A stretch of DNA of 63,066 nucleotides, the filler included, from Salisapilia sapeloensis CBS 127946 (lineage: Eukaryota; Protista; Oomycota): assembly GCA_023334545.1 (NCBI GenBank). It is 6 parts of 6 records of this genome, joined end to end, with 100 filler letters (N's around TTAATTAATTAA, not from the genome) between each part and the next. Parts side by side here need not be neighbours in the genome. Positions count along the whole stretch, not along the records: positions 47,634 to 59,817 come from JAADVB010000416.1; 5 more parts are not named here. One strand, given 5' to 3'. Positions 1 to 63,066 of this stretch are shown here, piece after piece. Numbering within the stretch: position 1 is the first letter of the stretch; every line of letters begins with the position of its first letter. The translations under genes were made by a program, and so were the position numbers. The notes beneath the pieces are model-generated. The model did no database searches and had not been told where the DNA came from. It saw nothing but the letters and a program-made list of their open reading frames with translations.

Positions 1-816
1 ACGTTATCGAGTGCTTCGATCCCGTTATGGCTCAAATAGAGCTCCTCTAGACTCTCATTCTCTTCCAATCCTTCAATCTTCACCAATCGATTGCTCTATC
101 CTCTCCATCGTCAGTATCAATGTACCATTTCTCTAGAATGCACATACCTGGACACTTAGAATACGCAGTTTCTTGAGCTTTTCAAGTCCCTTGATCTCTG
201 TAATCTTGTTCTTTCCAAGCCACAGCTCCTCTAAATTCTCCAGACCATCCAATCCTTCAATCGTCCGAATGCGATTGGCACCCAAGTCCAACTTGCGCAA
301 GCTTTTTAGATTTTCCAGGCCAGAAATCTTGGTCAATTTGTTATTCGCAACGTATAATTCTTCCAGATGCGCCAAGGAAGAGAGGTCTGGGATGGACCGA
401 ATGTGGTTAAACGACAAGTCCAAGACTCGGACGTTCGGAATCGACTCAATCGATGACATCGACCGGATCTGGTTGTCGTAGAACTCGAGGTGGGTAAGGG
501 AAGGTAATGGAGGCAATGGCATCTCTTGGAGAAAGTTGGATCGGACATGCAGTTTCTATGCTTTTATCAGTGATCTATTCGAGTAGACACATAGCTAGTG
601 AATATACCTCGAGGTTCGGCATGTTCTCCAGACCATTCAGCTCCTTGACCTTGAAGCCAGTCGTTCCGACGTGGAATATTTCCTATGTATCCACCACATC
701 TACCATCACTATCGGCTCCATGTCGAATGAAAACGAATCATAGGACAAACCTCATCGTCCTTGCTGAACTCGACACACTCGGTCAAGGTGACTGCAGTCG
801 CACCAGGTTCTTCCAT
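1..816 (-). CDS. SDS22: Protein phosphatase 1 regulatory subunit 7 (SDS22), LRR protein; multi-exon, 3' end runs off the window
   Basis: SDS22-type LRRs (LEFYDNQIRSM, LDLSFNHIRSI, LYVANNKLTKI, LDLGANRIRTIEGL, LWLGKNKITEIKGL, then SNRLVKIEGL, LYLSHNGIEAL). Exons inferred from GT-AG introns: 816-751, 682-608, 555-148, 95-1. Confidence 0.9.
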
Positions 817-1131
817 AACAAGCTCTTCATCCGAGTCTCCATGTCCACCGAGACTCGCTCTCTCCATCGAGACATTCACCACCCTGTCATCTGCATGCGG
901 CATACTCATATTGCTATCGGCTACTCTTTGTGTCCAAGTATACAAAAGCCAAGTGAGTATAGGGTGGCAGTCTATGGTTTTGGCACATCTTCCAGCGACA
1001 ATAATCCGAAAGTCGATCGATTGAGCGTCACGTGAGCTCCTTTCCCTCCTCTTGTACGCGCTTGGAGCAAGAAAGAACTGAAGTAGGTGTCTGGAATAGA
1101 CAAGAGTGACGACTAGTACCCGAGTAGCACG

Positions 1132-2181
1132 ATGGAAGGAATGCTCAACTACTTTGTGCCAGAGGATGGCGACTCGTCCGATCACCTCAACGTCGTCCCT
1201 CTGCCTCGTGTCGACCAACTCCAACTCCAACATATTAAGCAGGTTTGTATCAATTCCTATCATATTCCTACAGCTATTTACGTATGTTGCTGTCCTTTGA
1301 AGGCGTTTCCGTTGCCAGGAAGCTTTCACTTTCGATTTAAAACGCCGTTCGAAGGCACTTATGGTACGCCTATACGCCTATATGATATACTTCAGAAGCT
1401 CATGCAAGCCGACAGTATGGCTGGATGTACTACATGATGAAGATCCAGTGCCAGAGTACAATGGAATGATCATTAGCAAAGTCGCTCGCATGCAAGACGA
1501 CAGTCCAGACGACGTCCCTGTTGCATCTAAACCCGCTGCTTCAGATACAAATACCAGCACCAAGGCAGCGCCTGAACCTACGCCACAGGAAGAAGATCTT
1601 TTGGAGACAGGTCCTCCACCTTCATCCCCCCGTATGCCACGTTTGATCTTTATGTCATTCCTCTTGCTCATCACATTCATACAGAAAACGCATCAGCTGG
1701 TAACAAGTCTGCTGAATCCTATCACGACGACCTCGTTGGACTGGTACAGAATGGTTTATTCCATTTGCATTTAAATGCTCATGTCTGTTGTAGCTGTCAG
1801 ATCCATCGCCTGCACCAAGTCCACCACGCGACGCGTCTAAATCACAAGTATCATCCTCTTTCCGACTATCAGCGACATTTCATTCTCATCTTGTACAATT
1901 AGGGACCATCTAATGATCCGTTCAGCTTTTTCAACAGCGAACCACCAGCGAATAACACGCCGACGCCACCTGGCTCGATGCACTCGGCGTCCAGTCCGCA
2001 TCCTGGGCTAAGCCAAAGCGGTGGGAATTTCAACCACCAGCCGATGCAAAACTCGATGAACATTAGTCAAATGAACATGAACCAGATGCATCAGCAGCCG
2101 AACGCGAACGGAAACGCGAATAGTTTCCAAGGTCTCCAGTGGTCTGGCATGGGCCAACAGCAGCAGCAGCGGCCATGGTAG
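1132..2181 (+). CDS. DIX-like domain protein with low-complexity Gln/Asn-rich tail; multi-exon
   Basis: Splicing 1132-1242, 1303-1363 and 1416 onward gives MEGMLNYFVPEDGDSSDHLNVVPLPRVDQLQLQHIKQAFPLPGSFHFRFKTPFEGTYVWLDVLHDEDPVPEYNGMIISKVAR, which matches the DIX fold pattern. The last exon ends SFQGLQWSGMGQQQQQRPW*. Middle exons are not fully resolved. Confidence 0.75.
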
Positions 2182-2307
2182 AGAATCAATATAGCCTACA
2201 TCGTAGAGGATTGGTACAAATTCATTCGTTTTTGTTCAATCAAAAGTAGTGTGTGCAGCTGCATATCTTGAGCAGATTTACAGAAAAAAGTGATACAGAT
2301 ACAGATC

Positions 2308-3693
<1,386 letters not shown>

Positions 3694-3707
3694 TGCAAAA
3701 AGACAAA

Positions 3708-6459
3708 CTACAATGTTGCTTTCGAGTCCAGTACTTGGGACAAGAGCTTTTCGACACTTGCCTTGTCTTCCTTGTCGGATCCTTTCAGACCGCCTAGCAC
3801 AGCGTCATTCATCCTCGTCTTGCGTTCGGCCAGATTGTAAATGTCTTCATCCACCGTCGCTTTCGTCACGAGCTTGTACACCGTCACAGGACGTGTCTGA
3901 CCGATACGATGGCATCGGTCACATGCCTGCGCGTCTGTCGTAGGGTTAAAGTCCAGGTCATGCAGAATCACCGTGTCGGCTGCCGTGAGATTGATGCCGA
4001 GACCTCCTGCTCTTGTGCTGAGTAAAAACGCAAAGATGCTTTCGTCCGAATGGTACCTATCGATCAGTTCCTGCCTCTCAGCAACGTTCGTGCCACCATC
4101 CAGTCGGACGAACGACATGTCCAAGTGCTGCATCAGTAGTTCCATGAGGTCCAGCATCTTGGTCCATTGACTAAACAAGAGGACACGATGTCCGTCCTTC
4201 TTGAGTGTCGGCAACAGTGTCTGGAGGTAATCGAATTTGGACGACTGAAGGAGTTTGGATGGATCCAACTGCATTTGCTTGAGCTCTTTATTCGCTTCAT
4301 ACTGGACGCAGAGAGAGTGGAGCTCATAATCCGAGTACGACTCGATCTCTTTCTTCACTTGCGATACACTGCACTGCGTCCCGAAGGCTTCTGCCCGATG
4401 GAGGTAGTGCGCCATCAAGTCCAGTACACTGTCATCGGCATATTCCTGTCGCAGGAGGATCGGATGGTTCGCAGCCTTCCGCAGCTGCGTGAACATGTGC
4501 GTGTCGCTCGGCATGTCCTTCTTGCCTCCGCCGTTGTAGTTCCCAATGAGCTCCTTGGTCTTCCGCGCTCTCCTGTCCGCGACACTCTCTCCTCTCCTCC
4601 TCTTCTTCATCTCCTTCTTGTCCAACTTTTCCTGTGCCTGCTCCTGCTTTTGCTTTCGAACGGCATCAATCAGTCCGTCATACACTTCTTTCTGATCCTG
4701 TCGTGGCTCTAGCATCTCTACTTTCTCTACTTTCGGCACGAGCTGCGTCAGCACCTGTCGCTTCTCTCTTCGTAGAATAAAGGGTGCTAGAATTTGCCGT
4801 AACTGCTCCACCTTGGCTTCATGTGTGCCTTGGAAGAACGTCAGCAGAGCGTCGGACCCGTGGTCAAAGACCTTGGGCATGAGGAACGATAAGAGTGCGA
4901 GGAGTTCATTCAAATTGTTCTGCAGTGGAGTACCACTGAGTACCAGTCGATGGGCTGCACGTAGATTCGCGATACGTTTGAAACGAGAGCTCTTGGCGTT
5001 CTTAATACTGTGTCCTTCGTCCAACACCATGTACTCGAATCGGAAGCTGCGCAAGAATGCTCGGTCGTCTTGACAAGCATCTCGTTCAAAGTACGAGTAG
5101 GTGGTTAGCATCACGTCAAAGTCGCTCGAGTGGAGAGACTCTTGCAAGTCGAGACGATCTTCCTTCGTGCCGTGATACTTGACGATACGCACCTTGGGTG
5201 CAATCCATTCAAACTCTCGTTCCCAATTGCTTAAGACACTTGCAGGAACGATGACTAGATGAGGTTTTTCAATGTCTCTTGGCAAAGCGAGTAAGAAGGA
5301 TATTGCCTGGACGGTCTTTCCGAGTCCCATCTCGTCTGCCAAGACACCGGACACGCGGTTCTGATAGAGAAGAAGGAGCCAATTGACACCTACGATCTGA
5401 TACGGTTTTAGTTCTAACGATTCCGACACGCCCACTAGGTCTTTCTGTGTCACGATCTTGGCGTTCTGGTCCATACTAGTGAGACTCACGTGGTCTCCGA
5501 TGGATTCACTTGCTCCTCCCCACTGCTCAATGGACGTCCGGAGACGATTCGCAATGATTTTACAGTCGTTCAAGAGCTTTGCGACTTCATCTGTCGCGGA
5601 TAGAGCTCTCGGGGCAGACTCATCGTCGGAGCTTTCATCTCCGAAAGCGTCGACCATGGCTTCTCGCTTCCCATACGTCTCACGGACAGTTGTGGAAGGC
5701 TTCGTTCGAGTCAAATTGGACTGAATACGCTTCTTTGTCAACGTAGATAGTCGCTCTGGTTTATTCAAACTAGCTGGTGGAGTAGTCGACTGTGCTTTGG
5801 CGTCTCCATGGCCGTAAGATGCCATCCAATTAGGAGATTTCGTCGGCGTCGGATTTTCATCGTCGGAATCTTCAATCACTTTGGTCTTTTTACTCGGTCG
5901 AGGCGTTTCTTCCGTCTCACTTTCACTACTATCGTCATCTATAATGATCTGCTTTGTACGCTTCGGTTGGGAAGCGCTACTGCTAGAGTCTAAGGACGCT
6001 GATATGTCGCTCGGACTAGCACGTTTAAATTGCATGACATCTGCTGCTTTCTGCTGTGTAGTATGGGAATTTGGATGAGCGGATGTCGAGTGACTGTTGG
6101 CGGACGTTTGGTTGACAGTCGCAGTGGCTTTAGAGGCAACAGTCGTGTCGATGACCTCGTACTTGGTCAGCGTCCCATTCGCATAGAACGTGTCCCTATG
6201 GCAAGCATGAATAATTTATAGGTACACGCATGTACTGAAGCTTATACCTGGCGTCTAGAAGGACGACGTCGCCTGGGCGCAGGACGCTCTGCTTGAGTTT
6301 CCGCGTGACTACGATCGCCGTGTGCCCACAGCAGCGCAGTGCTACACGATCATCACTCAAGCAGACGCTTCCTCTTCCTCCACACACTTTCACTTCATCT
6401 CCATTCTCATTCAAGTCGTAGCGGCGGCCGCTCACACTTTCCTTGACACTCAATACCAT
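3708..6459 (-). CDS. SMARCAD1: SNF2-family chromatin remodeller, SMARCAD1/Fun30/ETL1-like; two exons (6459-6248, 6195-3708), about 899 aa
   Basis: LKPYQIVGVNWL, VLADEMGLGKT, LDEGHSIKN, LSGTPLQNNLNEL, RKAANHPIL, FLLSTRAGGLGINL, QACDRCHRIGQ. A 52-nt GT-AG intron (6247-6196) joins an upstream exon in frame with the listed ORF. Confidence 0.85.
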
Positions 6460-6668
6460 TCCTTTGTGTTTCCCGCCACCAACTACTTTCTTTTCTTTTC
6501 TCTTTTTCTTTCGACGATCTTGGTCTCTTTCAGCAACCTCCCACTGGAACAACCTCAATTGACCAAAAACCTCTGACAGAGAATGTAGAAAGTCGTATGA
6601 ACAATAAAGAGTTGTTTGGATTGAAAATGAGTTGAAAGAATACACACACATGCACAAGTATTTCCTAC

Positions 6669-7889
6669 TTAGTTTAGTTCATTCACGAGCACCGCCATGG
6701 AGTTCGCATGGGCTCGGCACAGACCCTTCTTCTTCACATGCTTGCTGCAGTCTGGCACCCTGCACTTGCGCTTGCCGCCATGGGCTGTGCACAGGTCTTG
6801 CCGAACCACACCTTTTTCGCATCCAGGTCGACTACATCGCTTGCCACCGCCGTGACGAATGCATAGACCCATGCTTCGCTGGATGTTCGAGCAGCCATTC
6901 ACGCGGCAGATACGTCCGCCTCCATGGGCCACACACAGGCCTTTGCTCTGAGCTCCTCGTGTGCATCCCTTTCGCTGACAGCGTCGACCGCCGCCGTGAG
7001 AGATACACAGACCACGGGTCACAGCATTGCTCTGACAGTGGGGTACGTCGCACAGTTTCTTACCGCGAGACTTGTCACAATTTTCCGCTTGCTCCTGTGC
7101 TCGCTTTTGCTGCTCCATTTCGTGCACTACTTGTGCGGACTCGGCAAGCGATTGGAGGCGAGAGTGACCCTCCGGTAGAAATTGAGTCAATTGGAGCGTC
7201 TCGGGACAAGTCGGACGCGTATACACGTCGACGGAAGTGCTTCGGCTAAAGTTTTTGGTTCGCTGAGGCGCTTGGTCCGACGAACTTGGGATCGTACAAT
7301 GTTTGTCCATTAGACGAAGCGCTTTAAACGGCTTCAGCATCGAGTCCGACGGACACGACATGGACCTGCTGTAGTTACTAGGCAGTACCTCTTCTTCTGT
7401 CGGGAAGTTGTTACCACTGATACTCGCATTAATCACTGCCGGAGGGTTTGATGCTCCTCTTGGTCGCTTCAAAGGAGGAATGGTCGTATTCGGACTGACT
7501 GGCGACGCAATCGAGTACCTCGGGCTGTTGGTACACGACTGAGGCGACATTGGAGCACTGATACGACATTCACCTAGACTCGGAAGCATCCGAGGTGACG
7601 AGATGCAGGGACGAGAGGAGTGGGGAGATGAGTCACGATGGGCAGTCGGTGGCGCCATCTCGCGATTCCGTTCAAAGAAGCGGGAGACCGGAGTTACCGC
7701 TGGCGCTCGTTGGAAGGTGAAGATGGATCCGTTAGGTGATTGAGGTGACGCTCGTAATTCTCCACTCGCATATTCGTCTGAAGTCTTGTGAAATCGACAG
7801 TTGTTGTACCTCTGATTGCCGTAAGACGTGCTGGATGTTTCCTGATGGTTGATCGGGTAGTTTTCGCTGTTTTCGAACGTGTCCATCAT
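6669..7889 (-). CDS. Protein with C-terminal Cys/His GGG-repeat zinc-finger array (often auto-annotated 'WRKY19-like' in oomycetes)
   Basis: Five repeats of C-x4-C-x8/9-C-x2-H-G-G (CDVPHCQSNAVTRGLCISHGGG, CQRKGCTRGAQSKGLCVAHGGG, etc.) after a Ser/Pro-rich N-terminus. Confidence 0.85.
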   Translation of the reverse strand: MMDTFENSENYPINHQETSSTSYGNQRYNNCRFHKTSDEYASGELRASPQSPNGSIFTFQRAPAVTPVSRFFERNREMAPPTAHRDSSPHSSRPCISSPRMLPSLGECRISAPMSPQSCTNSPRYSIASPVSPNTTIPPLKRPRGASNPPAVINASISGNNFPTEEEVLPSNYSRSMSCPSDSMLKPFKALRLMDKHCTIPSSSDQAPQRTKNFSRSTSVDVYTRPTCPETLQLTQFLPEGHSRLQSLAESAQVVHEMEQQKRAQEQAENCDKSRGKKLCDVPHCQSNAVTRGLCISHGGGRRCQRKGCTRGAQSKGLCVAHGGGRICRVNGCSNIQRSMGLCIRHGGGKRCSRPGCEKGVVRQDLCTAHGGKRKCRVPDCSKHVKKKGLCRAHANSMAVLVNELN

Positions 7890-8144
7890 TTCCTCGTGTT
7901 CCTAGTGCTGTAGATGGTCGTTCGAGGTCCTTGTGGCTAATTGCGAAGTGCACTTGATCTTGTCAATCGGGCCGAGGGTGAGAATTTCCGAGGCCGGAAA
8001 AATATCGAAGACAAAGGTCCCTCCTTCTCCCACTCTCGTCTTTCTACGGACTTGTGCTCGTCAAGAGCACTACGTCTTTGCTTCAATAAAAAAGATCACA
8101 AGTGCGGAAGGAAAATCTTTCTTTCGATGTCGCAGTAAAAGTAG

Positions 8145-9410
8145 TTGAAACCAACAGGAGAGAGCTTGGGAGCCGAGCTTGCGGTTACGTGGGGAGTGGC
8201 GTACGTGCTGCAAATGTCCTATTCGGAGCTTTTAAAGCACGATGGGATATCAATTGTAACTGTCTTCGTCAGTCAATCTTTCACGTCACTGACCAAGTCA
8301 GACGGGCATCTGGACTTGCGTGCGAGGATGGAGGATCCCTTTCTTCCCACCAAGCTCTCTTCCTATAGGTACATGTCCGCTGTGGTTGATACTAGTGGTC
8401 ATGTGGGCCCTGCAAAGGCATGATATCAAGTCCAGGCTGTCGAGAACGTCGACATGCAGCATGACACCCCTTTGGATACTTTCAAGGGTCGACGTACGTT
8501 GGTACAAGAGAAGCGAAAGGCAGTTTTGACCATCGGGAGAGGACAGGATCCTTGCAATCTCGTATCCGTTTAGCATAAACAGGCGGAGTTTCGATCACAA
8601 GCCACTTGCAGCGCGTTTGAACTTGCTCACTTCGACTACCTAATCTACATGCGTGATAACTTTTGATTGACACTGCACATCCCTTTTGGCTTGTAGTGTT
8701 CATAGAAGTGAACAACTCATCCGCTACTGCCTTTGATCAAGACAGAAAAGAAACGCGGACTAAGACGCGAAGCCTCCTAGTTGATAGTTTCGACGTGCAT
8801 AGGCTTTGCGTACGTGGTGTTGAAGACGCCTGATATCCTCTGACGGTAGAAAAAGAGAGATTCTGGAATTTTTCATCTCCCTTTCATCCCATACTAGAGC
8901 CTTTCATCCTGCCGTACCCCTCAATGGAAAATTTACGGCTAAATCATCTACTCGAGCGCACGTCGTGAATGATATGCAGGCACTCGCACGTTTGGCTAGT
9001 GGCTCAGACAAGACAGCATATCACAATTGCAATAGCGCGTACATTACATGCAACCGGAGTGCCTGTTTTTGTTGATAGCGATTCATCTCGCGCCCAAGTT
9101 TTCGGCATTGCAAGCAGTCGTTTGTCGTCGCTGTCGTGCTTAGTTCGAATAGAAGAAGGCAGAGATAGATAAAGAGGGTTCATGTATACAAGGTCAGATC
9201 AGTATAAACGTTTCTTTAGCCGCATACCCCTTCACCGGTCTAGGCAAAAACGCATACAATTAATAATTACTATGAGCGTGTGACAAGATAGATAGCTATC
9301 CGATGGAATTGCAATTTCTTGTAGATCCAGGACATCAGCACATCCCACTGTAGCCCCAGATGTTGTGTTCGCGTCAGCCAAATCAAATCGTGGCTTCAGG
9401 TTCTAATAGC
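8145..9410 (+). CDS. Possible multi-exon hypothetical gene; structure unresolved
   Basis: Several open segments flanked by AG/GT signals, e.g. VFIEVNNSSATAFDQDRKETRTKTRSLLVDSFDVHRLC and AFHPAVPLNGKFTAKSSTRAHVVNDMQALARLASGSDKTAYH. No family recognised. Confidence 0.3.
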
Positions 9411-9474
9411 TCCGCCATGATCTCGCGGACGGCGTGAAGCGCCTTCCATCGTCATGGTTTCCCGGTATATTTCT

Positions 9475-10012
9475 TCATCGGTCCAAGTGGTGTTGTAAAA
9501 TTTTCCTTCCATCTCCAAAGATACAGAAAGACCAATCCTTAAAAAAGAGATCAATCAGCTTGGACTGCATGGTTTTTCTGACGCAAACGCCACGACGGGC
9601 AATGATAGATTTTATGGAAAAGACATCTTCGCACGCAAGAAATGCCGCTACGAGCGTTCGGTAGCTCCTGTACGAGGTGATCAAATCCGTCGTGCACGTA
9701 GATCCATCGTTAGAAGAGTTAATTATACCTTTCTTTGCAATCTTGCATTTCATATCGATGCCAAGTTGGCAGCAAAACCAAAGCAAAGTCACAGCGGGCT
9801 TGCATGAGCGAACATTCTGAGGAAACCTGCGCCAAATATGGAAGCTGCAGATCTGCACACTCAACCGCGTAGTCAAGTCGCACGAAGGTGCCTAGCTCTT
9901 CGTTCGACCAACCTGCTGGAAACACATATTTGGACACGAAAACGCATGTCGTCGTGGTAACTTGGGAATCACGAAGATGATTCGACACTCCAGTGAAAGT
10001 GAAGACAACCAA
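9475..10012 (-). CDS. Possible two-exon hypothetical protein
   Basis: ORF 9719-10012 splices at AAAG|GTATAA...TACAG|GAGC into the frame of ORF 9475-9876 (...YEMQDCKERSYRTLVAAFLACEDVF...). No family recognised and start uncertain. Confidence 0.35.
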
Positions 10013-10152
10013 ATCAGGATATAAGGATGTGCGCTGCTGGTTTCATCAGTCTATTTCCGCAAAATGTGAAACTTACCCTCCACAAAGTCTTGAAACGGAT
10101 CCAATGACTTTAATGGTCACACCAAACTCTTGCATCGCACGTGGATTTGACC

Positions 10153-12885
10153 ATGAAGCGCAAGTCGAAGAGTTGGACGAATAGTCGAGTCCAGCCTCAA
10201 AGTGCCAATCTACCGGCAAAATCCCCGAGCAACGTTGATTTGGCTTTATCGTCTAATCAGGGAGTGACAAACACAGATACCTCTGCGCCAACTATCCATA
10301 CAATTAATTCAATTGCTGCAACGGGAAACGTAAACGTGTATGTAAATGATGCCCCTTTTCAATCTCTCCCTAATCTACATGCTGGTAGCGACCATGTCAC
10401 GCAGGATGAGAATGCTACAAAATCAAAATCACCTCATTGGAAAGCGTTGGGTAAGATGAAGATGCTGGTCAAGTTACAACTGAACGCAGAAGGCAAAGAT
10501 GACTTTGATATTTATCATGACTCGAGCACACACCATTCGAAGCGCGTTTATATGCTGCACCCAAACTCCAAGTGGCGAAGAGTGTGGGAGATTTTGACTG
10601 CCTGCTGCGTATTTTATGTTTGCACGATGGTACGGACCTTTTCCTTTCAAATACCTACTCACTCGTCTTACGCATCAACATGAATGTGACTAGGTTCCTC
10701 TCATCGCCGGATTTGATTACATCGACTGGAGTGGCTTAGACAGTTTCAATACTTTCATCGATATCTACTTTCTTTGCGGTAAGTGTGAGCTATCTATTCC
10801 ATCTTTTAACGATTGCTAATATACCCCCGTACGTGTACATCATAGACATGGTCGTAACGCTACGTACAGGTATCGTGTCGAACGGTGAAGTCATTATGGA
10901 TACGCGTAGAGTTGCCCGAAAGTACTTTCATACGTGGTTCATCGTGGACTTGATCTCCAACTTTCCACTTGCCCTTTTCGTCGACAACTCTGCCAAGAAA
11001 TCTTTGAAAATCTTTAAACTGCAAAAGATCCCCAAGCTATTGCGAATGGGCAAACTACTGCGATACTTGCGCGAGTATGCCAAGTATTATAATCTGGCTG
11101 TAAGTGTAGTTAGCCTCATCTTTAGCATTCACATATTTACTTGCTTGTGGGCAAATGTGTTTCATGAATGTTTGGATGAAGAAGAAAACTTTCTGTGTGA
11201 TGCTGCAGAGGTAGACCTATGCTTTACGTACTAGCTAGTAACCGACAAACTAATCGTGGTGCAGATGCCGCCCATGTACATTGAATGCATGCACATAATT
11301 GTCGACATGTTTCTTGGTATTAGTGAAGGCACATCGTATGCGAGTATATCCCACTTGTCCAATCCTCAAGACATCGCAACGGCAAAGGCTCATATTCTTA
11401 GCGTCACATTGTTCCTTCTCGGCCTCATCCTCACCTCCTTTTTGTTCGGCAACATCCTCGTATTGCTCATTGGGTGGGATCAACAAAAAGCTCAGTTCCG
11501 GAATCGCATGGATGTCATCTCGGCCGAAATGAAGTACTACGAGCTACCAACAGACATTCAGGTACGTATAATCAATTCTTTTGAAGAACAAGAGTATGAC
11601 TGTGGCCATAGCATCGAGTGCGGCGCAACTACGACTACCTATGGATCAATGTACAGCGAACTCATTTAATTTACATGCTTATGTTGTTGTATTTTAACAC
11701 TGTTTACAGCAACGAGCTTATTCGGACATGATGCTTCTAAATCAGCCTGGTATCTCGAAGGGACTCCGGACGACCATCGCTTTACATTTGTACAAGGATT
11801 TGGTCAAGACTGTTCCATTCTTCGCTGGATCTGACGTCCGCTTCCTTGGTAAAGTGTGCTTAGCGTTGGAGACGGCCGTTTACCTTCCAGGTGATACGAT
11901 CATATACTATGATGATATCGGCAAAGAGATGTTTATTGTCCGTAAGGGATTGGTGGAAGTCATCCTCCCAAACCAAGCACAAGACGATCCAGTGGACGAG
12001 TCGAAGCGTATATATCTTCGGGATGGCAATTTCTTTGGCGAAACAGCTCTGGTCATTGATGTTAGACGAACGAATACTGTGAAAGCTGTCACGATTTGTG
12101 ATTTAAACGTGCTTAGTAAGTCTGCTTTTGATGAAATTGTGGCCGAATATCCAGAGTTTGGAGAGCGTATGAAGCGTACGGTCATTAAAAGGCAGTTGGA
12201 TAACATGAATATTCAATCTCCGGATGAAAAACGGAAGGTGAAGCGACAACTCAACTTGGTCGTGGAGAAGTCTTTAAAAGCTAGGCGGCTGTCCGTGTCG
12301 TTGCGAGCTTTATATAAAGCGAAGAAGATTGGAGATAGGCTAAAAGAGATAACAGATAGGTCGGGCAAGGAAACAAAGGCTCCTTCTGTAAAGAAACTGA
12401 GGAAGCTGTCGAAAGCTGTCGTCCACACTCCGCCTACACAAAATCATAAATTAACTGGTCTTTCGGTCGAAGACCAGCCAAAGATGTCGCCGGTGACAAG
12501 TGAAGGATCATTTGAATCGATTCCCTCGGACGGGCCCAATAGTAGTATAAACAGTCAAGCAGTAAGGAATGAGAATGAGAGTGGAGTGCGCGTTCGTAGA
12601 CAGTCCGTAAAGATGGACGTCGTTTCTCGAAAAATGAGCAAAGTCGAAATGGAGGCGAAGTTACTCCCGAGTGCATTAGTCGAGATTTCCCGTATGGTGG
12701 ATGAGATTAAAAAGAAAACTGATCGACTAGAGAGGAGGCTTTATGATCAAGAAGATGAGTGTTCTGAGGAAGAGATCGACAGTGAAGAAGAAGATAGTAA
12801 GTTCGAAAGTGAAATTCTTGGACATATTAGTCCCGTGGACGAAGCACCTGAAGAGGAAGACGAAACTTCTGGTTTTCAAACATGA
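10153..12885 (+). CDS. Cyclic-nucleotide-binding-domain ion channel (KCNH/HCN/CNG superfamily); multi-exon
   Basis: YMLHPNSKWRRVWE (S1 start), WFIVDLISNFP (S3), IFKLQKIPKLLRMGKLLRYLREY (S4), S6 then C-linker QFRNRMDVISAEMKYYELP, CNBD VPFFAGSD...FFGETALVIDVRRTNTVKA. Confidence 0.88.
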
Positions 12886-13152
12886 GTTATGCACGCAGCT
12901 TTAATTTGCTCGCATTAATTACGCAGCGATGTATAATATGACCTCGGTATTTTAAAAGTGCTTCTCATTCAGCTTTACCTTGAATAGCAGAGACTGGATC
13001 CTAACTAAAAGCCGTTCGTGCGCAACTAGTCGTAGCATGAACGCTTCTATATTATAAGTTACGACACATATGAAAATAAAAGTAAAGTATGCTCTGTTCA
13101 TGGTGATCTCCGTACTAAAGATATGACGGTAAATGTCAATCTTTTGTTTTAT

Positions 13153-13397
13153 TAGGGCGTGTCAAACCTGTCAAAGTTGCAAAATATAATGAGGTGTCTG
13201 ATTGCCAAATAAATGTCCATAACTTCTAAAATAATCGGAAGTTTTATTTCGAGCGCTCATGAATCAGTCAGACTCCAAATAGGATAAACCACCTCCGGAG
13301 GTGGTTTTTTATTTTGGAAATAAGATCAGTAGAGCCGAAAGATAAGAATCTTATTTAAGAAAAATAAGGCACTTTTTGCCAGGTTTGGCACCCCCTA
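13153..13397. mobile_element. MITE-like non-autonomous element, about 245 bp
   Basis: Imperfect terminal inverted repeats TAGGGCGTGTCAAACCTGTCAAA and (reverse complement) TAGGGGGTGCCAAACCTGGCAAA. AT-rich, non-coding interior with a perfect 22-bp palindrome at 13286-13307. Confidence 0.65.
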
Positions 13398-13839
13398 TTA
13401 AAACTTTTCTTAATCATTTGTTATATTCTATGTCCCTTAAGACTATTTATATGAATACTAATAACCTGAACGATTTCGCAGATCCGTAGTCTCTCTGTTC
13501 TTTCTGATACCATTGAGCTGTCTAAATGTTAGTAGTTCAGCTCATCTTTCCACAGAAAAGGTGGGCATAACGAATGAATAGATTAGGAATATTACAGTGT
13601 TGATGGAATAATCGGAGTAGGTAGATGGGAGTTTGCATGTGTACTACCAAATAACCACAGTATTGTCTACTTTTAAAACACACGACGTACTCTGCCATGA
13701 CTGCGAAGATAATTGTAAAATAGTATCGTGCACTAGTAGCAAGTAACTGGACTGTCGGCACACGTAGATTCGTCCATGAACACAAAGGCAAAGATAAGAC
13801 CAAAGGAAATTAAACAAACCCAGCTACTCTAACCCACCT

Positions 13840-16248
13840 TCATAACGTTTTACTCGCCAGTGGTCGACCAGGAGAGCTTTGGGCAGAGTGCGGGTACCCG
13901 CCTCCTTCTTTCGGCGCTTCCTCCAACCCCTCCATTTTCCCTCCTTGACGCGTCACCATCCGACGCTTCTTCTCTTCAAACTCTTGCATCTTCTTCCGGA
14001 AGCGCTCGACTTCCTTTTGATGCTTCTCCTCTTCGTTCCGAATCGCTTCGTCTAGCGTCGCGTCTCCAATGTCGTGTTCCTCCTCTTCCGAACTATCAAA
14101 TACCAAGTCCTCAGTCTGTACGCTCGTCGGCAACGGCGTGCTCATCATCAGTTCCTTGTACGCGTCGTTGTCGATCATGGACCCGAGAGACATACCTCTC
14201 GACCGGTCTTCAAGACTCGGATGGTTCATCTCTTCCGCATACGTCTCCTTCGCATGCGGAGGAGAAGGCAGGGGAGATCGAGGAACCTCATTCCCAGACG
14301 CATTCCCTGCCGGAAAAGGAGATTCTTCAGGTGCAGTCATTACGAACTTCATCTGAGCAACGGGAGGTAACGGCTTCGCAAGAAACGCATGTGGCTCCGG
14401 CGCTTCTTCCCACACATCTTCCTCGACGTCTGGCAGATTGGCAATCTTCCCTTCGGTCACGAGGAAGGCGATGCTGTCTGCAATGTCTTCCAAGTCAGGC
14501 TCCAGGATCCCGACGTCTGCAGCCAATTCACACGCGACTTCGTGTGTGCTGTCGGTAAAGAGATTGAACGAGAACTTGATCTCCTTGCTCTTGCCTTCGA
14601 TGATGATCCGCAGACTCAAGAGGATGCTGTGCTCATTATGAGGATCCTTGCAGCTCTTGATGTCATGTCGCTTCCGAGGCTTAGTACCTCTCTCCACCGT
14701 CACGGGACTCTCCGCCGGTGGCGCAACGCTCGAGGATGTCATGGTGTTGTCTGATTCGGCCGACAGAGGAGGACTGTCGTCCTCTTCGCTCACGTTCTCT
14801 AGCTCCAACCGCTGACCTCTTCCGCCCATGACATTCATCCGGTTGTTATGGATTCCAATCTCACTCCCAGGCAAGTCGCGCAAAAAGTTCTCCACACCTT
14901 CGTCTGCGCCCCGGTTGTCGTTTGCAATCGGCCCTTCTTCCCCTTCCTCCTCGATCGTCTCCACCGCACTAGACTCTTGCTCCATCTCGTTATGCTGCTG
15001 CGCAGCCACAGCAGCCACTGCCACGTCTGCTGGGTTCAACGAGCCGTCCTCCGAGTTGGACGTCGCGGACACGGCGACTGGTCTCGCAGAAGAGTCCGAA
15101 GGGTCCTCTACATTGGTGTCGTCTGCTCCGCTCGAAGAAGACTGCGGGACTGCCCCATCAACCTTTTCCTCTGACGTGTCATCTGGACGCTCACAGTCTT
15201 CATTGTCTATGTCTTGCATGGACGCGTCGTTCAGACTGTCGTGTCTCGCCATGTCTCGAGCCTTGATATCTGCCTCATCTTCCGTCAGACACTCGACCAT
15301 GTCGCCATCATCGTCCTGCGCTTTTAAAAAGTCATGGTTCAAAAGGTACTCGGTCGTGACGTCAATCTCGCCATTCCCGCGACTTAAGCACAACTCGATA
15401 AAGTCTCGAGCAGGCGCACTCACGACACGTTGCAGCCCTTTCGGTCGGATCCCAGCCGTCACTTTCTTGTAGATCTGCGCTGGATTGACACACTCCGAGT
15501 ACGGAACTTCCTTCGTGACCATTTCGAGGACGCACATGCCAAACGCGTAAATGTCCACCTTTTCATCGTAACTTTCGTCATAAAGCTCTGGAGCCATGAA
15601 TTCAGGCGTGCCCAAGACGCTCTGAGCTTTCGTACGCGTGTGGACGGCCAGTTGCGTCGAGAGACCTAAATCTCCGATACGCAAGTCGCCCGTGTTACCG
15701 TTGATAAAGATGTTGTCGCACTTAAGATCACGATGGATGACCGGGGGAGACTGACTGTGCAAGTAGTGCAGCCCTTCGAGGATCTGGACGCACCACCGGC
15801 GAATGATCTTCCACTTGATGAACTGCACGCGCTTGATGTACGACTTGAGAGTCCCGGACGTCATGATCTCGGTGATGAAAACCACTTGGTTCTTCTCTTT
15901 GCTGAACCAGGATCCGTAAAAGTTGATAATGTTCTTGTGCTCAAGTTTCTGCAAGAGCTGCACCTCCTGGATGATACGCGTCTTCTCCGTCGCGGGGAGC
16001 TGACCAATGTCAATGGCATTCCACGCGACGTCGATCCCTTGGTCCGTATCGTACGCCTTGAATACAGTCTTGTACGCGCCTGTGCCTAACCGAACGTCAA
16101 AGCGGATGTACCGACCACGTGGAGAGTGCTCGACAGGACGGTCGCCATCACCCCCAAAGTCGGGCACGAAGGCACTGCTGCTTTCAAAGCTAGAGGACCG
16201 ACTAGATGCGTCCATTGGCGTGGCTGGATACGAGTGTTGGTGGACCAC
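13840..16248 (-). CDS. WNK: WNK (with-no-lysine) serine/threonine kinase
   Basis: LGTGAYKTVFKAYD with catalytic Lys in subdomain I, VAWNAI in place of VAIK, IHRDLKCDNIFING, IGDLGL, VLGTPEFMAPELY. Autoinhibitory-like region KEIKFSFNLFTDS. Confidence 0.93.
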   Translation of the reverse strand: MVHQHSYPATPMDASSRSSSFESSSAFVPDFGGDGDRPVEHSPRGRYIRFDVRLGTGAYKTVFKAYDTDQGIDVAWNAIDIGQLPATEKTRIIQEVQLLQKLEHKNIINFYGSWFSKEKNQVVFITEIMTSGTLKSYIKRVQFIKWKIIRRWCVQILEGLHYLHSQSPPVIHRDLKCDNIFINGNTGDLRIGDLGLSTQLAVHTRTKAQSVLGTPEFMAPELYDESYDEKVDIYAFGMCVLEMVTKEVPYSECVNPAQIYKKVTAGIRPKGLQRVVSAPARDFIELCLSRGNGEIDVTTEYLLNHDFLKAQDDDGDMVECLTEDEADIKARDMARHDSLNDASMQDIDNEDCERPDDTSEEKVDGAVPQSSSSGADDTNVEDPSDSSARPVAVSATSNSEDGSLNPADVAVAAVAAQQHNEMEQESSAVETIEEEGEEGPIANDNRGADEGVENFLRDLPGSEIGIHNNRMNVMGGRGQRLELENVSEEDDSPPLSAESDNTMTSSSVAPPAESPVTVERGTKPRKRHDIKSCKDPHNEHSILLSLRIIIEGKSKEIKFSFNLFTDSTHEVACELAADVGILEPDLEDIADSIAFLVTEGKIANLPDVEEDVWEEAPEPHAFLAKPLPPVAQMKFVMTAPEESPFPAGNASGNEVPRSPLPSPPHAKETYAEEMNHPSLEDRSRGMSLGSMIDNDAYKELMMSTPLPTSVQTEDLVFDSSEEEEHDIGDATLDEAIRNEEEKHQKEVERFRKKMQEFEEKKRRMVTRQGGKMEGLEEAPKEGGGYPHSAQSSPGRPLASKTL

Positions 16249-18822
16249 CCGAGCGTTTTTTTCTTAAAGTCTCTCTTCACTCTGTTGCGCCGCAACAAGT
16301 TGAGGGAGATGCACGGAGAGTCAAATTGAGAGCTGCGGTTAATCTTCACGGATACTGAAAGCTACTGCCGGACGTAGAGACGCCTCACGACTAGCGCGGA
16401 GGACCGAGCGAGGGCACAAACGTCGTTCCTGTGTTTTGGCCGCGCTTAGTGCGCATCGGTCGGATGGTACCGTCACATATTGATATATTTTGAGACAGGA
16501 GGGTTCGGAGGTGATAGTGGGTGCACTTTATCAGGACACAGAGAAAGACCACTGGACCTCGAGCCGACCGATAGATCCTTGGCCGCATCTTAAAGCGATG
16601 CACGGGCGTTCGGGTTGTAGTAAAAGACGGTTTATAGGCTTTTAGCGGAGCTGTGATTGCTCGGGTGGAATTGCCATTGGTGCAGATTTGCAGTGGTGAC
16701 TTTGAGATTCAGTACTAGATCATGTTGATGCTTCTCGATATCTTCTCGTTGATTTACATGATATACATCAGAGTAGCTTTTAAAGGGGCACGTTCATGAT
16801 GCATTACGTGTCTCGAAATTGAAGGCTGCTAATAGTATATCACGCATGTAGAAGCTGATGTATGAGATGCAACGCAGTCTTCGATGCATTCAACGCGAGA
16901 TCGACATTTAGCCGGTAGAAAACATCAGCGCAATAGATATGAAACGTGAGTCAGTCCATGTGTAGGCTGCGATTAGTACTGGTTTCCGGTAAGAACAAGT
17001 GCAATGCTTTCTAATAAACTTTTGTTTTATTTCTGCTTTTAGAAATCGAACATTAAGAAGCAAACAATGACCAAATGAATGCGTAGGCGAGTTTCATAGA
17101 TATATGCTCCAGCATGGCCTTGCATGTCTTGTTGAAACCTAGTAATGCTCACCGACAAGATGCACACTGTCGTCGATTGTAAAATAGGGTCCAACGACGT
17201 ACAATGCATCAAAGCTTAATGAAAAGCAATTATGACCAAGATATTGCCCTTTAGAGCATGGTGAAGAGCGTATGTGCAAGTTCACCATCTTTGGTATGCA
17301 CAATGTTCAATGTATGGTTTGCATCCATCCAACGTCCTGTGCTATATCTCTCTAAGAACATATCTGATCGCACAACTGTGGAAACGGCTAGTCCAAGATT
17401 CATCACTCTTTCACTTCACTAGTGCGTACGCACCAACATGCAAATATTAAAGATATATATTGATGCTATAAAACAGACCGAGCTTTCTACGCAAAAATGC
17501 TAACGAGGCATGTTTTGCTGTCTGAATACCCTTGTTTTTTAAGTTTAGTACCCGCTGAGTTAGTGCACAGCGTACTAGAAACTAATTTGGATGCCTAGCG
17601 CTTCAAAATCCCTATTCTTTCTCGAACGATCCAATTTGAGTATGCATAAAGCTACAACGTATCTGTGCGCTTATTACTTGCATCGTGGGCACCACAGCCT
17701 GCTTCTGCAGATATAATTTCATACCTATTGATCTCGTGTTGCGATACGAATTTGAGAGAGATAATTTGTAATAGTGCCTAGAGCTTCGTGCAAGTCCAAT
17801 TATGATGAAACGTCAACTTTTAGCCACGAGAAACCTTATCTCTCTCCAAACTACTGCATGATAAAAATGCATAGAGCCATCACCATCTTTTGAGACAATA
17901 GAGATCTTAAAAGCGTAGATTTCGCTCGCGATCTATTTAGATGGTAGATTCAACAAACAATCGTCTGTATGGCTGCTTATCGCCCGTTTCTCGTAGAAAT
18001 GTAGATTTCGTACGATTCCCTCCTACTCTAGACTTTTGCTTCCATCTAAGAGAAGGTAGATAACGATTCAAACCTAATCGAATAAGGCGATTTTTATCGT
18101 TTGTCCCGACCACACTCTCTGTTTATAGATTCAACATTATGAGCATTTTTTCATCACCAAGGCTCTTGATTTCAGCAATATCATTATGAGAGAGAGTAAT
18201 AATTGGTGAGTATCGAGTTCCAACATGAAAAAGCAAAGTAAAAACGATAGCTTGAAGATATTTTGCTGTTGCGAATCCGTTTCAACACAAGATTGACTGC
18301 AATGCTTCGAATCTAATTATGTAGTGTGCTGGATTTATTCACAGTGGTATTAGTGCTTAGCAAGTACCGAATAAGCATGCTGTGTATGCTCCAGTCTGAT
18401 TTCTCATCTAGATTTTGTAAAATGGTGGGCAAATACAAACCTATAACAGCGTGTATAATATCGAATACCAGCCTAAGATACACGATCTGTGCTAGATATA
18501 CTGTAATGGGCATTTGGAGATTCCGATCCTACTCTACCTTTGCGTTTAAAGATATTGAGAACTACAATTTCCGCATAAAGTGCTATCGCATGAGCTTAGA
18601 ATCATTTCCCGCATTTGCAAATAAAAATCGTAGCAGTCCAGTTTAAACGAATTCCTATATGCTTCTTCGTCTTGATCGTAGTAAAACCATCTCCTAAGCA
18701 AAGAGAGTATTTATATCACAAAGGAATAACGATGAAATCAATTGAAACTCGGAGCAAAATTATGTAGATAGAAGGAGCAGAGACGAACACTTTAAAAAGA
18801 TGAAAGAATTATGATGTCTTAT

Positions 18823-19389
18823 CTATCTACATCCTTCCGATGAAGCTTTTCGATTCATTAAAAATGGCTCGCCGTACGAAGGTACGAAATATAAAGTCTC
18901 AATGGGCGGATAACAGCGGGCTTCTGGATGATTCCAATGACGGACGCAGTAACCTGACTTTTGAGCCCATTTCATGCAATCCTTAATTGCACAACGATGC
19001 CCACCACCATGCTCACGACACTTGCCATTCAAAATGGCTCCCTTTGGACAGTTTGGATGTTGGCATCGAGTACCACCACCGTGTGATTTACACTTACCTC
19101 GAGATTGAACACGGCGGTTGCAATCGGTCACACTGCAGAGTCGAGCGCGACGATGATGAAAGCATTTATGCTCTCCATGCTTGACTACTTCGACTTTGCG
19201 TCTGCAGTCTCGGACCCAACATTCCTCTTCTTGCGGTCCTGCGTAGGATTGAAAGCAGAGATCTTGTGCAGAAAGCACATGCAGACTGGAGTGCTTAGGA
19301 GGAAATAAAGTGGAGGGATTGAAAGAGGTCAAAGGTGCTCTAGTGTCTTCGTGATCTTCAATAGGATTGAGTAACAAAGCGATTTTCAT
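18823..19389 (-). CDS. Second Cys/His GGG-repeat zinc-finger protein
   Basis: CSVTDCNRRVQSRGKCKSHGGG, CQHPNCPKGAILNGKCREHGGG, CAIKDCMKWAQKSGYCVRH. Confidence 0.8.
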   Translation of the reverse strand: MKIALLLNPIEDHEDTRAPLTSFNPSTLFPPKHSSLHVLSAQDLCFQSYAGPQEEECWVRDCRRKVEVVKHGEHKCFHHRRARLCSVTDCNRRVQSRGKCKSHGGGTRCQHPNCPKGAILNGKCREHGGGHRCAIKDCMKWAQKSGYCVRHWNHPEARCYPPIETLYFVPSYGEPFLMNRKASSEGCR

Positions 19390-19992
19390 TGTTGGTGTTC
19401 GAAGTCAAAAAGCAAACTGATTACCACCGACGTGAAGAGCGCTGGATGAATTTATTGCAAAATGAACTATAGCAGTTTTCACCGCTTGCGATTTAGCAGA
19501 GCCGATGCACATAAGAAGAGGGGAGGTAACGGAAAGCTAACGGTTCGAAGAGAATTGTATAGCAATGAAAGTTCCAGACGGATGGAAATGCGACCATGCT
19601 GTGTTATGGGATCAAGCATATACAAGGTATTGACGTATCTACACAAACGATCTATCGACCCAGGAATTTGGACTTGATCAATAATAATATTGCTGCCAAC
19701 TCACTCGTAACGATTAGCCGAGTACAGCCATAGCAATTTGTGTTGATCCATCTTTCGTACCATGACCATATCTCACTCTTCAGCAAATATCATCACGAAC
19801 GCTGGTACCAATCTTTATGAGAATGAAACGAAGAGAAGGAGCAATCTAGAAGGTCATCTAAAAATAATCGAGTACATTCAACATCGCCGTTTCACGTCAT
19901 CGCATCAATGGGTTGTCTAGTAGGTACCCGCGCCTTGCGACCTTTCATGATCCATCGGACAGAACTCGAACAACACTTTGGTCAAGTCGAAA

Positions 19993-21378
19993 ATGGATGC
20001 CAAAGCGACTGGAAACGCGTACTTCGCGGATAAATGCTACACTTCTGCTCTACAATCTTATACGCTTTGCATCGGGAAATGTCCAGACGATGCGGATGTC
20101 TATTCGAAGCGAGCTCAAACGTATCTGAAACTCGGTAGATCCCAAGAGGCTATGGCCGACGCTTCTAAAGCGGTGCAAATAGATCCATTGCTATGCATGG
20201 GTCACTATCGATTGGGGTAGTGTGTTAACAAAGGTGTGGCAAGAGGGATAGACTACTAAAAGATATTTGTTAAACTAGTATTGCTTGTTTCGAATTGCAA
20301 GACTTCAAGTCAGCAAAGGAAGCGTTTATGCAGAGCAAAGATACGCTGCCTTCCTCTGACTTTGGAGACGAAGATAAAGAGAGTAAAAGAAAAGATATTT
20401 TACGCTGGCTGCGCAAATGTGACGCAGAGATTTCTGGTAAGTTTTTGGACTTCTCATTTTATCAGTGCGTCCGCTCAATCTACGCATACCATGAATAGAA
20501 GAGGTGTCCTTGGACACGCCACCGAAACACACTACAGTGGAGAATCTGGAGACCTCAAAAAGCCAGGTTACTCCGCTCCCAGACTCTTCTGTTCGATCCA
20601 CACCAACCATTCGGTACTCTTCTCACCATTCTTTTCTTCAGCATTATCTTAAAATCATATTTGTATATGATTCTACATTGACAGGCACGATTGGTACCAG
20701 TCTGCATCACATGTGACTGTGTCTGTACTCCAAAAGAATCTGGCAGCTGATGATGTCCAGGTCGACATCCAGCCAACACAGGTAAATATACTTCTATATT
20801 TTTATAAATTGTTCTAGTGCTAATAATACCACAGCTAAGCGTACGCATTCGTCTGAACGGCACAAGCATTGATGCATTTAACCAGACTCTCTTTTACCCC
20901 GTGGTCCCTTCTGAATCCACACACAAGCTACTCCCTTCAAAAGTCGAAATCAAACTAAAGAAACAGTCTTCCAATGTACCATGGGACGCACTCACGCGCA
21001 TTGTTTCCAATAACAAGGTCCACAGCGAGCCGGTACAGCCAAAGATTGTCAAGCCTTATGCTAGTCATCGAGACTGGGACCGTTTGGAAAAGGAGATCAG
21101 CGAGGAGTTGGAAAAGGAAAAACCGGAAGGAGAGGCGGCCATGCAGAAGCTGTTCCAGGACATCTATTCGAAGGCAGATGAAGACACTCGACGTGCCATG
21201 AACAAGTCTTTCGTACGTTGTATATTGAATATGTGGCATGGAAAGGCGCTAAATGATGATCTAGCAAACGTCAGGTGGGACGGTCTTGTCGACGAATTGG
21301 GGCGAAGTGAGCAGTAAGAACTATGAGCAAGAGCGGACGGCTCCGGATGGCATGCAGTGGAAGAAGTGGGAACAATAA
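19993..21378 (+). CDS. SGT1: SGT1 co-chaperone (TPR-CS-SGS); multi-exon
   Basis: N-terminal TPRs, CS domain ([13 protein letters not shown]; [15 protein letters not shown]), SGS domain (DWDRLE...[29 protein letters not shown]|[13 protein letters not shown]...[12 protein letters not shown]). Confidence 0.93.
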
Positions 21379-21411
21379 ATGGAGCATGCATAAATCTACT
21401 TTTATCCTTCT

Positions 21412-22825
21412 CTATTTGCGAAAGAGTGCATCTCGTAGCTGCTCTGTGGTCTCGGTTGGATAAGGAGGAGAAGTCTGTCGAAAATCAGCTCTTGCTTGCT
21501 TTCGAATGTCTTTCATAAAGTCCTGTTTATGTTTCTCGTCGGACACGGCCAATTTCTCAAGCGTAGAATCACTCGACTTTCTATTCATGAGCGCTGACGT
21601 CCTCTTCCTTCGGCTATCCAACAGACTCTTCCCTTCTCGACTTAGGCGAGTAGAGGCATCTCCGCTCTCGATATAGCGTACCCATTCCATGAAACCCTCT
21701 TGTTCCGCCTCTTGAATGAATGTATCTTCTCGTAGCTGTCGATTTTTCTGAGCTTGCGCCATAATCGCCTTCCATGTGTCGCTGCATTTACTAACGATGT
21801 TGCTAGCAGACTCGCATATGAAGGACTTTTCATTCTGGATGCGTATACTGCTTTCCACTAGCTGCTGCTGTTGTTGACGCTGATGTTTTGTCATTTGTAC
21901 ACGGAAGTTCAGGGCTGTTGATGATGCAGCTGCAAAAAGAAGATCGTGGCAGATTGACGTTTGCCTACAAGGACGCTTCATGCACTGCTGCTTGGCTAAA
22001 TCATATGCCTACACTTTTGTTTATTGCTTTAGTGTATAATGAAAAGCTTAAACACGTACGGTTCGATGCTTGAGGTTGTGAGTGTTGACAATGGTGGGAG
22101 TGGCGTATTGTGTGAGAAGGCGGAGGAGACCAATGTGCAGATTTCGGCTGCACCAGTGCAATGCAGTGTCGCCATGTGCATCTTGGCATTCGATGGAAGC
22201 TCCAGCCATTAAAAGGGAGTGAGCTACTTGTACTCGTCGTTCTTCATCTCCCTATCGAAACAATATGATGCAAGCGCATTCAAGGAAAATAAAACGGTCG
22301 TACCTGGAAACTTTGGCATACAGATATCAATGGTGTAGATCCACTATAGCACGTATCGATTGCATTGACAAGAGCGTGGTGCTTATGAACTGGTAACTCT
22401 CGCTGCATAGTGTCGAGTAGCATGTTCGTGCATTGCGTTGCCGCATGAAGAGCAGCATAATGCAGCAAGGTTTCTCCACTGCCACCGGCAAATATTTTGC
22501 CATCCAGTCGTGAGAATAACCGAGTGGATAGTGACTGAGAAAGGTAATCTTCGAGCGCAACGACATTGTCCGAAGCTATTTGCTGCCAAATGGAATCGGA
22601 AGACAACGAACCCATGGGTGTCTGTGTTCTTTCAAGGTTGCCAAAGCCGATGGCAGCATTTTCCTCCAGATCTAACGATGCTGTGCCATGCATCGAATGT
22701 GTCTTGGACATCGCATTATGCTGAGCTTGCCAGTACTGACATGCAAATTCACGTCGTTGTAGAGCTTTTTGCAGCCACGGTGGATACCTAGGCTTGACAG
22801 TTTGCTGTGCGTTGCCGCTCACCAT
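21412..22825 (-). CDS. Ankyrin-repeat protein with coiled-coil tail; three exons joining listed ORFs 22280-22825 and 21412-21981
   Basis: GETLLHYAALHAATQC, GSTPLISVC, a middle exon GASIECQDAHGDTALHWCSRNLHIGLLRLL, then TAG|GCATATGATTTAGCC (AYDLAKQQCMKRPC) leading into ORF 21412-21981. Confidence 0.8.
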
Positions 22826-23147
22826 GACTTGTGCAGACAGACGTCGGTTTCAATTTTTATTGACAAGAGCTCATCAAGTTCCTATCAATCTGATAATCCG
22901 CATGACTTGATCGTATGAGGTTTCCATATCTTTCCATCAAGTCATTTTCTCGAACTTGCAAGTCATCTCGATTTGTTCGCAACTAAATCTTGACGAGCCA
23001 GACGTCGACTTCCGACTGTGCAGTCTCACTTACGTCGGACATGTTGTCTAAAATCTACACTGTGAATGTCCATTTACTTAAAGAAATCATACCAACCCTA
23101 AATCCCTGGATGATAATTTTTCAGGTAAGTCGACGGACACTTTGGCC

Positions 23148-23160
23148 TCATTCCTAATTG
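23148..23160 (+). promoter_or_regulatory. Candidate oomycete initiator (INR)-like element
   Basis: TCATTCC followed by AATTG about 40 nt upstream of the ATG at 23191, resembling the oomycete YCATTYY INR. Short motif that could occur by chance. Confidence 0.3.
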
Positions 23161-23190
23161 TGCTGTCAAGGCCCCTAGTCACGTGATTCG

Positions 23191-24528
23191 ATGAAGCTAT
23201 TACTACTACTCACGCTCTTGACGACTGCAAAGGCAGACGGAACCGACCGTGCCTTCCGTGGCTTTACTAGTATGATCCCGACTGATGAGTGGTGTCCAGA
23301 TTGCTTTGATTCGGACGATAGCATCGATACGCCCGATGCCGAATCTTTCCAGCCAAGTATGGACGGGGAAGTCGGCGACTTGGAGCAACATTTTGCTGCT
23401 TTGCTGCAGGCAGACACTCAAGCGTTTATTACAGATCTTGCTGGCTGGGTCGAAGAGCTCACGGAGATGCCAGTGGCGGCCACGACACACTTTACGCTCG
23501 AGACGTCTGGAAACGTAGACTACGACACGCCTTGCGGGGATCTCGTAGCACACCATGCGTTTGACGTGATGGAGCCATTTTTGGAAGATCCCAAGCATGC
23601 CAAATTGCCTAAAAAGAAGACAAAGAAATTGCTATGGCATGCGTCCAAAGCATGCATGGACAGCCCCACGACGTTAGAAGTCGATGGAGGCACGCATGAA
23701 GAGTTCGTCATGTCATGTGGAAAGGACAATGTGCTTTTGAACGCCACAAGTGCCAGCGGAGGACTTGCAAAAAAGTTTTTCTTTGAGGATGTGGAGCTCA
23801 CCGGTGCATTTGTCGCGGTGGAATTTGTACAAGAAGGTATCAAGGCGATCGGAGCTACGGGATCGTGGTTCCCGAACATCAAGTACAGGAACTCCCCTCA
23901 TCATGCCGATAAGTTGTTCGAGCAGTGGAAAGACAATGTGCAGGAGTGTGCTACGAACGGAAGCTTGCAAGTTGTCGGTGTCGTCAGCGGAGGCTGGAAG
24001 GAGAAGAAGAGTGTTCAGAACCACCAAAGTAAGCACGACCTCACGGCTGTCGTCGGATACGCCGAAGCTTTTGAAATCACAATGCCATCCGATGTACAGG
24101 ACGGTAGCGGCAGTACGGACGTCATGGTCGGAGAAGTCGTGCTTCCGACCACGCATACGACAGAGACTCCACCACCTTCCGCTCCTTATGTACTTCCGAA
24201 TCCACGAAGCGCCTTTGAACGACGATCTGAGCTGCAGCAAGTGTCCAAGATCACTTCTGCTCAGTACGTCGAATCCGGTCAACAGTGTGCTCAGGACTCG
24301 ACAGTAGCGGAAGAAGGAGAATGTTTCATGAGAACGGCCTTGACCAAGGTCACGCACGGAGGCTTAGCCGCCGACGCATTGGCCATGAGTCTCGTGAGCC
24401 ACGTCGCGTCCACCACCAGCTCTCAGTCCACGATGCAGCTCCTCGTGATCGCCTGCATCGCCGTCGTGGCTTTCGTTGCCTATAAAACGGGAGCTCGTCG
24501 CAGTGGCTACCAACCCATTGCCAACTAA
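23191..24528 (+). CDS. Hypothetical type I membrane or surface protein (signal peptide plus C-terminal TM helix)
   Basis: MKLLLLLTLLTTAKA signal peptide, C-terminal MQLLVIACIAVVAFVAY followed by KTGARRSGYQPIAN. Intronless 445 aa with no family recognised. Confidence 0.75.
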   Translation: MKLLLLLTLLTTAKADGTDRAFRGFTSMIPTDEWCPDCFDSDDSIDTPDAESFQPSMDGEVGDLEQHFAALLQADTQAFITDLAGWVEELTEMPVAATTHFTLETSGNVDYDTPCGDLVAHHAFDVMEPFLEDPKHAKLPKKKTKKLLWHASKACMDSPTTLEVDGGTHEEFVMSCGKDNVLLNATSASGGLAKKFFFEDVELTGAFVAVEFVQEGIKAIGATGSWFPNIKYRNSPHHADKLFEQWKDNVQECATNGSLQVVGVVSGGWKEKKSVQNHQSKHDLTAVVGYAEAFEITMPSDVQDGSGSTDVMVGEVVLPTTHTTETPPPSAPYVLPNPRSAFERRSELQQVSKITSAQYVESGQQCAQDSTVAEEGECFMRTALTKVTHGGLAADALAMSLVSHVASTTSSQSTMQLLVIACIAVVAFVAYKTGARRSGYQPIAN

Positions 24529-24555
24529 ACAGCGTTTACAAAGTTTTTTTTGCAT

Positions 24556-27447
24556 TTATCGAGTCTTTGGCATCTTCTTGTTCTTACTATCCTCTACCTC
24601 TTTGGGCTTGTAATAGTGCGGCGCAAGCTCCGTCAGCCATTCGCCCTTGATCGGAATCACATTCCGCATGTACTCTTTCGTCGTGAACGCCAGTTCGTGA
24701 TACACGAGCCATCGGGGTACTTCCTCTAGCTTGACTAGACAGGAACTAGGATGGATGTACACTTCATGCGCGTGCTTGACTGTCTTGTAATGCCCGGACG
24801 TGTCCAGCTTGGCGGTGTTGTAAAAGTACCCGGCGCACATGGCTTTCCGAATGGCTTCATGGTCCTGTCGCTTACTACTCTTTTCAATCTCGACACGTTC
24901 ACACAGCGCCTCTAGCTGGTCTCGTACGTCTCGAGCTGTCTTGAGCGATCGCTGGATGACAAAGTTCTCGTACGTCCACTGCGTCGAGTAGTTGGTTTCC
25001 ACCCATTGGTTATAGACGTTCATAAGCGCAATGTGGTCTCCTCCTCCGCCTCGGGCAAAGTTCAGTCGAGCATTGTCGGCATGCACAGCCTTGTCTTTAG
25101 GTCGATAGAAGACAGCGTTATTGACACTCAACATGGCGCAGATGGTCATGACTTCTTCACTGCATCCAAACTTTTCACTCGACACCAAGGCCTTGGCCAT
25201 CATCGGATCCAGAGGGAACTCAGCCATCCGTCGTCCGAGTTTTGTCAACTCCCCTCGGTCGTTCAACGCACCAAGAGCATACAACTGTTCCAACGATCGA
25301 ATCAATGCACGTTCAGGCGGAGGGTCCATAAAATCAAAGTTAAGCAAGTCGTTTACACCTAGAGACTTCATGAGGAGGACGACGCTCGACATGTTCGTTC
25401 GCTGCACTTCTGGCACAGTGTTCTCCTCTAGCTCGTGCTTGTACGACCAAGCCGTGTACAGACGAAAGCACTTGCCTGGCGCTGTTCGACCTGCTCGGCC
25501 AGCTCTCTGGTTAGCCATGGCCTTGGAGATAGGCGTCACGAGCAGGCTCTCCATGCCGGTTTGAGGATTAAAGTTCGTCTGCTTGCAGAAACCTGGATCG
25601 ATCACGTAGCAAATGCCAGGGATGGTCAAGGACGTCTCGGCAATGTTCGTTCCTAGCACGACCTTCCGAGCTCCTTCCGGTGTCGGCTCAAACACCTGCG
25701 CCTGACGTTCTGATGGTAAAGTGGCGTAGATAGGACGGATCAAGAGCTCTTTAATACGTGAACCTAGACCACGTGTTCGTTGCAAAAGCACTTCTTCCGC
25801 CGCTTCGATCTCTTCTTGACCGGTTAAGAAGATGAGAATGTCACCTAGCGGTTGTGTGATGTGGACTTGGAGAGCTGTCACGACAGCTGCGTCCAAGTAG
25901 TCTGCTTCTGGAGCTTTCGTGTAGAGGATGTCGACAGGGTACATGCGTCCAGGGATACGGAATATCGGGGCGTCGTCAAAGTACGTGCTAAACTTTTGGG
26001 CGTCCAAAGTCGCACTGGCAATGATGATCTTGATGTCGTCTCGGAAACGAGCAATGTCCTTGATCAGACCGAAAAGAATGTCCGTTGACAAGGTACGTTC
26101 ATGTGCTTCATCTACGATCATGACGCTGTAGGACGCCAAGTCTGGTTCGGTTAGAAACTCTCGCAAGAGCATACCGTCCGTCATGTACTTCACAGCCGTG
26201 CGTTCGCTCGTGCAGTCTTCGAATCGAATGGAATATCCCACTTCATTCCCGAGTTTCACGTCCATTTCTTGTGCTACACGTGCTGCCACACTCATAGCAG
26301 CTACACGTCGTGGCTGGGTGCATCCGATCTTGCCTAATTCAGAGTACCCGACCTCATGGAGGTATTGTGGGATCTGAGTCGTCTTACCAGAACCCGTTTC
26401 GCCTTCAATGATAAGCACAGGATAATTACGAACAGCTTCTAGTAGGGACTCTCTGTAGGGAAAAATAGGCAGATGCTTGCGTCCTTCTTGTAGCGACTCT
26501 TTCTTAGACTGCACCATCTTTTCTCTAGCGTCCTGCTTCTCCTTTTCCGTCATGGGTGTACCTTGCAACATCTGAGCTGAAATGAACTCGACCTGGTCTT
26601 CTAGTACAAGCTCATCTTCGTCCACGTACATATCCTCTTCCTTCCTCTTCGCTCGTCTGTCCTTGGCGCCTACCTCATTCGAAGCCTTTTTAACCTGGTT
26701 TTCTTCCCAAATCTCCTGTTCCGTCTTGAATACACTCTCTTCTTCATATCGATTAGTCAGTAGATCCTCTCGCTTGCGTATCCGCTGTCCTTCATCATCC
26801 ACTTCCTCATACGAGTCAGGCAAATGGTACCCGTCCTCTCCTTCCGTCGGTTGACCACGCTGTCGAGCTGTCTCTAGAATACGCTTGCTAAGCTCTAGTC
26901 GTCGCTTCTCTTTCTCCGATCGTTCATGCTCTGAATACAAGTTGCTCTCGTCTCGCAGCTGGAACTCTAGTAGTTCCAACTCTTTCTCTTCTCGTTTCTT
27001 CAAATATTCTTGTCGAGAGACTTCTCTAAGCCGTTCCAACTTCTTATTCACTTCAGAGCTATCTGCTTCTTCGGTATTGCCGAGCTGAGAAATCTCCTCT
27101 TGCGTTAGATCGCCGGCATGTCCGTCGTCCTGATCGTCTCGAGGACGTTTCCGCTTCGTACGAGCTTCATCACGATCGCGAAGACGCTGTTCAAAAGCCT
27201 GTCGTTCTTCCATATCTCCATCTTTCGATTGACCATTCGCATTGAGATCACTAGACCATGACGGATCCTGCAGTTGAGCATTCCGCTGCTCGATAAAAGC
27301 ATTTACGTCCTCTTGCGCACCCACATCATCGACATCATTATCTGTACGCCTACGACGCTTTGACTTGCTACTATCAGCAACATTAGAGTCTTCCTTCCGC
27401 CGCTGACGACGTGCAAAAGATGGCTTCTCGTCATCATCCCCAGCCAT
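24556..27447 (-). CDS. DHX16: DEAH-box pre-mRNA splicing helicase DHX16/Prp2
   Basis: [53 protein letters not shown]-terminal [14 protein letters not shown] motif typical of DHX16. Confidence 0.93.
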
Positions 27448-27648
27448 TTCTTAGGTGTCAATATAGGTTGTACGTTCATAACAGTGTTATTGATATGTTC
27501 CTAACATGTCTTGAATTATGTGCAATCATTGAAGTTGCAAGCAGCGTTCCGGAAATTCATGTGCAAAGAGAGGACGAGGGACGGAGGGTGGTTTTATTTA
27601 CTTTAGATGCCGGCGTTCTGGAGCACTTTCATGTTCATCAAGTATCCT

Positions 27649-27748
27649 NNNNNNNNNNNNNNNNNNNNNNNNNNNNNNNNNNNNNNNNNNNNTTAATTAA
27701 TTAANNNNNNNNNNNNNNNNNNNNNNNNNNNNNNNNNNNNNNNNNNNN
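27649..27748. other. Assembly gap linker (44 N + TTAATTAATTAA + 44 N)
   Basis: The same 100-nt structure occurs five times in the window. The 12-mer puts stop codons in all six frames. Confidence 0.97.
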
Positions 27749-27749
27749 A

Positions 27750-27896
27750 ACTGCACGTTTGATCCCTTCGGCGGTCCAGGCAGCGACTGTGCTGACCGTG
27801 AAAGGGGTCCGAATGCTTTCGGTAGGCGGTTACCAGATGGCCAAATACTTGTGGTGTCCAGCATCTTCATCGTACGACCTCACCGTTTACGGATGA
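27750..27896 (+). CDS. Possible 3' fragment of a gene truncated by the gap
   Basis: Open frame from the gap edge: TARLIPSAVQAATVLTVKGVRMLSVGGYQMAKYLWCPASSSYDLTVYG*. Not identifiable. Confidence 0.3.
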   Translation, partial: TARLIPSAVQAATVLTVKGVRMLSVGGYQMAKYLWCPASSSYDLTVYG

Positions 27897-28492
27897 GTCA
27901 GCGCTATGCTTTAATTGATAATCATTTGAAATTGGTGTGGTGGGGGTGCAGAAGTAGAGTATACCGAAGATAGAGTTGAAACCTGTCAGCTCTGTAGATC
28001 AAGAGATGTTGTGATCTTGTCGGCAATCGTGGACGGAGCGCTAGAAGCAAGACAACATTCATGTTGTTTTTTTCCTGCTTTGACAACGTTTCAGTAGCAT
28101 CATCTCCTTTCATAGTGCATTTTGTGTGGCTGTATATTGACATTTAATCCGATCCTTACCCGATGAAAGATGATAGTTTATCGATGACCCGAAGGTTTTG
28201 TCGTTAACATCCTCTTTTACTCAAAAGCACGATTCTCACTTATAAGTAGAAAGCAACCACGACATTCTGGTGCTTATGCAGACAACATGAACAAGGTATC
28301 TGGGCTCTAGTTTCGAGCTATTGTTCGAGTACAAGACATATAGTGCTAAAACGTAGTCATAACGGGACTAAGCAACGATGCTGATGGATAGTTATGGACA
28401 TTTGGTGATCCGAATAAATGACTGTGGTACGAAACGGTGAGCATTGAATCAGTCTATTAAAAGATGGTAAAACAATTACTCTGATCAATACT

Positions 28493-29023
28493 CTACACTG
28501 ATGACGCAAACCAGATCATGTTTCCGATGGCAGTGAAAATGCAGAGAATACCGAGCATCCATGAGGCCATGCGAAGCCAAGGTAATTGAAGAGCATAAGC
28601 TGTGGTATGAACCACGCGCCCTGTTGTATAGATGAAGAGCAAGCTTGACGTTAGTATCGCGTTTGCCTCGACGACAATGCAAGTAAGAAAGACCAGAAGG
28701 GCGAATGGGATTGACTCCAGGTCATTCTGGATGATCCGTTTCCATCTCGTTTCTTCTTCAGAAGCGGCTTTTTGCCCGCTTTCCAATGGCACAGACAATT
28801 CTTCCCCACTTTCCTTGTGCTTCGTAGCCGCCATCGGGAGCTGCTGGTCCTCCGGGCATCGAGTACCTGCATTAAACCCTTTTCTTCCTTGGACCATCGT
28901 GCTCGCAAGAAACTTTACGTAGAGGACGGCAAGGCACACAGCAAATACTAGGACGTCGTTCATTGTAGCTCGCTCGAATCGATGGGCTAGATTGTTGGTA
29001 AAAGATAAAATGGACGCAAGCAT
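28493..29023 (-). CDS. MAPEG-family (microsomal glutathione transferase-like) membrane protein
   Basis: VLYVKFL...GTRCPED, RWKRIIQNDLESIPF, YTTGRVVHTTAY and four hydrophobic helices, matching the MAPEG pattern. Confidence 0.85.
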   Translation of the reverse strand: MLASILSFTNNLAHRFERATMNDVLVFAVCLAVLYVKFLASTMVQGRKGFNAGTRCPEDQQLPMAATKHKESGEELSVPLESGQKAASEEETRWKRIIQNDLESIPFALLVFLTCIVVEANAILTSSLLFIYTTGRVVHTTAYALQLPWLRMASWMLGILCIFTAIGNMIWFASSV

Positions 29024-30804
29024 GGATAATGGAGAGATGAAGAATCAACTAGCGAGCACCCTCTTGCCAAGGTCAGGCACAGTAAGACTTTCTATTAAGT
29101 TTCCATGAAAAACATCTAAAGCCAGTTACTGACGGATCTAACTGCTCTGTCGGACGAAACCTTCTGAAGCTGAGCATAGGGCATTTACTTCGAGAAGGCA
29201 TATTTTCTGTTAAACAACGCATTTGGGCTGCGTTTGGGAGGGAGCATTGACCATTCAGATCTATGGTTCAGTTGGACTATTTTGTCGAAAGTAATGGACT
29301 GTTATGCACGTGCCTACCTTTCAGTACGCTATGTACTTTCCGTATGCACTAAATTTTCGCGGCAACTTGCATACGTCTTATAAGCGTTCCGATATATTTA
29401 CTCCTACGCATGCTACACTCGCTGCCCTGCTTCTGACCTTTGGAAGAATAAAATTTTGCATTCCCGGGATGGATCATGCTTTCAGAGGATGCAGAGACCA
29501 AAGTAGTAGCTTATATAGTCGACTTTTAGTAGTATTTTAAAAGACTTAGACTTATGTGGAAACAAAGAAACAAGTCTCTGGAACAGTAGAATGAAGGCAA
29601 GCGAGGGTAATGCCAGCTCGATCTCGCTGTACCGGAACAGTTTTTCTCCGTCCATGTAGTAGCGTACAAAACTGCTTGCTGAATGGCAAGTGCACTTGTA
29701 CGCCTACTTAGCTGCAGTCAATTGCATGTATTACCAACGGCTAGGACTATCCATTAGATCGCAGATCATCAAGTAAAAAGCTGACCGTAGAGATATGGTG
29801 ACGCAGCATAGTCGCAGTACCTTGCTGAAGGTTTTAAAGTCCATTGCGGCCGTCTTTGGATTTGAACGCACATACCTGTCAGCCTTCGACATACAAAGGC
29901 GTGCACGCTGACATGTTAGATTTGGTAAAATCTTTCGTACTGTCCTGTTCAGATCCAATATAGAATTTTCCTATGGACCCTCGAACTGATCTTCGCCAAC
30001 CAGTCTACGCAACACAGCGTACAAATATTTGAACTTTCCTGTCATCATAGCCAATGCAATTGTGCACGGTATTCATTTCCAGCTCATTTATGGTCATGAA
30101 GAAGCGCGATCGAGACTAAATCAAAGCTGATACAAGCGTTACTACTGGTTGCTCAAGCTCTCAGATTTTATTCATGGCCAAGAATTGTAGTTCAAGACAA
30201 GTATGAAAAGCTATCTCATTTGCGATCACCAAAAGACCCGTGAAATAATCGTGATGAAAGGGCTACAACAGCAATACTCAAATGTGTAGCAAGCATGGAA
30301 AAGAAGAGTGTAAGAAAGAGTTGACTATAAATATAATACTTAGCGTTTGAGCAAGAATGAAAGGAAAGAGAATGACGAATACAAATTTACTGGATAGACG
30401 TGGTGCCTTGTCTACCATAGACTGGATGGACCTACTGGTGGGGGCGGCGTTACTCCATAAGTTACCATGGACACTCCAGTCCGGACCATCAATCCGACGT
30501 TGGCCATTTTACCAGCGGTCTGAAAGCGGTTCATCGTCCCATCGCTAAAGGAGCTCCTAAATTAGTTTCGTATCTTGCTTCCAGACTCTTTATCGTCCTC
30601 ATAAATGTCACTGGATCGATGACGCATCTTCCATCCTTTCAGCAAAATCTCGTCTTCACGAGTCAGTTCTCAAGACTGCACCGAAAAGTAATAAGTAGAA
30701 GACATTGTCGACGATACCGTCGTCTCCAGCACGAAAATTTAATTTGAATTACGCTTCACAATGACTCGCAATGTTTCCGGATGCCCCGGCTTTGTTAAAT
30801 GATC

Positions 30805-32092
30805 CTACCTAGCGAAAGATTGTACAAATGAAGCGTAAGTAGCCAATTGGTAGTGTACCTGGATGATATCCGCTAGTTGCTCTCTTGACATTGTCACAGC
30901 ACGATAGGCGCCTGATGGGGCGTTATTGGCAACAATGAAGCATTTCCTAGGTACAAATGTGCGATTAGTGAGCAATAAACATACATGTACATATCTATGT
31001 ATACGTATATGTAGCTGGATCATTGGCTTGGAGTATCTGAAAATAGCCACAGAACCGTTTGAGTTGATTCCGATTTCAAGTCGAAAAAAAAGGATTCTTC
31101 TCTTTCCCTTGGCTCTAACACACCTTGTACACTAATGAAATGTTCATTTGCATCCCTTCACTCCATATCCTTACTTCCCTTCATCCAGCTTGTTAAGTGA
31201 TCGACAACCGGGACCGCACATCCCCTCCAGATCTTTTACACATGATATTTGTATACATAAATACAGTGAAGTTATGTCGCCAGAGCACATCCTAGAAGCT
31301 GAGGTTGAATCTGAGAATTAAAGAAAAGAATATACGCGACAAAAGATAAAGATGCCATTTCGAATCTACAGCTAGTAGTAGGCCTTCGCTGTCAATCGCT
31401 TGCTTTTATGGACATCTATGACGTAGAAAATAAAGAGCAGCTCTGCGGCGCCTGCTATAACCAAAAAGTTTTCTTAGCTTGCAGATCTTGTCGTAACTTG
31501 GCGGTGATAGCACGTAGATCCTCTACTTCATTCTGTAAATCTTGGATCTGAGCAGCCAAGATGTCAATTTTGGCAATTTTGACGCTTTTAGCAGGAAATG
31601 AGTAGACTGGCGCGAGGCCATGACCAAAGTCTGGTCGAAAAATCAGCTTCAACATGCCATCTTGAGTTTCGAAGCGCAAAGTTTGGGAGCCCTTGGAGTC
31701 TCGTGCAAAATCTAAAAGTGACTTCTACCGGTACATGAATGAACATGATTTGCTTTGGATTTCAAATTGGTAAGAAAAATACGTTGATAGCGGGAGCCAA
31801 GGTGGTACGTGGAATCTTTACATTCTTCGGTCCATATTTCTCCAAACTGTTATCGTCTATCACACATTCCCTGCTTAGGAATTAGCCTATAGATCAAGCT
31901 AAAACCAATACAAATAGATTACCATTGGCGTTTGGTTGTTTTATGCTGCAAGTTGACGACAGTTTCGCTCTCACTGTCTACCAAATTAAGGTTGTATATC
32001 CCGTCGGGTATATCCTTGTCCTTGCGTGAAAACGACACATTCAGCGTACTCTTGGTCTTTTTTGAAGGATGTGGAGTGCACTTGTTACTCAT
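30805..32092 (-). pseudogene. Truncated member of an oomycete coiled-coil hypothetical family (copy A); three intact exons then a decayed C-terminus
   Basis: Exons 32092-31923, 31870-31783 and 31724-31455 splice in frame (VVNLQHKTTKRQWECVID...GPKNVKIP...PVYSFPAKSVKIAKIDILAAQIQDLQNEVEDL) and stop at 31455. Downstream remnants FFFDLKSESTQTVLWLFSDTPSQ* and MSREQLADIIQVHY match copy B. Confidence 0.6.
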
Positions 32093-32915
32093 TGTTTGAA
32101 GTTCTCGCGGACGTCACCTCGAGGAAGAGAATTGATTTATGAGCTGAAGGTGCCGCTTTGCACGAAAGATCTCGGAAAATTCGTTAGGTCATACCCCTTC
32201 ATGGTCATCATTGTTCATGGCCAATGCTTACCCGATGAACGAGTTACTGTAGATAGCGATGCTCTGTATTCCATTCTTTAGTATGCATTTGTCGTCGACG
32301 ATGGCATCTCTAGATAAAGCACTGAAAAGTGTAATAGTTTCAATTGATAATAAGTATCGAAATCTACCTTCACGGGCGGTACAGCACAGCAATCATCTAG
32401 TCGGTAACAAGCACGGAAATAAGAGAGTTTAAATCTGTTCATGTCATTTGTCCCTGAACCCGAGGGAGACTAATTTCAAAAGAGAACGAATGGCGCTGTC
32501 CACTACCACCCAACGCAGTTAACTTATCACTCTTGCGCAAGTATGACGCCTCCAATAGATGCCACAGCCGTGACCACAGTGGCGGTGATCTTGACCCCAA
32601 GCAAGATATTCCTGCGCTTCGACTCTGACTGCGTGGAATCGGCTTCAATGTTAGCAATCAACCGCTCTTCTGCGAGGTTCTCCGACCCACATTGCCTTAT
32701 CCAACTTTCTCGCCGACTCAAGTCGCTGCTGACCACGTTGCAGGACTTCATAGGAAAGCGGTAGGTTGAAGGCATCATTGTAAATGCTCTCGTCTCGACC
32801 ACGAGGGTTAAATTCGAATTGCGCTCCTCAATAACCCGAAAGGAATCATGTCGTTCCGCATTTGTTAGATGATCCTACCGAGCGACAGACTGAGTGAACT
32901 TTGATGCTCATGTAA

Positions 32916-34030
32916 TTAGACAAAGTGTACCTTGAGGACGTCGGTTAGTCCATCTCTTGTCAATCTAACGTCGGGATTCGAGCCGGGTATAGCGGTATGA
33001 GCATCCAAGGTACATATCCTGTACGCACGAATGGGCTTATATACAACCTGTGAGAAAGATGGAAGCAAGTATACCACTTCTTTGGCGTATCTGAAAGCAG
33101 CCACAGGGTGGTCTGAGTTTTGTTAGACTCCAGGTGGAAAAAATATTTTCGGTTGCATGATCTTGGCATGAACATCCCGTCTACTTCTATCGAGCTCTTG
33201 CTTATGCTTACTCCCATGCTGCCTCTTGTCGTCCGGAAGGAGGATTGTACACTGAACCAAAACCTGGATTGCCAATATCTTCCAAATTTCCATCGCTCTA
33301 CGTTCGTATGAAGCTACACTTTGTTGTAGCTATGTGGTCAGAGTCTACGCTTAAAGCTGTACCCAGGAACGAAAGACAAAGCATTAGGCAACAATCAATG
33401 ATTTCATTTCCACCATGCGTCAGCGCGGCTAATAGACCTTGGCCGTCTACCGCTTGCCTCCTACGGGAAATGGTTACTAAAGAAGACAGCAGTTTAGGCC
33501 CGGTCAGATCTCTTGTATTCCCGTAGTTTTATACCTCCCAGGTCTTACTGCAACTTGGCAGTAACCGAACCTAGGCCCTTCACTTCATCTTGTAAGTCGT
33601 GGATTTGAGCAGGCAGACCGTCAGTCTCTTTGATTTCAACACTTTTAACTGGAAATTTGTAGGCCGGTTTTAGAGCACAGCTGCAGTCTGACCAAAAGGT
33701 CACATTTAAAATGTCATCTCAAACTCTGGTGCGTAAGACGTGAAGCCTCTCAGCCTTTGTATAGTGGTCAAGTATAGTTGTTCTATGGTAATACAGGAGT
33801 GAGTGTGAGGTGATGGTAGATTGAAACAGAGATGAAGATACGTAGATGACGGAAAACAGAATCGTGTGTGGAATCTTTACATCCTTCGGTCCACATTCGA
33901 AGATGCTGCTCTACAAGAGAAATCTTTGAATGTAGTTCACAGGTCCTATTCCATGATGATCATCTTTGGTCGTGAACAGATCTTTCCATGACCAAGCTTC
34001 ACCACAAAGAATGCTTCTATGATCAGCTAC
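32916..34030 (-). pseudogene. Decayed tandem paralogue of the same family (copy B)
   Basis: ECGPKDVKIPHTILFSVIY with the same intron position as copy A; LKPAYKFPVKSVEIKETDGLPAQIHDLQDEVKGLGSVTAKLQ* with in-frame stops; YFFHLESNKTQTTLWLLSDTPKKW; LTRDGLTDVLKVHF. Confidence 0.7.
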
Positions 34031-35731
34031 TAGCGCTCGATCTTATTATTCCTTAGATTCCTTAGAGGTACTAGATCGAATTCATCCATAACTGCAGAGA
34101 CCATGAGGTCTCAAAGATATTTTTCCATTACGACATTCTATACTGAAGGCCATTGCCAGGTACACGTATCGATGCTCTCCTGGGCACACCACCAGCGTGC
34201 TTACCACAAAATGACTGATTATGCAGATAATGTGGATACGGATACTCAAACAAGTTTCCAGACACTTGCTACGGACTTACGACCGGAAATTTAGGCAGTC
34301 CAGAACTTACTTCCGGGTAATATCAGACAATGGTGTAGATACGGGCCATTGGGCGTACCTGACGCCCCTACGTCCACCCCTCACTAGGCTCTCTCTCCTG
34401 TTCGCCGGGGCTATCTGCTTTCTGCAGATAATTCCCACCTGATAGTAACATTCACTAGATCTAGGCATCTAGGTAAAGCAGCAATGTAATAGACCTTTTC
34501 TAGAAAGGCCATTGCCAGGAGGTTGCTTAGCTACTATGCGGCCATCTCTATGCGGAGCGCTCTACTTATGAGGAAAGTTTGAAGTCCATTCTAGCGTCAA
34601 GCTCTGTCGCATAAATAGGATCATGATTCTCAGTCGCACTCGTTGCTACATTGTATCTTCATGAAATCTACATGTATGCCATGAAAGTAAGGACATTTTC
34701 CCATGCGAATACTTAAGGCCCATATAAGGTGATGTAATTCGGGCTACTTTCTACCGGAGTTCATTGACCACAGAGCTTTAGTATCTCTACGTCCACCTCA
34801 ATACAGTCTTCAGAGAGTCTACGCACTACGATCTGAAACGTGTAGAGTCATTTGATCAGGTAATATGCTGATATGTTCAAGTTGAGATTGCACGCTGAGA
34901 CTATTTCGTAAAGATATTGACCACTCATCTAGTAGTATTTTCTTAAGCTTTTTACAAGGTAAGTTTAACTAGGTAAAAGGATGATGTGGTCCTAAATATA
35001 GCTTTTTATGTAAATGACAAGCGATATGAACTCTTTGCGCTCTCACGTGCTTGGTGGCCAAGTATGTACTGGGAAGAGGAAGGCTTGAAATAGAAAATCT
35101 TCGTCTCAAGGTTGCAAAGAAAATATGAGAGTGCAGAGTCTCAAGCTGGTGGAAAGTGAATGTGTGATAAAGCTACGTCCTTCGTCCAAGATTAAAGCGA
35201 TCTAGTGGTACGAAAAGTCGTTGGAAAGAGAAGCTTCAAGTCATCAAAACAGATAGCAAAGCAAAAGGTAAAAACATCTACTAGCGTTCCTCTGACAACG
35301 CAAAGTATGTACGTGCCATGGAAAGCTAGTGCAGAGAACAGAATTGTCATCTGTGATGCACATAGGCTGATAGCATGCAAAGCTTTTGCCGATACTGACT
35401 TGTTACGGTAACCTAGCTTCCGCTTTAGTTTGTATTTCAGTCTCTAAAAATCATCGACTCAGCCATAGTTTATTCAAGTAAGTTTATCATGCTGTGAAAC
35501 GACTGCAAAGCGTGGCAATTTGTGCCGTCGCGATATACAAGAAGCAAGTGTATCTCAAGCGCAGGCATTACAGACGCTATTCTCAAGTCTTCAGCGTGAG
35601 AATACGAAGCACCACTTTACCTTTCAACGGTCCAGTCCCTCCTCCCGGCTACACAGGCCTACCCAAAGAACATTTGAAATGCTTATCTTTATGTTAATAT
35701 TTATACTATTAATATTTGAAATTTTGGGTAC

Positions 35732-35804
35732 GCTCGCGTAGCCCAATGGATACGGCGCTGCCCTCCTAAGGCAGAGATTGCGGGTTCGAGTCCCGCCGTG
35801 AGTA
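35732..35804 (+). tRNA. tRNA-Arg (anticodon CCT)
   Basis: Cloverleaf: acceptor GCTCGCG/CGTGAGT, D-arm TAGCCCAATGGATACGGC, anticodon stem CTGCC/GGCAG with loop CT-CCT-AA, T-arm GCGGGTTCGAGTCCCGC. T-rich Pol III terminator-like tract follows. Confidence 0.95.
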
Positions 35805-36049
35805 TTCTTTTTTCTTTTTGTCCAGATGAAATATCACCATGCTCCTCTACGACAGTGGCGCAATATCCCTTTATTTCCATCCGGCCCATCCAAAGCCTCA
35901 TGAAAGCCTTGTACTCGATGCAAAATGTCCGACTCCTCTTTCGTCCTATCTTAAGGTGGTCCACACCAGTTGAAAAGCGCGGGAGTTTCTGGTATACTTT
36001 ATCCAAGTGACATGCGCAGATCGAAAAGCGCGGGCACTCGAGTAGGAAC

Positions 36050-39000
36050 ATGTCTAGCGCCGGGGAGAAGCGTAGTCGCGGAGCGAGCACCGACAGCGCC
36101 AAGCGTCCTCGAACCCAAGCAGACTCGTCCAGCTCGTCGTTCACGCATGATCTAGAGAAGATGGCTCCAATCGCCACCAAGGCGACGTCCTGGCCACGCA
36201 AGCCGCTGCCGACGATCGATCCATCGACGCAGGACCAGGCTTTCCAGTGGGTCGACATTGACATGTACGATGGCCCTCCTCTGTCCTGCAACCCGCGAAG
36301 TGGCAAGCCTGTGCCTGGCGCGAAAGACCAGAACGCTCCTATCATTCGTCTCTACGGCGTCGACATGAACGGCCACAGCGCTCTGCTCCACGTGCATGGC
36401 TTCCTCCCGTACTTTTACGCTTCTTGTCCTGACAATTTCGACGCGAATCGCTGTGGAGACGTTCGTCAGGCTCTAGACTCGGCTCTATCGCAGCGTGATC
36501 GAGATACGTACGCTAGCAGCAAAGTCGTCGGTGTCCAAGTCGTCGAGGACAAGATGTCCATCTACGGCTATCAGTTCGACAAGCCGACTCGACTCTGGAA
36601 GATCTTTTTAAGTATGCCGACTTTCGTCCCGAAGGCTCGGTCGCTGCTGGAAGGAGGCCTGACGCTCCCTGGCGTCGACTATCGCTCGTACCAGACGTAC
36701 GAGTCGAACGTCCCATTCCTCCTCCGCTTCCTCATCGATCGAGAGATACAGGGCTGCAGCTGGGTGGAAGCTCCTAGAGGTTCCTACGCCGTTCGACACG
36801 AGAGCAGCAAGACATCTAGCTGTCAGATGGAGCTGGACATCGTCTACGAGGAGATCAAGAGCCATGCACCGGAGGGGGAGTGGGGCAAGATGGCCCCCTT
36901 CCGCGTCCTGAGCTTTGACATCGAGTGCATGGGTCGCAAGGGCCACTTCCCTGAAGCAGAGCAGGACCCTGTCATCCAGATCGCGAATGTCGTCAAGGAG
37001 CAAGGCGCCGACGCTCCGATCATCCGCAACGTCTTTGTCTTGAACACTTGCAAGCCGATCGTGGGCGCCCACGTCTTGGAGTTCGACAAGGAGAGCGAGA
37101 TGCTGGACAGTTGGGCTGCGTTCGTGCGGCAGGCGGACCCAGACATTATCACTGGCTACAACATTGACAACTTCGACGTTCCGTACATTCTGAATCGAGG
37201 CAAGGCTCTAGGTCTCTCGACACACGACCTCCTAGGGAGACTCAAGAACGTGCATGCTCGCATGGAGAAGAAGTCGTTCTCGAGCGCCCAGTACGGCAAG
37301 AGCGAGAACGTCAAGACGACCATCCACGGCCGCACATCGTTCGACCTGCTGCCGATCATGCGGCGGAACTACCAGCTCAGCTCGTACAGTCTCAATGCCG
37401 TGAGTGCGCACTTTTTAGGCCAGCAGAAGGAGGACGTGCCGCATGGGATCATCAGCGACCTCCAACGCGGGACGGACGACGACCGCCATCGGCTGGCTGT
37501 CTACTGCCTCAAGGACGCCTACCTGCCCCTCCGCCTCGTGGACAAGCTGTCGTTTCTGGTCAACTACATCGAGATGGCGCGAGTGTCCGGCGTCCCCATC
37601 AGCTTCCTCATCGACCGAGGGCAGATGATCAAGGTGCTCGCGATGCTTCTGCGCAAGTGCCGCCAAGCCAACCTCGTCGTCCCTGCGCTCCCGAAGACCC
37701 AGAACGGAGGAGACGACGCGGGCTACGAAGGTGCGACGGTCATCGACCCGATCAAGGCGTACTACTCGGTCCCGATCGCGACGCTCGACTTTGCGTCTCT
37801 CTACCCCTCCATCATGCAGGCGTACAACGTCTGCTACAGTACGCTCGTGGCGCCTACGGACGTGTCTCAGTTGTCGGAGGGAGATTTCGACAAGTCTCCT
37901 TCTGGAGATGTCTTTGTGAAAGCTACGAGGAAGAAGGGGATTCTGCCCATGATCCTAGAGGAGCTCCTGAGCGCTCGGAAGAAAGCCAAGCGAGACATGA
38001 ACGCCGCGACGGACCCGATGGAGAGGGCGGTGCAGAACGGGCGGCAACTGGCGCTCAAGGTGAGTGCGAACTCGGTGTACGGCTTCCCAGGCGCGACGCT
38101 CGGCCACCTGCCGTGCATCCCGCTGGCGTCGAGCGTGACGGCCTACGGTCGCATGCTGCTCTTCAAGACGAGAGAAGAGGTGGAACGAGTGTTCACCAAG
38201 GCCAATGGGTACGCTGCGGACGCCCAAGTCGTGTACGGAGACACGGACTCGGTCATGGTCAAGTTTGGCGTCGAGAGCGTGGCGGAAGCCATGCCTCTGG
38301 CGGAAGAAGCGGCGGAGAAAGTGTCCTCCATCTTCCCTCGTCCCATCAAGCTCGAGTTCGAAAAGGTCTACTGCCCCTACCTGCTCATGAACAAGAAGCG
38401 ATACGCTGGACTCCTCTGGACCAAGCCAGAGACGTACGACAAGCTGGACAGCAAGGGACTCGAGACCGTCCGAAGAGACAACTGCCTCCTGGTGCGACGC
38501 ATGGTCGAGACGTGTCTGCGGAAGATCCTAATCGACCGAGACGTCCAAGGCGCAGTCAGGTACACCAAGGGTATGATCGCCGAGCTGCTGCAGAACCGGA
38601 TGGACATCTCGCTGCTGGTCATCACGAAAGGCCTCAAGAAGGTTGTGGGGCAGGACGACTACAAGGCCAAGCAGGCGCACACGGAGCTGGCGGAGAGGAT
38701 GAGGAAGAGAGATGCTGGCAGTGCGCCGGTGCTGGGCGAGCGAGTGGCCTACGTGATCGTCGACAAGGGCAAGAACACGCCGCTCTACGACAAGGCAGAG
38801 GACCCTGTGTACGCGCTCGAGCAGAATGTCCCGATCGACTGCGACTACTACTTGAAGCAGCAGCTGCAGAACCCGCTCGAGAGAATCTTTGAGCCGATCA
38901 TTGGCGAGAGCAAGGTCAAGTCAGAGCTCTTGCATGGAGACCACACGCGCAAGAGAGCGCGGCCGGGCCTGCGGCAGAACTCTGGCGGCATGATGAACTT

Positions 39001-39301
39001 TGCCGTGAAAAAGATGAAGTGTCTCGGGTGCAAAGCCCCGCTGCAAGGCGCTGGAGCACTCTGTAATAACTGTAAGGAGGATGAAGCCAAGGTCTATGCG
39101 CAGCAGCTCACGAGTGTCAACGACCTCGAGCACCTCTTCTCTCGCCTCTGGACGCAGTGCCAGAACTGTCAGGGCAGTCTGCATCAGGACGTTCTGTGCA
39201 CGTCTCGCGACTGTCCCATCTTCTACAAGCGCATCAAGGTGCAGAAGGATCTAGGAGAAGCCCAGTCGGCCCTCGACCGATTCCACTCGGTCGAGTGGTA
39301 A
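36050..39301 (+). CDS. POLD1: DNA polymerase delta catalytic subunit
   Basis: ExoI SFDIEC, ExoII GYNIDNFD, ExoIII YCLKDA, motif A DFASLYPSIM, motif B QLALKVSANSVYG, motif C YGDTDS, C-terminal CysA (CLGC...CNNC) and CysB (CQNC...CTSRDC). Confidence 0.97.
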   Translation: MSSAGEKRSRGASTDSAKRPRTQADSSSSSFTHDLEKMAPIATKATSWPRKPLPTIDPSTQDQAFQWVDIDMYDGPPLSCNPRSGKPVPGAKDQNAPIIRLYGVDMNGHSALLHVHGFLPYFYASCPDNFDANRCGDVRQALDSALSQRDRDTYASSKVVGVQVVEDKMSIYGYQFDKPTRLWKIFLSMPTFVPKARSLLEGGLTLPGVDYRSYQTYESNVPFLLRFLIDREIQGCSWVEAPRGSYAVRHESSKTSSCQMELDIVYEEIKSHAPEGEWGKMAPFRVLSFDIECMGRKGHFPEAEQDPVIQIANVVKEQGADAPIIRNVFVLNTCKPIVGAHVLEFDKESEMLDSWAAFVRQADPDIITGYNIDNFDVPYILNRGKALGLSTHDLLGRLKNVHARMEKKSFSSAQYGKSENVKTTIHGRTSFDLLPIMRRNYQLSSYSLNAVSAHFLGQQKEDVPHGIISDLQRGTDDDRHRLAVYCLKDAYLPLRLVDKLSFLVNYIEMARVSGVPISFLIDRGQMIKVLAMLLRKCRQANLVVPALPKTQNGGDDAGYEGATVIDPIKAYYSVPIATLDFASLYPSIMQAYNVCYSTLVAPTDVSQLSEGDFDKSPSGDVFVKATRKKGILPMILEELLSARKKAKRDMNAATDPMERAVQNGRQLALKVSANSVYGFPGATLGHLPCIPLASSVTAYGRMLLFKTREEVERVFTKANGYAADAQVVYGDTDSVMVKFGVESVAEAMPLAEEAAEKVSSIFPRPIKLEFEKVYCPYLLMNKKRYAGLLWTKPETYDKLDSKGLETVRRDNCLLVRRMVETCLRKILIDRDVQGAVRYTKGMIAELLQNRMDISLLVITKGLKKVVGQDDYKAKQAHTELAERMRKRDAGSAPVLGERVAYVIVDKGKNTPLYDKAEDPVYALEQNVPIDCDYYLKQQLQNPLERIFEPIIGESKVKSELLHGDHTRKRARPGLRQNSGGMMNFAVKKMKCLGCKAPLQGAGALCNNCKEDEAKVYAQQLTSVNDLEHLFSRLWTQCQNCQGSLHQDVLCTSRDCPIFYKRIKVQKDLGEAQSALDRFHSVEW

Positions 39302-39350
39302 CCTCTAAGCTAATGCAACGTTCACGTTCGTTTCATTTCTTTATTACAGC

Positions 39351-39819
39351 TTAACTTCTATTGATCGCACTTGACCTGCACTGTGCTACCAAGAGCGTGC
39401 AGAGCGTGTGGTGCGGCAGGTGCTGCTTGGCAGCGATGATGGCTTCGATCTGAACGGACCGGAGAAACTCCATCCGGAGGCGACACAGCTCCTGCAGGTG
39501 ACTCTCAGCGTCCGGAAGAGATACATCCACACTCTCGCGCGTACTCAGCGTCGGTGAAACCTTTTTGAGGAAGCGAAACGACGGACAGTTGGACAGTTTC
39601 TTGAGCACTCGCATCGGATTACTGTGCAGCTTCTTCGACAGAAACTCCCGGACGCTGCTCCCACGCTCGAGCTGGATCACGCCGAGGTCGATCAGCTGGA
39701 TCAAGAGGACGCTGTACTCGACCTCCTCGGCGTTCCATCGGCCTTTGCGAGGTTTACAGATGTAGGTGAAGATACTGCCTGGTTCAAAGCCCTGGCGGAA
39801 GAAGGTGGTGGCCCAGTCG
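39351..39819 (-). CDS. Stramenopile-type Myb-like/HTH protein, 5' end lost in gap
   Basis: Open from the gap: KPRKGRWNAEEVEYSVLLIQLIDLGVIQLERGSSVREFLSKKLHSNPMRVLKKL, matching the R-x-G-[KR]-W...LR-x-FL-S-x-x-L-x-x-x-PMR-x-x-KK pattern common in oomycetes and diatoms. Confidence 0.7.
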
Positions 39820-39919
39820 NNNNNNNNNNNNNNNNNNNNNNNNNNNNNNNNNNNNNNNNNNNNTTAATTAATTAANNNNNNNNNNNNNNNNNNNNNNNNN
39901 NNNNNNNNNNNNNNNNNNN
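39820..39919. other. Assembly gap linker
   Basis: 44 N + TTAATTAATTAA + 44 N. Confidence 0.97.
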
Positions 39920-42900
39920 GCAGACAGAGCTCCTTCAGGTCGACGTTGTCAAGCGTGACGACGCCGGCGTCGGGGTCGTAGAAGCGCTCGAGGAGTGAGA
40001 TGGCCGTGCTTTTGCCACTGCCACTCGCTCCGACGAGTGCCACTGTCTGCCCTTGCTTGACCGTCAGAGTGTAGTCCGAGTAAACCTTTGAATCAGGTCG
40101 AGATGGGTAAGTAAACGCCAAGTTTTGCAGTTCAAGATTCCCTTGGACAGCTTCCAGTTGCTTGCCAGCCTCTGACGTCGGGTCAATGTTGGTTTCCCGA
40201 TCGATGATTTTAAAGATGTTGACTGCCGCTTTCTTTGCCTTTGCCCCGTCCGTCATGTTTTGAGCAGCCATTCCGACGGCAAACGTGCACAAGATGAGCA
40301 CCATCATGACGACAAACATGTTTTCAAACTCGACCGTACCATCTGCAACCCACATGCCACCAAGATAAAAGAGCAGCGCAGCAAGCATAAAGAGCGCTCC
40401 TTGCGCGACGCCGAACATCAAACCCCCATAGATGCCCATCTTGATGTCGATCCACTTTGACGTGTCTAGGAAGGTGGCATAGTGCACTCGGATGAGGTTT
40501 TCCATGCCCAAGGACGCGACCGTCCGGATGGAGGAGATGGCTTCGGATAAGAGGGATCCGGCCGAGTCATCTGCAGCGTTGTTCTTCCGGTTGTTCAGTG
40601 TACCGGATGCGATCTGTGCTGTTAAGTAGCCAAACAGCAGCATGATCGGCAACGTCGCAATCGTGACGAGTGCCATGCGCCAGCTATAGTAGAGTGAAAT
40701 GCCAATGCCAATGCCGAGTGTCGTCAAGTTAACAAGACCCTGGTTGAGTGTTTCTGACGTCATGGCCTGGAGCATGGCCGTGTCACTTGCTAGTCGAGAC
40801 ACAAGAGCGCCTGATGCGTTCTCTTCCAAATCAAACCACCCGACCTCTTGATGCAGCATTGCTTTGAATGTCATCAGACGCACACGCGTCACGAGTCTCT
40901 GGGATGCGACAGCAAAGCCCCAGTTCTGCACGAGGATGCTGAGGCCGAACAAAATGCCGAGTCCGACAAAAGACAAACACCAAATACGGGCAGCGTCCCG
41001 CATCTCTTCCGACGTCTTTGAGAAGTCATACAGCAGTACGATGATCTTGGTCAGGATGACACCCCAAATAGGGAACACAGACGCGTTGAGTACCGCACCA
41101 AAGCTTCCGACGACCATGTACTTCCACTCCGGTTTGCCAAGTTTCCAAATGCGGCCAACTTGTGGTTTCTCATTCTTTTCCTTCTCTTCATCGATGTCCG
41201 ATGCTACGTCATGAGTAGGTTCTTCTTGATCCAGCTTCGCCTCTTGCTTTGAAGTAGACAGCGAGAGATCCGTAGTGTCTTCGGACGGCCCACTGCTGCT
41301 ATGCCTATTAGTGCCCTTCGTCTGTGCCTCCACAAGCTCACGGTAGTGTCCCCCTTCAATCTGCATCAGCTCCTCGTGAGACCCTAGTTCGATTATCTTG
41401 CCTTCACTGTGCACTGCAATGCGGTCTGCGTCCCTAATGGTCGACAGTCTGTGTGCTATCACGATAGTCGTCCGAGACGTTTCCGCCACTAGTTTGTCGA
41501 GCGACTCCTGCACAACACGTTCACTTTCAGTATCCAAAGCACTCGTAGCTTCATCGAGCAAAAGGATAGGTGGGTTTTTAATAATAGCTCTTGCAATCGC
41601 AATGCGTTGCTTTTGACCGCCAGACATCTGCGAACCTTTCTCGCCCACATCCGTGTCGAAACCGTTTGGAAAGTCAGCGATAAAGTCATACGCATTCGCC
41701 ATTCGCGCTGCCTCGAACACTTGCTCGTCAGTAGCATTCGGATCGCCGTACCGGATATTTTCCAAAATCGATGTAGCAAAGAGAGATGGTTCTTGACCTA
41801 CAAGACCGATCTGCTGCCGTAGCCAATGGACACTAAAGTCCCGAATGTTGTGTCCATCCAACTTGACGCTCCCAGCCTTTGGATCGTAAAAGCGTTCAAG
41901 AAGAGACACGACTGTGCTCTTTCCGCTGCCACTCGGGCCAACGAGAGCCACCGTCTCACCAGGTGCGATATGCAAAGTGTAGTCTCGGCAGACATTAACG
42001 TCAGGCCGAGAAGGGTAGGCAAAAGTAACGTTCGCGAGCTCAATGCTTCCCTCCACTTTCTCCAGAGAAGACCCGGCGTCGCTCATCGGGTCAATCTCGG
42101 ACGGCTTATCAATCACATTAAATACTTCATAGGCAGAGGCACGTGCTGCGAATATCGCCTGAACGCTAGGAGCAGACTGACCCAACGCTGTGGCACCCAT
42201 AATCATGACGAAGAAGATGGTCATGACTTTGCCTCCATTGTAGCACTGATCACCTTCGCATGGCGAGTCACCTAGCTGGTCGTTGGACACTTGGACACTT
42301 CCATAGTACAGACCAGCGCTGTAGGTGCAATACATGGTGAAAAACATGACTCCCGTGCCCCAACCGACCGCAACCCCTTTTTTAATACCTGCCTTGGTCG
42401 TCTCTACTAGTGAGCTTTCGTACTTGTTGACAAAGGAAGGCACGGCATTGAACATGTGAACGGTCCGAATGTTCGCAAGTGCTTCTTGGGCAATCGCACC
42501 TGCCTTGCCGTACGACTCAATACCACTCTGCGTAGCTGCAGTCATGGACCGTATAGCTAAATAGGCAGCGATGGCGATGACCGGCATGAAGGCAATGATG
42601 ACGAGAGTCAAATCCCAACCCTTGACGAATCCGATAATGATTCCCGAAAAGCCCATCGAGAAGAAGTGAAGTCCGTCTCCAATTTTACGGCCCATGCCTT
42701 CTTGGATCGTCACTGTCGAGTCTGCCACGCGAGATGCTAGTTGTCCAGGCTCATTCGTATCAAACCATCCGATCTCTTTTGTCAAGATAGACTGCACATA
42801 CGCTAGTCGAATACGCTTCGACTGACGGGAAGCCGTCCAGGACCACGTGAAAACCTGGACAAACCCAGCGACGATCATACCAATGGCGACGAATGCAAAG

Positions 42901-43334
42901 TGAGAAGCCACGACATTGACGTCACTGCGTAGATCGTCAGCTTTGGCAGGATCAGTGGGGTTAAAAGCGTTGAGAACGTCTCCAACGAGGATAATTTGTA
43001 TCGGCTGACCAAGTCCTGCAATCAGTGCAAAGATCGTACCTGTGATCATAAGCAATCGATCATACGTGTCGGCGTACTTGAATAGCTCTCGCAACGAGAC
43101 CATCTTCGTCGGCTTCTTGACTTCAGCATCTTTGCTGTCTCCAGATTCAGTAGGTTTCTCGGCATCTGCAGAAGGTTTGGAGTTGGCTAGAGCTTGGCTT
43201 TTGTCTACTACTTCTCCCTTTGGTGATTGCACAGCCTGATACGATGTCTTTGGGCTAGAAATTTGGTGCTTTCCAGTGTCCTGTGAAGTTTCACCGAGAG
43301 ATTCTTCCTGTCCAAGCTTGCGGTCTTGCGCCAT
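39920..43334 (-). CDS. ABCB1: ABCB/MDR (P-glycoprotein-like) full transporter, truncated in NBD2 by the gap
   Basis: TMD1, NBD1 (GPSGSGKST, MSGGQKQRIAIARA, LLDEATSALD), TMD2, start of NBD2 (GASGSGKST). Likely start is MAQDRK at 43334. Confidence 0.95.
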
Positions 43335-44812
43335 AACCTTCCACGAGAGCTTTGATTTGATGCAAGCAAGGACAGAATGCAGAATGAATCCATCTCGCGC
43401 CCGTATGAAATTGAAGTTCGAGGGAGTCCAAGCCAATCAGACTTTGATTGCTTTTTCTCAGAAATTGATAATCAACCGAGAGATGGATGTACACATCGTC
43501 GTTAGCTAGCGGCTTGGCCATTTCATCATGTACGCTATTTATTTAGACACTAGCGCCATCAAGATTATGCGTTTTGATTTTCACAAGACGTATTTCTTTT
43601 AGCATGCTTCCCCAGTCGCCCTTATCGTAGTAGTTGTACCAGCCTCTGCACTTAGTAGAACCTCCATTGAGCAGTCTGCTGTACTTTTGCGATTTGACCA
43701 CCATTACGATCACCCTCACTTCTTGCTGTGTGGCCGACTTCATTTTAGTGTAAAACACGCACATAATATAACCTCATTTGAAGGAGGAATACTCTCAAGC
43801 AATGGCTCAAATTATTCCGTCCGAAAGAATACATTAGATTGGTTTGGCACCTAACTTGTCGCTCTGATGCTTGTGCTGGATGGAGTAATATACTTCTAGA
43901 GAAAAGTGGCATCAACGCTGAATGGAAACCTCGCAAATCAAAGTTGCTAGAAGTTTGTTGGTAGGCTGACACGATTGAGCTAAGAAATAAGTGCTTGTTT
44001 GGATCCTCGCTGGAATCACAATAAAAGCCTGAAATTGCAACTTAAAGGCGATTGTAATTGTTTGGACAATTGCGTTGCCAAACACTCCCTGATCTGGCGA
44101 GAAATAGGATACGAAGAGTACTTTACGGAGCAGTTCACGGAACGGTAGAAGTAAGAAAGTATTCTTACTTTCTCGGTATATTGTGAAGGGTGATAGATGG
44201 AAGAGGAAAATGACTGCATTTTGAAGACTCTTCGCGCTGGACAGTGCCAATCCTTACTTATTTCCTATCTCCTCTTCTCTAGCTACATATATCCATCATA
44301 GTCCTCTCGGACCTTTCGGCTATCTCTCCAGTTTAATGTCACATCCGCTCTTACTTTTGATTCTTGAACAAAAATCCGATTGAAATGCCTTGCGCCGGTA
44401 CACCAGTTGATGCAAGAAGGCACGATGAAGTCGAAACACGAAGGTTACCATGACTGGATTTTAACGACCGCAACGAACCATGGCACAAGACCGAAATCAA
44501 AACCAAAGGTAGTGTATTTTATCACGTAGTGCCTCTCTTCGGAGTTGTGGCTGCATGGCAGCTTCTTGTCTTACATTTTAAACTAGGACTAGATTTAGGA
44601 TTCATCGTTTTAAGCCATTTGATCCCATGATTTTGACATTACAATTCAATATTGAGACGATCCAAAAAGGCCCTAAGATAACGACACAAAGATGTGATAG
44701 TGCCTGGTTAACAGACCCTCTCATTTGCGTCGAGAAGAACGATCCGAAGTGATTGTCTCCCTGTTTATTGTTATCACAGTAGATCTATTGCATGTCTGTT
44801 CGACTATGCTAT

Positions 44813-45022
44813 TAGAAGGGTTCAAAGTAGTAGAATGCTGTCTTATATTTCTTGCGTTCTGATGCGGATGTCTTGATCGTCATATTTTGATACTTTTGGA
44901 TTCTGATATGTAAATATCGGATGCTGATTATTTTAAAGTCCGATATTTATTCAGGTTGCTGGATAATCTCGAACACATATGATGGATAAATGTTGTCCAA
45001 TTCCAGTACTTTGGACCCCCTA
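44813..45022. mobile_element. Second MITE-like element, about 210 bp, with related TIRs
   Basis: Left end TAGAAGGGTTCAAAGTAGTAG versus right end reverse complement TAGGGGGTCCAAAGTACTGG. AT-rich non-coding interior; TIR resembles that of 13153-13397. Confidence 0.45.
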
Positions 45023-46192
45023 TTTAAAGTATAACCTTCATATAGCTATTAGTCTAGGTTTCCAGAGGCGAGATCTCGATGTACATCTATTCGTCTGGGC
45101 GAGACTAATTAGTTGTACAGACTGAATGAAATGGACGGCATAGCAAATTTTAAACTTCAGCAATCCTCCGGAATGTTTGCCAATTGGGAAGCGGCCCCAC
45201 CGCTCTCCATGTGTATCTTGGATACATCGATCTAGCTTTCCAGGAAAAAGTCGAAGGGACTTGCACGGAAGATTTCTTAGCCAGGTGACAACGCTTGGCG
45301 TAAACATGCCTGAAACATTTTCTTCAGCACGCAAGGATCTTGAGAATGTGCATTTGGTTCAGGAATGGTTGTAGTTAATAAAACTTTAGTTTGTAACTCT
45401 TCGTGTGGTAGGAAGAACAAAAGCAGTTTACTATGATGTTCGTGGTGGTACTCTGACCATCGGCATAGGGATTCAGACGATATCCAACTAGGTTGTGTAT
45501 GCGTTGTAGTATCTCAGCGCAATGCCCTGCATATGTCGTGTCCCCGAGTTTCGAGACGATATAATGTTATAAGATCGTAATATTGTGGATCAACGGGTAG
45601 ATACATCGTACTGTAGTTCGTTGTCTCACTGAGGTGAGTAGCAGCTCGTAAAAGCATTGTACAATAATCTCTCATTCATGACGTCTGATCTTCGCTCATC
45701 GCATAAAGCTACATCTTTCCTTGCAGTCTAGCATGGGTTCAGTACCGTCATTTTGAGCTATCAATACCTTTGTATCTCCTTCCAGACCAGACTACAATGG
45801 CACGGATGAGAAATGCGTAACAGACATCAAATACATTTTAGTAAATTTAAATGTAGTTAAAAGTCGACATGAATGCGTGCCTGGATACATTACCTCTCTT
45901 CTCATCCATCTTATTATCCTAACCCATCTACGCTCTATTTTCATCTGGAAGCCATAGACATAAGGCACGAGGATGGACTAAGCATCTGATCGCCACCGGT
46001 TGTGCTCCTTCGCGCCCTGACCGGTCGGAAGATTCACCGAAGTCACTCTGCGCTACTGTGTGTCAACGGAAATATAGTTCTATTTCCGTTCAAGCTTTAA
46101 CTCGCGAAGAGCCTTTCTTCCATTCATTCAGACAATTGCCTTCAACTACCAACACCTCTGTCTACAGCTTAATTTGAACGAGTGCAAAAGCA

Positions 46193-47533
46193 ATGGGAAG
46201 CTCAGCCGTAGCCGCTCATGATGAGCATGAGTACCATGCCGTCGAGACTCCTACCGCAAAGGAATCCCCGATCATGAATGATACGAACGCAACCACCGAA
46301 AAGCAAGAGGCAAATGTCGTGCCTTTTACGAAACTCTTTTCCTACGCAGATGGCCTTGACAAATTGCTCATGGTCACTGGTGCTATCGGTGCATGCGCCA
46401 CTGGCGTTTCTCAGCCACTGCAAATTGTGCTCTTTGGAGATGTTTTGAACGCCTTCAACCCAGCTTCAATTGCCGAAGGTGCGGACATCACGGGACCGAT
46501 TAACACTGTGTCGCTGCGCTTTGTCTACGTCGGCGTCGCTGTCATGCTCTGTGGCATGCTACAAGTTGCGTGCTGGTCGATCACGGCTTCTCGACAGGCG
46601 AAACGTATCCGAAGCGCCTACGTTAACGCCATCTTGACGAAAGACATTGGATGGTTTGATGTGAATGATCCAATGCAGCTAGCCACTCGCGTGTCTGAAT
46701 CTAGCTTCACGATCCAAGAAGGCATGGGTCGGAAAGTCGGAGACGGACTCAATTTCTTTTCTATGGCTGTCTCTGGCATCGTCATCGGCTTTGTGAAAGG
46801 ATGGGAACTATCTCTCTTGCTTCTCGCCTTCACACCTTTCATTGCAGCAACAGCCTACTTAGGCATGAAAGTGATGGCCCAGACTACACAGAGCGGCATC
46901 GATGCTTATGGTCAAGCTGGTGCAGTCGCCCAAGAGTCGCTGAGCAACGTCCGAACAGTCCACATGTTCAACTCGATCGACTACTTCATCAATAAGTATG
47001 ACGAAGCACTTGAAATGTCCGAAAAGACTGGCATTAAGAAGGCGTTGGCTGTCGGTTGGGGCACCGGACTTATGTTTTTTTCAGTCTACTGCGCCTACAG
47101 TGGAGGGCTCTACTATGGTGCGATCAAGGTAGCAGACGACAACCTCGGTGACACTGTGTGTGAAGGAAGTGGATGCTACGATGGAGGAAAGGTGATTACT
47201 GTATTCTTCTCTATCATCATGGGCGCCATGGCATTGGGTCAGTCCGGACCTAGTGCACAGGCCATGTACTCTGCTCGAGCTGCTGCGTACGACGTTTTCA
47301 AAGTCATTGAAATGCCATCTAAAATCGATCCAACATCGGATGCTGGGAAAACGTTGGACAAGGTGGATGGAAGTGTTGAAATTGACAACATAACATTTGC
47401 TTACCCTTCTCGACCGGACGTCAAAGTATGCGAGAACTACTCGCTCTCAATCAAGGCCGGTGAAACCGTGGCACTTGTCGGACCAAGTGGAAGTGGTAAG
47501 AGTACGGTGGTGTCGCTCGTAGAACGATTCTAC
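46193..47533 (+). CDS. ABCB1: Second ABCB/MDR transporter, truncated in NBD1 by the gap
   Basis: TMD1 highly similar to the minus-strand copy (TIQEGMGRKVGDGL, FAYPSRPDV, GETVALVGPSGSGKSTVVSLVERFY). Confidence 0.93.
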
Positions 47534-47633
47534 NNNNNNNNNNNNNNNNNNNNNNNNNNNNNNNNNNNNNNNNNNNNTTAATTAATTAANNNNNNNNNNN
47601 NNNNNNNNNNNNNNNNNNNNNNNNNNNNNNNNN
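47534..47633. other. Assembly gap linker
   Basis: 44 N + TTAATTAATTAA + 44 N. Confidence 0.97.
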
Positions 47634-47832
47634 ATTCTTCGCGAAGCGTCAATTGGTGACGCTCTTCTCTGCGCCCAACTACTGCGGCGAGTTCGACAAT
47701 GCCGGCGCGATGATGTCGGTGGACGAGACGCTCATGTGTTCGTTCCAGATCCTAAAGCCCGCGGAGAAAAAGCAACGCTATGCGTACAATGGCCTAGGTG
47801 CCCAGCGTGGAGCGACGCCACCCCGAAAGTAA
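47634..47832 (+). CDS. PPP1C: Serine/threonine protein phosphatase 1 catalytic subunit, C-terminal fragment (not in ORF track)
   Basis: [46 protein letters not shown]...GATPPRK*, the signature PP1 C-terminus. 5' part lost in the gap. Confidence 0.95.
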
Positions 47833-47975
47833 AGTCGAGAGTAGGAATGTCGTAAGATGATGAAAGAGCTTTTTATAGAGACATCTATGAAGAGATACGA
47901 GTTCAAAAGTTAGGAAGAATAAGAGCATGCCATTTATTTCCTTTGTCGTGACGGAACGTGTTTGCAGTGCTTGGA

Positions 47976-48893
47976 CTAGGAAGTGGATTGGATAGAGTCC
48001 GCCGACTGGGCAAATGTCGCACACTTCACTGTGTTCACTAGGAGCATGGCGATGGTCATGGGGCCAATGCCGCCTGGCACGGGCGTGATGGCCGACGCCC
48101 TCTCGCTGGCAGACGCAAAATGAACATCTCCACACACTCGGTATCCCTTCTTCGAATCAGCATCGTCGACGTAGTTCATACCGACATCCACGACCACTGC
48201 ACCTGGCTGGAGCCAGTCACCTGGAATGAATTCTGGTGCTCCAGCGGCGACCACGACGATGTCGGCTCTAGCGACTTTTTCGTAGAGGTCTTTGGTAGAG
48301 GTATGACAAGTGGTCACAGTGGCGTTTCGTCGGAGCATGAGGAGGCTGAGAGGGAGACCAACGAGCTGGCTTCTTCCAATCACTACGACGTCCTTGCCTT
48401 CGATGTCGACGTTGTTTCGGTCCAAAAGCTCAAGGCAGCCTGCTGGGGTGCAAGGCTGGAGGTACAATTTGCTGGAGCTGGACTGTGCAGTTGCGACGGG
48501 TTTCTTGCCGAGCTGAGCAAAGTGCGTAGCGTGAAGGGCATCCACGTCCTTCCAGGTGACCACAGACTCCAAGAGCTCTTCCTCATGCTCATGAAGGTCC
48601 CCTGGAAGAGGCAGTTGGAGGAGGATTCCATGGACGGAAGAGTCGGTATTCAGCTTTACGATCAACGAATGAACGTCCTCAAAGGACGAGGAGGCAGGAA
48701 GCTCATGCACATCAGGCGTAATGCCAACTCGATTGCACGCATTTTTCTTCAGCCGAATGTACGTCTTCGACGCTTGGTCGTCTCCTACTAGCACTAGAGA
48801 TACTTTGGGCGGAGAAGGTAGTGCAGCAATGCTCTCCTTTAGCTCTGCCTCAATTTCCTTGCTGCATGCCTTGCCATCCAGTAGTCGAGCCAT
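47976..48893 (-). CDS. folD: Bifunctional methylene-THF dehydrogenase/methenyl-THF cyclohydrolase
   Basis: LVGDDQASKTYIRLKKNAC (YxxxK), GILLQLPLP, KDVD, PCTPAG, VVIGRS, VDVGMN, ITPVPGGIGPMTIAML. Confidence 0.95.
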   Translation of the reverse strand: MARLLDGKACSKEIEAELKESIAALPSPPKVSLVLVGDDQASKTYIRLKKNACNRVGITPDVHELPASSSFEDVHSLIVKLNTDSSVHGILLQLPLPGDLHEHEEELLESVVTWKDVDALHATHFAQLGKKPVATAQSSSSKLYLQPCTPAGCLELLDRNNVDIEGKDVVVIGRSQLVGLPLSLLMLRRNATVTTCHTSTKDLYEKVARADIVVVAAGAPEFIPGDWLQPGAVVVDVGMNYVDDADSKKGYRVCGDVHFASASERASAITPVPGGIGPMTIAMLLVNTVKCATFAQSADSIQSTS

Positions 48894-48991
48894 GACGCAA
48901 TTTGAATATGGAGGTTATGCCCTTTCGTTCCACAAAAGTTTTCCGACAACAGTAAAAACGATATATGTACCGCCAATTACTCCTCATAAGT

Positions 48992-51900
48992 CTACCACTT
49001 TCCAATGTACGTCCGCAGCAGTTTGTCGTCAATGCTAGGGCACTCGATGCCGGCGTGTTTTAGCAATCCATCGGCAATCGACGCATCGAACACCATGTCG
49101 TTCTGCAAATACACTTCAAACGCATCCAGTCCGGCTGCCAGTCGCTGTCCTTCGAGACTCTCGTCTGCCATGCTCAAGATCGTCTCTTTCCACTTTTGAT
49201 ACTCGACCTTCTCTAAGCTCTTGGCGTTCTCGACCTTTTCTTTTCCAGCTGCAATCAACTCGTCAAAGAATGCAGCACCGTCGATGGGTTCCACTGGGTT
49301 CTGCATGTGCAGCGTCTGGCCTAGAGACGCCGTGGGGACTTGCGCTGCAAAGTGCGTCACGGCTCTAGCTGCAAAGTCCACTGGCGTCATGTCAAATCGC
49401 CAATCCGGTCGATCGGGCACCATTCCAGCGCTCCAGCAGCCTCTTAAGAGTAGGTAGATAAAGTCGCTTTCGTTCCATGCTCCCGTGACGGACGACGGCG
49501 CCATGTTGCCTGGACGTAGAATCGATACAGGCAACCCTCTCTGCGCTGCCTCGCGACACATGGACTCTGCAACCCACTTACTCTGCGCATATCCATTGTC
49601 CAACTGTTCCCAGCTATTAGTCAAGTCCGCAGTCTCCTTGAGCACTTTGTTAGGGAAAGTGGACGGGAAGACTCCGTTCGTCGAGATGTAGTGCACAGGC
49701 TTCACGCGCGTCTTGGCCAGACCATTCGTGACAGCTAGACGCAGCACTTCTTGGGTGCCGAGGACGTTGGAGCTCTTCAAAGAGGCGTATGGCTTGACCA
49801 GGTTCACGTCAGCTCCGCAGTGGATGATAGCGTCCACCTCCATTGCCAGCATCTTGAACGTGTCGTTTCCCAAGCCGAGCAAAGGCTGGGCCAAGTCACC
49901 AGCTAACGGCACGATACGATCCTCCACGTCATGGTCCGCTAGCTCCTTATACAGTTTATACTTTTGAAGCGTCTGGCGAAGACGCTTGCCAACGTCTTCA
50001 CCATTCGCTCCTCGAGCCACGCAATACACCATCACGTGCGTTGACTTGATCAGTTCGTGCAGGACGTGGATACCGAGGAAGCCCGTGGCACCAGTCAGAA
50101 GTAACGTACGTGGCGGCTTACCCACCATCTCAACACGGTAGCGAGAGTACCCTGCTTTTCTCGTTGCGGCTGGGTAGATAGACATGTCTAGAGCTGCTTC
50201 TAGCGGAAGTACCAGTTGGGATCCATTTTCCTCCGCTTCCGGTTCGTGCGTTAGCTTACTGTCGATCTTGGCTGCAATCTTCTCCAGCTCCGGACCGGAC
50301 AAGACGTCTGCCAGCGTGAAGTTGACGCCGAACGTGTCTTTGATGCTCGAGACCAAGCGTGCTGACAAGAGACTGTGGCCGCCCGCCTCGAAGAAACTCT
50401 TGTGCCGATGTAGCCCTGCTTTACTCTTCAGGCGCAGCAGATCGACCCAGATGTCTAGCAGCTTGTGTTCCGTAGCAGTCTGCGGCTGAGATTCGGCATC
50501 CACCGTGGCATCCATGGACTCGTTACGCAGTTTGACGGCTTCTTCCACTGACGGAATCTGCTTTCTGTCGAGCTTTCCACTGGCGTTGTTGATCGGAAGA
50601 GCATCGAGCTGGACAAAGACGGACGGAATGGCGTAGTGCGGCAGTCTCGAGCTGAGAAAGTCACGAAGCTTGGCACTACTGGGCACACGCTCCCAGTCAC
50701 CTGGAACAATGTACGCGACGAGTCTCTTATCAGATCCTTCGTCTCCCTCCGTCAAGACCACTGCGGTTGACACGAGAGGGTGCTGCGCCAACGCACTTTC
50801 TACAGCGCCCAACACGACGCTGTACCCTCGGATCTTGACCATAAAGTCACATCGGCCGATGAGCTCTAGCGAGCCATTCGGCAGGAAACGAGCACGGTCG
50901 CCAGTCTTGTACACGAGTTCGCCTCGGACAATGTCGCGACGGAACCGTTCGGCTGTCTGCTCTGGACGATTCAAGTAGCCGATTGCGAGACAAGGGCCTC
51001 CAATGTAGAGTTCTCCCGGGACACCGATGGTCACTTGTTCTAACTTGTCGTCCAGAATGTACGCCTTGACATTCGGCATGACGTGACCACAGGATGCGTA
51101 CTTGCCAGTAAGTGCGACGTCCAAAGGGTTCATGTGCGCCAAGTCGACGGTGCACACGTCATGACATTCCGACACACTATAGAGGTTCTGGAGCTCACAG
51201 TCTGGTAGTAGGCGCATGAACCTCTGTCGCAACTCCATCGTCACGACTTCGCCACACAAAAAGACGATTCGAAGAGATGCAAGTTGCCTTTTCAAGTCCT
51301 CTTCTTCACACGTGTCAAGAACAAGCTGCAGTAAGGATGGAGTGAAGAGCACACGGGTGATATGGTGGTCCAGCATGTACTGCGCCACCTGCGCTGGATC
51401 GTAGATGGTGTTGTCTGGAATCACGTACGTCGTACGATTGCCTAGTATCGGACGCAAGAGTTCCCACACAAAGAAGACATGGCACGCTTCTCGTTCATTC
51501 TCTCCATATGGGAGGTTGGTCAGACGCCAGTGATACGAGTGGACTGCTCCTCTATGCGGACAGCAAATACCCTTCGGCACGCCAGTCGTACCGGAGGACA
51601 TGACAACGTATGCTAGATCATCCGGGTGTGTCTTAATACGGTCCGCAGGCATGACCGGGATCTTTTTTTTCTCCAGTCCGTCCATCCACCCTTCGTCCAT
51701 GCACAGCGTTTCTTGCCATGCTGGAAGACGAGAGCGATAGAGCTGCTTGGTGAGAATCGTAATCGGTTTGGATTCTTCCATGACTCTTTCGAGAAGATCT
51801 GGCGGATACACGATCTCGAGGGGCATGTAGGCTCCACCAGCCTTGAGAGCTGCGACGTATGCGATGACGAATTCGAGGCAGTGGTCCATGAAGATACCCG

Positions 51901-52924
51901 TGATCGTATTCGGACGAACACCAGCAGCGTAGAGGTAGTCTGCAAGTCGCTCGCTTTGGACATCCAGTTCCCCAAATGTAAGCGATTTGTCTTCGTAGAC
52001 CACAGCAGTCGCGTTCGGAGAGCGCTTTACGGCTTCATAGAAAAGGTCATGGAGACACTTGTCGCTAGGGTAGGATGCAGTAGCAGCGTTCCAGTCGTTA
52101 ATTTTAGTCTTGCTTTCAATCGCATTGCGTGCGAGGAGAGACTCGAGTTTGGATGACATGGACGATAGAAATGCTGTTTCGCTCTCTTGCGTCAGGTAGA
52201 AGTGCCCACCTTGGAATATCTCCATCTCAAAACCTACACTGCAGTCGGTCGAGTGCAAGTGCTTCCAATTTTCCAGGCCTTGTTGAGGAACAGAGGCGTC
52301 GGTATCTCCACCATAGACAGACAGGCCGATCGTATCCAAGCAGATAGTGTCTTTCTTGGTTTGCAGTGACTTGGAGACTGCATTATGAAGCTTGAGATCG
52401 TTGCGGAGCTTTTTTAGTACTTCCTGACGCTTGGAGGCAACCTCCAAGATGCCGGCGGGCGTCCCATTCCAGTCACGCAGTAGCTTGACGAGCTTTTCCT
52501 CACTCTGCAGCGTTGCAGAGTCGAATATGTCGCTTCCACCCATTGGATTTGATCCAGATAGGAAGAGGTGCATTGGAAGAGCCAAGCCTTTGGACTGGAG
52601 ATGGTCCAGCAGAGCGACGGCAGTCAACGCACCCAGTGAATGGCCAAACACAACGTACGGTTTATCAAAGAACCCAGTGCTCATACAGCCCATAGCCTTT
52701 TGCAACCACAAGTCTAAGTCGACTGAGTCCGTTTCATTCGTGTCGGACGCCCACTCCCAATCCAAACTCCACGTTTCGATGGGCACGTGGGCCGACGTAA
52801 GATGCTGGTGCCAATCTTCGGCGAAAGATGCTGCAAAGCTGCCGGCAGGAGGGAGGACAAGAAGCCTCAACGGTGCTTCTTCAACTTCTTCCACTCGGTG
52901 GAACTTCATGCGCGTCTGAACCAT
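48992..52924 (-). CDS. NRPS-like enzyme, domain order TE-A-T-R (thioesterase, adenylation, carrier protein, thioester reductase); ATRR/carboxylate-reductase-like
   Basis: TE: VFGHSLG, GGDTD, FQGGHFYL. A: YVVMSSGTTGVPKG, GELYIGGPCLAIGYLNRP, YKTGDRAR, GRCDFMVKIRGY, NASGKLDRK. T: FFEAGGHSLLS. R: LLTGATGFLG, IIHCGADVN, GYAQSKWVAE, RPGNM. Intronless, 1310 aa. Domain calls are well supported; substrate is not known. Confidence 0.92.
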   Translation of the reverse strand: MVQTRMKFHRVEEVEEAPLRLLVLPPAGSFAASFAEDWHQHLTSAHVPIETWSLDWEWASDTNETDSVDLDLWLQKAMGCMSTGFFDKPYVVFGHSLGALTAVALLDHLQSKGLALPMHLFLSGSNPMGGSDIFDSATLQSEEKLVKLLRDWNGTPAGILEVASKRQEVLKKLRNDLKLHNAVSKSLQTKKDTICLDTIGLSVYGGDTDASVPQQGLENWKHLHSTDCSVGFEMEIFQGGHFYLTQESETAFLSSMSSKLESLLARNAIESKTKINDWNAATASYPSDKCLHDLFYEAVKRSPNATAVVYEDKSLTFGELDVQSERLADYLYAAGVRPNTITGIFMDHCLEFVIAYVAALKAGGAYMPLEIVYPPDLLERVMEESKPITILTKQLYRSRLPAWQETLCMDEGWMDGLEKKKIPVMPADRIKTHPDDLAYVVMSSGTTGVPKGICCPHRGAVHSYHWRLTNLPYGENEREACHVFFVWELLRPILGNRTTYVIPDNTIYDPAQVAQYMLDHHITRVLFTPSLLQLVLDTCEEEDLKRQLASLRIVFLCGEVVTMELRQRFMRLLPDCELQNLYSVSECHDVCTVDLAHMNPLDVALTGKYASCGHVMPNVKAYILDDKLEQVTIGVPGELYIGGPCLAIGYLNRPEQTAERFRRDIVRGELVYKTGDRARFLPNGSLELIGRCDFMVKIRGYSVVLGAVESALAQHPLVSTAVVLTEGDEGSDKRLVAYIVPGDWERVPSSAKLRDFLSSRLPHYAIPSVFVQLDALPINNASGKLDRKQIPSVEEAVKLRNESMDATVDAESQPQTATEHKLLDIWVDLLRLKSKAGLHRHKSFFEAGGHSLLSARLVSSIKDTFGVNFTLADVLSGPELEKIAAKIDSKLTHEPEAEENGSQLVLPLEAALDMSIYPAATRKAGYSRYRVEMVGKPPRTLLLTGATGFLGIHVLHELIKSTHVMVYCVARGANGEDVGKRLRQTLQKYKLYKELADHDVEDRIVPLAGDLAQPLLGLGNDTFKMLAMEVDAIIHCGADVNLVKPYASLKSSNVLGTQEVLRLAVTNGLAKTRVKPVHYISTNGVFPSTFPNKVLKETADLTNSWEQLDNGYAQSKWVAESMCREAAQRGLPVSILRPGNMAPSSVTGAWNESDFIYLLLRGCWSAGMVPDRPDWRFDMTPVDFAARAVTHFAAQVPTASLGQTLHMQNPVEPIDGAAFFDELIAAGKEKVENAKSLEKVEYQKWKETILSMADESLEGQRLAAGLDAFEVYLQNDMVFDASIADGLLKHAGIECPSIDDKLLRTYIGKW

Positions 52925-53201
52925 GGTCTAGCGGATGGAGGGATCTGTCGCTCCCGCCGGTCGATTTCGTTATGATCTGATACGATGCAGATCAAGTTTC
53001 ACAAAATACCACACACTAGAAGATGGCTACATGTCGGAACGAATTGCATCGCTTGGAATAGACATTCTTGGCGTCTATTCTTAGTTTCTTTCTAGGGTGA
53101 GAGCTCGAGTACGATAGACTGGGCGAGCATCGGCATGGTATGTTCATGTTCTCTATCTTTTTTAAGGATATACGTGTTGGAATTGCATTTAACTTCTTTT
53201 T

Positions 53202-54923
53202 ATGAAGGAAGCGAATAGTACGCCTATAGATGGAGGGAATGAGTCGCCTCGGCACTCGGAAGCATCATTTTACGCCAGCGAGATATACGAATCGGAGTTT
53301 GAAGAAGAGGGAGAGACGACTATCACTAGGAAGTCTAGTCTATCATCTCCCACTAAGGCGGATGACCAAGATGTAGTCTTGGGTTCCGACGACAAAGCAA
53401 TGGCTATAGAAGAGAGTGAAAGCATACAACGTTTGAATACACCACGGCGCTCACTTCCATTTCTATCCAAGCTACCTAGTGTCAGCGAGAAAGAATATTT
53501 TAACCTTGAATCCAAGGAAGACTCGATGCAGGACCGAGATAGTGATGCAGAAACAAATGCATCGAGCAATCCAACACGGAAAGAGTCGCAGCCAGATGAA
53601 GGTCTACCACATGAGATTAGTCCACAGACTAATCAATCGGAGTCGCAACTGTTGAGCCCATCAAGCATCAGCGAATTGCATGAAGAGGTGTCCGTATCTC
53701 GAGAAGAAGCATTGGACGATAAACATAGTGGGATACTAAAGAAAGACGCGAGCGTACATGTAGATGCTGCTGGAACTACTGAAGTAAAGGACGCTTCACT
53801 GGAGGGAGAAATTGTCGAGGCTGATGACAAAAATCTGACGGATAGCACCTCAGCAGCTGTTATCATTGGGGATGGTAACTTGGCGAAAGTTGAAGGCATA
53901 TCGATGTCAAAGTCAAACACGGCAAGTGAACAAACGAATGAACACGTCGAAAAGAGAATGCAATTCAAGATGGATGAAAATGTCGAGGAAGGTTCAAAAC
54001 CACCGATTTGTCGTCATCAGACACCGCGATTCGTCGAGACTAAAGAAGATAACGCTACTCGCTCATCCGTCGGAAAAGGAAATCACCACCAAAGTAAAGA
54101 CGCGATGGAAGACCACAGTTCTACTACTCTAGCACCTATCTTCCCAACGAAACACCCACCTACTAGAAATTTACCGCATAAAAGTTCTGCATCTCGATCT
54201 CCAAGTAAGGTTTCGTCGGGAAGCACTTACGATGAATATCAACTTCCTCCGCGAAAGCCAGAAGTATTTAAGCAAAAAGGTACGAAGAGTCCTACGAAGC
54301 CTATCAAAGCCCAGCCGCCTGCTCGAGGGCCCAGCAACATCCAGATGCATCTAGAGAAGGCAACTGAGGAACAGCGACGATGGCTATTCTTTAACATGTT
54401 TCGCCACGGACAAACCTTGGACAAGTACGAAGAGTTTGTACCGAAAGAGATTGCACTAGCGAATTCTACACTTTTACCAATGAAGAACCAGGGAGTACAT
54501 AAAGAAGCAGTTCCACCTGGAGAGAGGCAACGAATGACGAAAGCTTACAGTGGTGGGAGGGGGCGGAAACTTTTGAATGGTCATACTGTACAGCATGGCC
54601 AACAGTGGATCGAACCGAAGCCGCATGACTCTGCGCTGTCTACTTATGACTCGATCCTTGACAAGTATTGTAAAACCGTGACGAGTCCTACAATCCAGCG
54701 TCAAATTTATAAAGCACGAGAAACAGATTTGTCTCCGCAACAGGCGTATGTCCTACAGCAACGTGTCGAGCGTGAATGGAGACGAGGGAATGGAAATAGC
54801 TTTGGTGGCGTTAGCTCTTCTTACACGACAGCGATTGTCCCTTTGCCACCAACGAAATCAGCATCTCGACGACCAAGCAGACCACATACATCCAACAGGC
54901 GAGAAAATGTGAATAAAAAGTAG
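53202..54923 (+). CDS. Hypothetical protein, mostly disordered with a short folded-looking C-terminal region
   Basis: 573-aa ORF, acidic Ser/Glu-rich N-terminus; C-terminal segment ATEEQRRWLFFNMFRHGQTLDKYEEFVP. No family recognised. Confidence 0.7.
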   Translation: MKEANSTPIDGGNESPRHSEASFYASEIYESEFEEEGETTITRKSSLSSPTKADDQDVVLGSDDKAMAIEESESIQRLNTPRRSLPFLSKLPSVSEKEYFNLESKEDSMQDRDSDAETNASSNPTRKESQPDEGLPHEISPQTNQSESQLLSPSSISELHEEVSVSREEALDDKHSGILKKDASVHVDAAGTTEVKDASLEGEIVEADDKNLTDSTSAAVIIGDGNLAKVEGISMSKSNTASEQTNEHVEKRMQFKMDENVEEGSKPPICRHQTPRFVETKEDNATRSSVGKGNHHQSKDAMEDHSSTTLAPIFPTKHPPTRNLPHKSSASRSPSKVSSGSTYDEYQLPPRKPEVFKQKGTKSPTKPIKAQPPARGPSNIQMHLEKATEEQRRWLFFNMFRHGQTLDKYEEFVPKEIALANSTLLPMKNQGVHKEAVPPGERQRMTKAYSGGRGRKLLNGHTVQHGQQWIEPKPHDSALSTYDSILDKYCKTVTSPTIQRQIYKARETDLSPQQAYVLQQRVEREWRRGNGNSFGGVSSSYTTAIVPLPPTKSASRRPSRPHTSNRRENVNKK

Positions 54924-55774
54924 CTCGATGTTGCTTGAAAACGATATGAGTTGCTCTTGACTTGAAAACACGGAGAAACGCTAAATGTACCTTTCATTTC
55001 CGTATGCTTCATAGTATTGGAGTGGGAACTATACTTCTGCGTGTGTGCATGCATCTGCATTTTGCATGGGGTGCAGAATGCGAACCGTGCAAGTGTTTAT
55101 ACTCTTTAAAGGAATACATAGTACAGAATAGCATCTACGTTACGATTACCAACTTATGATTTTGCGTTCAAATACACCTCCGTTCTGCTGATGGAAACTT
55201 CTGCAGGGCGAGTCGAAACTAATGGCATACCACTATGATTTTAAAGACTAAATTCCCTTCCAATTTTGACGCTGCAATGAGATATAGGATAGATGATGAT
55301 GGAATGGTAATCTGGACTATTTTCCATCAGTTCGTTTCAAATTCAATGAACGTTTCATTTACACATTCCAGGCTCTTGATGAACTATACTGAGTATGAGC
55401 GATTTAGCAGAGGAGCTTCGACAAACGAAGCGCGAATTGAACAATGCTCGAAAGTTGATTCACATTCAAGATGCAGAGATAAAGGCATTAAAGGATTCAG
55501 TCCAAAAGCTACAAGCACCACCGAGGGTAATAGACTATTGTATATTCTTGATGATGCTTTAATACAAGAAGAGACTTTTTGTTAACCATCCAATACATTC
55601 ACTAGATGCGTCACGCTGACTGTAGAGAGAGCTCACAAAGTACTCGACGGAGTAGGTAATTCAGAAGATTTCTATTAGAAACCTTAATTTTGATCTCACT
55701 TTTCACCTCATCGTAGAAAACAAATCGGTCTACTACATGATGGACTGAATCGAAGAGAGATAGAAGCTTGTAGG

Positions 55775-57811
55775 TTGCAATTAGACCAAAATGATTCGCA
55801 AAGACGGTCATCTTTCGCGAACAAAACCCGGAATTCAGTCAACTTTAATCGAAGACAAAGTTTGGAGGATGCAAGTGGTAGTTACTTCGACGATACCAAT
55901 GTACAAAGCACAGAGCCACTTTCATCGCAAGTACAGCTAGTGAGATCCTCGCTCCGCAATAAGTCGTCCACTTTTGTTCAAAAGATGAGACGTCAGCGAC
56001 AGATAGCAGAGCAATACAAACAGTCGCGACTCGCTGAGTTGGAGGTTGAGTGCGAGCTAGAAGAAAATATACATCTTCGCATGAGGAGAAAGAGAGCAAA
56101 ACCTCTAAAGCACTTGCCGCCTGACAGAGTTGGAAGAGAATGTTTCAATGACGAAGAGATACTTTTGCGAACCGTTATCGAGAACTGCAACTCATCATCC
56201 TCTAACGCTTCAGTTGAAAAAGAAGCAATGCTTAATAGTTCTATTAGTAGAAACATACAGGACGGATATGAAGTGCACAGTAGACAGAAACCGCCAGAGC
56301 AAGAGGAGGAGCAGTTTCTCGATCCTGATAAGCACGTGCAGTTGCATCGCCGTTCAGATGCTGCACTCACGATACAACGTCACTGGAGGCAGCATCGTGA
56401 GCGGATAGACAGTTGTACAAGGATCAATGGGTTTAGTGAAGAAAATGTGTACACCTACGCTGATGATTCCGACGAAAGTGAAGAAAATAGTGATAAAAGT
56501 TATGATGAAGGTGAAAGCTCGTCCGACATTCATGCCATTATGAACGATGCGGAGGACATAGTAAATGACAAGTATGAGGAAAGTAATGTGCAAGAATGGG
56601 AAAATCAAGATACTGTTGATTGCATCGACGCGGATTCGGATGGAGAACGTGTCTTGGAGCGAAGCGAACAAGCTCAAGACATAGAAAATGTACATGATAA
56701 TGTTGCAGAGATTCAAGAGACTATTCCAGTTGACGTAACTGCTGCTATAACAGCTTCAGTGCTGAATAAAATCGAGTATGAAGAAGATACTGATGTTGGA
56801 GTACCCAACAATCTAAGTGGAAACTTAGGCCAGCACAAGGATGAAATATATGCGTCTACATCTGACCTGCCGATTAATAAAATAAAGAAGGAGGATTCCA
56901 TTGTAGCCATTGCATCTTCAGAGCAACACGAAAGTGAGCAACTAGAAGAGAATATTAAAGGATCGAAAGAAAATCTAGGTAGAAGTTTAGAGCATAACAA
57001 GGATGAAGTAGGTTCCGCGACGTCTGAATCAATTGCTGACAATACAAAGGAAGACGGTATAATTGATACCGTGCCAGCTTTAGTGCGAAACGAAAGCGAA
57101 AAAGCAGAAAAGAGTACTGTTGGAACACAAGAAAATTTAAACGGAAACTTGGCGCGCAAGAAGGATGACGTAGTTGCGTCTACATTTAAACCATTGATCG
57201 GTGGTACAAACGACGATGATGCAGTTGCTTCTTTAGTACCATCTCAACAGCGTGAAAGTGAGTATAAAGAAAGTATGGATGTTGGAGCAGATATGAATGT
57301 AGATGAAAAATTGGAGCAAAACGAGGTAGACAATGATATATCTGCGTCCGAACCACTAGCCAGCGATACAGGGAAAGGCGAGAGAGCTGGTCAGAGTAGC
57401 AATGCTGATCAAGAAAATGATATTGTTGTAGGAAAAATGGAAGGTGAAAGTATAAATGGTACTGGCCAGACTGATGTCGATGATATCAGAGCTGACCGTA
57501 CTCCTCGAAACAGTACTGGTCACACTTCTCCTAGCGACGCATCCCATGAAAATTACGATGATGCGGCAAATGACTACTCATCGTCTAGACCAGAAGTATC
57601 TATAGATGATGCCACAAGTAACACTACAGCAAAGGGCGATAAGCTAGAAGAAGATAATGAAGCCAATGAGCATGCACAGAAATTTTATGGTGTCGATGAC
57701 GCAGATCCAGAAACATCTTCAAAGTTGAACTCAGTTCTACATGAAGTCGATCGTGCAATCCATGCAGCCGCCGAGCGTATACAAAAGTTTTGGAAACGAT
57801 ATCGAAACTAG
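55775..57811 (+). CDS. Acidic IQ-motif protein with 54-aa internal repeats; upstream exons near 55200-55750 likely
   Basis: IQ motifs AALTIQRHWRQHRER and C-terminal AAAERIQKFWKRYRN. Long open frame; no ATG at the listed start, so additional 5' exons are probable. Confidence 0.7.
   Translation: MQLDQNDSQRRSSFANKTRNSVNFNRRQSLEDASGSYFDDTNVQSTEPLSSQVQLVRSSLRNKSSTFVQKMRRQRQIAEQYKQSRLAELEVECELEENIHLRMRRKRAKPLKHLPPDRVGRECFNDEEILLRTVIENCNSSSSNASVEKEAMLNSSISRNIQDGYEVHSRQKPPEQEEEQFLDPDKHVQLHRRSDAALTIQRHWRQHRERIDSCTRINGFSEENVYTYADDSDESEENSDKSYDEGESSSDIHAIMNDAEDIVNDKYEESNVQEWENQDTVDCIDADSDGERVLERSEQAQDIENVHDNVAEIQETIPVDVTAAITASVLNKIEYEEDTDVGVPNNLSGNLGQHKDEIYASTSDLPINKIKKEDSIVAIASSEQHESEQLEENIKGSKENLGRSLEHNKDEVGSATSESIADNTKEDGIIDTVPALVRNESEKAEKSTVGTQENLNGNLARKKDDVVASTFKPLIGGTNDDDAVASLVPSQQRESEYKESMDVGADMNVDEKLEQNEVDNDISASEPLASDTGKGERAGQSSNADQENDIVVGKMEGESINGTGQTDVDDIRADRTPRNSTGHTSPSDASHENYDDAANDYSSSRPEVSIDDATSNTTAKGDKLEEDNEANEHAQKFYGVDDADPETSSKLNSVLHEVDRAIHAAAERIQKFWKRYRN
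56810..57295 (+). repeat. Degenerate coding tandem repeat, 162 bp (54 aa) period, three copies plus a partial fourth
   Basis: Units start at 56810, 56972 and 57134: NLSGNLGQHKDEIYAST..., NLGRSLEHNKDEVGSAT..., NLNGNLARKKDDVVAST..., each with ESE at positions 41-43. Confidence 0.75.
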
Positions 57812-57905
57812 ATTGGGCATTTAGCAGTGTGTTTACTTCATAAGGAAACCTTATCAGAGGTATCACTACTGGTATGCACCATAGCTTTGTGTGCTAAAAG
57901 TCAGC

Positions 57906-58739
57906 TTACACGTCGTGCTGAGATGCAGGATCCCAGCCACTGATGTAGTTTGCGTCAAGGCCATCCAGGCGTTCCATTTGATCCGCGGTCAGCTTTAAGT
58001 CCATAGCTTCAAAGTTCTCCTTGATCCGCGCCGCTTTCTCAGACTTTGGCAGGGTCACAAAGCCCTTTGCCAGACTCCACGCGATCATGACTTGCGCCGG
58101 CGTTGCACCGGATTCTTTTGCAATGTCGCCAGCAACAGGGTCATCGAACTTTTGGCCACGAACAAGTGGAGAGTAAGCCTCCATGAGAATTCCTTCGTTC
58201 TTGCAGTATTCCACCAACTCCTTTCGTTGCAACCACGGATGAAGCTCCATTTGGTTTACTGCAGGCTTGACACGACAATGACTTAAAAGTTTCTTAATGT
58301 GGTTGATACCAAAGTTCGAGATGCCAATGTCTTTAACGATCCCTTCCTTTTGCATATCTTCCAATGCTCTCCAACGCTCTCCGCGGGTTTCACTGTCAAA
58401 TGGAGCGTGGAGGAGGTAGAGGTCGATGTAGCCGCACCCAATCCGGTCATTGCACTGCTTGATGGTCTTCACAGCATCATCGTAGGAGCAAGACCGTTCG
58501 ACTAGCTTACTCGTGATGAAGATTTCCTCTCTCGGGATGCCGGAATCACGCACAGCACTCCCTGTATCCTCCTCATTTCTATAAGCTTGGGCAGTATCCA
58601 CATGTCTGTAGCCGAGACGCAAGGCTTCTCGGACAGCATTATAGGTTGTCGGGCCAGGTGTGATCTGATAGACACCGAAACCAACGGTAGGAATAGCTTG
58701 TCCACTCGGCAAGAGCGTCGTAGGGCACTTCATGCTCAT
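57906..58739 (-). CDS. Aldo-keto reductase (AKR5 / 2,5-diketo-D-gluconate reductase-like)
   Basis: Catalytic tetrad in GYRHVDTAQAYRNE (D, Y), FITSKL (K), DLYLLHAP (H); also IGISNF, NQMELHP, AYSPL, LPKS. Confidence 0.93.
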   Translation of the reverse strand: MSMKCPTTLLPSGQAIPTVGFGVYQITPGPTTYNAVREALRLGYRHVDTAQAYRNEEDTGSAVRDSGIPREEIFITSKLVERSCSYDDAVKTIKQCNDRIGCGYIDLYLLHAPFDSETRGERWRALEDMQKEGIVKDIGISNFGINHIKKLLSHCRVKPAVNQMELHPWLQRKELVEYCKNEGILMEAYSPLVRGQKFDDPVAGDIAKESGATPAQVMIAWSLAKGFVTLPKSEKAARIKENFEAMDLKLTADQMERLDGLDANYISGWDPASQHDV

Positions 58740-59047
58740 CTGTGGTCAAGAATGTCGGTGAGTCTTCGGCCTCTCCTCTAAATCTTTGAGTATTATCAGA
58801 TCTGGTTATGATTCTACAGTGACGGCGCTATGAAAGCTGTGTGCTTAAATCATCAATTTGGTCGTGTAGTATCACCATTCATAGCTCGGATGATCAGGAC
58901 TTCTGCCTACGGAAGAGAAGCTAGGATAAAAGATCAATTTGAATGGGTGTTTAAAGCCATCTTATTCTTGTCCATAAAATATAGCTTTAATACTCATGAT
59001 ATTTTAAGACGACGACGATTTGCCTACTATCTCATACTCGCGAGACC

Positions 59048-59720
59048 ATGATTTCCTGCGTCGCTGTCGTCGCCGCTTCTGTACGTACTTTGGCTTACTT
59101 TAACGGAAGTGCATAAGCACAGTTTCTTCTGTCTTTACTTGTGCAAATAGCATCGTGAGAATACTCTCTTGAAGTACTAGAAGCGACTAATATAGCATTT
59201 ATTACTAGAATGCGCCGCTATACGTTCGATCTTTTGAGGATGAAGAAGACTTGGCCTTTCACCATATCGCTCACGTATCACTTGATCTGGTAGAAGACCG
59301 GCTGCGCTCTTTGGATGTATCCGGGCTTCGAAATGACATGTACCTTGGCTTCCTTGGACCCGTCGAAGACTACCGAGTGTACGGCCTGCTTTCTCAGTGT
59401 ATTGATGAGGGAGTATTTAGCGTGGACTCATCCTTAGATAGATACGGCTACATCACAAACACATCCGTCAAGTTTTTTGCGATTCTCCAAGACGGACCAG
59501 CAAGGGATATTGATCTTCGACCAGTAACTCTCCCTATTTATTACAGACGTATCCTCAGCTAAAATGTCGCGATCAGTTCTTTGTAGAGTTACACAAGATG
59601 TATGTGAACGTCATATCAAACCCTTTTGCGCTCATTGACGACCGCCCGATCTCTTCCAAGCGTTTTGACAGTACCATCTACTCGCTTGTTGTCAACCACA
59701 ATCATGTCGCGCCGTACTAA
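59048..59720 (+). CDS. TRAPPC2L: TRAPP complex subunit 2-like (sedlin family); four exons
   Basis: MISCVAVVAAS|NAPLYVRSF...FHHIAHVSLDLVEDR...MYLGFLGPVEDYRV|YGYITNTSVKFF...|LHKMYVNVISNPF...ISSKRFD; TAA at 59718-59720. Confidence 0.88.
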
Positions 59721-59817
59721 TCGAAATCAATCCCCCTGACCATATCGTATCCTCATCGCTCTTGTCGGCCTACATGTTCATGCCTTCTAAATCCAAATCT
59801 ACCTCGTCCTTTTTCAC

Positions 59818-59917
59818 NNNNNNNNNNNNNNNNNNNNNNNNNNNNNNNNNNNNNNNNNNNNTTAATTAATTAANNNNNNNNNNNNNNNNNNNNNNNNNNN
59901 NNNNNNNNNNNNNNNNN
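59818..59917. other. Assembly gap linker
   Basis: 44 N + TTAATTAATTAA + 44 N. Confidence 0.97.
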
Positions 59918-61919
59918 CCTTGGCTGAATGTTCTTGATCTTGAAGTACTGAGATACCTGAGCAGGAATCTCCGCCAACGCCTCCTTCGCTAGACGTGTCG
60001 GATCGTCTCGGTACTTGCTGAATGGCACGAATTGTACAAGATCTCTCGCTGACACCTTGCCCGACGAGCTCGTCATGACCTTATTGTCGCTGTCCAAAAT
60101 ATCCATGGCACTAAAGTCAGCTCCGCCGACACCAACAATGACGATCGACAGAGGAAGCTCAGACGCTTCCACCAGTGCATCAATCGTTGGCTGCATGTCC
60201 ATGATCGCACCGTCTGTCAACACCAACATCACCGAGTACTTTAGCACCCCGGACTTGCCTTCCAAATCGCGAGCGATCTCGGCTGCTTGCCTCACTAGCG
60301 GTGCAAAGTACGTCGGCGCGCGCAATTTCACGAACTGGAACGACTTCGCGTACACCTTCATGATGCCATGCAGACCCTCAACTTCAGGCTGGGCAGTGTC
60401 GAACGTTAGAGGGAAGCAGTGACTCACCTCGCCGTTTACAAGCCCGCCAAAGCCGTACACTGGGAACCGCTGGTCATTGGTATACTGCTCCAGGATGCGA
60501 CCTGTCGCTGCAATTGCAGACTGATACGGGTTCATTGAGCTCATCGTCGCCGCATCTGCATCCACAAAGCTGCTTCTCGTGAACGAGTCGCTCATGTAGT
60601 GCAAGCTGGACGGGTCATTCGGGTTTCCATTAGATGCTGTGTAGTCGATACCAACAATCATGTTCATCTCCATTCCCCCGCGCAGGTACTCTGTCAACGT
60701 GTGTTGCTTGAACACTTCGACACGAATAACACGAAGCAATCCTGAATGCTTGTACTTCTTGCCCTTCTTCCGCTTTAGCGCCTGATTGATCAGCTCCATC
60801 TCTCGTTTCTCTCCATACGCCAGCTCCTTGCATGTCAACGTTGTAGATCCAATTTCATCGTGCTTACCGATTTTGTCCCAGTCCATGCACTCAATGCGTA
60901 GCATGCAACTGAGGTCGCCTCGACACAACATCTGCAGACTCAGGTCGACCTCTTTCCAGGTCGGACTCAAGTTGTTCTTCACCACTTCGCTTTGCCACAC
61001 GCGTACCCAAGAGCTAGTTGCACTTGGATCAAGGCCAGGCTCTCTTAAACGATAAATGTTCAAGTAAGGATCAGACGCACTGAGCCAGCCGTCTTTGTTG
61101 TCAAGTTTGTCACCCGAGAATTGAATTCGGACATACTCGGAGCATGTGGATACTTCTTCTCCCGACACACGGATGCTACCGATCTCAGTCACCTGATCTC
61201 GGCTCTGCTGCATAAGTGGTAGAGCGACAGGCTCACCGCTCGTAGACATCACATGTCCCAGCGTAAGCTCTGCGCAACCCGCAAACTCGTGCTCATTCAG
61301 ACTGCGCGATAGGTTGCGCTGACAGAATACTTCCAACCGAAGTCGTTGCACTAGCTCAAATTGGAATCCGAGCTTGAAAGCCGTCGAGAACGACAAGCTT
61401 ACCGCATTCCGAATTGCCTCTGTGCGGCCCACTTCTTGCCATAGCTTGGAACTGTTGTCTTGAACATATCCAACGATGAACACTTCCGAGTCAGACGACA
61501 AGCTTTCTCCCTTCAACTCATCACATGTCAATCGAAGTTCCACAATGCTCGAAGACGAGTCACCATCGTCCACACCACTAGAGCTCTGCTTGGATGAAGC
61601 TGCCAGTGCACCCCGCACGGACGAAATAGCACAGAAGCCCGCCGACACATTCAAACTGCCGGACCTTTGTCTTCTCACCATCCTTTCCTTACTTACGTCT
61701 TGCACCGCTCCATAATACCCACCACTAGTTCCAGTCATCTCCAACGAACCAGATGCTGATCCTTCGCCAACAGTGCCAGACACAGCACTGCCGCTGCGGT
61801 GAATGTCCACACTCACTCCGCTCACGCTATCCGTCACAGAGACCTTGTCAGATTCCGTACGGGATGCCTGAGTCGAATGAGCCGCCGCCTTCGTCTGCTG
61901 GACGGCCGCCTTCGTCTGC
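59918..61919 (-). CDS. Copine module (C2-C2-vWA); reading frame open to both flanking gaps
   Basis: C2B with KLDNKDGWLSASDPY and VVKNNLSPTW; vWA with VGIDYTASNG, SLHY, FPVYGFGG, LTDGAIMDM, LSIVIVGVG, RDLVQFVPF. No stop codon between the listed GTG start (61837) and the gap at 61920. Confidence 0.92.
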
Positions 61920-62019
61920 NNNNNNNNNNNNNNNNNNNNNNNNNNNNNNNNNNNNNNNNNNNNTTAATTAATTAANNNNNNNNNNNNNNNNNNNNNNNNN
62001 NNNNNNNNNNNNNNNNNNN
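61920..62019. other. Assembly gap linker
   Basis: 44 N + TTAATTAATTAA + 44 N. Confidence 0.97.
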
Positions 62020-63066
62020 CAGCGCCATGAGCTGAACAGGAATCTCCGACAGACTCAGCTTCGCGAACTCCGCCGGACGTCCACGGTACTTGTTGAACTC
62101 CATGAACTTCACGACGTCGCGAGATGCAGAACGACCGTTTGAGTCGACCAACATGTCCGACCCGTTGCCGTCCAGCTTGCTCATTCCGCTGAAGTCTGCG
62201 TTGCCGACACCCACGATCACGACCGATAGCGGAAGCGTAGAGGCCTCCACCAACGCGTCAGTCGTTTCTTCCATGTCAGAGATCACGCCGTCCGTGAGAA
62301 TGACGAGCACCAGGTACTTGCCCTCCTCATTCTGACGAGCCAACGTCGACGCCTTACGAATAAGCGGCGCAAAGTACGTCGGTGCGCTAAGCTTCACGCG
62401 TTCGAACGAACGCTCGTAAGCTTCCAGAACGCCGTCCACACCAGACACCTCCGCGTCCGACTCGTCGAACGTCAGAGGGAAGCAGTGGCTCACGCTTCCG
62501 TTCACCACACCACCAAAGCCGTACACAGGGAACAGGTTGTCCGAGTCATACGCCTCCAGAACAGATCCAGCCGCCGTGATCGCTGCCTGGTAGTCATTCA
62601 GCTGACCCTTCGACGCGTTGCCCAGGTAGTGCAGACTGCGAGAGTCACTCGGCTTACGGTTGGACGCGGTGTAGTCGATGCCGATCATCATGTTGAATTC
62701 GCACCCACCACGCACGTACTCCAGGAACGTGTGCTCCGTCGATTTCGACACGCTGCGCACCTGCACCTGGCCGCGCTTCTCACCTTCCGCGTTCTGAAGC
62801 TCCAGCTCGCCCGCCTTGCCGGACAACAGATCCTCCGCCACCACCGTCGACGAACCAATCAATTGGTGCTCGCCACTGCTGGACCAGTCCCAGCATTCGA
62901 CAGTCAGCTCGAGGGAAGCGTCTCCGCCGCAAAGCTTCTGGAAGTTCACCTTCATCGGCTTCCACGTCGGGTTCAGGTTGTCCTGCACCACGTCACTCTC
63001 CCATACGAGTACCCATGACTCTTCAATCGAAGCATCCGCCGACGAAGACACCAGACGACGCACGCG
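62020..63066 (-). CDS. Second copine module (C2-vWA visible); 5' end beyond the window, 3' end at the gap
   Basis: VVQDNLNPTW, VECWDWSSSGEHQLIG, IGIDYTASN, FPVYGFGG, LTDGVISDM, LSVVIVGVG, LSEIPVQL with no stop before the gap. Confidence 0.92.

Follow-up and report, generated by a model that had tools for sequence, protein, structure and literature searches.

The gene described here lies on the minus strand of the window, the whole 63,066-nucleotide stretch of Salisapilia sapeloensis CBS 127946 DNA that was analysed. According to the ORF list and its translation, it is a single uninterrupted open reading frame (ORF) with an ATG start and no internal stops, encoding a protein of 1310 amino acids. 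In this protein, Pfam finds a thioesterase (TE), an adenylation (A) domain, a carrier or thiolation (T) domain and a thioester reductase (R), in that order, and no condensation domain. The features are the following:

48992..52924, minus strand: whole gene, intronless TE-A-T-R ORF of 1310 amino acids, coordinates including the stop codon
52151..52867, minus strand: thioesterase, residues 20-258, type II-like and N-terminal (PF00975, 1.5e-16)
52637-52639, minus strand: S96 of the TE triad, in a GHSLG motif
52298-52300, minus strand: D209 of the TE triad
52202-52204, minus strand: H241 of the TE triad
50573..52039, minus strand: adenylation domain, residues 296-784 (PF00501 and PF13193; PDB matches to NRPS A domains)
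51155..51478, minus strand: substrate-pocket stretch, residues 483-590 (MAFFT alignment, family code table, residue coordinates)
50270..50464, minus strand: carrier (thiolation) domain, residues 821-885 (PP-binding PF00550, 7.9e-11)
50372-50374, minus strand: phosphopantetheine serine S851 of the carrier, in a GGHSL motif
49004..50104, minus strand: thioester reductase, residues 941-1307, C-terminal and NAD(P)H-dependent (PF07993, TIGR01746)

Both the domain order without a condensation domain and the intronless ORF had been proposed in a first-pass annotation and are borne out, the latter by the translation and by orthologue alignments that span 99% of the protein and show no gaps hinting at introns. 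The best matches to the protein all come from oomycetes (59-64% identity, 99% coverage), and an oomycete origin of the gene is supported by these matches, by shared synteny and by the tree. The same single-ORF architecture was found again in independent assemblies (NCBI genomes and Logan), and GEMP01001905.1 (P0034), a record with a transcriptome-style name, holds a complete ORF of this architecture; a misassembly or an artefactual fusion of separate genes, contemplated in the annotation, is thus excluded. The gene is real, intact and conserved across oomycetes. Full-length orthologues occur in 25 or more protein clusters from oomycetes, and also in other eukaryotes such as Chromosphaera and Triparma.

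The domain order, which had been thought possibly undescribed, was in print by 2015. Sharma et al. (BMC Genomics, PMC4594904) reported PhalNRPS_3 from Plasmopara halstedii, a TE-A-T-Red protein of identical architecture, as an "unusual monomodular NRPS" and pointed out homologues from Phytophthora infestans and P. sojae; the protein is known there from antiSMASH output only, with no substrate, product or role given. The P. halstedii protein recovered here (P0022) is 59% identical to the window protein over 99% of its length, falls in the same oomycete clade and, judging by species and architecture, is probably PhalNRPS_3. With dozens of full-length orthologues in databases, the architecture is common, but no enzyme with it is known to have been characterised biochemically.

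The catalytic motifs of all four domains are present. The A domain matches AMP-binding PF00501 at residues 296-651 (1e-64) and AMP-binding_C PF13193 at residues 708-784, and contains the A3 (SSGTTGVPKG, 443-452), A8 (GRCDFMVKIRGYSV, 690-703) and A10 (K784) motifs. The R domain matches NAD_binding_4 PF07993 at residues 943-1189 (5.6e-65) and the NCBIfam thioester-reductase model TIGR01746 at 941-1307 (279 bits vs. a cut-off of 213), with a Rossmann motif TGATGFLG at 944-951 and Y1112-x3-K1116; its nearest solved structure is the MxaA reductase 4u7w (2.4e-67). That the product leaves by reduction at an NAD(P)H-dependent thioester reductase, as put forward in the first-pass annotation, is a reasonable expectation. 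The window protein has no second reductase domain (R2). An aldo-keto reductase gene is found near the gene but is not syntenic in other oomycetes, and synteny with these revealed no conserved reductase neighbour.

Alignment with canonical NRPS A domains by MAFFT gave a specificity code of V483 (position 235), F484 (236), W487 (239), L526 (278), F555 (299), C557 (301), L581 (322), D589 (330) and V590 (331). In this alignment the canonical Asp235 is not present, V483 standing at its position, and the preceding loop is five residues shorter. The pocket instead contains an aromatic cage of F484, W487 and F555 together with the acidic D589. The code V-F-W-L-(W/F)-C-L-D-V-K is nearly invariant throughout the eukaryotic clade (family code table), and the same pocket is kept in oomycetes, an ichthyosporean, a green alga and diatoms; the window protein has F rather than W at position 299.

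In published work, such pocket features are described for two zwitterion-activating A domains, those of the fungal NRPS-like reductase ATRR, which is specific for glycine betaine, and of Burkholderia BurA, which is specific for DMSP. ATRR also lacks D235, and its pocket is formed by F201, W204, W270 and E304 (Hai et al., bioRxiv 10.1101/559534). ATRR-A and BurA-A alike have the D235 loop swapped for a shorter hydrophobic one, and an acidic residue faces the onium group, E304 in ATRR-A and D606 in BurA-A (Trottmann et al., PMC7496086). Compared by published residue numbers and descriptions rather than by alignment, the window protein matches ATRR in the F-x-x-W motif and in the 34 residues between the aromatic residue at position 299 and the acidic one at 330 (F555 to D589; W270 to E304), and BurA in the shortened loop and the acidic residue. 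The A domain belongs to a distinct clade sharing the published signature of the zwitterion-activating domains of ATRR and BurA. Since its counter-charge is an Asp, as in BurA, and not a Glu, as in ATRR, an onium acid other than glycine betaine is quite possible.

Both systems share part of their architecture with the window protein. ATRR has an A-T-R1 core in which an onium acid, bound to the carrier as a thioester, is reduced at the expense of ATP and NADPH (Hai, Huang & Tang 2019); it then continues with R2, a YdfG-like short-chain dehydrogenase (SDR) domain converting betaine aldehyde into choline, and has no TE, whereas the window protein carries a TE at its N-terminus and lacks R2. In module 1 of BurA, the Burkholderia gonyol synthase, a type II-like thioesterase (TE-A, with S90) directly precedes the zwitterion-specific A domain and its carrier (PMC7496086, PMC9428774). 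BurA then hands the starter on to a KS-AT-KR-ACP module, which contains an internal TE-B, and releases a hydroxy acid; in the window protein a thioester reductase takes the place of all this.

Bacterial relatives of the window protein fall into two types. The A-T-R homologues (38-42% identity) share the window protein's type of pocket (CNVFFIWE / WLNGE / SETHE), and their genes are frequently located directly behind a transporter gene scoring above the equivalog threshold of the NCBIfam model "glycine betaine uptake BCCT transporter" (653.7 vs. 650 bits) and directly precede an SDR gene. This A-T-R protein plus an SDR in trans amounts to a split version of A-T-R1 and R2 of ATRR. Such BCCT transporter, A-T-R and SDR operons from Rubrobacteraceae, of which no description was found in the literature searched, share the A-T-R core with the window protein but have no thioesterase, encode the second reductase and the transporter alongside, and differ at three pocket positions (N, V and E in place of C557, L581 and D589). 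The other type includes proteins from Desulfopila and an uncultured bacterium that start with TE-A-T, are 45-47% identical to the window protein over A-T and group with the eukaryotic clade. The Desulfopila protein (TE-A-T-KS-AT-KR-T, 47% over A-T) is encoded upstream of the glycine-betaine/proline uptake genes ProV (540 vs. 444 bits) and ProX (279 vs. 215 bits) of a ProVWX system, and a second protein of this type has a gamma-butyrobetaine-dioxygenase-like neighbour.

In the trees computed, the window protein branches off first among the oomycete members. The A-T-region tree places the eukaryotes as sister group of the bacterial TE-A-T-PKS clade (UFBoot 97 / SH-aLRT 89); the alternative, with the eukaryotes beside the bacterial A-T-R proteins, is not rejected by the AU test (p = 0.42), and in the A-T-R tree it is the Rubrobacteraceae proteins that form the sister clade. 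That the TE-A-T cassette arose only once is favoured, short of proof. Because the A domain belongs to the clade with the ATRR/BurA signature and the N-terminal TE has a counterpart in BurA-like TE-A-T-PKS enzymes, the architecture resembles an old cassette to which a reductase has been attached, and not a shuffled carboxylate reductase (CAR).

The TE can be classed as type II-like by sequence and fold. Its nearest PDB sequences are RifR, human TE2 and RedJ, and its AlphaFold2 model (pLDDT 92.5) has RifR, BorB, RedJ, ClbQ, hTE2 and YbtT as leading Foldseek matches. These thioesterases, which residues 1-270 resemble most in both sequence and fold, have the same Ser-Asp-His triad but are separate proteins acting in trans, while the window TE is fused N-terminally to the synthetase that it presumably services. 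The eukaryotic TE resembles stand-alone RifR (153 bits, phmmer) and the bacterial N-terminal TEs (165 bits, BLASTP) to a similar degree, the two values coming from different programs. The family alignment shows an invariant or almost invariant triad, which all oomycete orthologues retain; the domain itself diverges quickly (36-44% identity vs. about 68-74% for A-T-R). Diatom and bacterial A-T-R relatives lack it, and two lineages have lost its serine, which marks it as accessory. A proofreading role has been assigned to TE-A of BurA, which is non-essential: an S90A exchange left product formation unaffected (Little et al. 2022, PMC9428774).

Architecture, catalytic residues, pocket, family relationships and bacterial contexts together suggest a substrate, a product and a role for the TE. 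The window enzyme is proposed, at about an even chance, to be an NRPS-like carboxylate reductase of one module that acts on a small zwitterionic onium acid, with glycine betaine as the leading candidate, and with a cis-acting type II proofreading TE; DMSP or another short betaine is a possible alternative substrate. The A domain would adenylate the acid with ATP, its cationic head group being held by the cage of F484, W487 and F555 and the counter-charge of D589. The acid would then be loaded as a thioester onto the phosphopantetheine arm at S851 and released by the R domain as an aldehyde at the expense of NAD(P)H, turning glycine betaine into betaine aldehyde, which could be converted into choline by another reductase or in a further round of catalysis by the R domain. 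The TE (S96/D209/H241), as part of a TE-A-T loading cassette such as bacterial BurA-like synthases also have, would hydrolyse mis-loaded or stalled acyl groups from the carrier.

An aromatic substrate comes to mind through PtNRPS1 from Phaeodactylum tricornutum (Nat Commun 2026, PMC13194791), a stramenopile NRPS-like reductase (A-T-R1-R2, without TE) reported to convert L-tryptophan into tryptophanol in vitro and in vivo. Its residues F214-F215-V216-W217, F285 and E319 match F484-F485-V486-W487, F555 and D589 of the window protein, with exact spacings of 68 and 34, a likeness known from published residue numbers and not from sequence alignment. In addition, its homologues lacking R2 are reported from Pseudo-nitzschia multistriata and Nitzschia inconspicua (PMC13194791), the same species as P0067 and P0064, which are 43% identical to the window protein. 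PtNRPS1 itself is not among the best 120 matches and is probably more distant than these diatom A-T-R proteins. An aromatic amino-acid or aryl-acid reductase, making an amino aldehyde or alcohol signal such as tryptophanal or tryptophanol, is nevertheless unlikely: the window protein lacks the Asp235 that would bind an alpha-amino group, the hydroxamate assay of the PtNRPS1 A domain reportedly gave poor activity with aromatic amino acids, its authors allowing for additional substrates (PMC13194791), and all informative bacterial contexts indicate betaines. Considerably less probable still is a secondary-metabolite synthetase reducing an alpha-amino or 2-keto acid to aldehydes that dimerise to pyrazines, piperazines or quinone-like products. 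Monomodular A-T-R enzymes of this kind have precedents in fungi and bacteria, including Xenorhabdus (cited in PMC4594904; PMC7586950), and antiSMASH-type tools label the gene as an NRPS. The missing Asp235 argues against this as well, the five oomycete loci compared have no clustered tailoring genes, and a pocket kept from oomycetes to diatoms better suits a universal primary metabolite. As for a Lys2-type alpha-aminoadipate reductase or a generic carboxylic or fatty acid reductase, names given to orthologues in Plasmopara, P. megakarya and P. cinnamomi ("L-aminoadipate-semialdehyde dehydrogenase large subunit", "linear gramicidin synthase subunit D") and partial NCBIfam matches would favour it, but it is the least probable of all. 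The scores lie far under the family cut-offs, with 390 vs. 1030 bits for Lys2 (TIGR03443), 190 vs. 1300 for the CAR model carboxyl_red (NF041592) and 451 vs. 2300 for MxcG, and the pocket, unlike that of either family, is common to the betaine-linked bacterial genes; the earlier idea of a rearranged carboxylate reductase fails on these scores and on the distinct clade of the A domain. Oomycetes make lysine via the diaminopimelate route.

The role of the TE can also be read differently. It might act on-pathway, supplying the acid from an ester or thioester precursor, as proposed by Sharma et al. 2015 (PMC4594904), or offering a second, hydrolytic way of freeing the acyl group from the carrier. 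The strict retention of the triad in all oomycetes would fit this, as would the Desulfopila-type proteins, which have no TE other than the N-terminal one and may release their product there, and the presence of TE-A in all BurA homologues with a role described as "not yet fully understood" (PMC9428774). It is a doubtful reading all the same, given that sequence and fold group the domain with editing type II thioesterases, that S90A was without effect in BurA, and that many relatives with an unchanged A-domain pocket have lost or inactivated the TE or never show it, as do the bacterial A-T-R operons, so that the reductase chemistry needs no TE.

The window gene and PhalNRPS_3 belong to one gene family, already in print as unusual. 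Its domain order was noted in 2015 with no function assigned in print (PMC4594904), and the enzyme activity proposed here is a prediction from sequence, made for a family with a substrate pocket that seems designed to take osmolytes like glycine betaine.

The reductase gene lies inside the piece at 47634-59817, and its product, the window protein, is divided by Pfam into thioesterase (TE), adenylation (A), carrier (T) and thioester-reductase (R) domains:

48992-52924, minus strand: TE-A-T-R open reading frame (1310 codons, ATG start, zero internal stops)
Residues 20-258: thioesterase domain (Pfam)
Residues 296-651: AMP-binding domain (Pfam PF00501 at 1e-64)
Residues 708-784: AMP-binding_C domain (Pfam)
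Residues 821-885: PP-binding domain (Pfam PF00550), with the Ppant serine S851 within GGHSL
Residues 943-1189: NAD_binding_4 domain (Pfam)

Pfam found no condensation domain (PF00668) in the 1310-aa protein, and the thioester-reductase model TIGR01746 of NCBIfam is passed with 279 bits, against a cut-off of 213. The core motifs of the adenylation domain are complete (A3 SSGTTGVPKG, A7 YKTGD, A8 GRCDFMVKIRGYSV and the A10 lysine K784), the reductase keeps the Rossmann motif TGATGFLG together with Y1112/K1116 (Y-x3-K), and the catalytic triad of the thioesterase (S96, D209, H241) is intact. All the hallmarks of NRPS-like single-module A-T-R reductases are found here, namely the adenylation core motifs, the carrier serine, an SDR-type reductase and the lack of a condensation domain. 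The first-pass annotation, which had described a TE-A-T-R order without a condensation domain, was correct far beyond chance, as Pfam, NCBIfam and the intact motifs agree.

A misassembly or a fusion of gene models is ruled out by the uninterrupted reading frame, by full-length orthologues, and by the presence of TE-A-T-R as a single ORF in all four of the other oomycete loci fetched (L001-L004). The orthologues, found in a collection of 5.8 billion proteins, share the same Pfam architecture over 99% coverage at 59-64% identity, and come from Phytophthora, Nothophytophthora, Globisporangium, [Pythium] brassicae, Lagenidium, Peronospora, Bremia, Plasmopara, and Peronosclerospora. The same annotation had considered the domain order possibly undescribed, which does not hold: it is common in databases and has been in print since 2015, when an "unusual monomodular NRPS" with N-terminal TE, A and T domains and a C-terminal Red domain was reported from Plasmopara halstedii, its function being left open, and homologues were pointed out in P. 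infestans and P. sojae (Sharma et al. 2015, PMC4594904). By sequence, the window protein belongs to the NRPS-like A-T-R reductases and to the same orthologous group as this protein, PhalNRPS_3. No functional study following that report was found in the literature searched.

Several better-known identities can be set aside. Lys2, the alpha-aminoadipate reductase, is rejected by the NCBIfam model TIGR03443 (389.8 bits, where 1030.1 are required), and carboxylic acid reductase (CAR) by NF041592 (190.5 against 1300 bits); the CAR structure 5msc from the PDB matches the window protein at no better than 3.6e-40, which puts it a long way below NRPS modules. An assignment as MxcG was also rejected on its NCBIfam cut-off. 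The fungal glycine betaine reductase ATRR has the order A-T-R1-R2, where R2 is a C-terminal YdfG-like SDR, whereas in the window protein Pfam finds no adh_short/SDR domain after NAD_binding_4 and the chain ends at residue 1310, so that it is not an ATRR in the strict sense. BurA, the gonyol synthase of Burkholderia that uses DMSP, carries a type II-like thioesterase fused directly before the adenylation domain, as the window protein does (TE 20-258, A from 296), but continues downstream with KS-AT-KR-ACP and an internal TE-B. The window protein, where KS, AT and KR domains are absent according to Pfam and a thioester reductase comes after the carrier, has no such PKS module and is therefore not BurA. 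Judged from its domains, it would work most like the first half of ATRR joined to the first domain of BurA.

The substrate pocket was read from an alignment of the window adenylation domain with canonical NRPS adenylation domains from the same match list. The canonical F-D-x-S segment reads H-V-F-F in the window protein, and the preceding loop is shorter by five residues, leaving a five-residue gap before C-H-V-F-F-V-W-E. The specificity code is as follows:

Code position 235: V483
Code position 236: F484
Code position 239: W487
Code position 278: L526
Code position 299: F555
Code position 301: C557
Code position 322: L581
Code position 330: D589
Code position 331: V590
Code position 517: K784

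Within the eukaryotic clade, the code V-F-W-L-W-C-L-D-V-K hardly varies; the window protein has F instead of W at 299. Its A5 motif, N-L-Y-S-[VI]-S-E, is also unusual compared with N-x-Y-G-P-T-E. Without Asp235, an ordinary alpha-amino acid is less likely as substrate. Fungal ATRR is also without D235, and holds glycine betaine in an aromatic cage formed by F201, W204, and W270, with E304 as counter-charge (Hai et al., bioRxiv 10.1101/559534), while the residues described for PtNRPS1, an NRPS-like reductase of Phaeodactylum tricornutum, are F214, F215, V216, W217, F285, and E319 (2026 diatom paper, PMC13194791). The window residues F484-F485-V486-W487, F555 and D589 repeat the PtNRPS1 motif together with its spacings of 68 and 34 residues, the latter being also that of ATRR. 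By published residue numbers rather than by alignment, the window pocket would correspond to that of both enzymes; matched in this way to the ATRR cage, it shows V483 at 235 and, further on, F484, W487, and F555, with Asp instead of Glu as the acidic residue. The pocket of BurA, with a short hydrophobic loop in place of D235 and an acidic residue at the position of D606 (Trottmann et al. 2020, PMC7496086), is likewise recognizable in the window protein under a correspondence of numbering that we infer. Once the adenylation domain is placed with the zwitterion-activating ones of ATRR and BurA, a few inexpensive candidate substrates come into view for what had been an unusual NRPS without a known product.

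The bacterial relatives offer a genomic context for this pocket. The top 150 matches of an exhaustive representative search with the A-T-R part are giant multi-module NRPSs, whose summed scores swamp the single-module relatives. When bacteria were scanned with one genome for each species, 104 relatives were recovered, most of them A-T-R proteins of Rubrobacteraceae, of about 1000-1130 aa and 38-42% identity, with a pocket of the window's type (C-N-V-F-F-I-W-E, W-L-N-G-E, S-E-T-H-E). Clustering of neighbours showed a 537-aa transporter immediately upstream on the same strand in 16 of 58 loci, and a 259-aa short-chain dehydrogenase immediately downstream on the same strand in 25 of the 58; stop and start codons of the A-T-R genes and these partners often overlap, and all three genes stand in a row at L005 (248-5900) and L024. 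The transporter is a BCCT that scores 653.7 bits with the NCBIfam equivalog "glycine betaine uptake BCCT transporter", above its threshold of 650, and the dehydrogenase is a plain SDR whose matches include YdfG, the enzyme to which the R2 domain of ATRR has been likened (Hai et al.). With the BCCT upstream and the YdfG-matching SDR downstream, the operon looks like a split ATRR behind a betaine importer. The atrr genes have been stated to be exclusive to eukaryotes (Hai et al., bioRxiv 10.1101/559534); on this reading, bacteria possess a counterpart of the fungal glycine betaine reductase that is split and linked to a transporter.

The arrangement of BCCT, A-T-R and SDR genes is recurrent in soil Rubrobacteraceae (L005, L024, and about 56 other loci among L005-L083). 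Alternative settings of the A-T-R gene in this family include a gamma-glutamyltranspeptidase with an Nramp-family transporter upstream, an amidase, or a 3-hydroxyisobutyrate-dehydrogenase-like gene. Other members of the family adjoin an alcohol dehydrogenase, SDRs, or salt-stress transport genes.

The thioesterase is closest by sequence to editing type II thioesterases, namely RifR (1.6e-14), human TE2, and RedJ. An AlphaFold model built from 22 homologues reached a pLDDT of 92.5, and its top Foldseek matches in the PDB are RifR, BorB, RedJ, ClbQ, human TE2, and YbtT. The domain has the alpha/beta-hydrolase fold with lid and the Ser-Asp-His triad of this editing-type class, whose members, however, stand alone and act in trans, whereas here the thioesterase is fused in one ORF with A-T-R. 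Among oomycetes it has diverged much more quickly than the other domains (36-44% identity, against about 68-74% for A-T-R), yet the triad is retained in every oomycete sequence. In BurA, the N-terminal TE-A resembles type II thioesterases as well: it is found in all BurA homologues, the S90A variant yields normal amounts of product, and a proofreading role has been assigned to it (Little et al. 2022, PMC9428774).

The BurA architecture as published is matched by two much longer proteins from the scan of bacterial genomes, TE-A-T-KS-AT-KR-T synthases in which the N-terminal thioesterase is the only one:

L058, 7200-17822: synthase of Desulfopila sp. IMCC35008, 2449 aa, TE-A-T-KS-AT-KR-T
L059, 5601-14327: synthase of an uncultured bacterium, 2366 aa, TE-A-T-KS-AT-KR-T

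Their A-T part is 45-47% identical to that of the window protein, and their pocket, of the betaine type, reads (V/I)-F-W-L-W-N-D-D-V-K; their thioesterase shares 27% identity with that of the window protein and 36-37% with that of Chromosphaera. The Desulfopila synthase is followed downstream by ProV (540 vs 444 bits), ProW, and ProX (279 vs 215 bits). ProVWX is a glycine betaine/proline ABC importer. The other synthase has a divergent gamma-butyrobetaine-dioxygenase/TmpA-like gene as neighbour, and both gene contexts point to betaines. By analogy with BurA, which converts DMSP to gonyol (PMC7496086), a glycine-betaine starter, one malonyl unit and ketoreduction would lead these synthases to carnitine (3-hydroxy-4-trimethylaminobutyrate) through a thiotemplated route, for which no paper was found in the literature searched.

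The TE-A-T-PKS architecture occurs in at least 11 protein clusters in a word-indexed search with a 2190-aa piece of the Desulfopila protein, which returned mostly multi-module NRPSs, and similar genes are also found on rhizobial plasmids. One of them, the symbiosis-type plasmid of Mesorhizobium sp. 131-3-5 (L087, 11200-20355), carries in a row a class I SAM methyltransferase, a TE-A-T-PKS with 34% identity to the window protein over TE-A-T and different pocket motifs, and a phosphopantetheinyl transferase. This row is reminiscent of the methyltransferase-plus-BurA logic, where an onium acid would be made and then loaded.

In a tree of the A-T part, the eukaryotic clade is sister to the bacterial TE-A-T-PKS proteins (UFBoot 97, SH-aLRT 89), although the alternative of grouping eukaryotes with bacterial A-T-R proteins is not rejected by the AU test (p = 0.42). 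The eukaryotic thioesterase, in turn, is about as similar to the stand-alone RifR (153 bits, phmmer) as to the bacterial N-terminal thioesterases (165 bits, BLASTP), the two scores coming from different programs. A common origin of the fused TE-A-T cassette is favoured by the tree, but not proven. Cyanobacterial two-module NRPSs of about 2200 aa (clusters P0040, P0043, P0045, and P0057), which end in A-T-R and hold a PilZ (c-di-GMP-binding) domain, an unusual combination, served as an outgroup only.

A thioesterase homologous to the window's is also present in eukaryotic relatives at 41-48% identity, from the ichthyosporean Chromosphaera perkinsii (P0028) and from Triparma (P0048), and in the further eukaryote-like sequences P0031, P0034, P0037, and P0038. 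The N-terminal thioesterase is hence no oomycete oddity but a recurrent partner of such adenylation domains in bacteria and eukaryotes. Three proteins (P0032, P0038, and P0048) have a second carrier domain, TE-A-T-T-R. The thioesterase is recognizable but has lost its catalytic serine in Chrysoparadoxa (P0033) and P0032, and diatom (about 1100 aa) and Mesostigma relatives are A-T-R proteins without it; no split thioesterase gene stands beside the TE-less diatom genes at the two loci inspected. In the A-T-R tree, eukaryotic sequences form one clade (SH-aLRT 99), with the window protein as its earliest-branching oomycete. Since members with and without the thioesterase are interspersed in this tree, the simplest reading would be an early presence of the domain in the eukaryotic family, followed by several losses or inactivations.

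The surroundings of the gene in the window are the following:

47976-48893, minus strand: FolD-like methylene-tetrahydrofolate dehydrogenase/cyclohydrolase (PF00763 and PF02882)
53202-54923, plus strand: 573-aa ORF divergent from TE-A-T-R, serine-/acid-rich and disordered, with zero Pfam matches
55775-57811, plus strand: putative 678-aa open frame, very acidic and of low complexity
57906-58739, minus strand: aldo/keto reductase gene (PF00248, 2e-51), 5 kb upstream of TE-A-T-R
59251-59562, plus strand: partial match to Sedlin_N (TRAPP subunit), about 6 kb from the TE-A-T-R gene

Between the TE-A-T-R stop and the FolD-like gene, which lies downstream on the same strand, there are 98 bp. This adjacency is repeated in L001 (a Logan assembly) and in [Pythium] brassicae (L004), and the database model P0025 fuses both genes; in Lagenidium, FolD lies 6 kb away on the opposite strand, and P. 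cactorum has a biotin carboxylase instead of FolD. As the adjacency is broken in these two species, a functional or operon-like link was set aside and the arrangement is probably synteny, a link through one-carbon/choline metabolism being conceivable. The 573-aa ORF, conserved over its C-terminal 250-300 residues at 37-40% identity in the same position of all four other oomycete loci, appears from this to be an uncharacterised, oomycete-conserved protein. The 678-aa open frame has zero Pfam matches and no counterpart in those four loci; its region has a G+C content of about 41%, down from about 55%, and an AT skew reaching 0.25. For the Sedlin_N match, a single exon of a gene with introns is the probable explanation. 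The diatom Nitzschia inconspicua likewise has a Sedlin_N gene (L085, 18454-19273) at a distance of about 7 kb from its A-T-R homologue, most likely by coincidence.

Taken together, the window protein can be read as a BurA-like loading cassette, consisting of a proofreading thioesterase, an adenylation domain specific for zwitterions, plus a carrier, attached to an ATRR-like R1. A small onium carboxylate would be adenylated with ATP, its acyl group thioesterified onto S851, and the aldehyde released using NAD(P)H, while the thioesterase would clear a mis-acylated carrier. The aldehyde could be the end product, be reduced in trans, or be reduced twice by the R domain itself. The aldo/keto reductase of the window could in principle reduce it, although as a trans "R2" this enzyme is rejected, not being found near the orthologues in L001-L004; no reductase neighbour is conserved beside the TE-A-T-R gene between the window and the four other oomycete loci.

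A small onium carboxylate is somewhat favoured as the substrate class, and the whole reading, an onium-acid reductase with a proofreading thioesterase and glycine betaine as lead candidate, stands at about even chances. Glycine betaine leads on the strength of the bacterial gene contexts, three of which, independent of one another, have to do with betaine transport or trimethylammonium chemistry. The hallmark reaction of ATRR, turnover of glycine betaine with ATP and NADPH to betaine aldehyde and choline, would for the window protein have indirect support only, from the bacterial homologues beside glycine-betaine transporters. Confidence is held at these levels because the counter-charge is Asp, as in the DMSP-specific BurA, where ATRR and the BCCT-linked genes have Glu; because the eukaryotic pocket and the bacterial one carry different residues at 301 and 322; and because PtNRPS1 has been reported to reduce tryptophan (PMC13194791). 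A broader and more doubtful proposal is that TE-A-T is an ancient mobile cassette for loading and proofreading onium acids, shared by BurA-like PKSs and a patchy set of eukaryotes (oomycetes, an ichthyosporean, and a bolidophyte), where its joining to R would have created a route, uncharacterised until now, from osmolytes to their aldehydes and alcohols. Its substrate might be glycine betaine or, if the BurA-like Asp589 is any hint, a C3 onium acid such as DMSP or beta-alanine betaine.

Within the literature searched, the repeated loss of the thioesterase, the family assignment of the adenylation domain, the split-ATRR operons of bacteria and the shared TE-A-T cassette appear to be new. Very few thiotemplate enzymes are conserved throughout the oomycetes, and TE-A-T-R, which extends from Pythium-like species and Phytophthora to the obligate downy mildews, is among them. 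If the broader cassette proposal is true, plant-pathogenic oomycetes could convert host or endogenous betaines to choline or a related head-group alcohol, which would parallel the recent tying of ATRR enzymes to parasitism in plant-parasitic nematodes (PMC11050029). Should the betaine assignment be right, the gene would matter for how crop pathogens and marine diatoms metabolise choline and osmolytes.

What the first reader, a model, noticed from the sequence alone, without database searches (positions are those of the whole stretch)
50560..52070. A domain carries ATRR-type (glycine betaine) signatures and lacks the amino-acid-binding Asp
Seen: core A4 reads ACHVFFVWELLRPI instead of FDxS, and A5 reads NLYSVSECHD instead of NxYGPTE; nearby are LEIVYPPDLL, YDPAQ, CGEVVT and RGYSVV. 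Established: the A4 Asp (GrsA D235) binds the alpha-amino group, and its loss marks non-alpha-amino-acid substrates. From memory, Aspergillus ATRR has very similar motifs (ACNVFFIWEILRP, LELAYPPDLL, NCYSACETHE, RGYSVV) and an aromatic cage for trimethylammonium. Inference: the substrate is glycine betaine or a related onium carboxylate such as a DMSP-like osmolyte, which would give a betaine-to-choline route in a stramenopile.
Basis: partly seen in the sequence, partly recalled or inferred. Interest (0 to 1): 0.8.

Follow-up and report, generated by a model that had tools for sequence, protein, structure and literature searches.

The report
Oomycete betaine-type carboxylate reductase variant
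This oomycete gene encodes an uncharacterised enzyme whose substrate pocket matches that of the known glycine-betaine-to-choline reductase ATRR, but it lacks ATRR's second reductase and carries an extra proofreading thioesterase, so it probably makes betaine aldehyde rather than choline.

Summary
All quoted motifs lie in one intact 1310-aa ORF (48992..52924, minus strand). The A4 Asp is replaced by Val.

The adenylation domain is ATRR-type. Its 10-residue code (VFWSFCLDVK) matches ATRR-architecture proteins of animals and protists (consensus VFWSWCLDVK) at 9 of 10 positions. The published A. nidulans cage residues F201/W204/W270/E304 map onto F484/W487/F555/D589. The domain sits in a clade (support 100) with animal/protist and fungal-type ATRRs, apart from amino-acid-activating NRPS domains.

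The enzyme is not an ATRR, however. Its architecture is thioesterase–A–T–R: no R2 aldehyde reductase, plus an N-terminal type II thioesterase. Orthologues occur in the sampled oomycetes, obligate biotrophs included, and in other protists. I found no paper describing this family.

Most likely it activates glycine betaine, or a close onium acid, and reduces it to the aldehyde. Choline would need a further, unidentified reductase.

Bacterial sister enzymes are TE–A–T–KS–AT–KR–ACP synthases; two of the four located in genomes lie next to a carnitine acyltransferase, which independently suggests a trimethylammonium-acid starter.

Substrate and product remain inferred. A diatom enzyme of this clade was reported to reduce tryptophan.

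The parts
48992..52924 (-). Complete intron-less ORF of 1310 aa plus stop, an NRPS-like enzyme with domain order TE-A-T-R
   Evidence: full-length orthologues of 72-77% identity in oomycetes
52151..52867 (-). N-terminal type II thioesterase-like domain (aa 20-258); catalytic Ser96 (GHSLG), Asp209 and His241 (GGHFY)
   Evidence: Pfam PF00975 61.8 bits; closest solved structure is RifR 3fla; Ser96 and Asp209 are invariant among 10 family members, and His241 (GGHFY/GDHFY) is kept in the members whose aligned stretch reaches it
50573..52039 (-). Adenylation domain (aa 296-784), ATRR / onium-acid type; specificity code V483 F484 W487 S530 F555 C557 L581 D589 V590 K784
   Evidence: AlphaFold2 model with pLDDT 90.7
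51446..51487 (-). Core A4, ACHVFFVWELLRPI: Val483 in place of PheA D235; cage residues F484 (= AnATRR F201) and W487 (= W204)
   Evidence: F and W are invariant in 46 clade members
51260..51262 (-). F555, PheA position 299, the equivalent of AnATRR W270; Trp in every other oomycete orthologue
51158..51187 (-). Core A5, NLYSVSECHD: L581 (position 322) and D589 (position 330, the equivalent of AnATRR E304)
50270..50464 (-). Thiolation (carrier) domain, aa 821-885; phosphopantetheine attachment at Ser851 in GGHSLL
   Evidence: Pfam PF00550; motif located
49004..50104 (-). Thioester reductase domain (aa 941-1307), ATRR R1 type; NADPH motif GATGFLG (aa 945-951); catalytic Y1112 and K1116 (YAQSK), aligning with the R1 catalytic Tyr motif of ATRR proteins
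   Evidence: TIGR01746 279 bits and PF07993; 37% identity over its full length to Trichoplax ATRR R1; R-domain tree; the protein ends where R1 ends, with no R2

Best explanation
The gene encodes a carboxylic-acid reductase of the NRPS-like A-T-R kind. Its adenylation domain belongs to the small clade that recognises carboxylic acids carrying a permanent positive charge (onium acids). Proposed mechanism: (1) The A domain binds a small quaternary-ammonium carboxylate, most likely glycine betaine. The trimethylammonium head sits against F484, W487 and F555 and is balanced by D589, and K784 holds the carboxylate. The A domain adenylates the acid with ATP. (2) The acyl group is transferred to the phosphopantetheine on Ser851 of the T domain. 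(3) The single R domain, which is of the ATRR R1 type, uses NADPH to release glycine betaine aldehyde. (4) Choline forms only if a separate, unidentified aldehyde reductase acts, or if this R can carry out a second reduction. (5) The fused N-terminal type II thioesterase clears wrongly acylated carrier domains. Shown here: the domain order, intact catalytic motifs, pocket identity with ATRR-architecture proteins, clade membership of both A and R, and conservation in the sampled oomycetes. Inferred: the substrate, the aldehyde as end product, and the editing role of the thioesterase.
For: Architecture and intact motifs. Pocket: the window code VFWSFCLDVK against VFWS[W/I/V/L/H]CLDVK in about 120 A-T-R1-R2 proteins, including ones NCBI names 'glycine betaine reductase ATRR'. 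Mapping onto the published AnATRR cage F201/W204/W270/E304 by spacing. The same mapping through the fungal-type contig L088, with F214/W217/W283/E317 and spacing 69/34. Phylogeny: the A domain lies in a clade with support 100 together with animal/protist ATRRs, L088 and the bacterial TE-A-T-PKS enzymes, apart from 10 bacterial NRPS A domains. R groups with ATRR R1 domains, support 94. Biochemistry of the anchor: AnATRR accepts only glycine betaine, needs the positive charge, and its R1 stops at the aldehyde. In-vivo support for the Asp-330 pocket type: in Meloidogyne, glycine betaine worsens and choline rescues the Miatrr RNAi phenotype. Independent context: the bacterial sister enzymes are TE-A-T-KS-AT-KR-ACP, and two of the four located in genomes lie next to a choline/carnitine O-acyltransferase with the gene order swapped. 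That fits a glycine-betaine starter extended to a carnitine skeleton. A housekeeping role is suggested by presence in obligate biotrophs such as Bremia, Peronospora, Plasmopara, Hyaloperonospora and Peronosclerospora.
Against: No enzyme of the TE-A-T-R branch, and none with the Asp-330 pocket, has been assayed in vitro with glycine betaine. The window's code shares only 4 of 10 positions with the fungal-type sequence (VFWTWNCEIK), although 4 more differences are conservative. Position 299, the third cage wall, is variable in the clade (W, I, V, L, H, Y), so a full aromatic cage is not a fixed feature. A diatom A-T-R1-R2 enzyme with the same FFVW motif was reported to reduce tryptophan and to bind salicylates. 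There is no R2 and no conserved neighbouring reductase, so the fate of the aldehyde is open. AN5318 itself could not be fetched. The fungal anchor is a metagenome contig of unknown organism.
Confidence: 0.55

Rival explanations
1. Same chemistry but a different onium acid. The A domain would select another small positively charged carboxylate, such as dimethylsulfonioacetate, DMSP, beta-alanine betaine, proline betaine or gamma-butyrobetaine/carnitine, and R would release the corresponding aldehyde.
For: BurA-A shows that related pockets, which lack D235 and carry an acidic residue, can take DMSP. The window's pocket differs from the fungal type at positions 301 (C against N) and 322 (L against C). 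AnATRR shows weak activity on sulfobetaine. No in-vitro data exist for this pocket type.
Against: The pocket is identical to that of nematode ATRRs at 9 of 10 positions, and those have a betaine/choline phenotype. AnATRR rejects DMSP and beta-alanine betaine by size. L581 is bulkier than the fungal Cys, which argues for a pocket that is not larger. Terrestrial oomycetes are not known DMSP users (my own knowledge).
Confidence: 0.2
2. An aromatic acid or amino-acid reductase, as reported for the diatom PtNRPS1 (tryptophan to tryptophanol, with salicylate binding). The aromatic pocket residues would stack on an aromatic substrate instead of caging a cation.
For: PtNRPS1 has the same F214-F215-V216-W217 motif and ATRR architecture, and was reported to form tryptophanol in vitro and in vivo.
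Against: Asp235, needed to bind an alpha-amino group, is absent. That study does not report testing glycine betaine: the term appears only in its reference list. The in-vivo product level was in the pg/L range, and the authors say other substrates are not excluded. The invariant acidic residue at position 330 is best explained by a cationic substrate.
Confidence: 0.1
3. An alpha-aminoadipate reductase (Lys2), or a fragment of a peptide synthetase, as the database names of orthologues suggest ('L-aminoadipate-semialdehyde dehydrogenase large subunit', 'Linear gramicidin synthase subunit D').
For: Those names are attached to orthologues P0002, P0007, P0025 and P0028. The overall A-T-R layout resembles Lys2.
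Against: The Lys2 equivalog model TIGR03443 scores 389.8 bits against a cutoff of 1030.1. There is no condensation domain. The A domain separates from amino-acid-activating domains with support 100. Asp235 is lost. Oomycetes make lysine through diaminopimelate (my own knowledge, not tested here).
Confidence: 0.03

Closest known systems
Fungal ATRR (Aspergillus nidulans AN5318), NRPS-like glycine betaine reductase (Hai, Huang & Tang 2019)
   Same: Both have an A-T-R1 core and have lost the alpha-amino-binding Asp. Phe and Trp at positions 236 and 239, an aromatic residue at 299, an acidic residue at 330 and Lys517 are shared. The R domain is of the R1 type with the catalytic Tyr motif. Both belong to the same A-domain clade (support 100).
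   Different: The window protein has no R2 aldehyde reductase and carries an extra N-terminal type II thioesterase. The pocket has Asp not Glu at 330, Phe not Trp at 299, Cys not Asn at 301 and Leu not Cys at 322 (compared with the fungal-type contig L088). Identity to L088 over the A domain is about 40%.
Animal and protist ATRR-architecture proteins (e.g. Haliotis and Nematostella 'glycine betaine reductase ATRR', Meloidogyne MiATRR, Hondaea, Seminavis)
   Same: The specificity code is nearly identical, at 9 of 10 positions. A-domain identity is 45-50% and R1 identity is 37%.
   Different: They form the sister clade (support 99) and have the architecture A-T-R1-R2 without a thioesterase. They too lack in-vitro characterisation.
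BurA-A of Burkholderia, the DMSP-activating 'zwitterion-specific' adenylation domain
   Same: It lacks D235, has an acidic pocket residue that meets the cationic head group, and loads an onium acid onto a carrier domain.
   Different: It feeds a PKS-NRPS line instead of a reductase, and its substrate is a sulfonium acid one carbon longer.
Diatom PtNRPS1 (A-T-R1-R2), reported as a tryptophan-to-tryptophanol reductase
   Same: It is a stramenopile enzyme with the same FFVW motif in A4 and an ATRR-type layout.
   Different: It has R2 and no thioesterase. The claimed substrate is aromatic, and betaine does not appear to have been tested.
Bacterial and fungal carboxylic acid reductases (CAR) and Lys2
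   Same: They share the A-T-R logic: ATP-dependent activation, a thioester on phosphopantetheine, and NADPH-dependent release as an aldehyde.
   Different: Their A domains belong to different clades with different specificity. The CAR and Lys2 models score far below their cutoffs.

Membership tests
ATRR (NRPS-like glycine betaine reductase) | [quoted passage not shown] | tested here: not met
   Pfam finds TE, AMP-binding, PP-binding and NAD_binding_4 only. The protein ends where R1 ends, and the stop codon lies 98 nt before the next gene.
ATRR (NRPS-like glycine betaine reductase) | A domain without the alpha-amino-binding Asp (PheA D235) | tested here: met
   V483 occupies that position.
ATRR (NRPS-like glycine betaine reductase) | Cation-binding pocket: aromatic residues equivalent to F201, W204 and W270, plus an acidic residue equivalent to E304 | tested here: met
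   F484, W487, F555 and D589. The mapping rests on spacing and on alignment to L088 and to ATRR-architecture proteins. Two of the four are conservative replacements (W to F, E to D). The pocket geometry was not examined.
ATRR (NRPS-like glycine betaine reductase) | A domain falls in the ATRR clade and not with amino-acid-activating domains | tested here: met
   Clade support is 100. Within the clade the window lies on the TE-bearing sister branch, not inside the A-T-R1-R2 branch.
ATRR (NRPS-like glycine betaine reductase) | R1-type thioester reductase with the catalytic Tyr (AnATRR Y811) | tested here: met
   Y1112 in the YAQSK motif aligns with the R1 Tyr motif. R groups with ATRR R1 domains, support 94.
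ATRR (NRPS-like glycine betaine reductase) | [quoted passage not shown] | not testable with these tools
   This needs an enzyme assay.
Lys2 / alpha-aminoadipate reductase | Reaches the equivalog model TIGR03443 | tested here: not met
   389.8 bits against a cutoff of 1030.1.
Type II (editing) thioesterase | Alpha/beta-hydrolase fold with a Ser-Asp-His triad and similarity to RifR-type TEII | tested here: met
   PF00975; RifR 3fla at E = 1.5e-14; Ser96, Asp209 and His241 conserved. The editing function itself was not tested.
Carboxylic acid reductase (CAR, NF041592) | Reaches the equivalog model | tested here: not met
   190.5 bits against a cutoff of 1300. The reaction logic is shared, but the protein is not a family member.

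The most novel reading that the evidence does not exclude
TE-A-T-R would be a distinct, ancient and widespread eukaryotic enzyme family, found in oomycetes, ochrophyte algae, a nucleariid and Mesostigma. It would turn glycine betaine into betaine aldehyde with built-in proofreading, it appears to be the only ATRR-type enzyme of oomycetes, and it would work with a partner reductase not yet identified. Its bacterial sisters would use the same TE-A-T loading unit to start a one-module polyketide synthase that extends glycine betaine by two carbons into carnitine. That would be a route to carnitine for which I found no description.
Probability: 0.35. Interest if true: 0.75.

Novelty: new variant of a known kind. 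Interest (0 to 1): 0.6.

Why it matters
The reverse path from glycine betaine to choline has been shown biochemically only for the fungal ATRR. A 2022 review of marine glycine betaine metabolism calls its presence in marine microbes unexplored.

An ATRR-type enzyme is conserved across oomycetes, including obligate plant parasites that have shed much of their metabolism. That points to a use for host or self-made betaine in these crop pathogens and gives a concrete gene to test. The different domain layout, with a thioesterase in place of the second reductase, raises two mechanistic questions: who reduces the toxic aldehyde, and why is proofreading needed?

All current database names for the orthologues (gramicidin synthase, aminoadipate reductase) are wrong and could be corrected.

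The bacterial relatives next to a carnitine acyltransferase suggest a possible polyketide-type route to carnitine, which I did not find described.

Tried and rejected
(1) I could not fetch A. nidulans AN5318 itself. Three word-indexed homologue searches returned oomycete, protist and animal relatives but no named fungal ATRR. The ATRR paper's supplement holds the alignment only as images, the PNAS version is not held, and the nematode and diatom supplements contain no sequences.

(2) The exhaustive representative search, run with the Trichoplax ATRR as query, was swamped by giant multi-module NRPSs and gave nothing usable. The query was a poor choice; the R1-R2 part alone would have been better.

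(3) The metagenome scan was dominated by the generic SGTTGxPKG pattern. Only L088-L090 were clade members, but L088 supplied the fungal-type anchor.

(4) Gene context in eukaryotes was uninformative. The flanks hold FolD in the window and Lagenidium, a biotin carboxylase in Bremia and P. cinnamomi, and unrelated genes in L085 and L086. The aldo-keto reductase 5 kb upstream in the window is not found in the Bremia or Lagenidium loci. I therefore rejected both FolD and the AKR as evidence.

(5) A control counting Asp235 among bacterial NRPS A domains from pairwise alignments was unreliable, because the A4 loop differs in length. I did not use it.

(6) The AlphaFold model confirms a confident canonical A-domain fold. 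The tools return no coordinates, so neither pocket geometry nor docking could be examined.

(7) Whether R carries out two or four electrons of reduction cannot be decided from sequence. Its best solved relative, MxaA, is to my knowledge a four-electron reductase, whereas its phylogenetic kin, ATRR R1, is strictly two-electron.
Full report
**What is there.** The piece 47634-59817 holds one long uninterrupted ORF on the minus strand, 48992..52924, of 1310 aa. Pfam and NCBIfam give these domains:
- a thioesterase domain, aa 20-258;
- AMP-binding, aa 296-651, plus AMP-binding_C, aa 708-784;
- a phosphopantetheine-binding domain, aa 821-885;
- a thioester reductase, NAD_binding_4 aa 943-1189 and TIGR01746 aa 941-1307.

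There is no condensation domain and no second reductase. Every quoted motif is present at the stated place. The catalytic motifs of all four domains are intact:
- thioesterase: GHSLG with Ser96, Asp209, and His241 in GGHFY;
- A domain: SSGTTGVPKG, YKTGD and GKLDRK;
- carrier domain: GGHSLL with Ser851;
- reductase: GATGFLG and YAQSK.

**Whose gene it is.** Full-length relatives of 72-77% identity with the same four domains occur in Phytophthora, Nothophytophthora, Bremia, Peronospora, Plasmopara, Peronosclerospora, Hyaloperonospora, Globisporangium, Lagenidium and '[Pythium] brassicae'. In the A-domain tree the window is sister to the six other oomycetes sampled, within an oomycete clade of support 100. 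Relatives of 48-61% identity, with TE-A-T-R or A-T-R layouts, come from a nucleariid (Parvularia), ochrophyte algae (Tribonema, Discosporangium, Chrysoparadoxa, Triparma), Mesostigma and eukaryotic metagenome contigs. The source names on the orthologues ('Linear gramicidin synthase subunit D', 'L-aminoadipate-semialdehyde dehydrogenase') are automatic and do not fit. The Lys2 model scores 389.8 bits against a cutoff of 1030.1, and the CAR model scores 190.5 against 1300.

**The pocket.** HMMER alignments to solved A domains place W487 on the conserved Trp of the FDxSxWE motif. This gives the following residues in PheA numbering: 235 V483, 236 F484, 239 W487, 278 S530, 299 F555, 301 C557, 322 L581, 330 D589, 331 V590 and 517 K784. 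The alpha-amino-binding Asp is therefore gone.

The ATRR paper names F201, W204 and W270 as an aromatic cage and E304 as the counter-charge. A later paper confirms that F202 and W204 are neighbours in AnATRR. In ATRR-architecture proteins whose A domain starts at residue 1, the equivalents are F204, W207, W274 and D308, giving spacings of 70 and 34. The published numbers give 69 and 34, and the window gives 71 and 34. So the published cage corresponds to F484, W487, F555 and D589.

**Comparison with real ATRR sequences.** A search seeded with a Trichoplax A-T-R1-R2 protein (architecture confirmed) returned about 120 such proteins from animals, nematodes, a thraustochytrid, diatoms and an ichthyosporean. 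NCBI names some of them 'glycine betaine reductase ATRR'. Their code is VFWS-x-CLDVK, where x is mostly W but also I, V, L or H. The window's VFWSFCLDVK differs only at x. Over 164 clade members, positions 236 F, 239 W, 278 S, 330 D and 517 K never vary.

I could not fetch AN5318 itself. A metagenome contig, L088, encodes an A-T-R1-R2 protein with these features:
- the motifs LELAYPPGLL, ACNVFFIWEILRP, NCYSASETHE and RGYSVV;
- F214, W217, W283 and E317, with spacing 69/34, exactly as published for AnATRR;
- the R1 tyrosine motif at Y827, where AnATRR has Y811.

I treat L088 as a fungal-type ATRR, although its organism is unknown. Its code, VFWTWNCEIK, shares four positions with the window and differs conservatively at four more (S/T, F/W, D/E, V/I). 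That level of difference is in line with the nematode paper's statement that five of ten positions differ between plant-parasitic nematode ATRRs and AnATRR.

**Phylogeny.** The A-domain tree has 62 rows, built with IQ-TREE using a mixture model in the quick setting. One clade of support 100 holds everything with this pocket and excludes ten bacterial amino-acid-type NRPS domains. Inside it are three lineages:
- the animal/protist A-T-R1-R2 proteins, support 98-99;
- the long-branched fungal-type L088, whose placement is unresolved;
- a TE-bearing lineage, support 93, made of bacterial TE-A-T-KS-AT... synthases (100) and the eukaryotic TE-A-T-R/A-T-R proteins (94-95), which include the window.

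The R domains tell the same story. The window's R, the other TE-A-T-R reductases (98), the ATRR R1 domains (99) and L088's R1 group together against six bacterial NRPS reductases, with support 94. So A-T-R is inherited as a unit, while R2 and the thioesterase are alternative additions. None of the proteins examined carries both.

**What this means for function.** In A. nidulans the A domain accepts only glycine betaine. The positive charge is essential, since the neutral isostere is inactive. DMSP and beta-alanine betaine are rejected. R1 makes only the aldehyde, and R2 makes choline.

For the Asp-330 pocket type the only functional data are in vivo. In Meloidogyne, glycine betaine aggravates and choline relieves the Miatrr RNAi phenotype, mirroring the fungal knockout.

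On this basis the most likely reaction for the window's enzyme is glycine betaine + ATP + NADPH to glycine betaine aldehyde. Choline would need another enzyme, or a second reduction by R itself, and neither could be tested here. An aldo-keto reductase gene lies 5 kb upstream (57906..58739), but it is absent from the Bremia and Lagenidium loci. No reductase recurs next to the gene elsewhere, so I do not count it as evidence.

The thioesterase is closest to RifR-type editing thioesterases and keeps its catalytic triad. An editing role is the standard reading for such domains, but it is inference here.

The gene's presence in obligate biotrophs argues for primary rather than secondary metabolism.

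**Independent support from bacteria.** The closest bacterial relatives are single-protein TE-A-T-KS-AT-KR-ACP synthases of about 2400 aa. They occur in an Oceanispirochaeta, in Mixta mediterraneensis, in a cyanobacterial MAG and in two proteobacterial MAGs. Their code is VFWS[W/Y]NDDVK. In L007 a choline/carnitine O-acyltransferase (PF00755, 299.8 bits) lies directly upstream of the synthase. In L006 its 72%-identical homologue lies directly downstream. Loading glycine betaine, adding one malonyl unit and reducing the keto group would give a carnitine skeleton. This is the nitrogen counterpart of BurA turning DMSP into gonyol. The idea is untested, but it fits a trimethylammonium-acid starter for the lineage to which the window belongs. 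I found no paper describing such a route.

**Caveats and rivals.**
- The third cage position varies widely in the clade, and the window's Phe there is unique among the sequences examined.
- No in-vitro assay exists for any Asp-330 enzyme.
- A diatom A-T-R1-R2 enzyme with the same FFVW motif was reported to make tryptophanol. That study does not appear to have tested betaine, and its authors leave other substrates open.
- Another small onium acid remains possible.
- The AlphaFold2 model of the A domain is confident (pLDDT 90.7, pTM 0.84) and matches ordinary NRPS A domains at 36% identity or less. No ATRR-type structure has been solved. The tools give no coordinates, so the pocket geometry was not checked.

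**Verdict.** The protein is not an ATRR by architecture. It represents a thioesterase-bearing, R2-less variant that I found undescribed in the searchable literature. The proposed betaine-to-choline route is therefore only half encoded here.

Noticed in passing
L007 8120..9820 and 9992..17212; L006 5096..12301 and 12424..14121; also L008 6478..13671 and L005: The bacterial sister enzymes are single-ORF TE-A-T-KS-AT-KR-ACP synthases. In the two proteobacterial MAGs they lie immediately next to a choline/carnitine O-acyltransferase, which is rare in bacteria, and the gene order is swapped between the two. A glycine betaine starter plus one malonyl extension and ketoreduction would give carnitine. 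I found no description of such a route.
   Followed up: partly
window 47976..48893 (-): A FolD-type methylene-THF dehydrogenase/cyclohydrolase gene starts 98 nt after the stop codon of the TE-A-T-R gene, on the same strand. One orthologue gene model (P0026) is fused to the same domains, and Lagenidium has FolD about 6 kb away. In Bremia and P. cinnamomi a biotin carboxylase takes that place instead. This is probably inherited synteny and not a functional cluster.
   Followed up: partly
window 57906..58739 (-): An aldo-keto reductase gene (PF00248, 175 bits) lies 5 kb upstream. It is a tempting candidate for the missing aldehyde-to-alcohol step, but it is not found in the Bremia or Lagenidium loci.
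   Followed up: partly
window 51260..51262 (F555): The window has Phe at pocket position 299, where all 28 other oomycete orthologues have Trp. This is the most variable pocket position in the whole clade.
   Followed up: partly
window about 52835..52855 (aa 24-30 of the thioesterase): The thioesterase's conserved PHAGG motif reads PPAGS in the window. Its Pfam score (61.8 bits) is much lower than in the nucleariid or bacterial relatives (about 146 bits), although the Ser-Asp-His triad is kept.
   Followed up: no
window 53202..54923 (+) and 55775..57811 (+): Two long ORFs (573 and 678 aa) encode low-complexity Ser/Glu/Lys/Asn-rich proteins with no Pfam match. They lie in a region of lower GC (0.41-0.47) and strong purine skew (AT skew up to 0.26). 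The second has IQ-like motifs near both ends. It is not established that they are real genes.
   Followed up: no
L088 3779..7258 (metagenome contig Ga0068621_1000233): This is a fungal-type A-T-R1-R2 gene. Its cage residues have exactly the published AnATRR spacing and position 330 is Glu. The ORF stops about 100 residues into R2, probably at an intron close to the contig end.
   Followed up: partly
proteins P0003, P0139 and P0026 (orthologue gene models): Several public gene models fuse the TE-A-T-R gene to its neighbour, either a biotin carboxylase or FolD. All named orthologues carry misleading automatic names (gramicidin synthase, aminoadipate reductase).
   Followed up: no

Follow-up and report, generated by a model that had tools for sequence, protein, structure and literature searches.

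PhalNRPS_3 of Plasmopara halstedii was described by Sharma et al. (2015, BMC Genomics, PMC4594904) as an 'unusual' monomodular NRPS with an N-terminal thioesterase (TE), an adenylation (A) domain, a carrier (T) domain and, at the C-terminus, a reductase (Red) domain. Phytophthora homologues have been known since the same study (PMC4594904), in which a precursor-supply role was suggested for the TE, and our literature search found no later functional work on PhalNRPS_3 or on the TE-A-T-R architecture. A second system of interest is the fungal enzyme ATRR, which converts glycine betaine to choline by reduction, by way of the aldehyde (Hai, Huang, Tang 2019). The A domain of fungal ATRR lacks Asp235 and binds the trimethylammonium group with an aromatic cage of F201, W204 and W270 together with E304 (Hai, Huang, Tang 2019). 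ATRR is also present in plant-parasitic nematodes (PMC11050029). Type II thioesterases (TEIIs), for which RifR with its S94/D200/H228 triad (PMC6568194) serves as a reference, normally service carrier-protein enzymes as free-standing proteins. Their specificity is not predictable from sequence (review PMC4147253), and some supply precursors instead of editing. RedJ, for example, supplies the free acid for RedL in prodiginine synthesis, and 'providing key intermediates' is a known TEII role (PMC4147253). A one-module reductase with a TEII that has long been fused to it therefore offers a clean natural test of editing domains.

Here we describe such a fusion in Salisapilia sapeloensis CBS 127946 (assembly GCA_023334545.1). 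The window is a stretch of 63,066 nucleotides joined from six parts of this genome; the piece at 47634-59817 corresponds to JAADVB010000416.1, and positions are those of the whole joined stretch. Translation and Pfam searches revealed one long uninterrupted ORF in this piece, with its domains in TE-A-T-R order (Table 1). The architecture is not new, having been described in oomycetes in 2015. What we add is an ATRR-family assignment for the core and the substrate hypothesis that results from it, a single-origin TEII ancestry for the TE, an accessory and decaying TE pattern across protists, and transcript support for one mRNA. Both the 2015 description and the ATRR-family core had been missed in a preliminary description of this DNA made from the sequence alone.

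Table 1. Coordinates of the TE-A-T-R gene, its predicted domains and its putative catalytic residues (positions along the window)
Feature	Position	Strand	Evidence
mRNA extent, intronless	48944..52965	-	transcriptome contigs
Complete ORF, TE-A-T-R NRPS-like enzyme, 1310 aa	48992..52924 (stop codon included)	-	translation, Pfam
Type-II-like TE domain, aa 12-262; predicted alpha/beta hydrolase core, helical lid ~aa 136-189	52139..52891	-	Pfam, phmmer, model
Ser96, putative nucleophile in GHSLG	52637..52639	-	aligns with RifR Ser94; invariant in 18 homologues
Asp209, putative triad acid in GGDTD	52298..52300	-	aligns with RifR Asp200; invariant in 18 homologues
His241, putative triad base in GGHFYL	52202..52204	-	aligns with RifR His228; invariant in 18 homologues
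Adenylation domain, aa 285-790 (Pfam AMP-binding + AMP-binding_C, aa 296-784)	50555..52072	-	Pfam, alignments
Carrier (T) domain, PP-binding aa 821-885; phosphopantetheine site Ser851 in GGHSL	50270..50464	-	Pfam, motif
Thioester reductase (R) domain, aa 941-1307	49004..50104	-	Pfam, TIGR01746, motifs

The start codon is secure: it lies in ACCATGG at 52924, an in-frame TAG occurs 6 nt upstream of the ATG, and the short leader has no other ATG. Between the TE and the A domain there is neither a stop codon nor a splice site, so that the two are fused in frame. A single transcriptome contig covers the whole ORF in each of three runs (48944-52950 in X2 and X5; 48945-52965 in X4), the runs being three samples of one study. 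These contigs, which give transcript ends only approximately, indicate a 5' UTR of ~26-41 nt and a 3' UTR of ~48 nt. They are distinct from the contigs of the downstream MTHFD gene, which extend up to 48934, and from those of the upstream divergent gene. Because a 70-nt GT..AG intron of the latter gene has been removed in the same three runs, the runs represent RNA. The TE and the A-T-R core are thus carried on one processed, expressed transcript without an intron. GC content is 0.51-0.56 across the gene; of its two flanks, the one with the MTHFD gene has 0.52-0.54 and the opposite one 0.41-0.48. Adjacency to the MTHFD gene is conserved only in part, and an aldo-keto reductase gene 5 kb away is not conserved.

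The preliminary description had placed an intact, RifR-like TE at 52140-52890, N-terminal to the A domain. That region is aa 13-262 of the 1310-aa ORF, and the placement, although unusual, is borne out by the reading frame and by the one-contig transcript. All three motifs that it quoted occur in the translation, namely LLVLPPAGSFAASF (aa 21-34), GHSLG (aa 94-98) and GGHFYL (aa 239-244), and what it had listed as 'Asp candidates' can now be narrowed to Asp209. Pfam matched PF00975 (Thioesterase) at aa 20-258 with an E-value of 1.5e-16 and 61.8 bits against a cut-off of 26.4. In phmmer searches of the PDB, the best matches were RifR (3fla; E 1.6e-14, 57 bits) and human TE2 (4xjv; 3e-11, 46 bits); RedJ (32 bits), BorB, ClbQ and SrfD were also among the best solved relatives, whereas the type I TEs SrfA-C, DEBS and ObiF1 reached just 16-17 bits. 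A profile built from 18 fused TE domains gave the same division, with 130-196 bits for stand-alone bacterial proteins of the 'thioesterase II family' and 15 bits for a C-terminal type I TE. These 18 domains are 22-42% identical to the query, and the positions at which they never vary are in essence those of the catalytic motifs (G94, H95, S96, G98, D209, G239 and H241). An AlphaFold2 model of the TE (pLDDT 90.3, pTM 0.91) has an alpha/beta-hydrolase fold with a helical lid, and the top Foldseek matches of this model are all TEIIs (RifR, RedJ, BorB, ClbQ and YbtT). An NCBIfam scan of the TE domain alone returned no match. TEIIs are defined in part as stand-alone proteins acting in trans, while the TE of the window shares one reading frame and one mRNA with A-T-R. 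Judged by its sequence and its model, it is intact and looks catalytically competent. We are nearly certain of the TE-A-T-R architecture and of the TEII class of its TE.

The remaining domains have the full set of motifs expected of an NRPS-like carboxylate reductase, that is, an A core, a pantetheine-bearing Ser, TGxxGxxG and YxxxK. In the A and T domains these comprise SGTTGVPKG at 444, YKTGD at 672, GRCDFMVKIRG at 690, GKLDR at 783 and GGHSL at 848. The predicted R domain matched the Pfam NAD_binding_4 thioester reductase family at aa 943-1189 (E 5.6e-65). It also scored 283 bits with TIGR01746, above the cut-off of 213, and it contains TGATGFLG at aa 944-951 and Tyr1112 and Lys1116 in YAQSK. 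Its closest matches are MxaA and the R domain of MxcG, which are described as alcohol-forming reductases.

Pocket residues of the A domain were mapped by HMMER alignments to canonical A domains together with family alignments. The canonical numbering is that of PheA in the Stachelhaus code. The alignments place V483 at position 235, F484 at 236, W487 at 239, L526 at 278, F555 at 299, C557 at 301, L581 at 322, D589 at 330, V590 at 331 and K784 at 517. The Asp235 that binds an alpha-amino group is thus missing, with V483 in its place, while F484, W487, F555 and D589 would form an aromatic cage and an acid at the positions that Hai et al. tied to trimethylammonium binding. In relatives that have no N-terminal extension, these four residues are numbered F198-204, W201-207, W269-274 and D304-308, which fits the numbers and spacing of F201/W204/W270/E304 in the fungal enzyme. 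The A4, 299/301 and A5 pocket motifs agree throughout the family: VFFVWE, ITRxLFTPS, xWLCGEVV and NLYSxSE(C/S)HD recur, with occasional single substitutions, in the TE-A-T-R proteins of oomycetes, the A-T-R proteins of diatoms, animal ATRR and one clade of bacterial A-T-R. Once the TE-bearing proteins are set aside, diatom A-T-R proteins come nearest at ~43% identity, followed by animal A-T-R-R proteins at ~40% over A-T-R, one of which carries the NCBI name glycine betaine reductase ATRR. From these alignments we assign the A-T-R core to the ATRR (glycine betaine reductase) family; the fungal enzyme entered the comparison through its published residue numbers, and the animal homologues are named by annotation. 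The second (aldehyde) reductase, R2, which is part of the A-T-R1-R2 definition of ATRR, is absent from the window protein, in which only 11 residues follow R1 and PF00106 is not matched, whereas the animal homologues continue for ~273 further residues.

A betaine-type substrate, meaning a small cationic acid, is somewhat favored by this pocket. We word the substrate with reserve because the fungal comparison used published residue numbers and because two of the four pocket residues are conservative substitutes: position 299 is Phe in the window protein and Trp in most relatives (M, V, N or I in some), and the pocket acid is Asp where fungal ATRR has Glu. The ATRR link yields a testable substrate hypothesis, namely glycine betaine or a related onium acid.

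The best full-length matches to the window protein are 20-plus oomycete proteins of ~1300 aa with the same Pfam set. Over 99% of the query they are 59-64% identical to it, and the genera represented are Nothophytophthora, Phytophthora, Globisporangium, Peronospora, Bremia, Plasmopara, Lagenidium and others. The Pl. halstedii protein in this set (P0022), presumably PhalNRPS_3 itself, is 59% identical over 99% of the length, and whether the core or the TE is used for the tree, it clusters with the remaining oomycete sequences. In the core tree the oomycete clade has a support of 100. The window protein diverges most among the sampled oomycete copies and stands as sister to the remaining seven, so that its source branches outside the matched set. 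On this sequence evidence the window gene is the orthologue of the oomycete 'unusual NRPS_3'. It is conserved in all sampled oomycete pathogens of plants and animals, where it is currently mis-named gramicidin synthase or Lys2.

These database names underlie the least credible of the alternative readings, in which the protein would be Lys2, the alpha-aminoadipate reductase of the lysine pathway, or else a peptide synthetase of the kind named 'linear gramicidin synthase subunit D'. The names of orthologues and a partial TIGR03443 match can be cited for it, but we consider it next to excluded. That match stops at 389.8 bits, far below the cut-off of 1030.1; Asp235 is missing from the pocket, which fits the ATRR family instead; Pfam detects no condensation domain; and oomycetes are generally held to make lysine via the diaminopimelate route.

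TE-A-T-R proteins also occur outside the oomycetes: Triparma, the EukProt entry Nk52 and several other protist sequences have them. Three groups are well supported in the A-T-R core tree. One consists of bacterial A-T-R proteins, another of animal A-T-R-R proteins, and the third is a protist clade (support 99) that holds every TE-bearing protein, the diatom A-T-R proteins and ochrophytes with degenerate TEs. Within the protist clade, 12 A-T-R rows have no TE; 11 of them fall in one subclade, which holds the named diatoms, and the other is P0039. Degenerate TEs take several forms. Tribonema has the N-terminal extension and is missing the triad His; the extension of Chrysoparadoxa, recognized by full-length alignment, has Gly in place of Ser and no His; and in one further relative the TE Ser is replaced by Glu. 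The A-T-R pocket is kept in all three. A partial gene model from Discosporangium has a TE match with no histidine. The preliminary description had left the choice between type I and type II ancestry to TE phylogeny, and in our TE tree a single clade (support 97), nested among bacterial stand-alone TEIIs, unites all 19 fused TEs. A sequence that appeared to be an unfused relative inside this clade (P0238) was rejected, as it is a long-branch TEII of a bacterial cluster. Both trees are quick trees with SH-aLRT support only, which fix neither the root nor the direction of transfer, and no well-supported branch of the core tree forces more than one origin of the TE. The trees fit a single origin of the TE fusion from bacterial-type TEIIs. 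Horizontal transfer was a further possibility raised in the preliminary description. A recent transfer of the gene was rejected: the gene tree tracks oomycete relationships, the composition is not set apart from the surroundings, and synteny at the locus is conserved in part.

Constraint is weaker on the TE than on A or R. Between the query and 11 oomycetes, identity is 39% for TE, 75% for A, 62% for T and 62% for R. Among three Phytophthora species, dN/dS is 0.20-0.32 for TE, 0.02-0.03 for A (where dS is near saturation) and 0.07-0.11 for R. The TE is moreover wholly absent from the subclade that contains the diatoms. Since related lineages that kept A-T-R have lost the TE or carry it in inactivated form, it looks accessory. 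At the same time, a dN/dS of 0.2-0.3 and a triad that is invariant in oomycetes and five other lineages suggest selection for a working hydrolase. The oomycete TE would accordingly be a working hydrolase under selection that is nevertheless dispensable for the core chemistry, as far as sequence comparison can tell.

We propose that the protein is a betaine-type A-T-R reductase with a cis-acting editing TEII, a reading to which we give a probability of about 0.5. The substrate of the A domain would be a cationic carboxylic acid of small size, with glycine betaine or a close onium analogue as the most likely candidate; it would be adenylated, and the activated acid would be loaded onto the pantetheine arm at Ser851. 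The R domain, using NADPH, would then release the acyl group as an aldehyde and possibly carry it on to the alcohol. The N-terminal TE may act in cis as a slow, non-essential housekeeping hydrolase on the single carrier domain, stripping acyl groups that R cannot reduce (acetyl from mis-priming, or mis-activated acids) and thereby regenerating holo-T. A cis-acting editing TEII is the best fit because the TE is constrained yet accessory, with weak constraint, losses and dead copies. The proofreading role put forward in the preliminary description therefore stays plausible, being consistent with the nesting of the fused TEs among bacterial editing-type TEIIs, with a constraint weaker than that on A and R, and with the losses in related lineages. 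For the editing role taken by itself, our confidence is tentative and falls slightly short of even. As the whole system is a single TE-A-T-R polypeptide, the role of the TE is testable with a point mutant.

The best surviving alternative, which we consider unlikely, is that the TE passes a free acid to the adjacent A domain after releasing it by hydrolysis from a precursor, which would be an ester or thioester, either bound to a carrier or in the form of a CoA ester. This is the hypothesis already published for the orthologue PhalNRPS_3 (PMC4594904), and it agrees with a TEII role listed in the literature (PMC4147253). RedJ is among the best matches of the TE in both sequence and fold, and the second-best family match, human TE2, is a chain-releasing enzyme. 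However, in diatoms and in the ochrophytes with dead TEs, A-T-R is still highly conserved and its pocket is the same, and because such relatives retain it, the core needs no TE to obtain its substrate. An ATRR-like pocket also predicts a small free osmolyte, for which no release step would be required. Furthermore, comparison of the loci of the window, Phytophthora cactorum, Lagenidium and Triparma found no conserved neighboring carrier protein or synthase and no conserved gene cluster. As the neighbors differ among these four, a gene-cluster hypothesis was rejected.

We regard it as improbable that the job of the TE is not directed at the carrier, whether it serves as an esterase or acyltransferase for the product or for a related metabolite (such as a choline or betaine ester) or as a mainly structural or regulatory module. 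The long branches and fast divergence of the fused-TE clade would suit such a role, and a contribution other than catalysis is hinted at by some ochrophytes, in which dead TEs persist as N-terminal extensions. Against it stand the triad, GxSxG and GxHF, invariant across oomycetes and the five other lineages, and the dN/dS values given above; in addition, all close relatives of known function act on pantetheine thioesters.

More doubtful still is a release switch, also suggested in the preliminary description, in which TE and R would compete for the same acyl-S-T and yield acid or aldehyde according to conditions such as NADPH supply. TE and R do have intact catalytic motifs and share one polypeptide with a single T domain. 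Yet with no condensation domain and a free acid as the loaded substrate, hydrolysis of the cognate thioester merely remakes the starting material at the cost of ATP, a futile cycle. A release function would also be expected to be as conserved as R, whereas the TE is the least constrained domain and has been lost in sister lineages.

A broader scenario is speculative, and we think it unlikely to hold as a whole. The ancestor of a protist-wide clade of onium-acid (glycine betaine-type) reductases may have been a TE-A-T-R enzyme, with a captured bacterial-type TEII wired in cis to its carrier. The oomycete enzyme would then provide these pathogens with an unrecognized route from betaine to betaine aldehyde or choline, and its TE might go beyond generic editing, for example by gating flux or by freeing betaine from an ester or thioester conjugate.

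Returning to the proposed betaine-type reductase with an editing TEII, the window protein can be set beside several known systems. Its TE has the fold and the lid of RifR, RedJ, BorB, ClbQ, YbtT, SrfD and human TE2/OLAH; its triad aligns column for column with the Ser-Asp-His triad of RifR, and GxSxG and GGHF are also common to stand-alone TEIIs. It differs from these proteins in being covalently fused, N-terminal to the synthetase that it presumably serves, and in sharing only 25-32% identity with them. Carboxylic acid reductases (CARs) follow the same logic of adenylation, thiolation and NADPH-dependent thioester reduction, but they have no TE, and the CAR model NF041592 gives the window protein only 190 bits against a cut-off of 1300. 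With the ATRRs of fungi and nematodes, it would share the A-T-R1 core, the absence of Asp235, aromatics at 236, 239 and 299, an acid at 330 and the deviant A5 motif NLYSxSE(C/S)HD, whereas it departs from them in having no R2, an added N-terminal TEII, Asp for Glu, and a place in a separate protist-wide clade. The diatom A-T-R proteins belong to that same clade and have the same pocket but are without a TE. Closest of all are PhalNRPS_3 and its Phytophthora homologues, whose domain order is identical, and from the sampled oomycete orthologues the window protein is set apart by its divergence and by Phe for Trp at pocket position 299.

The gene immediately downstream of TE-A-T-R encodes a bifunctional methylenetetrahydrofolate dehydrogenase/cyclohydrolase (MTHFD), and the end of its transcript contig is separated from the TE-A-T-R contig by 10 nt. 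The same adjacency was seen in another oomycete in the form of a merged gene model (P0025, a database homolog), while in Lagenidium MTHFD lies ~6 kb from the TE-A-T-R ortholog and in Phytophthora the adjacency is absent. The arrangement is more likely to represent synteny than a functional cluster. Contigs with 90-99% identity to the TE-A-T-R and MTHFD genes (window 47952-52947) were also found in sequencing runs X6-X8, labelled as a second organism (2025), and are probably derived from a closely related species.

Upstream, the 5′ ends of the TE-A-T-R transcript (52965) and of a divergent transcript (53012) are ~46 bp apart. The ATG of the divergent gene (53135-53137) forms the final three bases of exon 1 and is immediately followed by a 70-nt GT..AG intron (53138-53207), which RNA contigs show to be removed. 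Ahead of this ATG, a short ORF begins at 53024. The 573-aa product of the divergent gene has no Pfam match. Farther from TE-A-T-R, an aldo-keto reductase could in principle reduce an aldehyde product; its gene does not adjoin TE-A-T-R orthologs in the three other genomes examined. The short ORF with similarity to Sedlin is probably a single exon of a spliced gene.

Features in the neighborhood of TE-A-T-R and the A5 motif of its adenylation domain
Feature	Window position	Strand	Remarks
MTHFD gene	47976-48893	-	adjoins TE-A-T-R downstream, same strand
A5 core motif NLYSVSECHD	51157-51186 (aa 580-589)	-	canonical form NxYGPTE
Divergent gene, 5′ region	53012-53208	+	RNA contigs
678-aa ORF	55775-57811	+	no Pfam match
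Aldo-keto reductase gene	57906-58739	-	5 kb from TE-A-T-R
Short ORF	59251-59562	+	matches Sedlin N-terminal region in part only

The departure of the A5 motif from its canonical form is common to the whole ATRR-like family, bacterial and animal members included. Several ochrophyte relatives (P0032, P0033, P0095 and P0107) retain the TE as an N-terminal extension of 210-260 aa in which catalytic residues have been lost, as seen in GHELG, GHGFG or an absent His. These extensions look like pseudo-enzyme remnants of the TE fusion. The stand-alone TEII matches include P0149 and P0152, which carry a TEII fused to a 4′-phosphopantetheinyl transferase domain (PF01648), another type of carrier-servicing fusion.
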